In this document: one piece after another, positions 1 through 64,000 of the stretch | Layout of the letters: the number at the start of each line of letters is the position of its first letter | How positions within the stretch are numbered: the stretch's first letter is position 1 | Assembly: GCF_030028105.1 (NCBI RefSeq) | Contig: NC_092397.1 | Span: 21,772,630 to 21,836,629 of the forward strand | DNA length: 64,000 nucleotides | Source of the DNA: Mobula birostris | Taxonomy: Eukaryota | Reading direction: 5' to 3' | Position numbers and translations under genes: made by a program | The notes under the pieces: model-generated | Databases searched by the model: none | What the model saw: only the letters and a program-made list of their open reading frames with translations | Told to the model about the DNA's origin: nothing

Positions 1-31
1 GGGTTTTTTTTTAGACTGAAAGTGTACAACC

Positions 32-91
32 TGCAATGGCCGGGAATGGAAACCGTGTCAACTGCTTGGGAAGCAGCTATGCCACCATCTC
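32..91 (-). pseudogene. tRNA-Gly(CCC) pseudogene lacking the D arm/A box
   Basis: Reverse complement matches the tRNA at 63811-63882 but has a 12-nt deletion of the D arm and a damaged T loop. Confidence 0.85.
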
Positions 92-599
92 CCCATGATG
101 CAAACCAGACTCCGTGACTGAATGGTCTCTGGGGCTATCAGATTCTGTAACTCGATTATCAGTGTCTGAGCTGTTTTCTGAAGGATCGTTCCTCACTCTG
201 TTGCAGTTCCTATTCCCACCAGTGGGTGTCGCGACGTTCCGACAGACCGGAGAAACACAGCACCTGCGATCCGACTGAAGGGAGAATCGACCCGAGAGAT
301 TCGAAGGGCTACAAATGGTTTCCTGCTTCACGTACCAGTAAATGGGAAACAAATCCTGATTATAAATATCCGTTCAAACAACACGCAGTTAGACGTTAAT
401 GGGATCCCCTCCTTTGTCCAGTCCTTGAACACAGTAAGTGACTGAATCGCTGAAGAATTCTGAGACACGTCCAGTCACACAGTGAGGAGCGGATGGGTAA
501 AATGCGCCACCTCTACACTCAGCAAACAAACATCAGAGTGACTCTATGAGTACTCCTATACACTGACATCCGTGTGACAGATTCCCCACTCTTGTTTAT

Positions 600-671
600 T
601 CCTCGTTAGTTCAGTGGTTAGTATCCCCGCCTGTCACGCGGGAGACCGAGGTTCATTTCGCCGACGAGGAG
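600..671 (+). tRNA. tRNA-Asp(GTC), full length but with a damaged T arm/B box (possibly non-functional)
   Basis: TCCTCGTTAGTTCAGTGGTTAGTATCCCCGCCTGTCACGCGGGAGACCGAGGTTCATTTCGCCGACGAGGAG, 72 nt, close to vertebrate Asp-GTC. T loop is TTCATTT instead of TTCGATT, the T stem has two mismatches, and no T4 terminator follows directly. Confidence 0.8.
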
Positions 672-1108
672 ACCGTTCTCCTGCTTCAAATAAATACGGG
701 ATTATAATATGGGACAATCTAGTGTGCAAATAGCCCAAAACTGGAGAGTTTCCCGAGAACAAGGGACGTTCAACATTTTATTTTCACTTTTCCCTCACGA
801 CGTCTGTATCTCAAGGCCGTTTGACGTTACACTCAATGACCGAATCCGTCACTCCGAAACATTATACAGAGACTGCTGCCGTGAGATATGAACTCCCGCA
901 CTTTCCCAGCACTCGTGCCGACTCTCTCAGTTTGTCTGGTTGACCGTGTGGAGAAGACAGGCAAAGGAACAGCTGAAACACTTTGGAGAGAACGATGCCA
1001 TGGAATGTGTAACGCCGGGTTTAAAGCCACCCTGCCCCTCCCGCAACACTGGACCCTCTGAACAGACGCTCAGAAAATGAACTTGGGGGGGAAGGTAAGA
1101 TTGAGTTT

Positions 1109-1172
1109 TGTGACGTCATTACAACACGTGAGCATTCGGTCCGTTGCTCCGCCCCTAGACCTGATTGACAGC
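1109..1172. promoter_or_regulatory. Pol II promoter-like motif cluster (CRE, E-box, GC box, TGATTGACAG)
   Basis: TGACGTCA 1111, CACGTG 1125, CCGCCC 1149, TGATTGACAG 1162, in a CpG-retaining stretch. Mirror copy at 62738-62798. Confidence 0.5.
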
Positions 1173-1496
1173 AAAGTACCTGAAAACGGTGCGAGTTGCT
1201 GATTAGCTCAGGAGCGGTAGCGGTTGGTGGCGCTGGCTGTGAATGTGCGGGGATGATGGGAAACAAAGTAAGTTCAGGTCGGGGTGGGGGGGCGAAGAGT
1301 GTCTGGAAAAGGAACCGGACATATAGGGTTCGGGTGAGTGCGGTAGGAGGTTGGAATGAAGTTGATCTAGATCTGCAAAACAGAAAAAGGAACACAATAT
1401 TGGAATGATTTCAAGAGATTTGAGAGGATACTAAAAAAAAGAAAGAAGCTTTCAAGGTATTGTTTAAATTTTACCCGGAACAGCTTTCTTTTATCA

Positions 1497-1652
1497 ATGC
1501 CATTAAATTAACTGCAGCAATACACAAAATGCTGGAGGAATTCAACAGCATTTATGGAAAAGAGTTCAGTCGACATTTCGGGCCGAGGCCATTCATCAGT
1601 CCTGAGTTCCTCCGGCATTTCATGTGTGTAGCTTGGATTTCCAGCATCTGCA
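1497..1652 (-). mobile_element. Penelope-derived short fold-back element with a hammerhead motif (1568-1603)
   Basis: Arms ACACAAAATGCTGGAGGAA / TTCCTCCGGCATT. Minus strand reads CTGATGA-ATGGCCTCGGCCC-GAAATGTCGAC. Mirror copy at ~62280-62410. Confidence 0.65.
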
Positions 1653-1904
1653 TGTTTTCTCCTTTGAAATTAACTGAAGTGTTGAAAACTACTTTAGGGA
1701 ATATAGATTGTGCTCAAACCTTAAGGGGAGGTGATGTGCTAATCGTTAAGATAAGAAACGTGAGAAGGCATTATATTTGAAGACTTTAATTGGTTAAAAA
1801 AATGGTATCTGTGTTGCCTAATGAAAATACCACAAATCAGGGGTGTTAGGACAGGTGTTCTGGTGGAGATTTCGATGAAGAGATTAAGAATGTAAACAGA
1901 TTAC

Positions 1905-2127
1905 AAATGCAAACGCGAGGATATCTGCAGATGCTGGAAATTCAAGCAACACACACACAAAAGTTCTGGTGAACGCAGCAGGTCAGGCAGCATCTGTAGA
2001 AAGAGTTCCAGTCGACGTTTCAGACCGAGACCCTTCGTCAGGACTCGGGCCGAAACGTCGACTGTACCTCTTCCTGTAGATGCTGCCTGGCCTGCTGTGT
2101 TCACCAGCAGTTTTTGTGTGTGTTGCA
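1905..2127. mobile_element. Penelope-derived palindromic element with an intact-looking minimal hammerhead (2010-2045, minus)
   Basis: About 80-bp inverted arms around AGTC-CTGACGA-AGGGTCTCGGTCT-GAAA-CGTC-GACT (minus strand), followed by a truncated plus-strand copy. Confidence 0.75.
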
Positions 2128-2410
2128 GAGATTACAAGTAGTTTGAAATAGAGAAAACATGGACAGTTTAACTGCATTGATATATTTTGATGAGGTGAAG
2201 CTTTCTAGTAAAGTTAGTCTGGGGTATGTTAGTTATAATGCACGAGCGCATATTCCACCTCCGCTTAGATGTCACAATGCCAGAGATTTGGGCATCTTGT
2301 GGCAGTATCTCCTGGAAAACTAAGGTGTAGTTAGTGTTGTGGAAAACTAAGTATGAAGATTGTGAAGGTGTAAAGTTTAACTGGTGTAATTGTAGAGGAG
2401 AACATAGTGC

Positions 2411-3190
2411 AGTCTAGTCATAGTCATACTTTATTGATCCTGGGGGAAATTGGTTTTTGTTACAGTTGCACCATAAATAATAGTAATAGAACCATAAGTA
2501 GATTAATAGTAATATGTAAATTATGCCAGTAAATTATGAAATAAGTCCAGGACCAGCCTATTGGCTCAGGGTGTCTGACCCTCCACGGGAGGAGTTGTAA
2601 AGTTTGATGGCCACAGGCAGGAATGACTTCCTATGATGCTCAGTGTTGCATCTCGGTGGAATTATTCTCTGGCTGAATGTACTCCTGTGCCCACCCAGTA
2701 CATTATGTAGTGGATGGGAGACATTGTCCAAGATGGCATGCAACTTAGACAGCATCCTCCTTTCAGACACCACTGTGAGAGAGTCCAGTTCCATCCCCAC
2801 AACATCACTGGTGTTACAAATGAGTTTGTTGATTCTGTTGGTGTCTGCTACCCTCAGCCTGCTGCCCCAGCACACAACAGCAAACATGATAGCACTGGCC
2901 ACCACAGACTCGTAGAACATCCTCAGCATCATCTGGCAGATGTTAAAGGATCTCAGTCTCCTCAGGAAATAGAGATGGCTCTGTCCCTTCTTGTAGACAG
3001 CCTCAGTGTTCTTTGACCAGTCCAGTTTATTGTCAATTTGTATCCCCAGGTATTTGTAATCCTCCACCATGTCCACACTGACCCCCTGGATGGAAACAGG
3101 GGTCACCGGTAGCTTAGCGCTCCTCAGGTCTACCACCAGCTCCTTTGTCTTTTTCACATTAAGCTGCAGATAATTCAGCTCACACCATGT
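2411..3190 (-). mobile_element. 5'-truncated Rex/Babar-like non-LTR retrotransposon (RT C-terminus and 3' UTR)
   Basis: ORF 2558-3157: KTKELVVD...YKYLG...LYFLRRLRSF...HPLH...SFLPVAIKLYN. Nested in the LINE ORF1 above. Confidence 0.85.
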
Positions 3191-4652
3191 TACAAGGATG
3201 TGAAGTACAGTACTTAAGAAAGCAGCTGGTTGAACAGGTTAAAGTACAGTTAGGTGTGTCTTAAACAGAGGCCTTGCAACACAGTTAAACCAAATGTTGA
3301 TCAAGTATAACCAGTCAGACAGAATATGAAGTCAGCGGCTGTGTGTCACATCACAGGTCCATTAATAAAGATACTTTACTAGTCAATAAAATGAAGTTTG
3401 TGATGTTTATAAAGGATGTCGTGAATTGTACTGTTCAGTCATCTGGACATACTGAGAAAATTAAAATGATTGTGAAAGCTGCTGAAAGGTATCTAGGTAT
3501 AACTGGTGTTTCATGGGAAACTGTAAAAGAAGCTCTGATGGGTGGGGTATCTGTATTTCAGTCTCTTTGTGCAGGTACAGAATGGGATTAAGAATATTGC
3601 AGTGGAATGAGAGAAATGCGATGGTCAAGACATTAGGAAGTTTATTTCTGATTCATCAAATCGGCCCAATATGAAACCAGGCTGTTACCGCATTTCCTTT
3701 AGAGGAAATTATATTGCAGTATGGCATGATAGGTTAGGTGATAGAGGGGGTGGTGTTGCATGTTTAAAATGGGAAGGGATAGGACACAGAGTTGTGGATG
3801 TGAATGAAGTGTATGAGGTGTTTGTAGCAGAAGCATTTGATTCAACAGGTAGGGGTACTAAAGTGGTAAAACTCTTGTGGAGTGCTTTTGATTGATTTGT
3901 TGGAAAGCATATGTCACTCTAGATCACTAAGGGTTGTATGGTTGGGGATTTTTGTGCACAGTTCACTGTGGGGTCATTCATGGAACTGTTTGATTGTAGA
4001 AGAATGTTTAGGTATTTTCAATCTTGTGTGATTTAATGATGGGAGGGGTATGAAATGTAATGTTTCTAATCGTCTGAAAACTGCTGTAAATTTAACTCCT
4101 GTTTCAAACATTCTGGCTGGAGTGACTGAATGAGATGTTATGAGTGAGGAGACAATGGGGAGTGATTATTTTCCTATATTTATAAGCTTAGGTTTGGAGT
4201 TATATAGGGTGCAGGAGACTGTTTTTAGGAGGTGGAATTTTGATGAAGCAAACTGGGAGAATGTTGAGGATGATATGGGTTTCTGCAATGAATGGTTATG
4301 TCACATTATTCATCAAACTGCGGTGGAAGTGATGCCTGTTAAAAATGACATTAATAGGAGGAAGACTGCACCTTGGTGGATGGGGGAGTGTGCAGAGCGA
4401 ATTAGGGAGAGAAATAAGGTGTTTGGGAGAGCTGAGAATTATCACTCTCTGAGTGACCTTATTAAGTATGAAAGGGTACAAGCTGTGGTGAGGAAAGTGG
4501 TGAAGGTTGTGAAAGAGGTTTACTGGAGGTCATCTTGTGATAGTATTGGACAGGATACTAAACTTGGAGGTGTTTGGGGAATGATTCAGAAAATCAGGGG
4601 GTGGAGTTCATCGGGTTAATAACATTCCAGTATTGATTAAAGAAGGTGATTG

Positions 4653-5670
4653 TTAGAACATAGAACAGTACAGCACAGTACGGGCCCTTCGGCCCACAAT
4701 GTTGTGCCGACCTTCAAACCCTGCCTCCCATATAAGCTCCCACCTTAAATTCCTCCATATACCTGTCTAGTAGTCTCTTAAACCTCACTAGTGTATCTGC
4801 CTCCACCACTGACTCAGGCAGTGCATTCCACGCACCAACCACTCTGAATAAAATACCTTCCTCTAATATCCCCCTTGAACTTCCCACCGCTCACCTTAAA
4901 GCCATGTCCTCTTGTATTGAGCAGTGGTGCCCTGGGGAAGTGGCGCTGGCTATCCACTCAATCTATTACTCTTATTATCTTGTACACCTCCATCATGTCT
5001 CCTGTCATCCTCCTTCTCTCCAAAGAGTAAAGCCCTAGCTCCCTTAATCTCTGATCATAATGCATACTCTCTAAACCAGGCAACATCCTGGTAAATCTCC
5101 TCTGTACCCTTTCCAATGCTTCCGCATCCTTCCTATAGTGAGGCAACCAGAACTGGACACAGTACTCCAAGTGTGGCCTAACCAGTGTTATATAGAGCTG
5201 CATCATTACATCGTGACTCTTAAACTCTATCCCTCGACTTATGAAAGCTAACACCCCATATGCTTTCTTAACTACCCTATCCACCTGTGAGGCAACTTTC
5301 AGGGAATCTGTGGACATGTACCCCCAGATCCCTCTGCTCCTCCATGCTACGAAGCATCCTGGCATTTACTTTGTACTCTGCCTTGGAGTTTGTCCTTCCC
5401 AAGTGTACCACCTCCCACTTCTCAGGCTTGAACTCCATCTGCCACTTCTCAGCCCACTTTTGCATCCTACCAATGTCTCTCTGCAATCTTTGACAATCCT
5501 CTACACTATCTACTACACCACCAACATTTGTGTCATCTGCAAACTTGCCAACCCACCCTTCTACCCCCACATCCAGGTCGTCAATGAAAATCAGGAAAAG
5601 CAGAGGTCCCAGAACAGATCCTTGTGGGACACCACTAGTCACGATCCTCCAATCTGAATGTACTCCCTCT
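4653..5670 (-). mobile_element. CR1 LINE 3' fragment
   Basis: SGVPQGSVLGPLLF, KFADDT, LVRPHLEYCVQFW, ERVQRRFTRM, and a TTCTATG microsatellite tail. Confidence 0.92.
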
Positions 5671-6976
5671 ACTGAAATAGAGAAGGTTGAGTTACTGGCT
5701 TGGTTATTTGCTGCAAGTCACAATCAAGATAATTTAAGTGAAGAGCCTAAATGATGTCGAGATGAGGTTTTAAGTGAATACACTGATGTGTTGAAAGCCA
5801 GCTGTAACAATGATAGTATTAGTTACGTAGAGTTTATTTGTGTGAATGTAAGAAAGCTATTAACAGTGCAAGTCAGATGGCTGTAGGAAAGGATGATATA
5901 TGTTATTGTATGTTTAAACATATAGCTTACAACTCTTGAGATAATATTAACAATTTGGAATCATATTTGGAGTTTAGACCATATTTCCTCCTTATAGAAA
6001 ATGGTAGTACCTGTTCCGAAACCTGGAAATCCCCACAGGATCCTTCTAATTATAGACCAATATCATTAACATCCCATCTCATTTCGGTAAACTTACAGAA
6101 CGTATGGTAATAGAGTTGTTGAATTATATTTTGGAAAAGAGAGGTGATGGAGCATTTTATCAGCGTGGATTTTGGAACTGTAGAATGACATTGGATTCAG
6201 TTTTATGTTTGGAAGATGATATTGGGAAAGCACTTGTAAATAAAGAAGTTGTAATTGCAGTATTTTTGTACTGAAAAAATATATCGTATGTTATGAAAGG
6301 ATTAAATTATAGAAATATGGAGTGAGAAGAAGGCTACATTATTTTTTTCTGAGTTTTTTATTTGTATACTCCAGGCAGTTAAGGATACGTAAGGTATATT
6401 TGGGATTCTATATGCTGGAGAATGGGACCCCATAAGACAGTATTTGTAGCCCTTTATTGTTTAATATTATGATTAGTGATATTTTTTTCTGAGATAGGTA
6501 CTGGGGTGGGGAAATGACTTTTTGCAGATGATGCAGATTTATGGATCAGAGGTAGAAAATTCAATTGAATTCTATATAGAATGTGATTAGTGATTAATAA
6601 AGTCAAACAGTGGGAATATAGATGGGGTTTTAAGCTTTCAGTAGCTAAAATACATTTTGTGTTTTACTAAGATGATCAATAGACCTCTTTATTGATCCAT
6701 ATCATCCTCAATAGCAATTGATCTGAAATTATATGTTCAAACTCTTGAATAAGTGTCAGTGGTAAGATTTTATGGCATGTGGCTGGATTATAAGCCGATG
6801 TGGAAGCACCATATAGGTAAAATAATTGATAAATGTAAAGTAGCACCGAATATTCTTGGGTGTTTGTGTACATATTGTTGGGGCACTACTGGCCCATCAC
6901 TGTGACTCTGTAAATAATTGATAAGTGTAAAGGAGCACTGAATATCCCTGGGTGTCTGTGTGGGTATTCTTGGGGA

Positions 6977-7330
6977 GCTATCGGCCCATCACCGTGACTC
7001 TGACAGGGAACCAATGCTACTAGAAATCCACCAAGCTGCTCATCTGCAAACTTCCCTTCCAGCATCTGGTGCAGAAGATCAGGCAGGACTTCAAAACCGA
7101 TCTATGCTTCCAGAGCTCGACCATCAAAGGCCTGGAGGAGAATAACGAGGCTTACCTGGTCGGGCTCTTTGCACCATCCACACCAAGCGAGTCACCCTTG
7201 TGCCCAAAGAAATTCAGTTGGCTCGCCGCATCCGCCGGAAGCGAGCTTCAGCCTGGCCTCGGCAGCAAGCACAACAAAAGGCTCTTTTAAAAGCCACTAA
7301 CCTGGAAGAGGAAAGGGTTGTCGCTTTCTC
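6977..7330 (+). pseudogene. Histone H3 pseudogene (3' two-thirds, stem-loop and downstream element)
   Basis: Remnants [19 protein letters not shown] and [11 protein letters not shown] with a stop and an internal deletion. Stem-loop GGCTCTTTTAAAAGCC at 7280-7295, then GAGGAAAGGGTTG as after the intact H3. Confidence 0.92.
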
Positions 7331-8884
7331 TTCATTACACTGTTGTGGTGTTGACACACTGATCTCCCCCATGGGAGTTTTGGGGTTGTTTGATGGGAAA
7401 TCCCAATTCTCACACCAACTGATCTACTTGTTTTGGTCTCAGCTCATTTCATCAACACATTGATGTCACACTTTAGCCAAAGATGACCATCCACACCAGC
7501 AATAACTCCATCATCTCACAGTCAGTGTGAACTTACTGCTCACGGTTCCTACATCCACTCCCAAATCACTCAGTTGTATCACAAACAGCAAGGGTCACAG
7601 AACAGATTCATGTGGAACAACACTTGTCACCAGCATCTGATCACAAAACGACTCTCTGCCATCACTCTGTCTCCTATTGCAAAGCCAATTCTTGATCCAA
7701 TTTGCCAAATGGCCTGACTGAGGCCCATATGAACCATATCAATAAACTTCATCAGTGACGGCAGACCTGGGTGAGGATGGTCAGGACCCAGGTGCTGGAG
7801 TATCAGAGACTAAAATCCAGACACGATAGGAGACGGAAACAATGACAGGGTTCAAAACCAGTCTGTGTCTGTCGGAAAGACCACTTTGAGTGACTCCTTT
7901 GCTCCAAATAGGAGAAAAAAATAAGTAAATAGAGAAGAAATAAAAATTACAATAAAAACTGCAGATTCTGTAGTCTGAAAAGCAAAAGCAGAAAACAGGA
8001 AACTCCAGACCTGAGTGTCCACCACTTGTACCAGGGAAACATTTGGAGCTGTAACAAAGCAGGAATTTTTTGCCAACTTACAAAACCATCAGCCAAAGTC
8101 AGCAGAGTCTGGTGAAAGTGACTCCATGTTTAACAAACACATTTGAGTGGTTGGAGCAGTAACACCAACTGTGGATAAAGGGACCCAGTGACGCACTGAA
8201 CCGAGATGTCCAGGACACGTTTGATAAGCCGCTCCATCGCAGGGAGTTGGGGAAAATGAGAGCTGACCGTGATTTCTGAACTTGCTGATCACAAACACTG
8301 ATGGGAACTGAGTTGTGAAGAGCGGTGAGGAGTCTACAAAGGGGTAGATACAGGTGACGTGATTGGACACAGGTCTGACAGCTGGGATATTGTGGGGGAG
8401 GGAGGGTGTGAACTTGTACCTGACCCTCTGGCTAAAGAAATGTCTTCTTATCTCTTTTCTGAAGAGACATTCTTCTATTCTGAGTGTGTGCCATCTGGTG
8501 CTGGACTAACCCACTGCAGGAAACATCCACTCCACGTTCACTCAAGTGGTTATAATGTCACTCTCTTCTCATTCTTATGAAGTCCAGCAAGTACAGGCCC
8601 AGAGCCATCAAATGCTCCTAATGTGTTAACCTTTTCATTCCCAGGGTTATTCTCGTCAACCTGCTCTGGACCCTCTCCAATGCAAACACATCAATCCTTG
8701 GATGAAGGGCCCAGCATTGCTCACAATACTCCTTGCAGACTGACAAATGTCAGCATGGACAAGTAGGCCCCTATTTTCACATTTCTGTGAGAAAAGTAAC
8801 TAATTTTCATTCTTATATTTTGCTGGTTTTAATGTAATCTTCTTCCTCAGTTGCAATTTCTATTTCCCTTCACGATGAAGACTT

Positions 8885-10140
8885 TGCATTCAAAGTCAAC
8901 AACATCTCCTCCACAATCACCGTCAGCACTGGTGCACCACAAGGTTGTGCTTGGCCCACGACTCTACTCACTTTATACCTGTGATTATGTGGCTAAGTAC
9001 AACCCCAGTGACATATTTAAGTTTGCAGATGACACCACTGTTGTTGGATGAATCAAAGGTGGTGACAAATTTGCCCTCAGGAGGGAGATGTGTGATCTGG
9101 TTGAATGGTGCCACAACGACAACCTCTCACTCAATATCAGCAGATCACTGACCACAGGGGCAGGAAACCGGACGTCCACGGATCAGTCATCATCAGGGGA
9201 CTGGAGGAGGAGAGAGTCAGTAACATTAAATTTCTGAGCATTATCATTTCAGAGGGTCTGTCCTGGGACTAGCAGTAAGTGTCACTATAAAGCAGGCAGG
9301 GCAGCGACTCTGCCTGTGTATAATCAGCGTGACATCTCAAACTTTGACATGTATAGATGCAGAGTGGAGAGTAACCTGACTGGTTTCATCATGGCCTGAT
9401 ATGGAAACACGATGATCAGGAATGGAAAGGAAACTGTCTACAAGAAATTTGTGGAGATGTCAGGTGTAATTTTTTTTTACCAGAGTGTGGTGAGTGCGTG
9501 GAATAGGCTACCGGCAAAGGTAGTGGAGGCGGATACAATAGAGTATTTTCACAGACTCCTGGATAGGTACTTGGAGCTTAGAAAAACAAAGGGCTCTGGG
9601 TAATGCCAGGTAATTTCTAAAATAGGTAGAGGTTTGGCACGGCATCGTGGGCCGAAGGGCCTGTATTGTGCTGCAGGTTTTCCATGTTTCTAACTGGTGG
9701 ATGCATCCCAGTACATCACAGGCAAAGCCCTCCCCATCATTCAGTACATTTACAAGCAGCACTTCTACAAGAAAGCTGCATCCATCATCAACAACATCCT
9801 TCAGCCACCTCATGCTCTCTTCCACTGCTGCCATCGGGAAGGACGTACAGGAGCCTTAGGTCCCACACCACCAGGTTCAGGAAGAGTTGTTACCCTACAC
9901 CAGTCATGCTCTTGAAATGGTGTAGGCACCTTCACTGAACTGATTCCATAACCTGCAGACCCACTTTCAAGTACTCCACAACTGAATTGCACAGTAATAT
10001 TTATGTTTTAGTATTTGCATGATCTGTCTTCTTTTGCACATTGGTTGTCTGTCAGTCTTTGCTGTTTATAGTTTTCATAAATTCCACTGTCTTCATTTCC
10101 CTGTAAATACCTGAAAGAAAATGAATCTGAAAGTAGTAAC
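8885..10140 (+). mobile_element. Decayed Rex/Babar-like RT fragment with a nested CR1 3' end (~9440-9690)
   Basis: LYSLYT.DYVAK...FKFADDTTVVG and ITGKALP.I motifs. CR1 tail ends TGTTTCTA near 9690. Confidence 0.7.
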
Positions 10141-12330
10141 CTGTTGTGCCAGATGTCCCAACACAGGAGATCACTGCTACACTACAATAAGGAATGTCTA
10201 TCGTTTGCTCCCAAGACCACATTTTGTTCAGTGGGATCATTTGGCTGTACTCGTCCTACCTGCACACAGACAGAGCCTAAGGAACAAGGCTCCAGAGATC
10301 AAGATAACTGAGGGGTTGTGTTGGGAGGCTGAGGAATGGTTACAGGATTGCCTTGAGTCAGCAGGCTGAGCCATGTTCGTGAACTCATCTCAGGACCTGA
10401 AGGATGACACCGGGGTCACTACAGACTTTACTAAAACAGCTGTGGAGTCGTGTGTCCCCACAAAATCATTCAGGGTTTTCCCAAATCAGTAGGCCTGGAT
10501 GAGCAATGAGATCCGGAACCTGCTGAGTGCCAGGTCAGAGGCATTCAAATCTGGAGATCAGGAATGCTACAAGAGGTGCAGGTTTGATCTCCAGAAACCA
10601 TCTCTCAGGCAACGTGGAGATTCCGGACTAGACTGGAATAAAAGAGGGATGCTTGACAGCCTCGGCAGGGTTTATATGTCAAAACCTCCTGCAAGGGTAA
10701 ATCATGTGACAAAGGAGACAGCAGAGCTTCAGTTCCAGACGAGCTCAATGCCTTCTATGCTCACTTTGTCCACCAGAAGAGGGAGGAACCATCGTGCACC
10801 CCCGTGTCTCCCGATGGTCATTTGGTCTTAGTATCTGAAGATAACGTGCAGGCTGCCTTCAAGAGAGTGAATCCAAGGAAAGCATCTGGTCTGGATGGAG
10901 TACCTGGCCGAGTACTGAAGACCTGTGCTGGCCAGCTGGCTGGTGTATTCACGGATATCTTCAACCTCTCGATCTGGCAGTGTGTGGTACCCACCTACTT
11001 CAAGGAAGCTTCAATCATATCGGTGGCCAACAGGAGCGTGGTAACCTGTTTAAATGACTATTGCCCAGTGGCACTTACATCCACAGTGATGAAGTGTTTT
11101 GAGAGGCTGGTGTTGAAGCATATCAGCTCTTGTCTGAATGGTGACTTGGATCCTCTCCAATCTACCTACCGAAGCAACAGCAGATGCTGTCTCGTTGTCT
11201 CTTCACACAACTCTGGAACATCTGGACAGCAAAGATGCAAACATCTGGATGCCCTTTATTGATTACAGCTCAGCATTTAACACTGTCATCCCCTCAAAAC
11301 TGATCAGTAAGCTCTCAGACCTGGGCCTCAATACCCCCTTGTGCAATTGGATCCTAGATTTCCTCAGGTGCAGATCCAAATCAGTTCAGATTGGCAAAAA
11401 CATATACTCCACAACCTCTATCAGCACAGGAGCAGCACAAGGAAGTGTGCTTAGCCCCCAGCTCTGCTCGCTTTACACCTATGACTGTGTGGCTGAGTAC
11501 AGCTCCAACACCATATACAAGTTTGCTGATTACATCACAATCAAAGGTGGTGATGAATCAGCAAACAGGAGAGAGATTGAAAACTTTGCTGAGTGGTGTG
11601 ATAACAACGACCCTTCACTCAATGTCAGTAAGACCAAGGGACAGATTGTAGACTTTAGGAGGGAGAAACCAAAGGTCCATGAGCTAGTAATCAAAGGATG
11701 ATCAGAGGTGAAGAGGGTCAGTAACTTTAAATTCCTGTGGGTCACTCATTCAGAGGATCTGTCCTGGACCCACCGCATAAATATAATTGTGAAGAAAGCA
11801 CAACAGCATTCTAGTTCCTCAGGACTCTGCAGAGGTTCAGCATGTCATTGAAAACCTTGGCAAACTTATATAAATATGTGGAGGAAGATGTGCTGACTGG
11901 CTGCATTACAGCCTGATACAGGAACACCGATGCCTTTGAGTGGGAAATCCTGCAAAGGGTAGTGGATTCGGCCCGGTATATCACAGGTAAAACCCTCACA
12001 ACCACTGAGCACATCTACATGAAACATTGCCGTAGGAAAGCAGTGTCCATCAGCAAAGATCCTCACCACCCAGGCAACGATCTTTTCTCACTGTTACCAT
12101 CAGATAGAAGGTACAGGTATCTCAGGACTCGCACCACCAGGTTCAAGAACAGTTACTACCCCTCAACCATCAGTGTCTTGAGCAAAACACTCATGTCACC
12201 ACTGTTATATCGTTATTTCATGCTTGTTATTTATTGCTATTTATTTCTCTGCATTTACACAATTTGTTTATAGTTCCTCATATTTACAGTTCACAGTTAC
12301 TGTTCTATAGATTTGTTAGATTTCTCTGGT
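10141..12330 (+). mobile_element. Rex/Babar-like non-LTR retrotransposon remnant (endonuclease end plus RT)
   Basis: [58 protein letters not shown] across frameshifted ORFs 10499-12273. Confidence 0.85.
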
Positions 12331-12860
12331 TTGTCACTATCCCAGGGGTATCCAAAGGAGTGTACTTGTTGCTGAGGGTCACAGCCACAGGGAGACATTG
12401 CACTGTCTGTCTCTTCCCCTTTCCAGTCGTGGTAGTCACCAAACTATTTGCAGCCTGACCTCAGGTTTGACCAACCCACTGAATCTCTGGTCTCAGCATC
12501 CTGGAAACTCTAGGTCTGTCCATCTCCAGCACCATTCCCACTTCTAGTGGTCACCCTCATGCATTAATCCTTTTATTGCCACGATCATTTGTGGCACCTT
12601 GTCAAAGAAAGCCTTTTGAAAGTCCAAGTATATGACATCAGTGCATCCCCTTTATCCATCCTGCGTGTAATCTCCTCAAAGTATTCCAACAGGTTCATCA
12701 GGCAAGACTTTCCCTTAAGGAAACCGTGCTGACTTTGTCTTTTCTTGTCCTGTGTTTCCAATACTCCTTAACAATTCACTCCGGTATCTTCCCAACCACT
12801 GAGGTCAGTCTAACTGGTCTATATTTCCCTTTCTGCTGCCTTGCTTTGTTATATGCCCTC

Positions 12861-13744
12861 TGTTACGTACCCCGTAACTGGGTTGCCAAACCAGCAGAAA
12901 TGGATCACTCAGTTGGAGTCTGGATTAGTGGAACTAAGAAAGTTTTATTAAAGAAACAAGCAACACAGTAATCGAAAGGATAATAAATGCAACAGTTCAG
13001 CAATGATAAACACACATGTGCACAGAATTAAGATAACAGCATCAATCAAGCTCTATCATTGTCTAGGGGTAAATGACCAAATTTCAAAGTGACACAAAGT
13101 TCAGTGCAATTTAGTTCAGTTCGCAGTAATCGTTGTCATGGCGATGGACAACGTGGGGGGAGCGAGAGAGAGAGAACGGGAACGACTGATCATTCAGACA
13201 CGGCTTCCACTCACAGACCGGCGATATTGCTCACAAGCAGCTTCCGGGCAGGTCCTTGGTGATGTCACCTGAGGTCACTGACTGTGACCCCTCCTCCAGA
13301 TGCGGTCGATCCTCTGCAGTGAACCCGGCACCCAAGCGAGGGTGGACACACACCGGGTTCCCGCTGATCGTACCTTTCCACCCTGTGCGTTTAAGGCTGA
13401 TCCCCCGATCAGCCATCCAAGAGCTTCTCACCGACTTGTGAGAGGCGCACCGCTTCCAGGGTCTCGTTACCTCGGGTGTCGTGTGTCCTGCCTTAGCGAA
13501 CCTGTCCCTTTTTATCCCCCTGCTGGGGTATCGCCTGTCCATCACTTAAAACAGTTCAGGGTTCAAAGGGGGAGCCGATCTTGGCAATACCCAGATTGAT
13601 GGCTCCTTCATTACCATCTCCACATGCTGCTTCATTGTTCCTTATCTCTCCTTCCCCCTGAGGACAGGTGGCAGACCAACTGCTGATGCCACTGATGCTA
13701 ACCCAGCCAGCAAACATCTTAATTTTATGTGTATTCTCGTCACA
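12861..13744 (-). mobile_element. Solo LTR (884 bp) with 4-bp target-site duplication CCTC
   Basis: Ends TGTTACG...CGTCACA, CCTC on both sides. AATAAA (~12944) and TATA-like GATAAAA (~13510) on the minus strand. Empty site present in the other arm at ~53950-53960. Confidence 0.88.
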
Positions 13745-14880
13745 CCTCCCTTTTGGTTTTACATTAGCTTTGATTTCCTTGTCAGCCACGGTTGTACTAT
13801 TTTGCCATTTGAGTATTTATTTGTTTTTGGAAAACATTCATCCTGCACCTCCCTCATTCTCCCCAGAAACTGTTGCTTCTCTGCTGCCATCCCTGCCAGC
13901 ATCTCCTTCCAATTTATTTTAGCCAACTCTTCTCTCATACCACTGTAACTGCCTTTACTCCACTGAAACACTGCTGTGTCAGACTGTACATTCTCCCTAT
14001 CCAGTTTCAGGTTGAACTCAATGATACTGAGATCACTGCCTCCTAAGGGTTCTTTTACCTTAAGCTCCCCAATCACCTCCAGTTTATTCAATATCACACA
14101 ATCCAGTATAGCTGTTCCCCTAGTAACTCAATGACAAACTGCTCCAAAAAGCCATCTGTTCGGCATTCACCAAACTCACTCTCGAGATCTATTTCCAACC
14201 TGATTTTTCCCAATCGACCTGCATGTTAAAATCTCCCATGACTCCGATGAAATCTCCCACAACATTGCCCTTTTGACCTGCCTTTTCTATTTCCTGTTGT
14301 AATCTGTGGTCCACATACCAGCAACTGTTGGGAGGCCTGTAAACAACTACCATCAACGTCTTTTTTACACTTGCAGTTTTTAAACTCAACTCACAAGGAT
14401 TCAACATCTTCCGATCCTGTGTCACATCTTTCTACTGATTTGTTACCATTCTTTACCAGCAGAGCCATGCCATCTCCATTGTCTACCTTCCTATCCCTCT
14501 GATACGTGTAACCTGGGGCATTTAGCTCCGGACTAGAAACAACCTTCAGCCGTGATTTAGTGAAGGTCACAACATTAAACATGACAATCCGTAATAGGGC
14601 AATAAGATTATCCACCTTATTTCTTACACTCTGTGTATTGAGATATAACAGTTTGAGTTCTGCATTTGCTACCCTAATTGATTTTGCATCCCTCATGCAC
14701 TGATACTCACCCTGCTGGCTGCAGTTATGTCCTGTCATCTGCCTGCCCTTCCTGACAGTGTGACTGCATGCGATCTTTGCTTTTTTACCATCTGTTCTAT
14801 CCTGCATCCTTTCACACCAGTTCCCATGCTCCTGCCAAATTAATTTAAACCCTCCCCAACCGCTCTAACAAACCAGCAGT
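13745..14880 (-). mobile_element. CR1 endonuclease-region remnant
   Basis: LYLNTQSVRNK, VVYRPPN, MGDFN, EPLGGSD motifs. Mirror at ~52830-53965. Confidence 0.8.
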
Positions 14881-16224
14881 ATGCCCACAAGAAACTAACC
14901 TCAGGGTTGTATATGGTGACAGAAATGTATTTTGATAATACATTTACTTTCAGCTTTGAACTTTGTAGTAGAGAGCCAGGTGTTGTACTGGTCTGTGTCC
15001 TCACTGGCTGGTGCTGTGCTCTGGCAGCTCCGTGTGCTTGGTATATAGTGTCAGTGTTTCGACAGAAGTGTGTCCTTATTACACAATTGATCTTGTCCAT
15101 CCTGGAGTTTTGTAGATTCACTGGCGACCAGAGTGATTTTTTTCAGACTATTATTGGGCGGAGAATCATTCTGTGATCGTCGAGACTATTTGACCCATCA
15201 AATTTATACCAACTCCTGCTACAACATTTCCACAATCCCATTCCCCACTCTGTCCCCACAGCTCTGCAGGTCATTTCCCCTGAAGGACCTGTCTAATTCC
15301 TCCTAGAACACTGGTTGTTCCTCCCACCACTCTGCTGAGTCCCATATTTCCCAAGGTGAAGTCAAGAATGTCCCCCTCCCTGGTGGACCACATATTGTTT
15401 CAGGAAACCTTCCTGAACACAGATAATGCTCCATCCAAGCCTTAGGGTGCAAGGGAGTCCCAGTTACTCTGGGGAGATTATTCACTCACCACATCTACTC
15501 TGTAGTTTTTACATCAGTCCATAACCTGCCGACATATCTGTTCCTCTCTTACTGGCCGTTGTGAGGCTTCCAGTATAATCCTAGCACGGGGATTGCTCCT
15601 TTCTTATTCCTGAACTCCACCCACATTGTCTGACTGGAGGAGCCTCCAGAGTGACCTCGACCTTGTGACATTCTGCCTGATCAGCCGTACAGATCCCCAA
15701 CCTCATTCACCTCCCTCTGGACTGCCTGAATCATCTGAATCCTGGAATGTTTCACTTCCACTCTTGCCCTTCTCTCAGCTGGATCTCTGTAAACACAAAA
15801 TACTCTGTGGATGCTGGGGTTAAAGCAACATGCACACCACGCTGGAGGAACTCAGCAGGTCGGGCAGCATCCGTGGAAACGAAAAGTCACCGTTTTGGGC
15901 CGGAACTGTGATACCTTTTTTTTTCCTTCCCTCGCTAGTGAGTGGTACTGGGATTATCCCCCACCCCCACCACAGAGTTTCTACTTAACTTTTCCCCAAC
16001 TCCCTAAGTTCTCTTTGCAGGACTTTGTCTCTTTTGTTAGAGCCAATATGGACCACGACCTCTGGCTGCTCACCCTGCCCTTTCAGAATGGCCTGTACTT
16101 GTTCAGTTCCATCCCTGTCCCTGGTACCAGGGAGGTAATGCACCATCCTGCAGTCTCTCTCCTTACCACAGATACACCTGTCTGTGACCCTGGCTAAAGA
16201 CTCCCCTGTCACTGAGGCTCACCG

Positions 16225-17025
16225 AGAACACAGAACAGTACAGCACAGGAACAGACCCTTCTTCCCATGATGTCTGTGCTGAACACGATGCCAAATGAAA
16301 CTTAATCTCTTCTGCCTGCTTATAATTCATGTGCTTAAATTCTGTGAATATTCATGGATTTGTCTAAAACTCTGTTAAATGTCATTATCGTATCTGCTTC
16401 CACCACTCCCCATGGCAGCCCATACCTGGCCCTCACCACTCTCTGCACAAAAACAGAAATCTTACCTGCCCTAACGTCCACCTTTAAATTCTCACCCTAG
16501 CATTTTAAAGCTGCACCTTCTCATATTTGATATTTCTACCCTGGCAAAATGAATCTGCCTGTTTACCTTGTCTACACATCTCATAGTTTTATAATCTTCG
16601 GTCAGGTCTCCCCTCAGTCTCCTTCACTCCAGGGAAGACAGTCCCAGTCGGTCTGATCTTTCCTTGTAACTCAAGCCCCCAGTCCAGATAACATTCCTGT
16701 GAATCGTTTGTGCACCTTTCCAGTTTAATCACATCCTTCCTCTCATGTGACCAGAACTGCACAGGGTACTCCTGGTGTGGTGTCATTATTGATATGTACA
16801 ACTGTAATGTGATGACCCAACTCCTCTCATAGCCTTTGCCGATGAAGACAAGCATGTCGTGTTCCTTCTTCACCACCTTTTCTACCTGTGTTGGCACTTT
16901 CAGGGAATTACGTACCTGTGCCCCAGGTTTCTCTTTCATCAACACTCCTCAGGACCCTCCATTCACTGGGTACGTCCTGACTTGCTTTAACTTCCCAAAA
17001 TCCATCATTGTGCACTTGTCTGTCA
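16225..17025 (-). mobile_element. CR1 3' fragment (decayed)
   Basis: LQLY..TPHQEYPVQFW..RKDVIKLER and a TGTTCTG tail. Mirror at ~50070-50870. Confidence 0.75.
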
Positions 17026-18721
17026 CAGTAACAACACTTCTCTGTTTCTCCGCACCAACACCCCAGCAGTAAATGTCAATGGACCATTCACCTCTGAACC
17101 TTGGTCATATATAGTTTTATGAACCACTCACTGCACCCGTCTCTATTTTGTTGTGTAGTTCAGCACCTTGACCCCTCTCTATTTCTCTCGTTTACAATTT
17201 ATCTCCACATAAATCACAGTCTGACTTTTGATTCCTCCTACCATTCTACATGCCATCATACTTCACCACATTAAACTCCATTTACCAAGTATTCTACTCA
17301 CCAGCTTCTTCTTATCCTGTTGGAGAGATGAAATGTCCAATCACAACATGTCCTTCACCACATTCCCTGTCATTGACCTCCTTCCTCTGGGTCATTAATA
17401 TCAATAACAAATCATTGTCGATCCAGAACTGGTCACTGAGAAACTCCACTAGTAATATCATCCCAGTCTGAAACAGACCTGTTATTCTGTCTCAGTATGA
17501 TGACCAGTCTTCAGTCAGTATTAACACACTTCCTTCCCAGTACTGAGCTCTGGTCTTGTGCACCAGCCTTACATGTGGCACCTTGGCAAATGGCTCCCGA
17601 AAATCCAAAAACACCACTTCTCCAACTTCTCCTGTAAAGTCTCAAATCTCTGGTATGTTTGTCAAACATGCCTAAACATTCAACAACCCAGTTTACAGGG
17701 TCCAAGACCAGGTTCCAGATGGACAGGGTGGTGAAGAGGCTTTTGGAACACTGGCCTTCAGTCAGGGCACCGAATATAGAAGCTGGGATGAAATGTTGCA
17801 GTTGTCCAACACGTTGGTTTGGCCGCATTTCGCAAATAGTGTTTAGTTTCAGTGACCCTGCTGTCTGACAGACACCATTAAGCTGGGAAGAGAGCAGAGG
17901 AGATTTACGAGGATGTTGCTGGATCTTGAAGGACTGATTTGTGGAAAGCATTTTGGTCAATTTTCCCTGGAATGTTGGAGAATGAGTAATGATATTGCAG
18001 AGGTGTATAAAATTATAAGGGGCCTGAGTTGGGTCAGAGATAACAATCATTTTGCCAGTGTTGGGGAATCAAGAACTGGAGGGCATTGGTTTAAGATGAG
18101 CTTTAATAGGAACCTGAAGGGCAACTTTTCCAGTTGGTGGTGGTGAGGGGGTTACAGACCACGAGCTCAGATGGAAACGTTGGTCATCGTGGACAATTTG
18201 AACTGAAGGTCTTGTTTCTGTGCTGTGTGAATCTGACTGTAAACCCTGTTGACTTAGTTCAATGACATTGAACTTTTCGAAATGATTTGCTATTTCTTGA
18301 TAGATTATCAACTGCAGTACCTGAAGTGAAGTTAACAGGACTACAGTTACCTTCCACCCTTCTTCAACAATGGTTTTCAACTAACTGGGACCTTTCTGTA
18401 ACAGTGAGTTTTGACAGACTTCAATGTCTCTCCTTTCTCTCCAGACTTTAGTGCAGGTCGTTGGGACCTGGTAATGTCTGCTTTTAGTCCCATTAGTTTC
18501 TCCCTGGAGACGGCGGTTGTTACACATTATGGCACAATATTGAAATGTCACCATCAGATATCTGTGGGATGTTTTCTGTGTCCCCACTGTGAACACTAAC
18601 TCCTTGTTGGTCTGATGGTCTGATGTTCAGTGCAGACTGGCAATCCTGCGACACCGCTGGTGCTTGACTCCATCGGTCTCCGCTGTTGCTCTGGAATCAT
18701 CAGCTCCTGCATGGGCGACTG

Positions 18722-20211
18722 CTTGCTTCACGTATCGTACGTCCCCGACTTGCTTTACGTATCGTACGTCCCCGACTTGCTTTACGTATCGTACGTCCCC
18801 GACTTGCTTTACGTTTCGTACGTCACCGACTTGCTTTACGTATCGTACGTCCCCGACTTGCTTTACGTATCGTACGTCCCCGACTTGCTTTACGTTTCGT
18901 ACGTCCCCGACTTGCTTTACGTTTCGTACGTCCCCGACTTGCTTTACGTATCGTACGTCCCCGACTTGCTTTACGTTTCGTACGTCGCCGACTTGCTTTA
19001 CGTATCGTACGTCCCCGACTTGCTTTACGTTTCGTACGTCCCCGACTTGCTTTACGTTTCGTACGTCCCCGACTTGCTTTACGTATCGTACGTCCCCGAC
19101 TTGCTTTACGTTTCGTACGTCGCCGACTTGCTTTACGTTTCGTACGTCCCCGACTTGCTTTACGTTTCGTACGTCCCCGACTTGCTTTACGTATCGTACG
19201 TCCCCGACTTGCTTTACGTTTCGTACGTCCCCGACTTGCTTTACGTATCGTACGTCCCCGACTTGCTTTACGTATCGTACGTCCCCGACTTGCTTTACGT
19301 TTCGTACGTCCCCGACTTGCTTTACGTATCGTACGTCCCCGACTTGCTTTACGTTTCGTACGTCCCCGACTTGCTTTACGTTTCGTACGTCCCCGACTTG
19401 CTTTACGTATCGTACTTCCCCGACTTGCTTTACGTTTCGTACGTCCCCGACTTGCTTTACGTTTCGTACGTCCCCGACTTGCTTTACGTTTCGTACGTCC
19501 CCGACTTGCTTTACGTATCGTACGTCCCCGACTTGCTTTACGTTTCGTACGTCCCCGACTTGCTTTACGTATCGTACGTCCCCGACTTGCTTTACGTTTC
19601 GTACGTCCCCGACTTGCTTTACGTATCGTACGTCCCCGACTTGCTTTACGTATCGTACGTCCCCGACTTGCTTTACGTTTCGTACGTCCCCGACTTGCTT
19701 TACGTATCGTACGTCCCCGACTTGCTTTACGTCTCGTACGTCCCCGACTTGCTTTACGTATCGTACGTCCCCGACTTGCTTTACGTTTCGTACGTCCCCG
19801 ACTTGCTTCACGTATCGTACGTCCCCGACTTGCTTTACGTATCGTACGTCCCCGACTTGCTTTACGTATCGTACGTCCCCGACTTGCTTTACGTTTCGTA
19901 CGTCCCCGACTTGCTTTACGTATCGTACGTCCCCGACTTGCTTTACGTTTCGTACGTCCCCGACTTGCTTTACGTTTCGTACGTCCCCGACTTGCTTTAC
20001 GTATCGTACGTCCCCGACTTGCTTTACGTTTCGTACGTCCCCGACTTGCTTTACGTATCGTACGTCCCCGACTTGCTTTACGTATCGTACGTCCCCGACT
20101 TGCTTTACGTTTCGTACGTCGCCGACTTGCTTTACGTTTCGTACGTCCCCGACTTGCTTTACGTTTCGTACGTCCCTGACTTGCTTTACGTTTCGTACTT
20201 CCCCGACTTGC
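18722..20211. repeat. Minisatellite, ~55 x 27 bp, consensus CTTGCTTTACGT(A/T)TCGTACGTCCCCGA
   Basis: Directly visible. The span is 1490 bp (55 units plus 5 nt), with a 9-aa periodicity in five reading frames. Confidence 0.98.
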
Positions 20212-20290
20212 ATATCGACTTCCACAGCTAGGGCGCAATATCCATGGTCGACCCTGACCAGCGGAGAGCCATCACCAACATGCTTGCATG

Positions 20291-20640
20291 TGGCCTCCTC
20301 TACTGCTACGACGAAGCCAAATACAGGTTAGCCAAACAACACCTCATATTCTGACTGTGCAGCCTCCAATCTTGATAGAATGAACATTGATTTCTACCAA
20401 TTCCGGATATCACTGCACTCTGTTTCCCTCACCCCCACTTCTTTTCACCCATTCTGATACCATTTAACCCCTTCACCTCTCTTCACACACCCTCATGACC
20501 TGCCCATCAACTCTGTCTGGTTCTCCACCTCCTTCGTGTCATCCCATGGTCCAAAGTTCTCTCCTATTGGATTTCATCGCTTTGCCTTTTCTGCCTGTCA
20601 CCCAGCTCCTCAGATCATCATCCCTCCACAAACCACACGT
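20291..20640 (+). mobile_element. Penelope-like element 3' remnant (end of GIY-YIG region plus pyrimidine-rich tail)
   Basis: GGCCTCCTCTACTGC...CAACACCTCATATTC...AGCCTCCAA...ATGAACATTGATTTC, reading QHLIF.L.SLQ...MNIDF, typical of Penelope GIY-YIG C-termini. Confidence 0.65.
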
Positions 20641-20649
20641 TCCCTAAGG

Positions 20650-21012
20650 ATGAGCTGTACTTAATGCAATCTGCAAGAGGACTGAGACTTCAGAAAAGAT
20701 TTGTTTTCCAGCAAGACAATGACTGCGAGCTTAAAACCAAAGCTGCACAGGAATGCCTTAAGACAGCACAGTTCATGTCCTGGTGTGGCCAAGTCAGAGT
20801 CCAGACCTCAGTCTGTGGCTGGACTTGAAAAGGGCTGTTCACTCATAAACTCTGTGCATTCTGACAGACCTTGAGCAGTTTTGTAAGGAAGAATGGGAAA
20901 AATTGCAGTGTCCAGATGTGCAAAGCTGATAGTGACCTATCCACATAGACTCATGGTTGTAATTGCTGCCAACGGTCCATCGACTAAATACTGACTTGAA
21001 GGAGGTGAATAC
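20650..21012 (+). mobile_element. Tc1 transposase 3' fragment
   Basis: FQQDND and WPSQSPDL motifs. Mirror of 46855-47215. Confidence 0.75.
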
Positions 21013-21619
21013 ACCTACCTGCACAGGGTCCATTCCCTGTACGTTATATTACATGACACCCTTACTCTTATGCTTAACAACCTGACCAGTGGAAACCAGC
21101 ATTCTGCACACCTTATCCCGTTGTGTAGCCACATTCAGTGAACTATGTGCCTGGATCCCAAGATCACTCTTTACACCAATGCTGTGAAGGGGTCAGACAT
21201 TAACATTATACTTGCTTCTTTCATTTGACCTCCCAAACTGCAACGCCACATTCCCTCCCAGATTAAATTCCTTCTGCAGCTACTCTGCATATCTGTTTGT
21301 GATCTGTATCCCACTGTGTGCATTGATCAATATCTACACTGTCCACAATTCCACCTATCTTGCTGTCACCTGTAGACTTGTAAACCGCCCATCAACATTT
21401 TCATCCAAACATCGATATATATCAGAAACAACATAATTCCCAGCATCAATCCTTGTGGATCACCACTGCTCACAGACTTCCAGCCCTACTTAGCCTTCTA
21501 TGAGAAAGCCATTTCTGAATTGAAATTGCAATTTATATTGAATCCCACTGCTCTTTTTCAAATGCCGTACTGAGGTTTATGTGGATCATGTCCACAGCCT
21601 TGCCCTCATCAAGCACCAA

Positions 21620-22565
21620 GATGTTGGGTCTCATTCTTTTCACATTATATGTCAATGATTTGGATGATGGAATTCATGAATTTATTGCAAAATTTGCAGA
21701 TGATATGAAGAGACAGGTGGAGGTGCAGGTATTTTTGAGGAAATAGGGAAGGACAGACAGATGAAGAGAATGGGCAAAGAAGTGGCAGATGGAATACAGA
21801 ATTGGGAAGTGTATGGTCATGCACTTTGGTTGAAGAAATAGTAGGGTTGATTATTTTCTAAATGGAGAGAAGATACAAAAAATTGAGGTACAAAGGGATT
21901 TGGGAGTCATTGTGCAGGATTCTCTAAAGGCTAATTTGCAGGTTGGGTCTCTGCTGAGAAAGGCAACTGTGATGTTAGCATTCATTTCAAGAGGACTGGA
22001 ATATAAAAACAAGACTGTAATGTTGAGACTTTATGAAGTACTGGCAAAGTCTCACTTGGAGTATTGGGAGCAGTTTTGGGCCCTGTATGGAAGGCTGAGC
22101 TGAAACTGGATGGGTTTCGAACGAGATTCTCTGAAATGATTCCAGGATCAAACAGCTTGTCATATGAAGAACATTTCATGGCTCTGGGCCTTTTATTCAC
22201 TGGAATTGAGAACAATGAGGGATGACTAATTGAAACCTATCACTGTGATAAAGTTGATGTGGAGAGGATGGGAGTGTAAGACCAGAGGACACAGCCGCAG
22301 AATAGAGGAGCATCCTTTTAGAATGGAGATGAGGAGGAATTTCTTTAGAGAGAGTGGTGAATCTGTGGAATTCGTTGTCACAGGCAGCAGCTGTGGAGGC
22401 CAAGGTATATTTAAGGTAGAGATCGATAGATTCTTGATTGGTCAGAGCATGAAGGGACACATGGAGAAGGCAGGAGATTGGGGCTGAGAGGAAAAATGGA
22501 TCAGCCACAATGAAATGTCAGAGCAGACTCGATGGGCCAAATGGTCTAATTCTACTCCTATACCT
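21620..22565 (+). mobile_element. CR1 3' fragment
   Basis: KFADD, MLAFISRGLEYK, HLEYWEQFW, FRMEMRRNFF. Confidence 0.85.
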
Positions 22566-24385
22566 TAGTCTCTGTCATCACCTCACAAACCTCGAGCAAC
22601 TTTGTCAAGCATGATCTGCCCACACAAAACCATGCTGATTGTCCCTAAGCAGGCCATGCCTTTGCAAATGTGCATAAATCCTGTACCTCAATATTTAACT
22701 CTGACCTGGTGGTCTTTAAACAACTCCCACATGTGTCTGCTCCCAATCAATGCCCCTTGGCTTCTGTCTTACTACGTCCTAACTTGCCCTCCTGCAATTT
22801 AGTACCTTCTTACAAGATCTAATTTTATTCTTACTCATAACTAAGAAAAATATAAGATCCCAAAATTTTCACTGAGTCTTGGCTGTCTCCTGGTCTGGTT
22901 CATTTCCCAAAACTAATTCCCACATGTTCTCAACTCTGGTTGGGCTCGACATAATGTTTCAAACTTTCCTCAGATTCACTGAAGAAATCTTGCGCTTCTT
23001 AGTATTGAGCAAATTCCAGTCAATTCTAGGGAACATAAAGTCCCCCCACTGGTTATTGTGGGGCCAGTGCAAACATCCCAACAGTGTAACTGCAGATTGC
23101 CTCTGTAACTGAACCTTCCAGTTTGCAGTGACATTCCCAGTGGGGTAACCTCTGCATCTTTAAACCCCCCCCTCCCACCCCCACTCACATGTAAAACAAT
23201 CAAACCCAGGAATGTTGAGCTGCCAGCCCTGTCCGTCCGACAACATAAAACTCCTAATGTTGAAATAAACTCATTTCAGCCCAGCAATCCCACCATGTTT
23301 ATTAGCCTGACATTGGCGCTCGTTCTTTTCAGACTGTCTTGTCAGACATACATTCTCCCACTTGCTACTCCAGTTCAAACTCTGCCAAGTGACACCATCA
23401 AACCTCCTGGTGAAGATATTGGTTCCGGTCCGGTTCAAATGCAAATGGTCTTGTTTGTCCCGGTCTCCCAGCTGCCTGGACCACCCATGAATCCATGAAT
23501 CTGAAAACCTCCCTCCTGCATCAGTTCCTCAGCAACATATTAAACTGCGCGAAATATCGATTTCTCACCACACTAGCGCATGGTTTTGGTCACAATTCCG
23601 CGATTACAATCCTGGAAGTCCTGCTTTTTTTTAACCTAGTTCTCTAAAACCACTGTGTAGGACTTAACATCGATGCTCGTTTAAACCCTTCCGTGTAGCA
23701 CGAAGAAGGCTCCCCGGAAACATATTGGCTCCCCTCCTCCTTGGACCCGTCTCTCGTTTCCCTTGAGACCCAAAGATCCTTGTACCTGAAGAACCACCCA
23801 CCTCGCACCAGCTCCTCAGCCACCCCTTTACCTGGGCTTTAGAAGGCGCCAGAAGCGCGGTCTATATATCTGGTTATGTATCCTGTTCTTGTATGTGACC
23901 AGTCTTTCATTTCCCTGACGACCCAGAGGAACAATTGTTCTAATGAATCAACCCCCTCATCACTGGAAGTGACTGCACCCTCGCCCACCAACTGCTGTGT
24001 GTGAGGGCGCTGACACTGGTCATGGGGCCGGGAGGGACAGACCGAGGTCCTCGGGGATTTGTAGAATGGAAAAGCACTTCCTTTAATTTAAAGCAGGAGA
24101 ATCGGCAAATTCCCAGAAAACCCCTAGTATGTACGTGGTGTGTGAGGGAGTTTTGTTTTTCGCTGGAGCGCTTTGTGTCGGATGAATCGTTGGAAATTGG
24201 CGGGTGTGGTAAAGTGAAGGCGGAGCTGGACGATGAGAGGCCGCTCTCGGCTCTGTCCGTCACTCTGACTCTGTCTCCTCCCCTCCCCGCCTCTGTCTCT
24301 CTGCGCGTTTCTCGGGCAGGTCGGGGCGCTGTGTATAAAAGGAGACAGCAGCAAGCAGTTTGTCAGTGAGCAGCGACTTGAGTGA

Positions 24386-24706
<321 letters not shown>

Positions 24707-24739
24707 AAAACTCCCACTTCCTCCCGAGCACGAAACAAA

Positions 24740-24755
24740 GGCTCTTCTAAGAGCC
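24740..24755 (+). terminator. Histone mRNA 3' stem-loop (H4)
   Basis: AAA-GGCTCTTCTAAGAGCC-ACCCA. Confidence 0.95.
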
Positions 24756-25377
24756 ACCCACCGCCTCACAGACGGAGCCGTATCCACAGACTTTTAATTA
24801 TTTTTTATCGATACGTCCAGTTCAGTTGCATTTGAAACAGATTGATCGATTCCGCTTGAAACATACTGCAATTTTGCCTTTCCAGTCAGTGATTACCGCA
24901 AAACCTGCATTAGGATCGATTTTAATCCTCTATCAGTTTCGAACAGAAATCAGTTCACTCGTTTAGAGAACGATTCTGCAGTTGTGAATTTAAATCTTAA
25001 CTGAGGAAATTAGATATTAAATTTATTAAACGAAACTGAATTTGTATAATTCGTCATACAATTAATTGTAAATAAAATGTAATCAAGCACCGTTGCTGGA
25101 TGGTCTTCAATTGCCAGGCGATTTTAAATTAATCCGGCGCCAATCACGCTGCATGAATGAAGTCCGACCGCTCGGCAAATTTTTATTTGTCGTAAATTTT
25201 TATTTGCCGCCAGCCTACAGGAAATGAATCAACCAATCGCAGTAAGGAACCTTAATAGACACCTGGTTCAGCCAATCAGAGGTGATGGGCAGACCCTTTC
25301 CAAAAGTATAAAATCCTGTCCCGAAGCACGTTTCGTCTATCTTGTTCCTGTATTTCAGCCCGTGTTGTCGGTTCTGA

Positions 25378-25794
<417 letters not shown>

Positions 25795-25823
25795 ACCCAG
25801 CCTCCACAACAAGCACAAGAAAA

Positions 25824-25839
25824 GGCTCTTTTAAGAGCC
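25824..25839 (+). terminator. Histone mRNA 3' stem-loop (H3)
   Basis: GGCTCTTTTAAGAGCC followed by purine-rich AAAGGAAAGGG downstream element. Confidence 0.95.
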
Positions 25840-26646
25840 ACTACCACAGCAAAGGAAAGGGCTGTCGCTTGCTGATTATTGTAGTGACGATCTGCCTTCC
25901 TGATGGGGTTGTTCGGTTTCGCATTAACTGACCGCAATCATCAGCTGTTCTGTGCCGACAGGTTAATTCAGCAAGAGACAGGAGATGAACGCGCTCCCTC
26001 CCTGTCAGGGTCTCATCTGGCCCTTCACTTCTCCCACAAACCTGGCATGTACAGCTGCTGCGGCTGTTACCGTTTTGTTTTCTTTCGACATGCCCGGCTG
26101 TCCTTGGAGTGGGAGCATGCGGTCGCGATGGGTACAGTGGGAGATTTCCGAGAGCGGTAATTATATATTTTTGATTTTATTCTTGTAAATGTTGTGTAAA
26201 TAAACTTTTGTAGCTGGTACCTGATTGAAGGTCAGTCGGCAAAGTCGCCGGGAAGGTTATCATATATCTTCCCCCTGCAGTCCATCCCCAGAGACAGATC
26301 CCTCTCTCAAGACGCCCCCTCCCCTCTCACATTGGTTTCAGCAGTTCCCAATCAACTCAGCTGAATCGGGCCTTGGGATGCGAGGTGCGGAATCTCAGTC
26401 ACGCTGTCCTGGAGCGGGAGAAGGAACTGGGCCTGCAGACCACCCCACCGGTCTCACTCTCTCTCACACACACACAACCCGAGTGAAACGCAGCGTTTCA
26501 CTTCAAATCTGGGACGTCAGGGCCGCTCTGAATGTCAGAGGTACCGGGAAAATCGGGTTTTATGCGATAAGTTCCCCCGCAAAACTCAGTCGGACCCGGC
26601 GCGGGAATCACAATATTCACGATCAGCTCTTTTCTGAGATGTGGGT

Positions 26647-26662
26647 GGCTCTGAGAAGAGCC
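26647..26662 (-). terminator. Histone mRNA 3' stem-loop (H1)
   Basis: Minus strand GGCTCTTCTCAGAGCC-ACCCA, downstream element GAAAAGAGCTG. Confidence 0.95.
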
Positions 26663-26698
26663 GTTGGGTTCAAACACTTACAAACGGTATACCTTAAT

Positions 26699-27319
26699 TC
26701 ACTTTTTGACTGCTGTCTTCTTGGCCGCCTTCTTCTTCGGGGCTGCGAGTTTCTTGGGGCTCTTTGGCTTCGACGCCGCTGGTTTCTTAGCTGCCGCTTT
26801 TTTAGCCGCTGGTTTCTTAGCTGCCGTTTTTTTAGCCGCTGGTTTCTTAGCTGCCGCTTTTTTAGCCGCTGGTTTCTTAGCTGCCGCTTTCTTAGCCGCT
26901 GGGTTCTTGGCGCCAGACTTCTTGCTTGGAGATTTCTTGATGGCAGATTTCTTTACCGATGGTTTGTTCGCTTTCTTCACCGCTTTCACGGCACTTTTTC
27001 CTTGACCGGATTTAAAGGATCCCGAAAGACCCGCGCCCTTGGTCTGAACCAAGGAGCCGCTTTCCACTCTCTTCCTGATGCACATCCTGATCTGGGCGCG
27101 ACGTTTCCCCACATCGACACCGCTGCTGGTCAGAGCCTTCATGATGGCCACAGCGGACATTCCCTTCCGATCGCGACAATCCGCCACAATCTTATCGATT
27201 TGTTCGCCCAGCTTGGGACCGGCTGGTTTGCTCCGGCCGGCCGCCTTCTTCTTGGGAGTCTTCTTTGCGGCGGCGGGTGCGGCTGGAGGAGCCGTTTCGG
27301 CGGGTGCTGTCTCGGTCAT
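26699..27319 (-). CDS. H1: Linker histone H1 (divergent globular domain)
   Basis: MTETAPA N-terminus, LVQTKGAGLSGSFK globular-domain end, K/A/P-rich tail with 30-bp repeats, 3' stem-loop. Confidence 0.95.
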   Translation of the reverse strand: MTETAPAETAPPAAPAAAKKTPKKKAAGRSKPAGPKLGEQIDKIVADCRDRKGMSAVAIMKALTSSGVDVGKRRAQIRMCIRKRVESGSLVQTKGAGLSGSFKSGQGKSAVKAVKKANKPSVKKSAIKKSPSKKSGAKNPAAKKAAAKKPAAKKAAAKKPAAKKTAAKKPAAKKAAAKKPAASKPKSPKKLAAPKKKAAKKTAVKK

Positions 27320-27389
27320 GTCGGCGACTCTGGAAAATGCTTCTCACAATCAGACTGAATGAGAACTGAAGCGAAAGGCGGCGGCCCAG

Positions 27390-27470
27390 AGCAATTTAAA
27401 GACAGCGAGCGGACGGGGCGGAGACATCCTGCTGTCAGCTCCCGGCGACTTCATTTTTCTGTGTTTCTCT
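27390..27470 (-). promoter_or_regulatory. H1 promoter: AAACACA H1 box, GC box, TATA-like TTTAAA
   Basis: TGTGTTT at 27460-27466 (AAACACA on minus), GGGCGG at ~27416, TTTAAA at ~27395. Confidence 0.7.
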
Positions 27471-27867
27471 CTCCTCAAAAACTCTCCGATTCCAATTAAA
27501 ATCGGACACTCCAGAGACCCAGACTGGTCCTTGTCCGTCACTGAGGCCGCAAAGTTCGCCGGAAAGAGAGTTTAATCGGGATTAAAGGCAGCACTTTCTA
27601 TTTTAACCCGTTTGATTACTGCACTGCCCGCGATCTCTCTCCATTTTGTTGACCTGTTCTCTGCTTTTCGGCTGAAATTTTGAAACTAACTAAAACTTTG
27701 CGATTAATTCCCGCTTCGGGACTGAGCTGGGGAGTGGGGCGATCCCATAACAGAGAAATCTTTTCTTTTTGTACAGGAGGCGCTGGGAAATCCGGCGATG
27801 TGTTCGGACCCACAAACACAGTGATACTCGTCTAATCGCCCGCCGCTTTAAAACACTCTCTCTGAAT

Positions 27868-27985
27868 CAGCAAGTCAGGCAGCATCAATGGTGAGAATAA
27901 ACAGTGGACATTTCGGGCCGAGTCCCTTCATCAGGACTCTGGTGGGAGATGCTGCCTGACTTGCTGGGTTCCTCCAGCATTTTGG
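27868..27985 (-). mobile_element. Penelope-derived fold-back element with a hammerhead motif (27903-27938)
   Basis: Arms GCAAGTCAGGCAGCATC / GATGCTGCCTGACTTGC. Minus strand AGTC-CTGATGA-AGGGACTCGGCCC-GAAA-TGTC. Confidence 0.7.
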
Positions 27986-30938
27986 CCGCGTTGTTCGCCA
28001 TTCCCAGAATCTCTTGGCGTTATGCTGACACAATGTTCACATCTGCACCTTCAGAGGCCTGTACTGCTGTCAGAACAAAACGACAGGTTCCTCGTCATAT
28101 AACACGGTGATAAATCTGATTCTGATTCCAAGGAATAAAGGACAAAGGACATTGTCTGACCAAACTGACTATGTAACTGAGAACCTCGGGTCCGGGAAAT
28201 ATACCTTGGAAATCTTTTCCACACTTTCCCCAGTTTAACCACGTTTCCTATAATGGTGACAAGAGCTGTATACAAATCGGCAAGTGTGTCCTCCAGTCAT
28301 TTACACAACTGTGACATAATGTCACAACTGATATACTCTATCCCCTGACTAATGAAGACCAGCATGTTAAACCCCGTTCTTCACCACCCTGTCTGCAAGT
28401 GACACAACTTTCAATGAACTGTGTTCACTTTACCCCTAAATCTCTCCGGCCCATTCCAGTCCCCAATGACCGATCTTTCATAGTGTAAGTTCTACACTGG
28501 TTTGACTTTCCAATATGCACCGCCTCACACTTATCTGTATTGAAATGCATTTGCCACACTTGACCCTCTTCCCTAAGTGATCATGAGCACCCTGTAATCC
28601 GCGACATCCTTCCAAGTTAAGTTGAGGGAAGTTTCTCCAACTCATTAATAAAACTTTTGTGCACTGGCATTGATCAGTGAAGGTCAGTGAAACCTTGTCC
28701 ATTCTTGCCTCTTTTACTCTTCATATATCTGAAAATAAATCTTTTTGTATCTTGTTTCTATTATTGGCCAGTTACTTTCATAATTCATCTGAGTTCTGCA
28801 TATTGTTATTATAGTTGTTCTGTTTTTTTGTTTTAAGTTTCCCATTCCTTTAGCTTCCCATTAATTTTGGTGATATTCTTTGCCCTCTCATGTTCTTTTA
28901 TGCTGCCTTTGTCTTCTGTTGTTAGCGATGGTTGCCTCATCCTCCCTTTTAAATACTGTTTCTGCTGAGGGATGAACCAATCCTGTGTCTGCCAAATTTC
29001 TCCTGGAGACTGAAACTTTTCACACAAGGTAATCTGGGAAAGTTGAAATGCCCAACTGCTGTAAACTTGTTCCCATTACCCCTCTGTGTGATTTACTAAT
29101 ATGTCTGCTGCACAATATCTGAGCCGATTGGGAGGCCGGCAGTATAATCCCATCAAAATCATCAGTCATCATTTTATTTAAAACCTATACTTACAAGACC
29201 TCATCAAAACCCCTCTTATTACTGAAGTGTTGGTCTCCTTATTCAAAGATGCAACATCCCCCACCCATAAGGTAGCTTTTAAATGTTTCCCCTTCATCTT
29301 AAACCATTACCCTGTAAATTTAGGCTTCCCTACCCTACAAAAAGAGTGCTCACCTATTGATTTTGTAAACCTCTGGACGGTCACCAGACAGCTCCTTACA
29401 CTCTCAGGAGAGAGAAAGAGAGTCCCAGTCTGTCCAGCTTCTGCTGATAATTAAAGTCCACCAGTGTCAGTAGCATTCTCATCAAACTTCCCTCCACACT
29501 TGCCAGCTTCATGACATCTTTCCTGCAACTGGATGACCAGAACTGTGCAAAATACAGTCTGGTCTCACTTTGACTTTTACAGCTGTCATACGGCATCCCA
29601 AATTCTCTACTCAGTTCCCTGATCAATGAAGACAAATAGGCCAAACACCACCTTCACCATCCTGACTACCTGTGTTGTCTCTTTCAGTGAATGATGTTTC
29701 TGTATTTCATGGACCCTCTTCTGTAATACTCTCCAAGGGACAAGAATTTACTGTGCAGATCCTTCCCTGGTTGAACTTCTCATAATGCAACACCTCAAAC
29801 TTGTCCACATCAATATCCTTCTGCCATTTTTTGGCCGTCTTCCCCAGTTAATCTCCATCCTATTGTACTCTCACACAATCTTCACAGTCCACACTACCAC
29901 CAGCATTGCTGTCATCTGCAAACTCACTGTCACCACAATGTCAGAAAATTGTTAATGTAGATGACAATTGACAGTACCAGCACCGATCCCTGTGACTGTC
30001 ACTGGTCAGAGGCCTCCAACCTGAATAACAAGCTGCCATGACCACCCTCTGCCTCCTTCCATCAAGACAAGTATCTTGTCTGGCATCCCCTCTGCTCCAA
30101 ATGTGTAATACAAAAGAAATAAGGATTAAATCAAAATATATCTACCTATGGCCTACATCTCTCAGAAGAGACAAAACCTGAACTCCCCACTCCAATTCTG
30201 GCCCACTCATACAATGACCGCTCTGGTTAAGTATAACTTTTTATTGGATCTTGCCACGTTCCGAATTATGGGCAATCAAACATTTCCTCGGGAACTGTGA
30301 CATGCAAAATGTGCCAACTGCCCAGGTTCACTTCATCAAACTCCCTCTCCTTTTATATAATCTGATGACTGTGTGGAACTGTGGCACTCAAAACTGTGGA
30401 CTGCAGGAAACCAGAGTACATGCCTGCACTGTTCTACAAGGCCACAAATGATTAAAAAAACACTGTATAACAAACACTGGAATTCCCCAACTGAGATGAA
30501 TGGGGAGGCTGGATAACTGAAAAGATTCAAAGAGAAGGAAGATAAATGTTTGTAAAATCAGGGAAGTGGGATTGACATACAAGGAAGGCTGATGGCAGAT
30601 CAGACTTTATATGGAATTGTGGGTGAGGGACTAAGAGAGGACACACTGGAGGGTTCATCCAGTGGGACAATGTGGATAGAGCTCAGGATAAGAGAGGTGC
30701 ATTCACTGATGGGGTTATACCACAGGCCTCCCAAATGCCGGCAGGAGATAAAGGAACAGAAATGTAGCAGGTAATGAAAGATGTAAAAGCAACAGGGTAG
30801 TTGCAGTGGGTGACTAATTTCCCCAATGTTGACTGGGACTCCCTTAGAGTCAGGGGCTTAGATATCACCGAATATGTTAGAAGAATACTGGGATGTTACT
30901 TAACATAGAAGTGGATAGTCTAACCCGGGAAGGGAGCC

Positions 30939-31570
30939 ATAGAAACATAGAAAATAGGTGCAGGAGTAGGCCATTCGGCCCTTTGAGCCTGTACCACCAT
31001 TTATTATGATCATGGCTGATCATCCAACTCAGAACCCCGCCCCAGTCTTCCCTCCATACCCCCTGACCCCCGTAGCCACAAGGGCCATATCTAACTCCCT
31101 CTTAAATATAGCCAGTGAACTGGCCTCAACTGTTTCCTGTGGCAGAGAATTCCACAGATTCACCACTCTCTGTGTGAAGAAGTTTTTCCTAATCTCGGTC
31201 CTAAAAGGCTTCCCCTCTATCCTCAAACTGAGGCCCCTCGTTCTGGACTTCCCCAACATCGGGAACAATCTTCCTGCATCTAGCCTGTCCAATCCCTTTA
31301 GGATCTTATACGTTTCAATCAGATCCCCCCTCAATCTTCTAAATTCCAACGAGTACAAGCCCAGTTCATCCAGTCTTTCTTCATATGAAAGTCCTGCCAT
31401 CCCAGGAATCAATCTGGTGAACCTTCTTTGTACTCCCTCTATGGCAAGGATGTCTTTCCTCAGATTAGGGGACCAAAACTGCACACAATACTCCAGGTGT
31501 GGTCTCACCAAGGCCTTGTACAACTGCAGTAGTACCTCCCTGCTCCTGTACTCGAATCCTCTCGCTATAA
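30939..31570 (-). mobile_element. Young 5'-truncated CR1 copy nested in an older CR1
   Basis: Uninterrupted RT C-terminus in ORF 31029-31586 (LVRPHLEYCVQFW...NFFTQRVVNLWNSLP), TTTCTATG tail, CATAGAAA at both junctions. Confidence 0.92.
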
Positions 31571-32639
31571 ATGTCATAGAAAACATTGTATTGGGAAATG
31601 AGCCTGGCCATTGATAGAAGTTTCATTTTGGGAACAGTAAATAAGGACAAGACTGGACCTGGTGGTAATATGGTCATTTGGGGTACAGTTAATTGCAACT
31701 GTCTACATTGAACATGTAAATGATGTTTAAAAGCAATCGGGTCAGAATTCAGACAGAACTGTTTCTATGAGGAGGAAACACAAGGATGGTAAAGTCTGGC
31801 AGAGGGTCATAGTGAGAGATGTTATGAATTCAGACTGAAAGAAAATGAAGGATAAGGAATATTTCAGAAGTAGAAATTGGAGAAAGCCTCTGGCAACATG
31901 AAACAAGTAAGAGAGAAGTTAGAGAGAGAATCAGAAGTGTGAAACGGGAAGAAGAAATAACTTTGGTGAGAAGGGGCACTGCGAAGAGGGTACGACAACA
32001 CAAGCACAGAGGAGAGAGTTTATGTCTGAAGTGTGCGAAGGACTAAACCTGTACTTCTCATCAGTATTCATCAATGTGGTCATGGAGGATAGTGAGATCA
32101 GAGAAGGGAATGTTGATATTCCAGGGCATGTTGTTCCTCAGGCAATGGAGACAAATTACAGATTGGTGAGTCTTGGATCAATGTTCGGGAAATTATTCGA
32201 GAATATTATTAGAGATAGGATCTCTAATAAAAGTTTGGAGGGTAAAAGGAGGATATCATGATTCAGAAGGCAAAGTGAGCAAAATCCAAGAGATTCTCTT
32301 GGTATATTCATAGGAAAAGTTAAGTTAGACACAGAATCGTTCCCCTTGGAGGTGAACATGGCCATCTGTGTGTGGAGGCAAATGAAATAGGAGAGGCTAT
32401 CCATGAATATTTCTGACAGTTATTCCACCATTGCAAAAATTCTTTAAGGTTGTTAAATCTCCAGGGCTTTATCAGGTACATTCTCGTACTTTGTGGGAAG
32501 CTGGAGAATACACTGTGGAGGCCAGGGGAGAGATTATTTTGCTTCATCTCAGGCACCAGTTGAGGTTGCACATGATTGGACAGGGTGAGCAATGTGGAAT
32601 TGATAGTTTTGAGGCCCAGACTGTGAATGATATGAAGAG

Positions 32640-33500
32640 GCAGGCTGTGTTGAGGAAGCAGGGAGTCTGCAGTAGCACTTGACAGATTTAGAGAATGGAC
32701 AAGGAAGTGCCAGATGAAATATAGTGTAATGAAGTGTGTGGTCATGTACTCTGGTAGGAGGAATAACACCCTAGGCTCTTTCTAATCAGGGAGAGAACAG
32801 AAATCAGTTGTGTGAAGGGTCTTAGTGCACGATTCCCTAAAGGTTAATGCACACATTGAGTTGGTAGTGAGGAAGGCAAATGTAATACTTGCATGCATTT
32901 CAAGAGAACTAGAAAATAAAAACAAGGATCTAATGCTGAGGCTTTGGTCAGACCTTATTTGGAGTATCATGAGCAGGCTTGGGTAACTTTTCTAAGAAAG
33001 GATGTGCTGGCATTGCAGAGGCTGTAGTGGAAATTCATGAGAATGATCCCAGGACTGAAAGAGTTAGGATGTAATAATCATTTGATAATCTGGGCCTGCA
33101 GTCACTGGAGTCTAGAAGAATGAGGGAGAATCTTATAGAAACACATTGAATATTGAACGGCCTAGATAGCGTTGATGTGAGAGGATGTTTCCAATAATGG
33201 AGGAATCTAGAACCAAACCACACCCTCAATAAAAGATGCCCCTCTAGAATAGAGATGAGTAATTTCTTTAGTCAGAAGGTGATGAATCAATGGATTTCAT
33301 TTCCACAGGCAGCCATAAAGGCAGTCAGTGTTTTTTTTTAAAGCAGAGGTTAGTAGATTTTTAATTATTATTAAGGGTATCAAAGTTTATGGGTAGAAGG
33401 CAGGAGAATGGGGTTGAGATGGATATATGATGGAATGGCAGAACAGACTGAATGGGCCAAAAGGCCTAATCCTGCTCCTGTGACTTCAGGACTGATGGTT
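32640..33500 (+). mobile_element. CR1 3' fragment (decayed)
   Basis: Same family as 21620-22565; ends GGGCCAAAAGGCCTAATCCTGCTCCT. Confidence 0.7.
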
Positions 33501-36500
33501 TATGCGCTGCCATTGTTCAAAAAGGGTAGTGGAAACTACAGGCCCATCAGTCTGTAATTTGTTGGAAGAGTTTCTGATGAACAGGATCCACCAAAATTTG
33601 GTTTGATTCAAGACAGTCAGCACAGTTTTGTGCAAGGAAAATTATGTCTGGTAATTTCTTGCAGCCCTTTGAGGGGTTTCACAAGGGCGTAGATGAGGTT
33701 AGGGCTGTGGATGTTGTTTATATGGACATTAGCCAAGCCTTTGATTATAGTCTGGAAGGTTAGATCTAGAAACTGGAATCTGGGGAGATAGTTGATCGAT
33801 TCCATAATTGCCTCCGTGACAGGAGGCAGAGGCTGATGGTTGAGGGTTGTGTCTCAGACTGGAGCTGTCTGTCTAGTGGTGTGCCACTGGGTGACAGGAC
33901 CTTTGTTGTTTGTAATTTATATAAATAATGTCCATCTGAATGTGTAATTCACTGAAAGTGACGTCTCAGCTAGATACGGTGGTGAAGATGGGGTTTGATC
34001 TGCTGGCCTTCATCATTCATGTCACTGAGTACAAGAGTTGAGAAGAAGTGTTGCAGATACACAAGTCTTCGGTGAGGACTGATTAAAGGAAACCATGCTG
34101 ACTTTGGCCTATTTTTTCATGTGTTGCCAAGTACCCGAAAATACATCCTTGACAATTGACTCCATCATCTTCCCAACCACTGAGATCGGACTAGCTGGCC
34201 TATGATTTGCTTTCTTCTGCTTCTCTCTCTTTAAGAGTGGATGACCTTTGCAATTTTCCTGTTCTCTGGAACCACACCAGAATCCAGAGATTATGGAAAG
34301 ATTATTACTAAAACTGCCACAATCTCTTCAGCCACATCTTTCATAGAACTGGTGTAGATAATCTGGTCCAAGGGAATTTTCTACCTTCAGACCTTTCAGT
34401 TTCCCAAGGACCATCTCCCTAGTAAAGGCAAAATCACTCATTTCTGCCCCGTTTCTCTTGAATTTCCAGCAGACTGCTAATATCGTCCCCAGTGAAGACT
34501 GATGCACAATACTTATTCAGATTGTCTGCCATTTTCCTGTACCCCATTACTACCTCTCCAGTAACATCTTCCAATGAACTAATATCTACTTTTGCCTCTC
34601 TTTTACACTTTGTATATCTGAAGAAACTTTTGGTATCCTCTTTAATACCAGTGGCTAGCTTACCTTTGTATTCCAACTTTTCCCTCTCTTCATGAGTTTT
34701 TTTGTTGCTTTTTGTTGGTTTTAAAAGTTGTAAATACTCTGAGAGTCAGGGACATCTCGGAGCAGATACAGAACAGGGGGATGGTGTTCATTCAGCCAGA
34801 GATGGTGATTCACATCGGTACCAATGGACAGGTAGAAAAGGGATGATGTCCCACAGAGAGTTAGGGAAGAAGTTATGGAGCAGAACCTGAAATGTTGTAA
34901 TCTCCAGTTTACTCCTAGTGCCCTGTGGTGGTAGGGATACAAACAGAAAGTGAGAGCTAATGAATGTGTGGCTAAGGAGCTGATACAGGGACAGGGTTTC
35001 AGGATTACGGAACATTGGAACCTCTTCTGGTGCTGGGGTGACATTTACAAGAGGGATGGTTTGCAGTTTCAGTGGAGGGCGGTCAGGATCATGAAGTTCA
35101 TTGCTGCACCCTATGAGGGTTGAAACGAGATTGACAGGGGGATGTGAAACAGAACACTAGTCACTGAATGGAGAGATTGAAGCTAAGTTAGATGCCAGGC
35201 ACAGCAATATGTAATGATGGATTTTGAGTCAAATCCACATCTGACCTGGAGTTTGTTTAAAGATCAGTGCAGTGTTTCAGGGCCAGTTTGTTCCAGTAAG
35301 AGGGAGGGTCAAGAATGGCAAGGTTCAGGAACCTTGGATGATGAGACAGGAAGTTAATTTAATCGAGGAGGAGGAAGAAGCATAAGTAAGGCTTAGGAAG
35401 CTAGAATCAAACAGGGTGTTTGAGGACTATATTTAAAAAATAGGGGAACTCAAGAACATTCGGAGAGCTGGAAACAGTGATGAAAAATCTCTGGCAAGTA
35501 GGATTGAAGATAATCCCATTGTATTCCGTACATTCGTTGTGGTGAAAAGGATACCTAGGGCTGCACTTTGGGAGATCCAACATCAAGGGTGTGTACACAG
35601 TTAATGGCAGGAACATTAACAGTATTGACAAAGAGAAGGATGTCGAGGTTCAGAGACATCGGTTCCCTAAAACTGGGAGCACAGGTTGACAGGGAGGTGA
35701 AGTCGGTGTATGGCATGTTTACCTTCATCAGGCAAGGCATTGAGTTCAAGCACCAGGACATGATGTTACAGGTTTATAAAATGCTGGTTAGGCCACATTG
35801 AGAGTATCGTGTTCAGTTCTGATCACCTCATTATAGGAAGCATGTGGAGGGTTTGGAGCAGGATGTCTGGAGGAGGTGTGCGCTGAGGAGAGGCTCGACA
35901 TGCTGAAACTTTTTGCTTCTGGAGTGGCGTTGGCTCAGGAGAGATTTGATAGAAACCTGTGGAATTTTGTGGTCATAGTTGGTGTAGACAGCCAGTAATA
36001 TTTTTCACAGAAGGCATGTATTTAAGCTCAGAGGAAGAAAGTGAAGAAAACAGATTGATGGAGACATGGAATGCACTGCCAGGGGTGGTGGCAGAGACAG
36101 AGAGCACAGGAGTATTTAAGGAAATCTTAGACAGTCACAAGTATATGTAGAGAAGGGCCAAAGGGCCACTCCTGTACTGTCCTTTGTTCTGTGAACAGCA
36201 GATGGCCCCTGGGCATGGATCCGTGCAGGAGACTGGGATATTATATCCCCAACAGAAAAATGATTGTCGGAGGGGCAGGACCGGCAGCTCAGTTTCACAG
36301 TACAAATGCTACAGGTACGATGGAGTGGACGGGAGAGAAGAGAATGCAGAGATGTGTTTGACCAGGGAGAACATCTCAGTGGTACTTAAAGAAGACATCC
36401 CTGGGGATTGCTGCATCATGTATACTGGGACCGCCGCACTGCAAAAGGGTTGGTGGCGCAGAATTTATTCTGTGTGTCCAGTTTTATCAATCAGTATTTA

Positions 36501-36584
36501 GAAGTTCCTACTAGAGACAGGACAGAACTGAACCTCCTTGTCGATCCACCCACCCCCTCCCTTTTCTTCCTGGCACAAACAAAA

Positions 36585-36630
36585 GTCTGTATCAGAGCGA
36601 CCCACCGCCTCACAGAGGGAGCCGTGTCTC
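36585..36630 (+). pseudogene. Orphan H4 3'-end remnant (degenerate stem-loop and downstream element)
   Basis: AAACAAAAGTCTGTATCAGAGCGACCCACCGCCTCACAGAGGGAGCCGTGTC resembles the H4 3' flank at 24733-24784. No coding sequence upstream. Confidence 0.7.
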
Positions 36631-37053
36631 GGGAGATCTGACTAAACTGACCCTTTCTTTGCAAATGTTCATCAGAACTCGTTCTGCACTACCCAGTGTT
36701 CGTTTTGGGTAACACCGTGGACAGGGACCTGTCGCCGATCTGGTGAGTTGCCGCTGCGGATAATTCCGCAGGAAGGAAATCTAAAATACAAAATGGACCA
36801 ACTACAGCGGCAGTATTCGGTCATTCGGCCCGTCGTATCTGCTAGAAAAGCAGATGGAATGAGGAAAACAAACAGTTGATAATATGAAACGTTTATGTAA
36901 TGAAACAGGACAGCAGGAGACCGAAGGTCAAATGGACCAGGTGAAAGATAAATTTACTGCAGCAGCATCATAAACACATAGTATCCACGATACAGTGCTC
37001 ACAAGAACTAAACTGCTGTACAGAATTGTAAAAAGAGAAGAGAATTAGCAGTT

Positions 37054-37110
37054 AGTCCTGACGAAGGGTCTCGGCCCAAAATGTCGACTGTACCTCTTTC
37101 CCAGAGAGAT
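37054..37110 (+). mobile_element. Penelope-derived hammerhead motif with mutated core
   Basis: AGTC-CTGACGA-AGGGTCTCGGCCC-AAAA-TGTC-GACT, with GAAA changed to AAAA. Confidence 0.65.
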
Positions 37111-37496
37111 GGGAATTGCTCATGAAGCGATCAGTGGGACGGTCCAGGGTCAACCCGCAATGTGAAACCCAGACAACGCGGTTTCAGGTCATGAAGACCG
37201 GAATCGTTCAATGATCGGAGATTAAATTCACCCTCCGGGGGCTGACTCTGAAAGTTAATTTCCCCGCCCCACAAGGGGAGAGAGCTCCATTCAGCCAGCA
37301 GAGAGGGGAAATGAGGCAGGGTGTAGCGGACCGCGTACTCTGCAGACTTTTACCGATTTAATTCGCGGAAGAAACACGACGGAAGGAGAGAAAACGTTAC
37401 CAGGGATGCCTCCGATCGGGGCCGTGTCAGATACACAGCCGAGTTACTCCGAACGGTAATCACCCGCTGTTCAGCCCTTCCACAGACACTGTGAGT

Positions 37497-37512
37497 GGCT
37501 CTGAAAAGAGCC
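37497..37512 (-). terminator. Histone mRNA 3' stem-loop (H2A)
   Basis: Minus strand AAA-GGCTCTTTTCAGAGCC-AC. Confidence 0.95.
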
Positions 37513-37542
37513 TTTGGGTAAATAGGTTCAGTTTACGTCGCT

Positions 37543-38049
<507 letters not shown>

Positions 38050-38731
38050 TCATTGGTGAAAAGAAATGGCCCAATCGACGAACTGCCTTAATCACCAATC
38101 AAGAGCCCGTAAAGGCAGAAGCGCGGAGTGTAACCATCTCCTCCCCAAAGTACTCTGAAAATTGGAAAAAGCCCGCCAAAAAAAACTCATTGTTCAAATT
38201 TAATCTGAAATTAAATCATTGCTGATCTGTTTGAGGACTGGGTCTTCGTATTTCCCCCTGTTATTGAAACCGGGCACATTTAATGTAAGTGTAGTTGATA
38301 ATGGAGTGTCTGGGAACTCAAATTTCTTTCAACTCGTAAAGGAACCGAGTAAAACTGACACTCAGCTTCTGCCCGGTGCTGGTCATTGTGTAAACGTTAG
38401 CAGGTTATGGACAAACGGCTCTTCTCAAACTGTGACCAGCGGCTAGTCTGCAATTTTTTTAAAAAAACTGTTCTATGAAAGAACCGTGAAGTCGTTCCGG
38501 CCTCGAATTAAAATGAGATTCAGAGAAGTTACCTAACTCCAAATAATAAACTCCTGAACCCACAGCTAAAACAGCAACGGGAGTGGGAGGAATGTTAAAC
38601 ACCAGGATTATAGGGGGAAGATGAAGCGGATATTCCAACCGCTCTTTAGCTCCTGTAAAAGCCACCACACATAAAACGTGCGCCATGTATTGCCTAAATG
38701 CTAGTACAACTCTCTCAGTGAAATCGTGAGT

Positions 38732-38747
38732 GGCTCTTAAAAGAGCC
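38732..38747 (-). terminator. Histone mRNA 3' stem-loop (H2B)
   Basis: Minus strand GGCTCTTTTAAGAGCC, downstream element GAGAGAGTTG. Confidence 0.95.
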
Positions 38748-38778
38748 GTTGTGTTTTCGATCATCTCACTGGGGAACT

Positions 38779-39153
38779 TTACTTGGAGCTGGTGTACTTG
38801 GTCACCGCCTTTGTCCCTTCGGAAACGGCGTGCTTGGCCAGCTCCCCGGGCAGCAGCAGGCGCACGGCGGTCTGGATCTCCCGTGAGGTGATGGTTGACC
38901 GCTTGTTGTAATGGGCCAGGCGTGAAGCCTCGCCCCCGATGCGCTCGAAGATGTCGTTGACGAATGAGTTCATGATGCTCATGGCCTTGGAGGAGATGCC
39001 AGTATCGGGGTGAACCTGCTTCATCACTTTGTAGATGTAGATGGAGTAACTCTCCTTCCTCGACCTCTTGCGCTTCTTGCCAGTCTTGCTCGCTGGTTTG
39101 GACAAAGCTTTCTTGGCGCCCTTCTTGGGAGCGGGTTTCGCTGGATCCGGCAT
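38779..39153 (-). CDS. H2B: Histone H2B
   Basis: MPDPAK...[26 protein letters not shown]...VTKYTSSK. Upstream TATTTAA, octamer-like ATTAACAT (~39231-39238) and CCAAT boxes. Confidence 0.99.
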
Positions 39154-41169
39154 TTCCTCGTCGGGTTCAAAAACAATAATAAGCAGAAGCTGTCCGGAGC
39201 GCGGATTAAATAGGCAGCGCCCAAAGCGGTATGTTAATGAGGATGGGAATGCTGAGCATTTCCATTGGCTGTTTGGAGAAATGAATCACCAATCGGAACG
39301 CTGGGGATGAGAAGCGGCGCCAATGGGCGGGGTTTACCGCTGTCGTTTGATGCGGGAGGAAGTACTGAAGGGCAGAGACAGGCCGGGGTGCGGGCTGAAA
39401 TTGAAAAGGGAAACGCAAATTTCAAAAGCCGAATGAAAATAAAATCAGATGAAATATTGTAAAATTAAACACTAGGACATTTAGTTCATGACATAGGGCT
39501 GCAGGAGAGTGAAGGAGAGATTTGGACATTTCAGTGTAAAGTTTAAATCGAGTTTATTTATGCACAGGTGAAAGGAACAAAGTATTTGTAGCAGCATCAC
39601 AGACATTGCATCAGAGACACAACACTGACAAGAAACACTGAAATTAAATATGAATTATACCAAAATATTCAAACAGACAGAAGACTATCAGAACAAAATC
39701 AAAATAACAAACAGATTATGCCGGCAGTGGGAGAATCATCCCTCTTGTGCTTCTTCATCTCGTCACTCTGGATTCAGTGTCACACAACGCTGCCACTTTG
39801 ATCTGGCCCATGCCTTCATTAACCAAGTCCAACACTTGCCTTTATTGCATCTTCCTTCTCCTTACACTGGTCATCGGGTTTGTGGGGGTGTGTGCCCCCT
39901 TGAACCTCAGGATTAGGTTTGAGGGTAGGGCTGGTGGATGTATATGCGGGGCTGGGAGAGATAATGCTGTGGAGTTTAGTATGGTGAGATAGGTGGGGCT
40001 ATGGTGGATAGGGTGGTGTAGTGGAGTCACTTCAATCTGGCCCATTCCTTTCATTAACGTGGCCTGACACCACTTGGCTTAATGAACCGGGTGTTGCAAA
40101 GGGACACATCGTCAGTAATGCAACCTGGGGTCATTGGGTGTTTTGGGTCTTTAATCATGAGACATCCTCGCCCAGACAACCCAGCCAGGGTTAATCAGGC
40201 CCGCTTGTGTTTATCCCATGGATCAAGGTAATGAGAGGCATGTAACTCTGCATGTTGTGGGTATTTTAGACCTTGTTACTTGGCTTTATTTTGACCATTT
40301 GGGGAGTAGAATGTTCTGAGGCCTAGTAATCAGGCTTTACCTCCAAGTAAGGTTCAACTTTCCTACTTTCAATTTAGAATTGTCTTTATTTTGCATCTGT
40401 ATGCCTGGGATTGCATGGGTTAAATTAACAGTGTTCACTGCAGTACAAATTAGTGATTAGGGCTGTGCAGATTGATCCATAATTCCAAAATGCAAACATC
40501 TCTGAAATCCAGAATTTTTTGTGCTGACATGACATCACAAATGGAGAATTTTACTCAGGATTAAATGGCTTGCCTAATGAAGAGAGTTTCACGGCTCTGG
40601 GCCTCTATTCATTGGAACTTCGAAGAAAGAAGGGTTACCAAATTGAAACCTATCAAATAGTGAAAGGGCTTGATTGAGTGGATGTGGAGAGGATTTTTCC
40701 TGTGATGGGTGTGTCTAAAACTGGACCACACAGCTTCAAAATAGAAATGGAAATGAGGAGGAATTTCTTCAGCCAGAGAGTGGTGAATCTGTGAATTGTT
40801 TTGCTACAGGCAGCTGTGGAGGCCAAATCACTGGGTATAGGCAGAGATTGATAGATTCTTGATTGGTCAGGGCATGAAGGGATACAATGGAAGGCAGGAG
40901 ATTGGGGCTGAGAGGAAAAATTGATCAGTGATGATGAAATGCCAGAGAAGGCTCGACAGGCAAAATGGCCGAATTCTGCTCCTGTATCTTATGGTCTTAT
41001 GGACTCACTTAGTGACTAAATCTCTCCCAGAGACTGTTGATCTCAGCTTTGACTCAACCCAGCAACTGAGGCTCCACATTACTTATATAAGGAATACAGA
41101 AGTTCTTTGTTCTCTGATTAACAAAATATCTCATTTCCATCCTGAATGCTTGTCACCTCATTCTGAGCA

Positions 41170-41400
41170 ACAGACACAAAATGCTGGAGGAAGTCAGCAG
41201 GCCAGGCAGCATCTATGGAAAAGAGTAACGAGTCGATGCTTCGGGCTGAGAATCTTCACCCTGAGATCTGATGAAGTGTCTCGGCCCGAAGTGTCGACTG
41301 TTAACTCTTTTTCATAGAGGCTGCCTGTCCTGCTGAGTTCTTCCAGCATTTTGTGTGTGTTGCGTTTGATTTCTAGCATCAGCAGATTCTCTCGTGTTTG
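41170..41400. mobile_element. Penelope-derived palindromic element with two opposed degenerate hammerheads
   Basis: Arms ACACAAAATGCTGGAGGAA...GGCAGC / GCTGCC...TTCCAGCATTTTGTGT. CTGATGA-AGTGTCTCGGCCC-GAAGTGTCGAC at 41268-41298. Confidence 0.7.
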
Positions 41401-43218
41401 TGATTTACACCTCATTCTAAGGGTATTTTCCTCAGATATGGAGTTCTCATTCAGGGGAAAGATCCTCCTTGCCTATTGCCTGTCATATCCTGAAAGAATC
41501 TAACAGATTTCCTCGTTTTCTCATGAACAGCAGGGAATACAGACCCAGCGCACTCACTCTCCTCTCATATAACCAACCTTCCATCCCCGGAACCAACCCA
41601 GTCAGTGTGGGGAACAGTCACTGCACTCCCTCTATTGCAGGGATATCCTTCCTGAGGAAGTGTGACCAAACCTGGACACGATACTCAAGGTGTGCTCTCA
41701 CCAGGGCCCTATATAATCCCAGTGAGACCTCTGTACCCTCTTGTACAATCCCCATGGATCACAGGACAAAATACTGTTTGAACATAGAACATAGAATAGT
41801 ACAGCACAGTACAGGCCCTTCGGCCCACAATGTTGTGCCGACCCTCAAACCCTGCCTCCCATATAAATAGAACATAGAATAGTACAGCACAGTTCAGGCA
41901 CTCTCATTACTTGTTGTATCTGCATGTAAACTCAAGTGATTTGTTTGCAAGGATGCCCAGGTCCCTCTGAACATCCCTGTGTGGAAATGACTCTTACAGT
42001 TTGTTCCTGGGAATGGGTGATCACACATTTCCCCACATTCTGTTCCATCTGCCACATCCTCAACCGTTCACTCTCCTGTCTACATCCCCCAAACCTTCTC
42101 ACTACTGACACTGTCTCTCCCACTCTGCCACAGCAGCAGACGTAGTTACTGAGTTATGCAGCACAGAAACAGGTCCTTCAGCCCAACACATCCATGCTGA
42201 CCAAGTGGCCAAACAAAATTATTGTCAGTTGCCTGCATTTGGCCCATGTCCCTGCGAAACTTCCCTCTCCACAGTCCAAGAGATATTGCAACTGTGCCCA
42301 CCTACACCACCACTTGGGGTAGTTTGTTCCATGTAAACAGCACATTCTGTGTACAAAACCTGCTCCTCAGGGTCCTATTTAAATCTTTCCTCTCTCACTT
42401 TATATCTGTAATCTCTCGCTTCCAACTCCATAAACCTGGAGATAACAGATTCACTGTTGACCATATCTATGACTGCCATTATTTTATCACCTTTCTAATG
42501 TCACATACACTCTGGTGAGAAAGGTCCTGGCCTATGCAGCCTCCTGTTAAATCCCTTTTGCACCCTCTCCAGTTTAATGTCACCCTCTGATCCCAGGGCA
42601 ACTATAACTGTACTCCGTGCTCCGAGAGTAGTTTCCCCGAGGCTGGTAGAGCTGTAACGTGACGTCACAGTCCAGTGGCCGATACTCTACCCGATGAATG
42701 CGAGTGTGGCGAACAGCTTCTTCACCGTCCTGCCTACCTGTGTTTACACTCTGAAGGAATTCGATATCTACACCCCGATATCTCTGTTTTACAGCACTCC
42801 CAGGGACAGACCATTCCCCACGGCAGTTCTGCCCTGGTTCGTCAATGACAATGGAACATCTCACATTTATCTGTCATTCCTCAAATCAGTGACCTCATTG
42901 ATCACCGTCCTGTTGTAATGTTAGTTACATTGTTTCACACTCCACGATATCACCAACTTTAGTGACATCGATAAATTTGCTGAGCCGGGCAGTGACGTTA
43001 TCAGCCCTGACTCAGCTCCCAGGCTTTTCCTCGCAGCGATACACGCGCAGTGCTGGAGGAACTCAGCAGGCCAGGCAGCATCTATGAGAAACTGGAAACA
43101 GCCAACGTTTCAGGCCGAGACCCTCCATCAGCATCTGCACAATGGTCTTGTGTTTACTTTTCCATCGATCCTAAATTACTGGATAACATGACCCATCCTC
43201 CAATCCTCTGCCACCACT

Positions 43219-43430
43219 CCTGCCCGAGAAACGCGCAGAGAGACAGAGGCGGGGAGGGGAGGAGACAGAGTCAGAGTGACGGACAGAGCCGAGAGCGGCC
43301 TCTCATCGTCCAGCTCCGTCTTCACTTTAATACACCCGGCAATTTCCAACGGTTTGTCCGAAACACAGAGCTCCAGAGAGAGAGAAAAACTCCCTCACAC
43401 ACCACGTACAGAAGGAGTTCTAGGAATTTA
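43219..43430 (-). repeat. Third, orphan copy of the H4 upstream region, truncated before the TATA box
   Basis: CCTGCCCGAGAAACGCGCAGAGAGACAGAGG... matches 44308-44489 directly and ~24105-24320 inverted. Confidence 0.88.
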
Positions 43431-43872
43431 CTGGCAGTCGGACTTCATCGGATCAGAATACAGTGTGATTGGCGCAGGATCAATTTCAAATTGCCCGCCA
43501 ATTTCAAAGCACCCAGCAACGGTGATGGAAGACTTTTTTAAAAATTATTTACCGTTAGTTTTATCACGCATTATACAATTTCAGTTTCATTTAATAAATT
43601 TAATATCTAATCCCCTGAGTTAAGATTTAAATGCATAATTACGGAGTCGCTTCTCTAAACGAGTGAACTGATTCCTGTCCGAGACGGATAAAAGGATGAA
43701 GATCGATCTTAACGCGTTCAGAGGTTCTGAAGTAATCACCGACTGGAAAGGCAGATTCGCAGGAATATTGCAAACCGAACCGATTAATGTGTTTCAAATG
43801 TAACTCAGCTGAATGTATCGATAAAAATAATTAAAAGGTTGTGGATACGGCTCCGTCTGTGAGGCGGTGGGT

Positions 43873-43888
43873 GGCTCTTAGAAGAGCC
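43873..43888 (-). terminator. Histone mRNA 3' stem-loop (second H4)
   Basis: Minus strand GGCTCTTCTAAGAGCC-ACCCA. Confidence 0.95.
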
Positions 43889-43921
43889 TTTGTTTCGTGC
43901 TCGGGAGGAAGTGGGAGTTTT

Positions 43922-44242
<321 letters not shown>

Positions 44243-46734
44243 TCACTCAGATCGCTGCTCACTGACAAACTGCCTGTTGCTGTCTCCTTTTATACACAGC
44301 GCCCCGACCTGCCCGAGAAACGCGCAGAGAGACAGAGGCGGGGAGGGGAGGAGACAGAGTCAGAGTGACGGACAGAGCCGAGAGCGGCCTCTCATCGTCC
44401 AGCTCCGCCTTCACTTTACCACAACCGCCAATTTCCAACGATTCATCCGACACAAAGCGCTCCAGCGAAAAACAAAACTCCCTCACACACAGTCTGAAAA
44501 GAACGAGAGCCAATGTCAGGCTAATAAACATGGTGGGACTGATGGGCTGAAATGAATTTATTTCAACACTAGGAGTACTATGTTATCGGACGGACAGGGC
44601 TGGCAGCTCAACATTCCTGGGTTTCATTGTTTTACATGTGAATGGGGGGTTAAAAATGCAGAGGTTACCTCACTGGGAATGTCACAGCAAACTGGAAGGT
44701 TCATTTACAGAGGCAATCTGCAGTTACACTGTTGGGGTGTTTGTATTGGCCCCGCAACAACCAGTGGGGGGACATTATCTTCTCTAGATTAACTGGAACT
44801 TGCTTAATTCTTAAATGCGCCAGATTTCTTCAGTGAATCTGAGAGGTGTTTGAAACATTATGTACAGGGCCCAACCAGAGGTGAGAACAGATGGGAATGA
44901 GCCAGGCCAGGTGACAGTTGAGAGTCAGTGAACATTTTGGGAACAGTGATCACAAGTTTCTTTTTTTCTTAGTTACAAGTAAAAATAAAAGTAGATCTTG
45001 TATGAAGGTACTAATTTGCAGGAGGACAAGTCAGGACGGAGGAAGACAGGAGCCAGGCAACATTGATCGGGAGCAGCCACTGTCAGACAAGTCCACATCT
45101 GATGTGTGGGAGTTGTTTAAAGACCAGCAACTCTGAGTTCAGGATCAGCATGTTCCGGTGAGGAGTGAGGAGAAGGATGGTAAGTAAGGGATCTTTAGAC
45201 AAGCGGAGAGATCCTAAATTTAGTCAAAAGGTTGTGGAAGGTTTGTGAAGCTAAAGTCAGACTGGGTACCTTTGGAATATAAAGGTAGCAGGGAAATGCT
45301 AAAGCAGGTGATAGGAAAGGCCAAAAGGGGCCACAAACTGTCCTTGTAATGTAGGACCAAAGATGATCCCAAGGCCTTGTGATTTGTATTAATAAGACGA
45401 GGATAACCAGAGAATAGAAATGTCGACTCAAGATTAAAGGAGGAATGATGTGGTTGAAGTCAGATCAAGTGGCTGAGGTACTAAATGAGTATGTTGTGTC
45501 AGTATTTACTGAAGTGAAGGAATTGAATGGCAATGAAAACAGAATGAGGCATGCGAATGTGCAGAGACATTTTGAGATTAAGGAGCAGGTTGTGCTGGGA
45601 CATCTGAAAAGCAATAAGATGGCTAAGACTCCAGGGCCTGAAGGCAAATATCCTACAACAGTGAAAGAAACAAGTGAGCAGATTGCCGGTGATTTGACAA
45701 GGATCTATGTGTCCTCGATCACAACATGTGAGGTCCCACAGGACTAGAGTGTCAGAAATATTGCAGCTTTGATCAAGAAGGGAAATAACAAGAATCCAGG
45801 AACCTATAGGCAAGGCAGCCCCATTTCAGTGGTAGAGAAGCTACTGGGGAGGATATTGAGGTACAGGATTTATGCACATTTGGAAAGGCATGGCCTGCTT
45901 AGGGACAATCAACATGGTTTTGTGTGGGCAGATCATGCTTGACAAAATTGATTGAGGTTTCTCAGGAAGTGACACAGGCTAAGATATAGGAGCAGAATTC
46001 AACCATTTGGCCCGTCGTCTGCTCCGACATTTCATTGTGGCTGATCCATTTTTCCTTTCGGCCCCAGTCTCCTGCCTTTCCCCTGTATCCCTTCATACTC
46101 TGACCAATCAAGAATCTATCAACCTCTGCCTTAAATATACATAAAGTCCTGGCTTAACAGCTCCCTGTGGCAATGAATTCCACAGATGAACCACTCTCTG
46201 GCTAAAGAAATTCCTCATCTCCACATTCTACAAGGATATTCTTCTATTCTGAGGCTGTGTCCTGATATTAGACACTCCCACCCATCTTCTGCACATGCAC
46301 TTTATCACTGCCTTTCACCATTCGATAGGTTTCAATTGGGCCACCCCTCATTGTTCAAAAATTCCAGTGAATACAGGCCCAGAGCCATCAAACATTCTTC
46401 ATATGACAAGATGTTTCATCCTGGAATCAATCTGGAGAACCTCCTTTGAAACCCATCGAGTTTCAGCTCATCCTTCCTAAGATGAAGAGCCCAAAACTGC
46501 TCACAATACTCCAGTGAGACCTCCACAGTACTTAATAAAGTCTGATCATTACTATGATTGGCGCAGATATTGTGAGACGAAGGGCAGGTTGCCATCTGTT
46601 CCATATTGTGTACTGATGAATATGTTTGATCTGACAGTAATTGCAGGGACATGGTTACAGAGACTGGGACTTCGACATTCCACTATATTCAATGTTCCAC
46701 ACGGAATTGGCAAAATGTAAGTTATTAGGTTTTA

Positions 46735-48220
46735 TTGTTTTGCAATGGATTTAATTTGGCTTTTTTGACACTGATCAACAGAAAAGACTATGGTGTCAAA
46801 GTGAAAACAGGTCTAAATTAATTGTAAATATGGAACAAAATAATTCATTGCCTTAGTATTTACCTCCTTCAAAGCCTTAATTAGTTGATGCACCTTTGGC
46901 AGTATTTACAGTTGAGTCTGTGTCGATAGGTGTCTATCAGCTTTGCACATCTGAACACTGCAATTTTTCCCCATTCTTCTTTACAAAACTGCAGAAGCTC
47001 TGTCAGAATGCATGGGTTAGTGAGCGAACACTTCTTTTCAAGTCCAGCCACAAATTCTCAATTGGATTGAGGTCTGAACTCTCACAAAGCCACTCCAGGA
47101 CATTAACTTTGTTGTTTTAAGGCATTCCTTTGCAGCTTTGGTTTTATGCTTGTGGTCATTGTCATGCTGGAAAATTAATTTTCTCCTAAGTCGCAGTTCT
47201 CTTGAAGACTGAATTTGGTTTTCCTCCAGGATTTCCCTGTATTTTGCTGCATTCATTTTACCCTCTACCTTTATGTGCCTTTCAGGGCCTGCTGCAGTGA
47301 AGCATACCCACAGGATGATGCAGCCTCCACCATACTTCACGGTAGGGATGGTATGTTTTTGATGTTGTGCGGTGTTTGGCTTACTCCAAACTTAGTGTTT
47401 GTGATGGTCAAAAGGTTCAATTTTGTTTTCATCAGACCATAGAATCTTCTTCCAACTAACTTCAGAGTCCCCAACAATTCTGGGAAACTCCAGGGAAGAT
47501 TTCATCAGAGCATTTTTCAACACTGGCTTTTTCTCTGCCACTCTCCCGTAAAGCTGCGACTGGTGAAACACCCGGGCAACAGTTGATGTATGCACAATCT
47601 CTCCCACCACTGAAGCTTGTAACTCCTCTAGAGTTATCATAGGTCTCTTGGTGGCCTCCCCCACTGGCCCCTTCTTGCATGGCCATTCAGTTTTTGAGGA
47701 TAGTCTGCTCTTGGTAGATTTACAGCTGTGCCATATACTTCCCACTTCTGGATGAGTGACTTAACTGTACTCCAAGGGCATTCAGTGACTTGGAAATGTT
47801 CTTGTATCCATCTCCTGGCTTGTGTTTGTCAATTACCTGTTTGCAGAGCAGCTCAGAGTGTTGATTTGTCTTCACGGTGTAGTTTCTCCCAGGATACTGA
47901 CTCACCAGCAGTTCGACCTTCCACTTACAGGTGTACTATTACTACAATCAATTGAAACACCTTGACTGCACACGGTGATCCCCATTTAACTGATCATGCA
48001 ACATCGAAAACTAGTTGGCTGCACCAATGATGATTCGGTGTGTCAGTGTCATATTAAAGGGGGTGAATAATTAAACAGACAATTATTTTGTGTTTTAGAT
48101 TTGTAATTAGTTTAGAGCATTTTGTAGAGATTTGTTTTCCCTTTGACACAAAAGAGTCTTTTTCCATTGATTGGTTTCAAAAAAAGCCAAATTCAATCCA
48201 CTGAGATTCAATGCTGTAAA
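46735..48220 (-). mobile_element. Near-full-length inactive Tc1/mariner transposon with long terminal inverted repeats
   Basis: Frameshifted transposase: GDGYKNISKSL, WSDENKIEPF, KYGGGCIILWVCF, FQHDNDHKH. Inverted ends at ~46740-46872 and ~48055-48205. Confidence 0.88.
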
Positions 48221-51200
48221 TTTTCATAGGAACTTTATATGTAGGGACAATGATGGTGAAAGGGGGAGGGAAAGACAACATTGGTAGGAGCGGCCTCAAG
48301 ATCCTGGGGTGTGGTCGAAGGCATTCAAGGAAATATTAAATCAAAGAACATACAAAGAGGCGCTGGTGGTGCACAAGAGAATCAGAGATTTTCTAGGAAC
48401 CAGTGAAAAGCTAAAAGTAAAAAGGAACACGCAGAGAAGTTAACTCAATAATTTGCATTAGTGCTCACAGTGGGTCACAGCAAACATCGCACAGATATCT
48501 AACGGTGACATTTCAACATTGTGCCATAATGTATAACAATTGGCATCACAAGGGAGAAACTAATGGGACTAAAAGCAAACTTTACCAGGTCCCAACGACC
48601 TGCACTGGAGGGTTTCACAGGAAGTCTGTAGAGAAAGTAGAGACATTGAAGTTTGTCAAAACTCACTGTTACAGAAAGGTCCCAGTGGAGTTGAAAACCA
48701 TTGCTGAAGAAGGGTGGAAGATAAAAAGCAGGTAACTGTAGTCCTGTTAACTTCACTTCAGGTACTGGAGTTGATAATCTATCAAGAAATAACAAATCAT
48801 TTGGAAAAGTTCAATGTCTACAGTCAGGTTCACACAGATTCCACGATGACCAAAGTTCCCATCTGAGCTTGTGGTCTGTAACCCCCTCACCACCACATTA
48901 TGAAGAAGGTTATCCTCCTCCTTGTCCCATTTCTCTGCATTTGGCCCAGATACTTCAAAACCTTTTCTTTCCATCTATCTGTCCAAGTGCCTTTTTAATG
49001 TCCCTGACTCAACCATTCCCCCTAGCAGCTCATTCCATTTCCAGCCTCCAGGTCCCTCATGATTTTATACACCTCTGCAATATCAGCACTCATTCTCCAA
49101 CATTACAGGGAAAATTATCCAAAACACCTTTCCACAAATCCTTTGAGATCCAGTAACATCCCCATAAATCTCCTCTGTGCTCTTTCCAGCTGAATGGTGT
49201 CTGTCATACAGCAGGGTCACAGAAACTAAACACTATTTGCAAAATGTGGCTAAACCAACGTGTTGGACAACTGCAACATCTCATCCCAGCTTCTATATTC
49301 GGGGCCCTGAGTGAAGGCCAGTGTTCCAAAAGCCTCTTCACCACCCTGTCCATCTGGAACCTGGTCTTGGACCCTGTAACCTGGGTTGTTGAATGTTAAG
49401 TCATGTTTGACAAACACACCAGAGATTTAAGACTTTACAGGGGAAGTTGGAGAAGTGGTGTTTTTGGATTTTCAGGAGCCATTTGCCAAGGTGCCACAAG
49501 TAAGGCTGGTGCACAAGACCAGAGCTCAGTACTGGGAAGGAAGTGTGTTAATACTGACTGAAGACTGGTCATCATACTGAGACAGAATAACAGGTCTGTT
49601 TCAGACTGGGATGATATAACTCGTGGAGTGTCCCAGCGACCAGTTCTGGATTGTCAATGATTTATTATTGATATTAATGACCCGGAGGAGCGGCAGAGAG
49701 TGAGGAATCCACGGTGGCAATGACAGTGAATGTGGTGGGGGACATGTTGTGATTGGACATTTCATCTCTTCAATGGGACATGGGAAGCTGGTGAGCAGAA
49801 TACATGGTAAACGGAGTTTAATGTGGTGAAGTGTGAAGGCATGTCGAGTGGTAGGAGGAATCAAAAGTCAAACTATTATTTATGTGGAGATAAATTATAA
49901 ATGAGAGAAATAGAGAGGGGTCGAGGTGCTGAACTACACAACAAAATAGAGACAGGAGCAGTGAGTGGTTCATAAAGCCATATATGACCAAGGTTTAGAG
50001 CTGAATGGTCCATTGACATTTACTGCTGGGGTGTTGGTGCAGAGAAACAGAGAAGTGTTGTTACTGTGACAGACAAGTGCACAATGATGGATTTTGGGAA
50101 GTTAAAGCAGGTCAGGACATACCCAGTGAATGGAGGGTCCTGAGGAGTGTTGATGAAAGAGAAACCTGGGGCACAGGTACCTTACTCCCTGAAAGTGCCA
50201 ACACAGGCAGACAAGGTGGTGAAGAAGGAGCACAACATGCTTGTCTTCATCGGCAAAGGCTCTGAGAGGAGTTGGGACATCACATTACAGTTGTACAAAT
50301 CAATAATGACACCACACCAGGAGTACCCTGTGCAGTTCTGGTTACATGAGAGGAAGGATGTGATTAAGCTGGAAAGGTGCAGAAACAATTCACAGGAATG
50401 TTACCTGCTCTGGGGGCTTGAGTTACAAGGAAATATCAGACTGACTGGGACTGTTTTCCCTGGAGTGAAGGAGACTGAGGGGGAGACCTGACAGAAGATT
50501 ATAGAACTATGAGAGGTGTAAACAAGGTAAACAGGCAAGATCATTTTGCCAGGGTAGAAATATCAAATATGAGAAGGCGCAGCTTTAAAATGCCAAGGTG
50601 AGAATTTAAAGGTGGACATTAGGACAGGTAAGATTTCTGTTTCTGTACAGAGAGTGGTGAGGGCCGGGTATGGGCTGCCATGGGGAGTGGTGGAAGCAGA
50701 TATGATAATGACATTTAACAGGGTTTTAGATAACCAAATGAATATTCAGAGAATTGAAGCACATGAATTATAAGCAGGCAGAAGAGACTTAGTTTCATTT
50801 GGCATCGTGTTCAGCACAGACATCATGGGAAGAAGGGTCTGTTCCTGTGCTGTACTGTTCTGTGTTCTCGGTGAGCCTCAGTGACAGGGGAGTCTTTAGC
50901 CGGGGTCACAGACAAGTGTATCTGTGGCAAGGAGAGAGACTGCACGATGGTGCATTGCCTCCCTGGTACCAGGGCCAAGGATGGAATTGAACAAGTACAG
51001 GCCATTCTGAAAGGGCAGGGTGAGCAGCCAGAGGTCGTGGTCCATATTGACACCAACAAAAGAGAAAAGTCCTGCAAGGAGAACTCAGGGAGTTGGGGAA
51101 AAAGTTAAGTGGAAACTCTGTGGTCGGGGGGGGGGGGTGGAAATCCCAGTGCCACCTGCTAGCGAGGGAAGAAATAAAAGTGTGATACAGTTATATGTGT

Positions 51201-51339
51201 GGTTCACGAGCTGGTGCAGGATGGAGGGTTTTAGTTACATGGATCATTGGGCTCTCCTTCAGGACAGGTGATGGGAAGAGTAAGATGTCAGCAACTGGCA
51301 TTGACGGATGTGGATTAACACAGGAAGTAAGTCCAAATG

Positions 51340-51790
51340 GATAAATTACAGTGTCTCAGTAGCATTACAAGTGCACAGATATACAAATATCAGAAGAGAA
51401 GCAAGAGAAAGAATAAAAAGTAAGTTACCTCCAACAGTCTAACATGGGGGTGGGGTGGGGGGGGGGGTCATCACTTCCCCGGCTATTGGTTGACTCATTA
51501 TTGACCCTGACAGCCCAGTGTAAGAATGACTTCATACAGCGCTCCTTGGAGCAGCAGAGTTGTCTTATTCTGTTACAGAAGGTGCTCCTCTGTTCAGCCA
51601 AGGTGGCATGCAGAGGGTGAGAAACATTGTCCAGGATTGCCAGGATTTTCCGTAGGGTCCTTTGTTTTACCACGGCCCCCAGTGTGTCCAGTTTCTCTCC
51701 TATAACAGAACCAGCCTTTCCAATCAGTTTATTGAGTCAGATGGCATCACCCGTGTTGGTGCCATTGGCCCAGTACACCACTGTGAAGTT
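51340..51790 (-). mobile_element. Rex/Babar-like 3' fragment specific to the right arm
   Basis: ORF 51425-51673: ILDNVSHPLH...RSTF...KSFL. Confidence 0.7.
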
Positions 51791-54700
51791 AGGCCGAGTT
51801 ACTGAGCACAGTGGCACTGAGGGCCTGAAGTGTGTTTATATCAGTGCAGTGTAGAACGGTTACGGCAGACGTACTTAGAGCCTGGATTAGTACATGGCAC
51901 GGTGATCCAGCCATTACAGAGATCTGGCTGAGAGAAGGGCAGCACTGACAGATAAACATTCCAGGATTCAGATGATTCAGACAGTCCAGAGGGAGGTGAA
52001 TGAGGTTCGGGCTCTGTACTGCTGATCAGGCAGAATGTCACAAGGTCAAGGTCATCCCAGAGGCTCATCCAGTAAGACAATGTGGGTAGAAATCAGGAAT
52101 AAGAAAGGTGCAATCACCATGATGGGATTATACTGTCGGCCTCCCAATAGCCAGTAAGAGACAGAAACAGATATGTTAGCAGGTTATGGGATGATGCAAA
52201 AACTGCAGAGTAGATTTGGTGAGTGAATATCTCCTCAGAGTAACTGGGACTCCGTTACACCCTGAGGCTTGGATGGGGCATTATTTGTGTTCAGGAAGGT
52301 TTCCTGAAACAATATGTCGTCCACCAGGGAGGGCGACATTCTTGACTTCACCTTGGGAAATATGGGACTCAGCAGAGTGGTGGCAGGAACAACCAGTGTT
52401 CAAAGAGGAATTAGACAGGTCCTTCAGGGGAAATGACCTGCACAGCTGTGGGGACAGAGTGGGGAATGGGATTGTGGAAATGTTGTAGCAGGAGTTGGTA
52501 TTAACTTGATGGGTCAAATAGTCTCGACGATCACAGAATGATTCTCTGCCCAATAATAGTCTGAAAGGATCATTCTGGTCACCAGTGAATCTTCCAAGCT
52601 CCAGGATGGACAAGATCAATTGTGTAATAAGGACACACTTCTGTCGAAACACTGACACTGTATACCAAGCACACTGAGCTGCCAGAGCACAGCACCGGCC
52701 AGTGAGGACACAGACCAGTACAACACCCGGCTCTCAACTGCAAAGTTCAAAGCTGAAAATAAATGTACTATCAAAATACATTTCTGTCACCATATACAAC
52801 CCTGAGATTAGTTTTCTTGTGGGCATACTGCTGGTTTGTTAGAGCAGTTGGGGAGGGTTGAAACTAATTTGGCAGGGGCGTGGGAACAGGCATGAAAAGA
52901 CTCAGGGTAGGACAGATGGTAAAGAAAGCAAAGATTGCATGCAGTCACACTGTCAGGAAGGGCAGGCAGATGACAGGACATAACTGCAGCCAGCAGGGTG
53001 AGTATCAGTGCATGAGGGATGCAGAATCAATAAGGGTAGCAAATACAGTACTCAAACTGTTATATCTCAATACGCAGAGTATAAGAAATAAGGTGGATAA
53101 TCTTATTGCCCTATTATGGATTGTTGTGACCATCACTGAATCACGGCTGAAGAATGTTTGTAGTTGGGAGCTAAGTGCCCAAGGTTACACGTATCAGCGG
53201 GATAGGAAGGTAGGCAATGGGGATGGAATGGCTCTGCTGATAAAGAATGGTAACAAATCAGTAGGAAGATGTGACAAAGGATCGGAAGATGTTGAATCCT
53301 TGTGAGTTGAGGTAAAAACCTGCAAGTGTAAAAAGGACGTTGATGGCAGTTGTACACAGGCCTACAACAGTTGCTGGGATGTGGGCCACAGATTACAACA
53401 GGAAATAGAAAAGGCAGGTCAAAAGGGGAATGTTATTTGAGATTTCATGGGAGTCAGGGGAGATTTTAACATGCAGGTTGATTGGGAAAATCAGGTTGGA
53501 AATAGATCTCAAGAGAGTGAGTTTGCTGAATGCTGAACAGATGGCTTTTTGGAGCAGTTTGTCATTGAGGTACTAGCGGATCACCTATACTGGATTATGT
53601 GTTATTGAATAAACTGGAGGTGATTTGGGAGCTTAAGGTAAAAGAACCCTTAGGAGGCAGTGGTCTCAGTATCACTGAGTTCAACTTGAAATTGGACAGG
53701 GAGAATGTACAGTCTGACACAGCAGTGTTTCAGTGGAGTTAAGGTAGTTACAGTGGTTTGAGAGAGGAGTTGGCTAAAGTAAATTGGAAGGAAATGCTGG
53801 CAGGGATGGCAGCAGAGCAGCAATGGTGTGAGTTTCTGGGGAAAATGAGGAAGGTGTAGGATAAATGTATTCCAGAAACAAACAAATACTCAAATGGCAA
53901 AATAGTACAACCGTGGCTGACAAGGAAGTCAATGCTAATGTAAAACCAAAAGGGAGGGCATACAACAAGCAAAAATTATTCAGAATACAGAGGATCGGGA
54001 AGCTTTAACAGCTGACAGAGAGCAACCTAAAGAGGGAAGAGATGAAACATGCAAGCAAGCTGGCAAACATGATCAAAATGGATAGTTTTAGCTTTTTCAA
54101 GTACGTAAAAATAAAAGAGAGGTGAGACTGGGTAAAGGACTGCTAGAAAATGAGGCCAGAGGAATAATAACGGCGGGGGTTGGGGGGGATACAAGGAAAT
54201 GGCAGATGAACTAAATGAGTATTTTGTATCAGTGGAAGATACTAGCAGTGTGCCAGGTGCTGAAGGGTGTGAGGGAAGAGAAGAGCAGTTATTATTACAA
54301 GGGAAAAGGTGCTCAAAAAGCTGAAAGACCTGAGGGTTGATAAGTCACCCGGACCAGATGAACTGTACCCCAGGGTTCTGAAAGAGGTAACGCTCCTGAC
54401 TGACCGTGTGAAGGAAATGGAGCTGGAGATGGACAGACCCAGAGTTTCCAGGATGCTGAGACCAGAGATTCAGTGGGTTGGTCAAACCTGAGGTCAGGCT
54501 GCAAATAGTTTGGTCGCGACCACGACTGGAAAGGGGAAGAGACAGACAGTGCAATGTCTCCCTGTGGCTGTGACCCTCGGTAACAAGTACACTCATTTGG
54601 ATACCCCTGGGAGGATGATGAACCAGAGCACAGCAGCCCGTCAGGTCGGTGGTACTGACACCCCGGTCCGATGCTCCGCGGGAGGAATGGTCAATCACAG

Positions 54701-57700
54701 CAGTGATGACAGCAGACTCACAGTACAGGGGATGTGCAGGAGATTCTGTGGCCGCAACAGAGATGACACGATGGTGTGTCCCCTCCTGGGTACCAGGGTC
54801 AGGCACGTCTCAGATGTGCAGAATTACCAAAAGATAAACTTGCTGGTTGAGCCGGTGGCAAGGAAGAGCCAAATGCAATGTTAGCATTCATTTAGAGAGG
54901 AGTACAATACAAAAGCAAGGATGTAATGCTGAAGATTGATAAGGCATTGGTCTGCTCACACTTGGAGTATTGTCAACTGTTTTGTGCCCCTTATCTAAAA
55001 AAGTACGTGCTCGCATAGGAGAGGGTCCAGAGGAGGTTCACAAGAATGATCCTGGCAATAAAAGGGTTAATGCACAAGGATTGTTTGATGGCTCTGGGCC
55101 TGTACTCAATGGACTTTAGAAGAATGAGGGAATCTTGTTGAAACCGATCAAATATTGAAAGGCCTGGGATGGAGTGGGCAGTCTAGGACCACAGGACACA
55201 GCGTCAGAATACTAGGACACCCTGTTAGAACAAAGATGAGGAGTAATTTCCTCAGTAAAAGTAGTGAATCTGTGAAGCCTATGTCAGGATGTTGTTCATT
55301 GACTAGAGCTCAGTGTTTAACACCATCATTCCCACAGTCCTGATTACTAAGCTACAGAACCTGGTCCCTCTGCAGTTGGATCCTTGACTTCCTAACCGGG
55401 AGACCACAATCTGTGCAGACTGGTGATAATCAGAATGTGTGGATTAATGGAGTCGGGCTAACCCCTATTGACATCAATGGATCCGGGGTTAAGAGGGTAA
55501 ACAGCTTTAAGTTCCTCGGCATCAATATTACTGAGCTCACATGGTCTATACATACAGGCTGTGTGGTGAAAAGGCACAACAGCGTCACTTTCACCTCAGA
55601 CAGTTGAGGAAGTTTGCTATGGGCCCCCAAATCCTAAGGACTTTCTACAGGGGCACCATTGAGAGCATCCTGACTGGCTGCATCACTGCCTGATATGGGA
55701 ACTGTACCTCCCTTAATCGCAGGACTCTGCAGAGAGTGGTGTGGACAGGCCAGCACATCTGTAGTTGTGAACTTCCCATGATTCAAGACATTTACAAAGA
55801 CAGGTGTGAGAAAAGAGCCTGAAGGATCACTGGGGACCTGAGTCACCCCAACCACAATCTATTCCAGCTGCAACCATCCAGGAAATGGTACCGCAGCATA
55901 AAAGCCAGAACCAACAGGCTCCGGGACAGCTTCTTCCACCAGCCTATCAGACTGATTAACTCACGCTGATTTGAGGGCATTTCGATGTTACGTTGACTGT
56001 TCCATTTATTAGCAATTATTATAAGTTATTACGGTTGCACATTCAGACGAGACATAACACAAAGAATTTTACTGCTCATGTACGTGAAGGATGCAAGAAA
56101 TAAAGTCAATTCAAGTTCAAATTAATATCTTCTCTTCGCTGATGATCAACACTGGCCCTGGTGCACCTCAGGGATGTGTGCTCAGCCGACTGCTCTACTC
56201 CCTCTATAACCATGACCGTGTGACTAAGTATAGCTCAAAAGCCAACTACAAATCTGCTGTTGGTAGAATTTCAGATGGAGAGGAGAGGGCATACAGGAGT
56301 AAGATTTACCAGCTGGCTGAGTGGTATCACAGCAACAACCTTGTGTTTAATGTCAGTAAAACAAAAGAGCTGATTGAAGGAAGGGTGCGATGAGAGAACA
56401 TGAACCAATTCTCAGAGAAGGATCAGAAGTGGAGAGAGTGAACAATTTCAAATTCCTGGGTGTCAACATCTCTGAGGATCTAACCTGGTCCCAACATATT
56501 GATGCAGCTACAGTATAAAAAAGGCAAGACAGTGGATATATTTTATCAGGAGTTTGAAGATATTTGGTCTGTCACTTTAAAACACTCAAAAACTTCTATA
56601 GATGTATTCTATATACTGTATATTATTTAAACTATATTATTTGTTTTTGCACTGTTTTTAATCTACATAATATATGTATCCCTATACACACATACTGATT
56701 TATTTATTCTTTCTATATTATCATGTACTGCATTAAACTGCTGCTGCTAAATTAACAAATTTCATGACACCTGCCGGTGGTAATGAACTTAATTCTGGTT
56801 CTGACTCTGAATTCATCCCCACAGACGGCTGTGGCCAATTCATTGGGGATACTGCATCATCACTGCCTGGTTCGGAAATTGCACCGTCTTGGATCGCAAG
56901 ACCCTGCAGCGGATAGTGAGGACAGCTGAGATCATCATCGGGGTCTCTCTTCCCACCATTACAGACATTTACACCACACGCTGCACCCGTAAAGCCAACA
57001 GCATTGTGAAGGACCCCACACACCCCTCATACAAACCCTTCTCCCTCCTGCCATCTGGCAAAAGGTACCGATGCATTCGGGCTGTCACGACCAGACTGGG
57101 TAACAGTTTCTTCCCCCAAGCCATCCGACTCCTTAATACCCAGAGTCCAGACTGACAGCTACATCATTATTATATTGTAATTTGTCCTGTACTGTGGCTA
57201 TTGCTTTGTTTATTATTTATTGTACTGCCCTGCACTGTTTTGTGCACTTTGTGTAGGTCTGTAGTCCAGTGTAGTTTCTGCGTCGCCTTTTCTTATCTCA
57301 CTTAGTCTAGTGTAGTTTTGTGTTGTTTCATGTAGCACCATGGTCCTGGAGGAATGTTGTTTTGTTTTTACTGCGTACTGCACCAGCAGCTTATTGTTGA
57401 AATGACAATAAAAAGTGACATGACTGTATTTAATGTGGAGGTTCTTGATTCTTGGTGGGGGTAGGAAGAGGATTTGAGAGGGTTAAGAGATCTGTCATGA
57501 TCGTTGATCCCTGGCAGAATGGTGCAGCAAACTGCATGGGGCCAAATGGCCTAATTCTTCTCCTGTACTTCATGGTCTGATGGTCTCGCAGCAGTCGCAG
57601 GACATTTCAAATGGAAGGCTGAGCAGCCAGACATGGTGGTGGACGGTGCATGTTAGTAATAGCAATGTAGGGAGGAGGCGGGATGTGCCCTGTGCAGTAA

Positions 57701-59672
57701 ATATAGAGAAAGAAGAGAGAAACTAAAATTACTAAGCTTCATATTACCGCCAGTGACACTTGTTAGTGCAGAGAGATATAGGAAGATACCACTGATGAAT
57801 GTGTGGCTGAGAATCTGGTGCAGGGGACAGTTTCATGGATTAATGGAATCATCTGGAGATGGGTAGGCACAAACTGTTCACTCCCCAGGGTCTTCTAGGG
57901 AAGGAACAGTTTTCTCACTCCGAAAACTGAAGGGAGTAGTTTTGGCGTGAGAGATCGGAGGTTTAAAGGGGATCTGAAAGGTGAGTTGATGGAGGTGGAT
58001 AAAGTTATGTGAGGCATATAAAGGTTAGAGAGACAGAGACTGTTTTCCGACTAAAACTGTCTAAAACTGAAGGGAATGGATTTCAGGTGAGAGGGAGGAG
58101 GTTTAAAGGTGATCTGAGGGTAAATATTTCGCATGGAGAATTGAATTGACCTTATTTCTTACATCCTTCACATGTATCAGGAGTAAAAATCTTTACATCA
58201 TGTCTCCATCTAACTATGCAATCACAGTAATTTATTATAAATGGAACAGTCAATGTGACAGAGAATAGCTGCTATCCCAAATGAGCCGCCAGAGGAAGTA
58301 GTGGAGGCAGAAACACACAAAGTCTCTGTTCATGAACATTTCTCAGGAACCTGTCATTCACTGTGTACATCCTGCCCTGGTTAAACTTCCCAGTGCTGGG
58401 TCCATTGTTGTTTTCCATCTGTATTAATGATCTGGATGAGAATGTATTAAACTGGATCAGCAAATTTACAGATGACACCAAGATTAAGGGTGCAGAGGAC
58501 AGCGAGGAAGGATTGCTAATCTTGACATGGGATGTGGACCAGCTGGGAAAATGGCAGATGGAATTTAATACACACAAGTATGCGGTGTGTGCAACTAAGT
58601 TGAATGGGAGAAACGTGTGGTTTAAAGAGGATCTGAGGAAAACTGTCCTCGCTCCCCAGGAAGTTACAATCTGGAACACTCTGCCTGAGGAGGTGGTGCA
58701 GGCTGGTATTTAAGGACCATCTGGATGAGCATTTGAATCACCAAGGCAGGGTAGGAGACAGACCAAGTGCTGAGTTAGTGGAGACAGATTCTTGATGGTC
58801 AGTATGGACATGCAGAAACCACTGACTGTGAAAGTGCAGTGGGAACCTGGAACACAGAGCTTCAGGATGGATTCAGCTAAAATATTCAGAACCCAGTACG
58901 ATGGATTTTTGTTGTACAAAGGTATTAATGGTCAAGTACTGAACAAACCCCCTTAAAAGGCTACCAAAATGCTCCCATTTCCTGGGCACCAGTTACAATA
59001 CTTTGAAATAGGAATTTGGTGAAGTACTCTGGGTGATATTAGGACAGATGGCTGACAGCTTGGTCACGGTGGGAGGGTGCAAATGTCTTCTCAGAGGATA
59101 AGGGGTTCAGTGGAACAAGCTCACAGCTGAGAATGAAGGTGGCAAACCCCACTGCATTGGAGGACTGCTGTGGTCAGGGTTGTACAGGATAGAAACAGAC
59201 CCTCTGGCCCATCACATTTATGTTCCCCATCATGCACAGCTATACTAATCCCACTTTCCTGCATTAGTTTCATATCCCTCTGGGCCTTGCTCACTGAAGC
59301 CCCTGTGCATGTGCCTCTAATATTGTTACACAGTTCCCTGTACGTGGCATCACAGGTAGACAGGGTTGTGTGTTCTACTTGCCTTGTCAGCCAAAGAACT
59401 GCCTCTCATCAGAGTTGGACAAAACTGTTTAAAGTCAGATTCAAAGGGGATCTGAGGGGTAAATATTTCACACAGAGAATAGCTGGCATCCGGAATTAAC
59501 TCCCAAAACAGAGTCACTGGTTTATACAGAAATGAAACAGTCCCTTCGGTACAACTCATCCCCGCCGACCAAGATGTCGACCTGAACTCGGCCCATCTGC
59601 CTGCATTAGGCCCGTATCCCTCTCAACCTTTCCCATCCATGTGACTGTGCAAATATGTTTTAAATATTGTAC

Positions 59673-59945
59673 CTGAGGCAGAGAGCCGGTGCAGGGAGGC
59701 GCTGACAGACACTCACTGTTCCGTGGGTAGGAAGAGGATCCCACAGCGGAGCCGAAACGATCGAGCCCACGTCGCCATAGTCCTGACGCCACCAGCCGGG
59801 ATTTACCGTTCCCCAGGAAACGACGGAGGTGGGACATCTGTGACGTCATTCGTCACGGATTGGTTGTCTCTGTGTGTCACGTGATGGAGAGTGCACTGCC
59901 CGGGAGGCGGGGCAGAGGGAGCTGTCAATCAGTGGAGCCGCTGAA
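59673..59945 (-). promoter_or_regulatory. CpG-rich promoter-like region with a possible first exon
   Basis: TGACGTCA 59841, ATTGG 59859, CACGTG 59878, GGCGGGG 59906, CTGTCAATCA 59922. Possible minus-strand donor CAG|GTACAA at 59673/59672. Confidence 0.45.
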
Positions 59946-60259
59946 AAACTTGCCACCATTGTAAATAGAGTGGGTGCAGACGGAGATTTCCGGGATCGGT
60001 GACTCCCTCCCCACCCACGGGAATTGAGTGTGTTAGAGACAGTAATATTCATATTTTAATATGACTCTGCGGCATTATACATATTTAATGTTTGTATTTT
60101 GCATATTTTTGTTGGATAATCTTTTATAATTTGGGGTAAAAACCTTGTAACTAGATCACTGAAAAATTCATGAAGAAAGAGCGTCACGGAAAAATATTGT
60201 CAAAGCCAAAATTTTAATCCAAAGTAAGTTGTCCTCATGGTACAAAAATATCACCATCT

Positions 60260-61575
60260 AGTTCAAAGTAAAATCTATTCTCACAGTAGATTCATGTCAC
60301 CACATACAACCCTGAGATTCTTTCCTGCGGCAATTCTTAGCAAATCAATATAACTTCCTGTGAACTGTAAATATGAGGAATTATAAACTGTAAACAAACA
60401 GTGAAAATTCAGAGAAAAAAGCAATAAATAATGAGTATGAAATAACCATGTAACAGAGTCCTGAAAAGAGTCCTGACGTGAGTGTATCTATCCCCTTTTG
60501 TTCAAGTCCCTGATGGTTGAGGGGTAGTGACTGTTCTTGAACCTGGTGGAGCGTGTACTGAGGCACCTGTACCTTCTGCCTGATGGCAGCAGTGAGAAAA
60601 GAGCATTGCCTGTGTGGTGAGGATCTTTGATGATGGATGTTGCTTCCCTATGGCTATGTTTCATGTAGATGTGCTCAGTGGTTATGAATGTTTTACCCGT
60701 GATGTAGCTGGGCTGAATCCACTAGCTTTGTAGGAATTTCCACTCAAAGACATTGGTGTTCCTATACCAGTTCATAATGCTGCCAGTCAGCACACCTACC
60801 ATCAGACATTTATAGAAGTTTGACAAAGTTTTCAATGGCATGCTGAATCTCTGAGATTCCTGAGGAAGTAGAAAAGCTGTCATGCCTTGTTCACAGTAAT
60901 ACTTATATGATGGGTCCAGGACCGGTCCTCTGAGAGAGTGACACACAGGAATTTAAAGTTACTGACTCTCTCCACTTTTGATCGTACTTTGATTACTGGC
61001 TCATGTACCTCCAGATCCCCTGCTGAAGTCAACAATCTGTCCCTTGGTCTCACTGACATTGATTGAGAGGTTGTTGTTATTATGCCACTCAACCAAGTTT
61101 TCTGTCACCCTACTGCATGCCAATTCATCGCCACCTTTGATACAGCCCACAACAGTGGTGTCATCAGCAAACTTGTATACGGTGTTGGAGCTGTACTCAG
61201 CCACACAGTCATAGGTGTAAAGCGAGTAGAGCTGGGGGCTAAGCACACTTCCCTATGGTGCTCCTGTGCTGATAGAGATTGTGGAGGAGACGTTTTTGCC
61301 AATCTGAACTGGCTGGGGTCTGCACCTGAGGAAATCCAGGATTCAATTTCACATGGGGGTATTGAGGCCCAGGACTGGGAGTTTACTGATTAGTTTTGAG
61401 GGGATGATGGTGTTGAGTGCTGAGCTGTAATCAATAAAGGGCATTCAGATGTTTGCATCTTTGCTGAAAAGATGTTCCAGAGTTGTGTGAAGAGCCAACG
61501 AGACAGCATCTGCTGTTGCTTCAGTAGGGGAATTGGAGAGGATACAAGTCATCATTCAGACAAGAGCTGATATGC
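60260..61575 (-). mobile_element. Rex/Babar-like RT remnant (mirror of 11120-12330)
   Basis: [33 protein letters not shown]. Confidence 0.85.
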
Positions 61576-61579
61576 GAAT

Positions 61580-61776
61580 TCTTGGTTCCATCCCTCCCGC
61601 TTCTGTCTTCTCCTATCATTTTAGATCCCCCCTCCCCCTCCCACTTTCAAACCTCTTACTAGCTCTTCTTTCAGTTAGTCCTGTCGAAGGGTCTCGGCCC
61701 GAAACGTCGACTGTACCTTTTCCTAGAGATGCTGCCTGGCCTGCTGCGTTCACCAGCAACTTTGATGTGTGTTGCT
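61580..61776 (+). mobile_element. Penelope-type 3' end with hammerhead motif (61677-61712)
   Basis: Pyrimidine-rich tail, then AGTC-CTGTCGA-AGGGTCTCGGCCC-GAAA-CGTC-GACT with one core A>T change. Confidence 0.7.
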
Positions 61777-61779
61777 TAA

Positions 61780-62086
61780 AAATGAGTCCCGGCTTTTCGA
61801 AGGTTAAGTCCCGGCTCTATGTTGATGTTCGGTCCCGAGTCTGTCTCTGATCTCCAAGAACCCAAGCCTCGACGATCCCGCAGCCAAGCTCAAGAGGAAA
61901 GGCCCCAGCTTGTCTCCTTGTCCATGGTTTCTAGCCCTGGTCCCGCTTTCCCCAGCCCACGTCTGCGTTTTTGTCCCTGTTCCTGGTCTGAATCCTGTCA
62001 CGTCCCTACTCTAGTCAAATCCTGTTCCTTGTACTTCAATGTCTGTGTCTCGCATTTGGGTCCGTTCCCAGCACCCCTTTGTGACA
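61780..62086 (+). mobile_element. Probable LTR 3' fragment at a breakpoint in the right arm
   Basis: Ends GCATTTGGGTCC...TGTGACA, a typical LTR U5 end. Arm homology resumes immediately at 62087. Confidence 0.45.
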
Positions 62087-63241
62087 GTTCTAACACCCCG
62101 GTTACCTCTATTTTCATCAGGAAACAGAGATATTATCTTATTTTAACCCAATAAAGCCTTCTCACAGTTTCTTATCTTAACGATTGGCACATCTCCTCCT
62201 CTTCAGGTTTGAGCACATTCTATACTCCCTAAAGCAGATTTCAACTCTGCAGTTAATTTCAAACGAGAAAACGTGCGGATACTGGATATCCAAACAACAC
62301 ATACACAATGCCGGAGGAACTCAGGTCTGATGAACGGTCTCGGTCCGAAATGTCGACTGAACTCTTTTCCATAGTTGCCGTTGCGTTTCTCCAGCATTTC
62401 GTGTGTTGTTGCAGTTAATTTAATGGGATTGATGAAAGAAGGCTGTTCCAGGTCAAATTTAAACATTACCTTGAAGTCTTTTTTCCTTCCAAAGTATCCA
62501 GCCTTTCTTAACGAATCACTTGAAATTATTCCAGATCCAGATTCCAGATGTAAATTCAACTTCATTCCAACCTCCTCCCGCATTCACCAGAACCCTCAGT
62601 TTCCGGATCTTTTTCCAGACGGAGGGCCCCTCCTTAACCTACATTATTTCCCACAATCCCCACACATTCACTGCCAGCGCCACCAACCGCTACTGCTCCT
62701 GAGCCAGTCAACAGCTCGAACCCGCTTCTTGGTTCTGCTGTCAATCAGGTCCAGGGGTGGGGCAACGCAGCGTTTACGTACATGCTGCAATGACGTCACA
62801 AACATTAAGCTAACCTTCCTCCAGTGCACTTTTTGAGCGTCTGGTCGGAGGGTCCGGGGCTGCGGGAGGGGCAGGGTGACTTTAAACCCGTCGGTAAACA
62901 CGGCCACATGGTTTGGTTGTCTCCAAAGTGTTTCAGCTGTACCTTTGCCTGTCTTCTCCACACAGTCACCCAGGGAATCTGACAGAGTCGCCATGAGTGG
63001 TGGGAAAGTGCGGGGGTTCATATCTTGGAGCAGCAGCCCCGGTTTAATGTTTCGGAGTGAAGGATTCGGTCACCGAGCTTAACGCCGAACGGCGTTGAAG
63101 TACAGACACGATGATGGAACACTGAAAAAAAATGCTGAACAGACCGTCCATTGTTCTCGGGAGACTCTCCAGTCGCGGGCTATTTGCACACTAGACTCTC
63201 CCATATTCTAATCCTGTCTTCATTTGAAGCAGGAAAACGGT

Positions 63242-63301
63242 CTTCCCGTCGGCGAATCGAACCCCTCTCTCTCGCGTGACAGGTGGGGAAACTAACGAGG
63301 A
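63242..63301 (-). pseudogene. tRNA-Asp(GTC) pseudogene lacking the D arm/A box
   Basis: Minus strand TCCTCGTTAGTTTCCCCACCTGTCACGCGAGAGAGAGGGGTTCGATTCGCCGACGGGAAG, 60 nt, 12 nt shorter than 600-671. Confidence 0.85.
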
Positions 63302-63810
63302 ATAAACAGGAGTGGGGAATCTGTCACACGGATGTCAGGGTGCAGGAGAACTCATAGAGTCACTCTGATGTTTGTTTGCTGAGTGTAGAGGTGGCGCATT
63401 TTACCCATCCCCTCCTCACCGTGTGACTGGAGGGGTCTCAGACTTCTTCAGTGATTCAGTCACTGATTGAGTTCAAGGACTGGCCAAAGGAAGGGATCCC
63501 ATTAAAGTCTAACCGCGTGTTTGTTTGAACGGATATTTATAATCAGAATTTGGTTCCCATTTACTGATACGTCAAGCAGGAAACCATTTGTAGCCCTTCG
63601 AATCTCTCGGGTCGATTCTCCCTTCAGTCGGATCCCAGGTGCTGTGTTTCTCCGGTCTGTCGGAACGTCGCGACATCCAGTGGTCGGAATAGGAACTGCA
63701 ACAGAGTGAGGCATGATCCTTCAGAAAACAGCTCAGACTCTGAGAATCGAGTTACAGACTCTTATAGCACCAGAGATCATTCAGTAACCGAATCTGGTTT
63801 GCATCATGGG

Positions 63811-63882
63811 GCGATGGTGGTATAGTGGTGAGCATAGCTGCTTCCCAAGCAGTTGACCCGGGTTCGATTCCCGGCCATCGCA
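63811..63882 (+). tRNA. tRNA-Gly(CCC)
   Basis: GCGATGGTGGTATAGTGGTGAGCATAGCTGCTTCCCAAGCAGTTGACCCGGGTTCGATTCCCGGCCATCGCA: fully paired acceptor and T stems, intact A and B boxes, TTTT terminator at 63893-63896. Confidence 0.93.
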
Positions 63883-64000
63883 GGTTGTACACTTTTAGAC
63901 TGAAAAAGATAACCTCTCACCAAGCACTATGAACGCAGAATTCATGGGCAATTTACTGTCAGTGAAATTCACTCTAATGCATCAGATGGATCCCTCAGGT

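Follow-up and report, generated by a model that had tools for sequence, protein, structure and literature searches.

A CpG-dense 27-bp minisatellite upstream of histone genes probably derived from a dispersed repeat and spread with duplicated histone blocks

Results

A tandem array in one arm of a histone locus

The window, that is, the whole 64-kb stretch of DNA analysed here from the 4.0-Gb genome of Mobula birostris, contains genes for H4, H3, H1, H2A, H2B and a second H4 within a large, old inverted duplication. The array under study ends 4184 bp before the ATG of the first H4, and ~3 kb of CpG-poor DNA lie between it and the H4 island. Positions are those of the window:

24395..24706, plus strand: histone H4, its ATG 4184 bp past the array end, at the start of the CpG island region
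25384..25794, plus strand: histone H3
26699..27319, minus strand: linker histone H1
37543..37926, minus strand: histone H2A
38779..39153, minus strand: histone H2B
43922..44233, minus strand: second H4, its coding DNA identical to that of the first (312/312), without upstream array or host repeat
47215..48458, unstranded: mirror position of the array, without host repeat or unit; other decayed transposon DNA, which we take to be Tc1-like

The two H4 copies (24138-24805 and 43823-44490) are 99% identical over 668 bp as against 78–92% for the arms, which suggests gene conversion limited to the gene. An extra partial copy (~90%) of the H4 upstream region adjoins the second H4 at 43219-43429.

Structure of the array

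18722..20211, plus strand: 27-bp minisatellite of 55 units, closed by a CTTGC that corresponds to the source element's second direct repeat (TRF and unit parse)
18857..19126, plus strand: adjacent duplicated five-unit block, units 6-10 equal to units 11-15, with the rare 23G marker (P = 0.01 against shuffled order)

TRF returned a period of 27 with 55.2 copies and 96% matches (score 2728), and parsing of the units placed 55 full 27-nt units at 18722-20206, followed by the terminal CTTGC up to 20211; the array is thus built of head-to-tail units within the 10–100 bp range of minisatellites. The original prediction had described about 55 units with A (~26), T (~28) or a single C at one position, about 220 CpGs with one CpG>TpG change near 20177, CpG-poor surroundings and recurrent rare variants, and all of this was borne out. 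At unit position 13, 26 units carry A, 28 carry T and one carries C; the 1.5-kb array (GC 52%) holds 220 CpGs at an o/e of 2.4 with a single CpG>TpG, at 20177, and the CpG o/e of the adjoining repeat DNA (14–18 kb and 21–23 kb of the window) is 0.14–0.32 per kb; the variants 23G, 20T and 8C occur three, two and two times. A 23A variant in unit 4 had escaped that first list. Block duplication, proposed from the rare variants, was recovered for units 6-10 and 11-15, but 8C, 20T and 23G are themselves old variants, common to 11, 22 and 5, respectively, of the 24 related arrays described below.

The order of A and T along the array was compatible with random in a runs test (34 runs against 28 expected, P = 0.07), and a longest-repeated-block test was not significant (P = 0.23); on these two results we reject a non-random A/T code. 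The T state had been expected to break both a hairpin and a palindrome. It does abolish TACGTA, but a 4-bp ACGT stem is kept (−2.3 versus −2.7 kcal/mol), and with a difference of only 0.4 kcal/mol per unit the A/T site was rejected as a hairpin switch. As to the restriction enzymes suggested for mapping variant order, BsiWI is indeed predicted to cut nearly all units (53/55), while SnaBI, thought to cut the A units only, has predicted sites in 24/26 of them.

Two ATG-started frames run through the array, one of 506 aa on the plus strand (18711-20231) and one of 528 aa on the minus strand (18627-20213). That either is a genuine coding sequence, the plus frame specifying DLLYVSYVP repeats, is highly improbable. 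Although the unit length is a multiple of three, the plus frame runs through the array without a stop or frameshift in 22/24 copies and the two commonest variants (positions 13 and 25) are synonymous in it, the unit alone is open in five of six frames, synonymous variant types show no clear excess (9/27 versus 20/81 possible), the ATG belongs to the source repeat, and the product would range from 29 to over 600 aa. No Pfam family was matched at cut-off, the minus frame giving two low-complexity matches below it. Synonymous counts and Pfam thus gave no signal for a coding array, and both long frames are probably a by-product of the 27-nt period.

The unit within a dispersed repeat

18624..18721, plus strand: host dispersed repeat 5′ of the array, a 5′-truncated copy of a ~600-bp repeat
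20212..20270, plus strand: host dispersed repeat, 3′ end
20271..20644, plus strand: decayed repeat joined to the host at a junction that paralogs with an array and those with a single unit have in common; presumably a Penelope-like (GIY-YIG) 3′ tail

RTE-like is another label that, we presume, may apply to repeat DNA at the locus. Four copies of the host repeat gave no Rfam match, and a 26-aa peptide of the downstream remnant (20271..20644) gave no Pfam match. A motif from the 3′ flank of the host repeat has 134 exact matches over many contigs, and the 30 copies fetched share ~600 bp. In 23 of these the 27-nt stretch aligns ungapped and occurs once, and their majority sequence contains one CpG; the other seven were too truncated or diverged to enter the unit alignment. 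At both ends the source stretch is bounded by (G)CTTGC direct repeats, 27 nt apart. An older paralog family on the window's contig, comprising at least 40 copies with ~82% identity, shares the downstream junction, and all 30 of its members that were read have a single unit at the site. The unit thus shows homology, in place, to part of a dispersed repeat and has bounding direct repeats, both being features of transposon-derived minisatellites; judged by these alignments, it derives from one 27-nt stretch of the ~600-bp repeat. A source stretch between CTTGC repeats is the configuration of the Haber-Louis model, in which the unit is bounded by a short (5–6 bp) direct repeat (PMC3389668, PMC6947457). 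The single-unit family, a second set of segmental duplications, occupies 13.7–42.2 Mb of the contig; 10/40 members lie ~10.6 kb upstream of an oppositely oriented H4, whereas around three others ~25 kb are free of histone genes.

The array is present in one arm only, as had been noted at the outset, but the reason lies in the host: it is absent at the mirror because the host insertion as a whole is present in one arm and absent from the other. The arms are 78–92% identical around the array, 18600-20660 has no counterpart, and neither array flank matches anything within 43001-56000 of the window. We reject arm-specific growth of the array at two equal sites, since the host repeat was never present in the mirror arm.

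Sister arrays and duplication of the histone block

Flank searches, with the best 40 matches scored in each, identified 18 close and six more distant array loci, which lie on the window's contig. These 24 arrays hold 681 units, exactly 354 of which match the unit pattern; genome-wide, the pattern has 354 exact matches, all of them inside the 24 arrays on this one contig, so no exact unit lies elsewhere in the genome. Unit number, nearly always giving exact multiples of 27, ranges from 2 to 175 (median 17) between these paralogs of one assembly, the variability expected of a minisatellite. Each array has its own variant order, adjacent duplicated blocks of 5, 8 and 9 units occur among them, and none of the 24 copies, which were identified by flank search, has lost its array completely.

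By flank, the closest relative of the window (99.5% identity) carries a quite different array of 37 units. Together with the 2–175-unit range, this supports the hypervariable VNTR that the original prediction had offered as one option. Fully intact units make up 95% of the window's array and 30% of this relative's, so the former was probably renewed recently. Its presence in both the close and the distant block families makes the locus older than their split. The two families differ at 33–47 of ~975 and 20–27 of ~421 flank bases; by this comparison the array locus predates a flank divergence of 3–6% and is not itself young. The earlier description of the array as young therefore fits the units but not the locus, which is also seen in other organisms.

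An assembly artefact has a negligible probability: although unit numbers may be wrong in any assembly, we reject this explanation on the distinct variant orders at 24 loci and on contigs of other organisms that hold units or unit-to-unit junctions. At a two-unit paralog, one short contig of organism C spans both units, and contigs of organisms D and E have an additional unit ahead of the first. For organism B, contig depth reaches ~5,500 at the unit versus ~100 on the 5′ flank, a depth not to be read as copy number; contigs of organism A, possibly the same source as the assembly, pile up likewise.

All 24 arrays lie 2.3–6.9 kb upstream of H4-H3-H1, so that copies do track histone clusters, a check raised with the original prediction, and they do so because array and histone block were co-duplicated. 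Over many kb, array-bearing blocks match the window at 95–99% (18 copies) or ~92% (six copies) identity, in line with duplication of the whole histone block, the array being a likely passenger. Exact H4 starts number 94 genome-wide and 86 on the window's contig, where 23/86 have an array upstream and 63/86 do not; 20 of these 63 were sampled, including both H4s of seven neighbouring pairs, and the 9.5 kb upstream contain neither array nor host repeat in any of them. A histone cis-element would be expected at most histone gene copies, and 23/86 H4 starts fall short of that. Array-less H4 copies keep an H4-proximal region of 95–98% identity, and intact H4 and H3 frames follow arrays as short as 2 and 4 units.

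H4 coding DNA is 98–100% identical across both block families. One array-bearing block has an H4 with a 2-bp deletion (contig ~32.26 Mb) and another a 5′-truncated H4 (~42.65 Mb), both of them probable pseudogenes or assembly errors.

CpG decay within and around the arrays

CpG islands are defined by a length >200 bp, GC >50% and CpG o/e >0.6, and with 1.5 kb, GC 0.52 and CpG o/e 2.4 the array lies within these limits by sequence. The original prediction had offered, as one option, a young or germline-unmethylated array that could act as a CpG-island-like or protein-binding regulatory module upstream of H4. Among the 18 close copies, the ratio of segregating transitions at CpG to those at other C/G positions was 8.0, 9.3 and 11.5 in three flanking stretches, 1.2 in the H4-H3 island, 1.0 in the H1 island and 2.9 in the H3-H1 spacer, and in the 540 bp around the array 7/30 CpG positions were variable versus 8/246 others. 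For the arrays themselves we set six CpG positions against six C/G positions outside CpGs; positions 11 and 25 were excluded, as their decayed states equal the ancestral ones. Transitions were found in 48 versus 4 units, 44 versus 4 runs, 21 versus 4 array incidences and 19 versus 4 haplotypes, the last comparison giving a binomial P of 0.0013 over events that are non-independent (inherited and converted variants). Over the 24 arrays this amounts to a 5–12-fold CpG transition excess, as against 1.0–1.2 in the histone island, and departs from the spectrum of germline-unmethylated DNA. At least one unambiguous CpG transition occurs in 14/24 arrays and none in 10/24, the window's among the latter; 484/681 units keep all four CpGs. 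Judged family-wide from the mutation spectrum, the arrays are probably germline-methylated.

Longer arrays have more intact CpGs (rho 0.66, P = 0.0004 over 24 arrays; rho 0.37, P = 0.13 over the 18 close copies). This trend fits recent expansion and also length-dependent protection, but the 17 CpG transitions in the longest array (175 units) speak against the latter.

Regulation of the neighbouring H4-H3-H1 genes by such a module is accordingly not supported, and we give it little probability. It could draw on the CpG o/e of 2.4 over 1.5 kb, the position of 24/24 arrays 2.3–6.9 kb upstream of H4, three CpGs gained since seeding (see below) and four arrays of 35–70 units without an unambiguous CpG transition. 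Against these stand a family mutation spectrum that resembles methylated DNA, including the 17 transitions of the longest array, the CpG-poor gap of ~3 kb to the island, a ~90-fold range of unit number upstream of intact H4/H3 frames, down to 2–4 units, and the array-less majority of H4 copies with their conserved proximal region; the histone link itself is one of co-duplication. The regulatory reading thus has no positive support, though it keeps a small probability for single long copies.

Conversely, the array might act as a seed of methylation or heterochromatin, like the CpG-rich VNTRs of SVA elements, and damp the histone block next to it, the more so the longer the array. The methylation-type decay of the arrays would agree with this, as would the human blastocyst, where CpG islands that contain a VNTR are reported to resist demethylation when they have more repeats; human CpG-rich VNTR islands are also described as methylated in gametes (PMC4263407). 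The H4-H3 island of array-bearing copies, however, has an unmethylated spectrum (ratio 1.2), so no long-term spreading of methylation reaches the genes, and we regard such a seed as very unlikely.

Proposed history of the array

We favour, with good confidence, a VNTR that arose from a dispersed repeat and was carried to 24 sites by duplication of histone blocks, a likely neutral and probably germline-methylated passenger whose CpGs are likely refreshed by unit turnover. Its starting point would be the 27-nt stretch seen between two CTTGC direct repeats in the source repeat. A first doublet may have formed by slippage or unequal exchange between these repeats in one copy upstream of H4. The block was then duplicated, each copy now having its own unit number and variant order, and slippage, unequal exchange and inter-unit conversion presumably keep adding and removing units. 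Continual turnover of this kind would explain why recently expanded arrays such as the window's show almost no CpG decay. At the A/T site A is the ancestral state and T and C are derived, and unit turnover also shuffles this standing variant.

The path from the seed unit, as found in a single-unit paralog, to the A unit comprises three changes (11A>G, 20T>G and 25T>C), each of which creates a CpG and is weak-to-strong, and 11G and 20G repair both mismatches of the ACGTA-TCG-TACGT stem. Random triple changes give four CpGs in 0.08% of cases (weighted chance 0.0008), are all weak-to-strong in 9.8% and yield an equally stable hairpin in 0.35%, the unit's hairpin being stronger than those of 99.65% of them; all these figures are post hoc, the array having been chosen for its CpG density. 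25C is found in 2/30 single-unit paralogs and in 23/24 last units and may predate the array. In contrast, 20G arose within it, since terminal units mostly keep the ancestral 20T (20/24 arrays). The 10A variant occurs only together with 20T (two units) and mends the same stem mismatch the other way. The flanks show no weak-to-strong excess of the kind that GC-biased conversion would leave (6 weak-to-strong versus 5 strong-to-weak in one lineage, 540 bp). Within the arrays, strong-to-weak variants, mostly singletons, have a mean run of 1.08 versus 1.96 for weak-to-strong ones, but 25T, a strong-to-weak state not counted here, has likewise spread, to 149 units in 77 runs. The three changes could reflect template switching at quasi-palindromes (PMC3820800), GC-biased conversion between units, or chance and ascertainment; pure drift does not readily explain changes that create CpGs and strengthen a hairpin.

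A bolder view, which we consider improbable though less so than the regulatory and seeding readings above, is that hairpin-templated (quasi-palindrome) mutation and GC-biased conversion built a unit whose stem-perfecting, CpG-creating changes let it expand faster, so that in a methylated genome the array would turn CpG-poor transposon DNA into a tract of CpG-island density. Long, fresh copies could on this view stay unmethylated and serve as islands of variable length next to individual histone blocks. If so, the 24 paralogs of 2–175 units, with at least 40 single-unit copies as controls, would offer a natural series in which to study the origin of CpG islands, and if the CpG-creating, hairpin-perfecting changes drive expansion or alter local methylation, a tractable model of a de novo CpG island. 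As an ordinary VNTR, which is the reading we prefer, the array has little importance beyond that of a multilocus marker telling near-identical histone blocks apart; it remains a well-resolved case of how a minisatellite is born, one genome holding the source repeat, the paralogs with a single unit and the 24 expanded copies.

Comparison with known repeats

Human minisatellites such as MS32, in which internal variant repeats give MVR codes, likewise have an interspersed two- or three-state variant position, copies that differ in length and order, and ends that keep older variants; there the variation is allelic, and the variation described here is between paralogs of one assembly. The array is a further example of the transposon-derived multilocus minisatellite, an established class. 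VNTRs derived from Alu, B1 and MaLR are minisatellites or multilocus tandem repeats of transposon origin, and they share with the array a unit within a dispersed repeat, a bounding direct repeat of 5–6 bp, an incomplete terminal unit and occurrence at several loci (PMC3389668, PMC6947457). Unlike these, the array was spread by segmental duplication of histone blocks rather than by transposition or repeated seeding, and its unit gained CpGs after seeding instead of inheriting them. With the CpG-rich VNTRs of SVA and LTR12 and with VNTR CpG islands it has in common a CpG-dense tandem repeat in retro-derived sequence, and such repeats can be gamete-methylated despite their island-like density (PMC4263407). 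The array differs from them in being no structural part of a mobile element, its dispersed copies being single-unit.

In the literature searched, most subscription papers being outside its scope, we found no published description of the array. A megabase region with many histone and tRNA genes is reported in a ray (bioRxiv 10.1101/2025.06.08.657570), in a paper the main text of which does not use the word minisatellite. The window resembles this cluster in gene content, having tRNA-Asp and tRNA-Gly genes at 599-674 and 63811-63882, the CpG-rich ends of the inverted duplication. The two H4s (24395-44233) are 19.8 kb apart in the window, as against ~27–29 kb in most sister blocks, which makes a ~7-kb deletion in the window's copy probable. 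Finally, the H1 tail (26775-26938) consists of 15/30-bp repeats, the length of which apparently varies between paralogous blocks.
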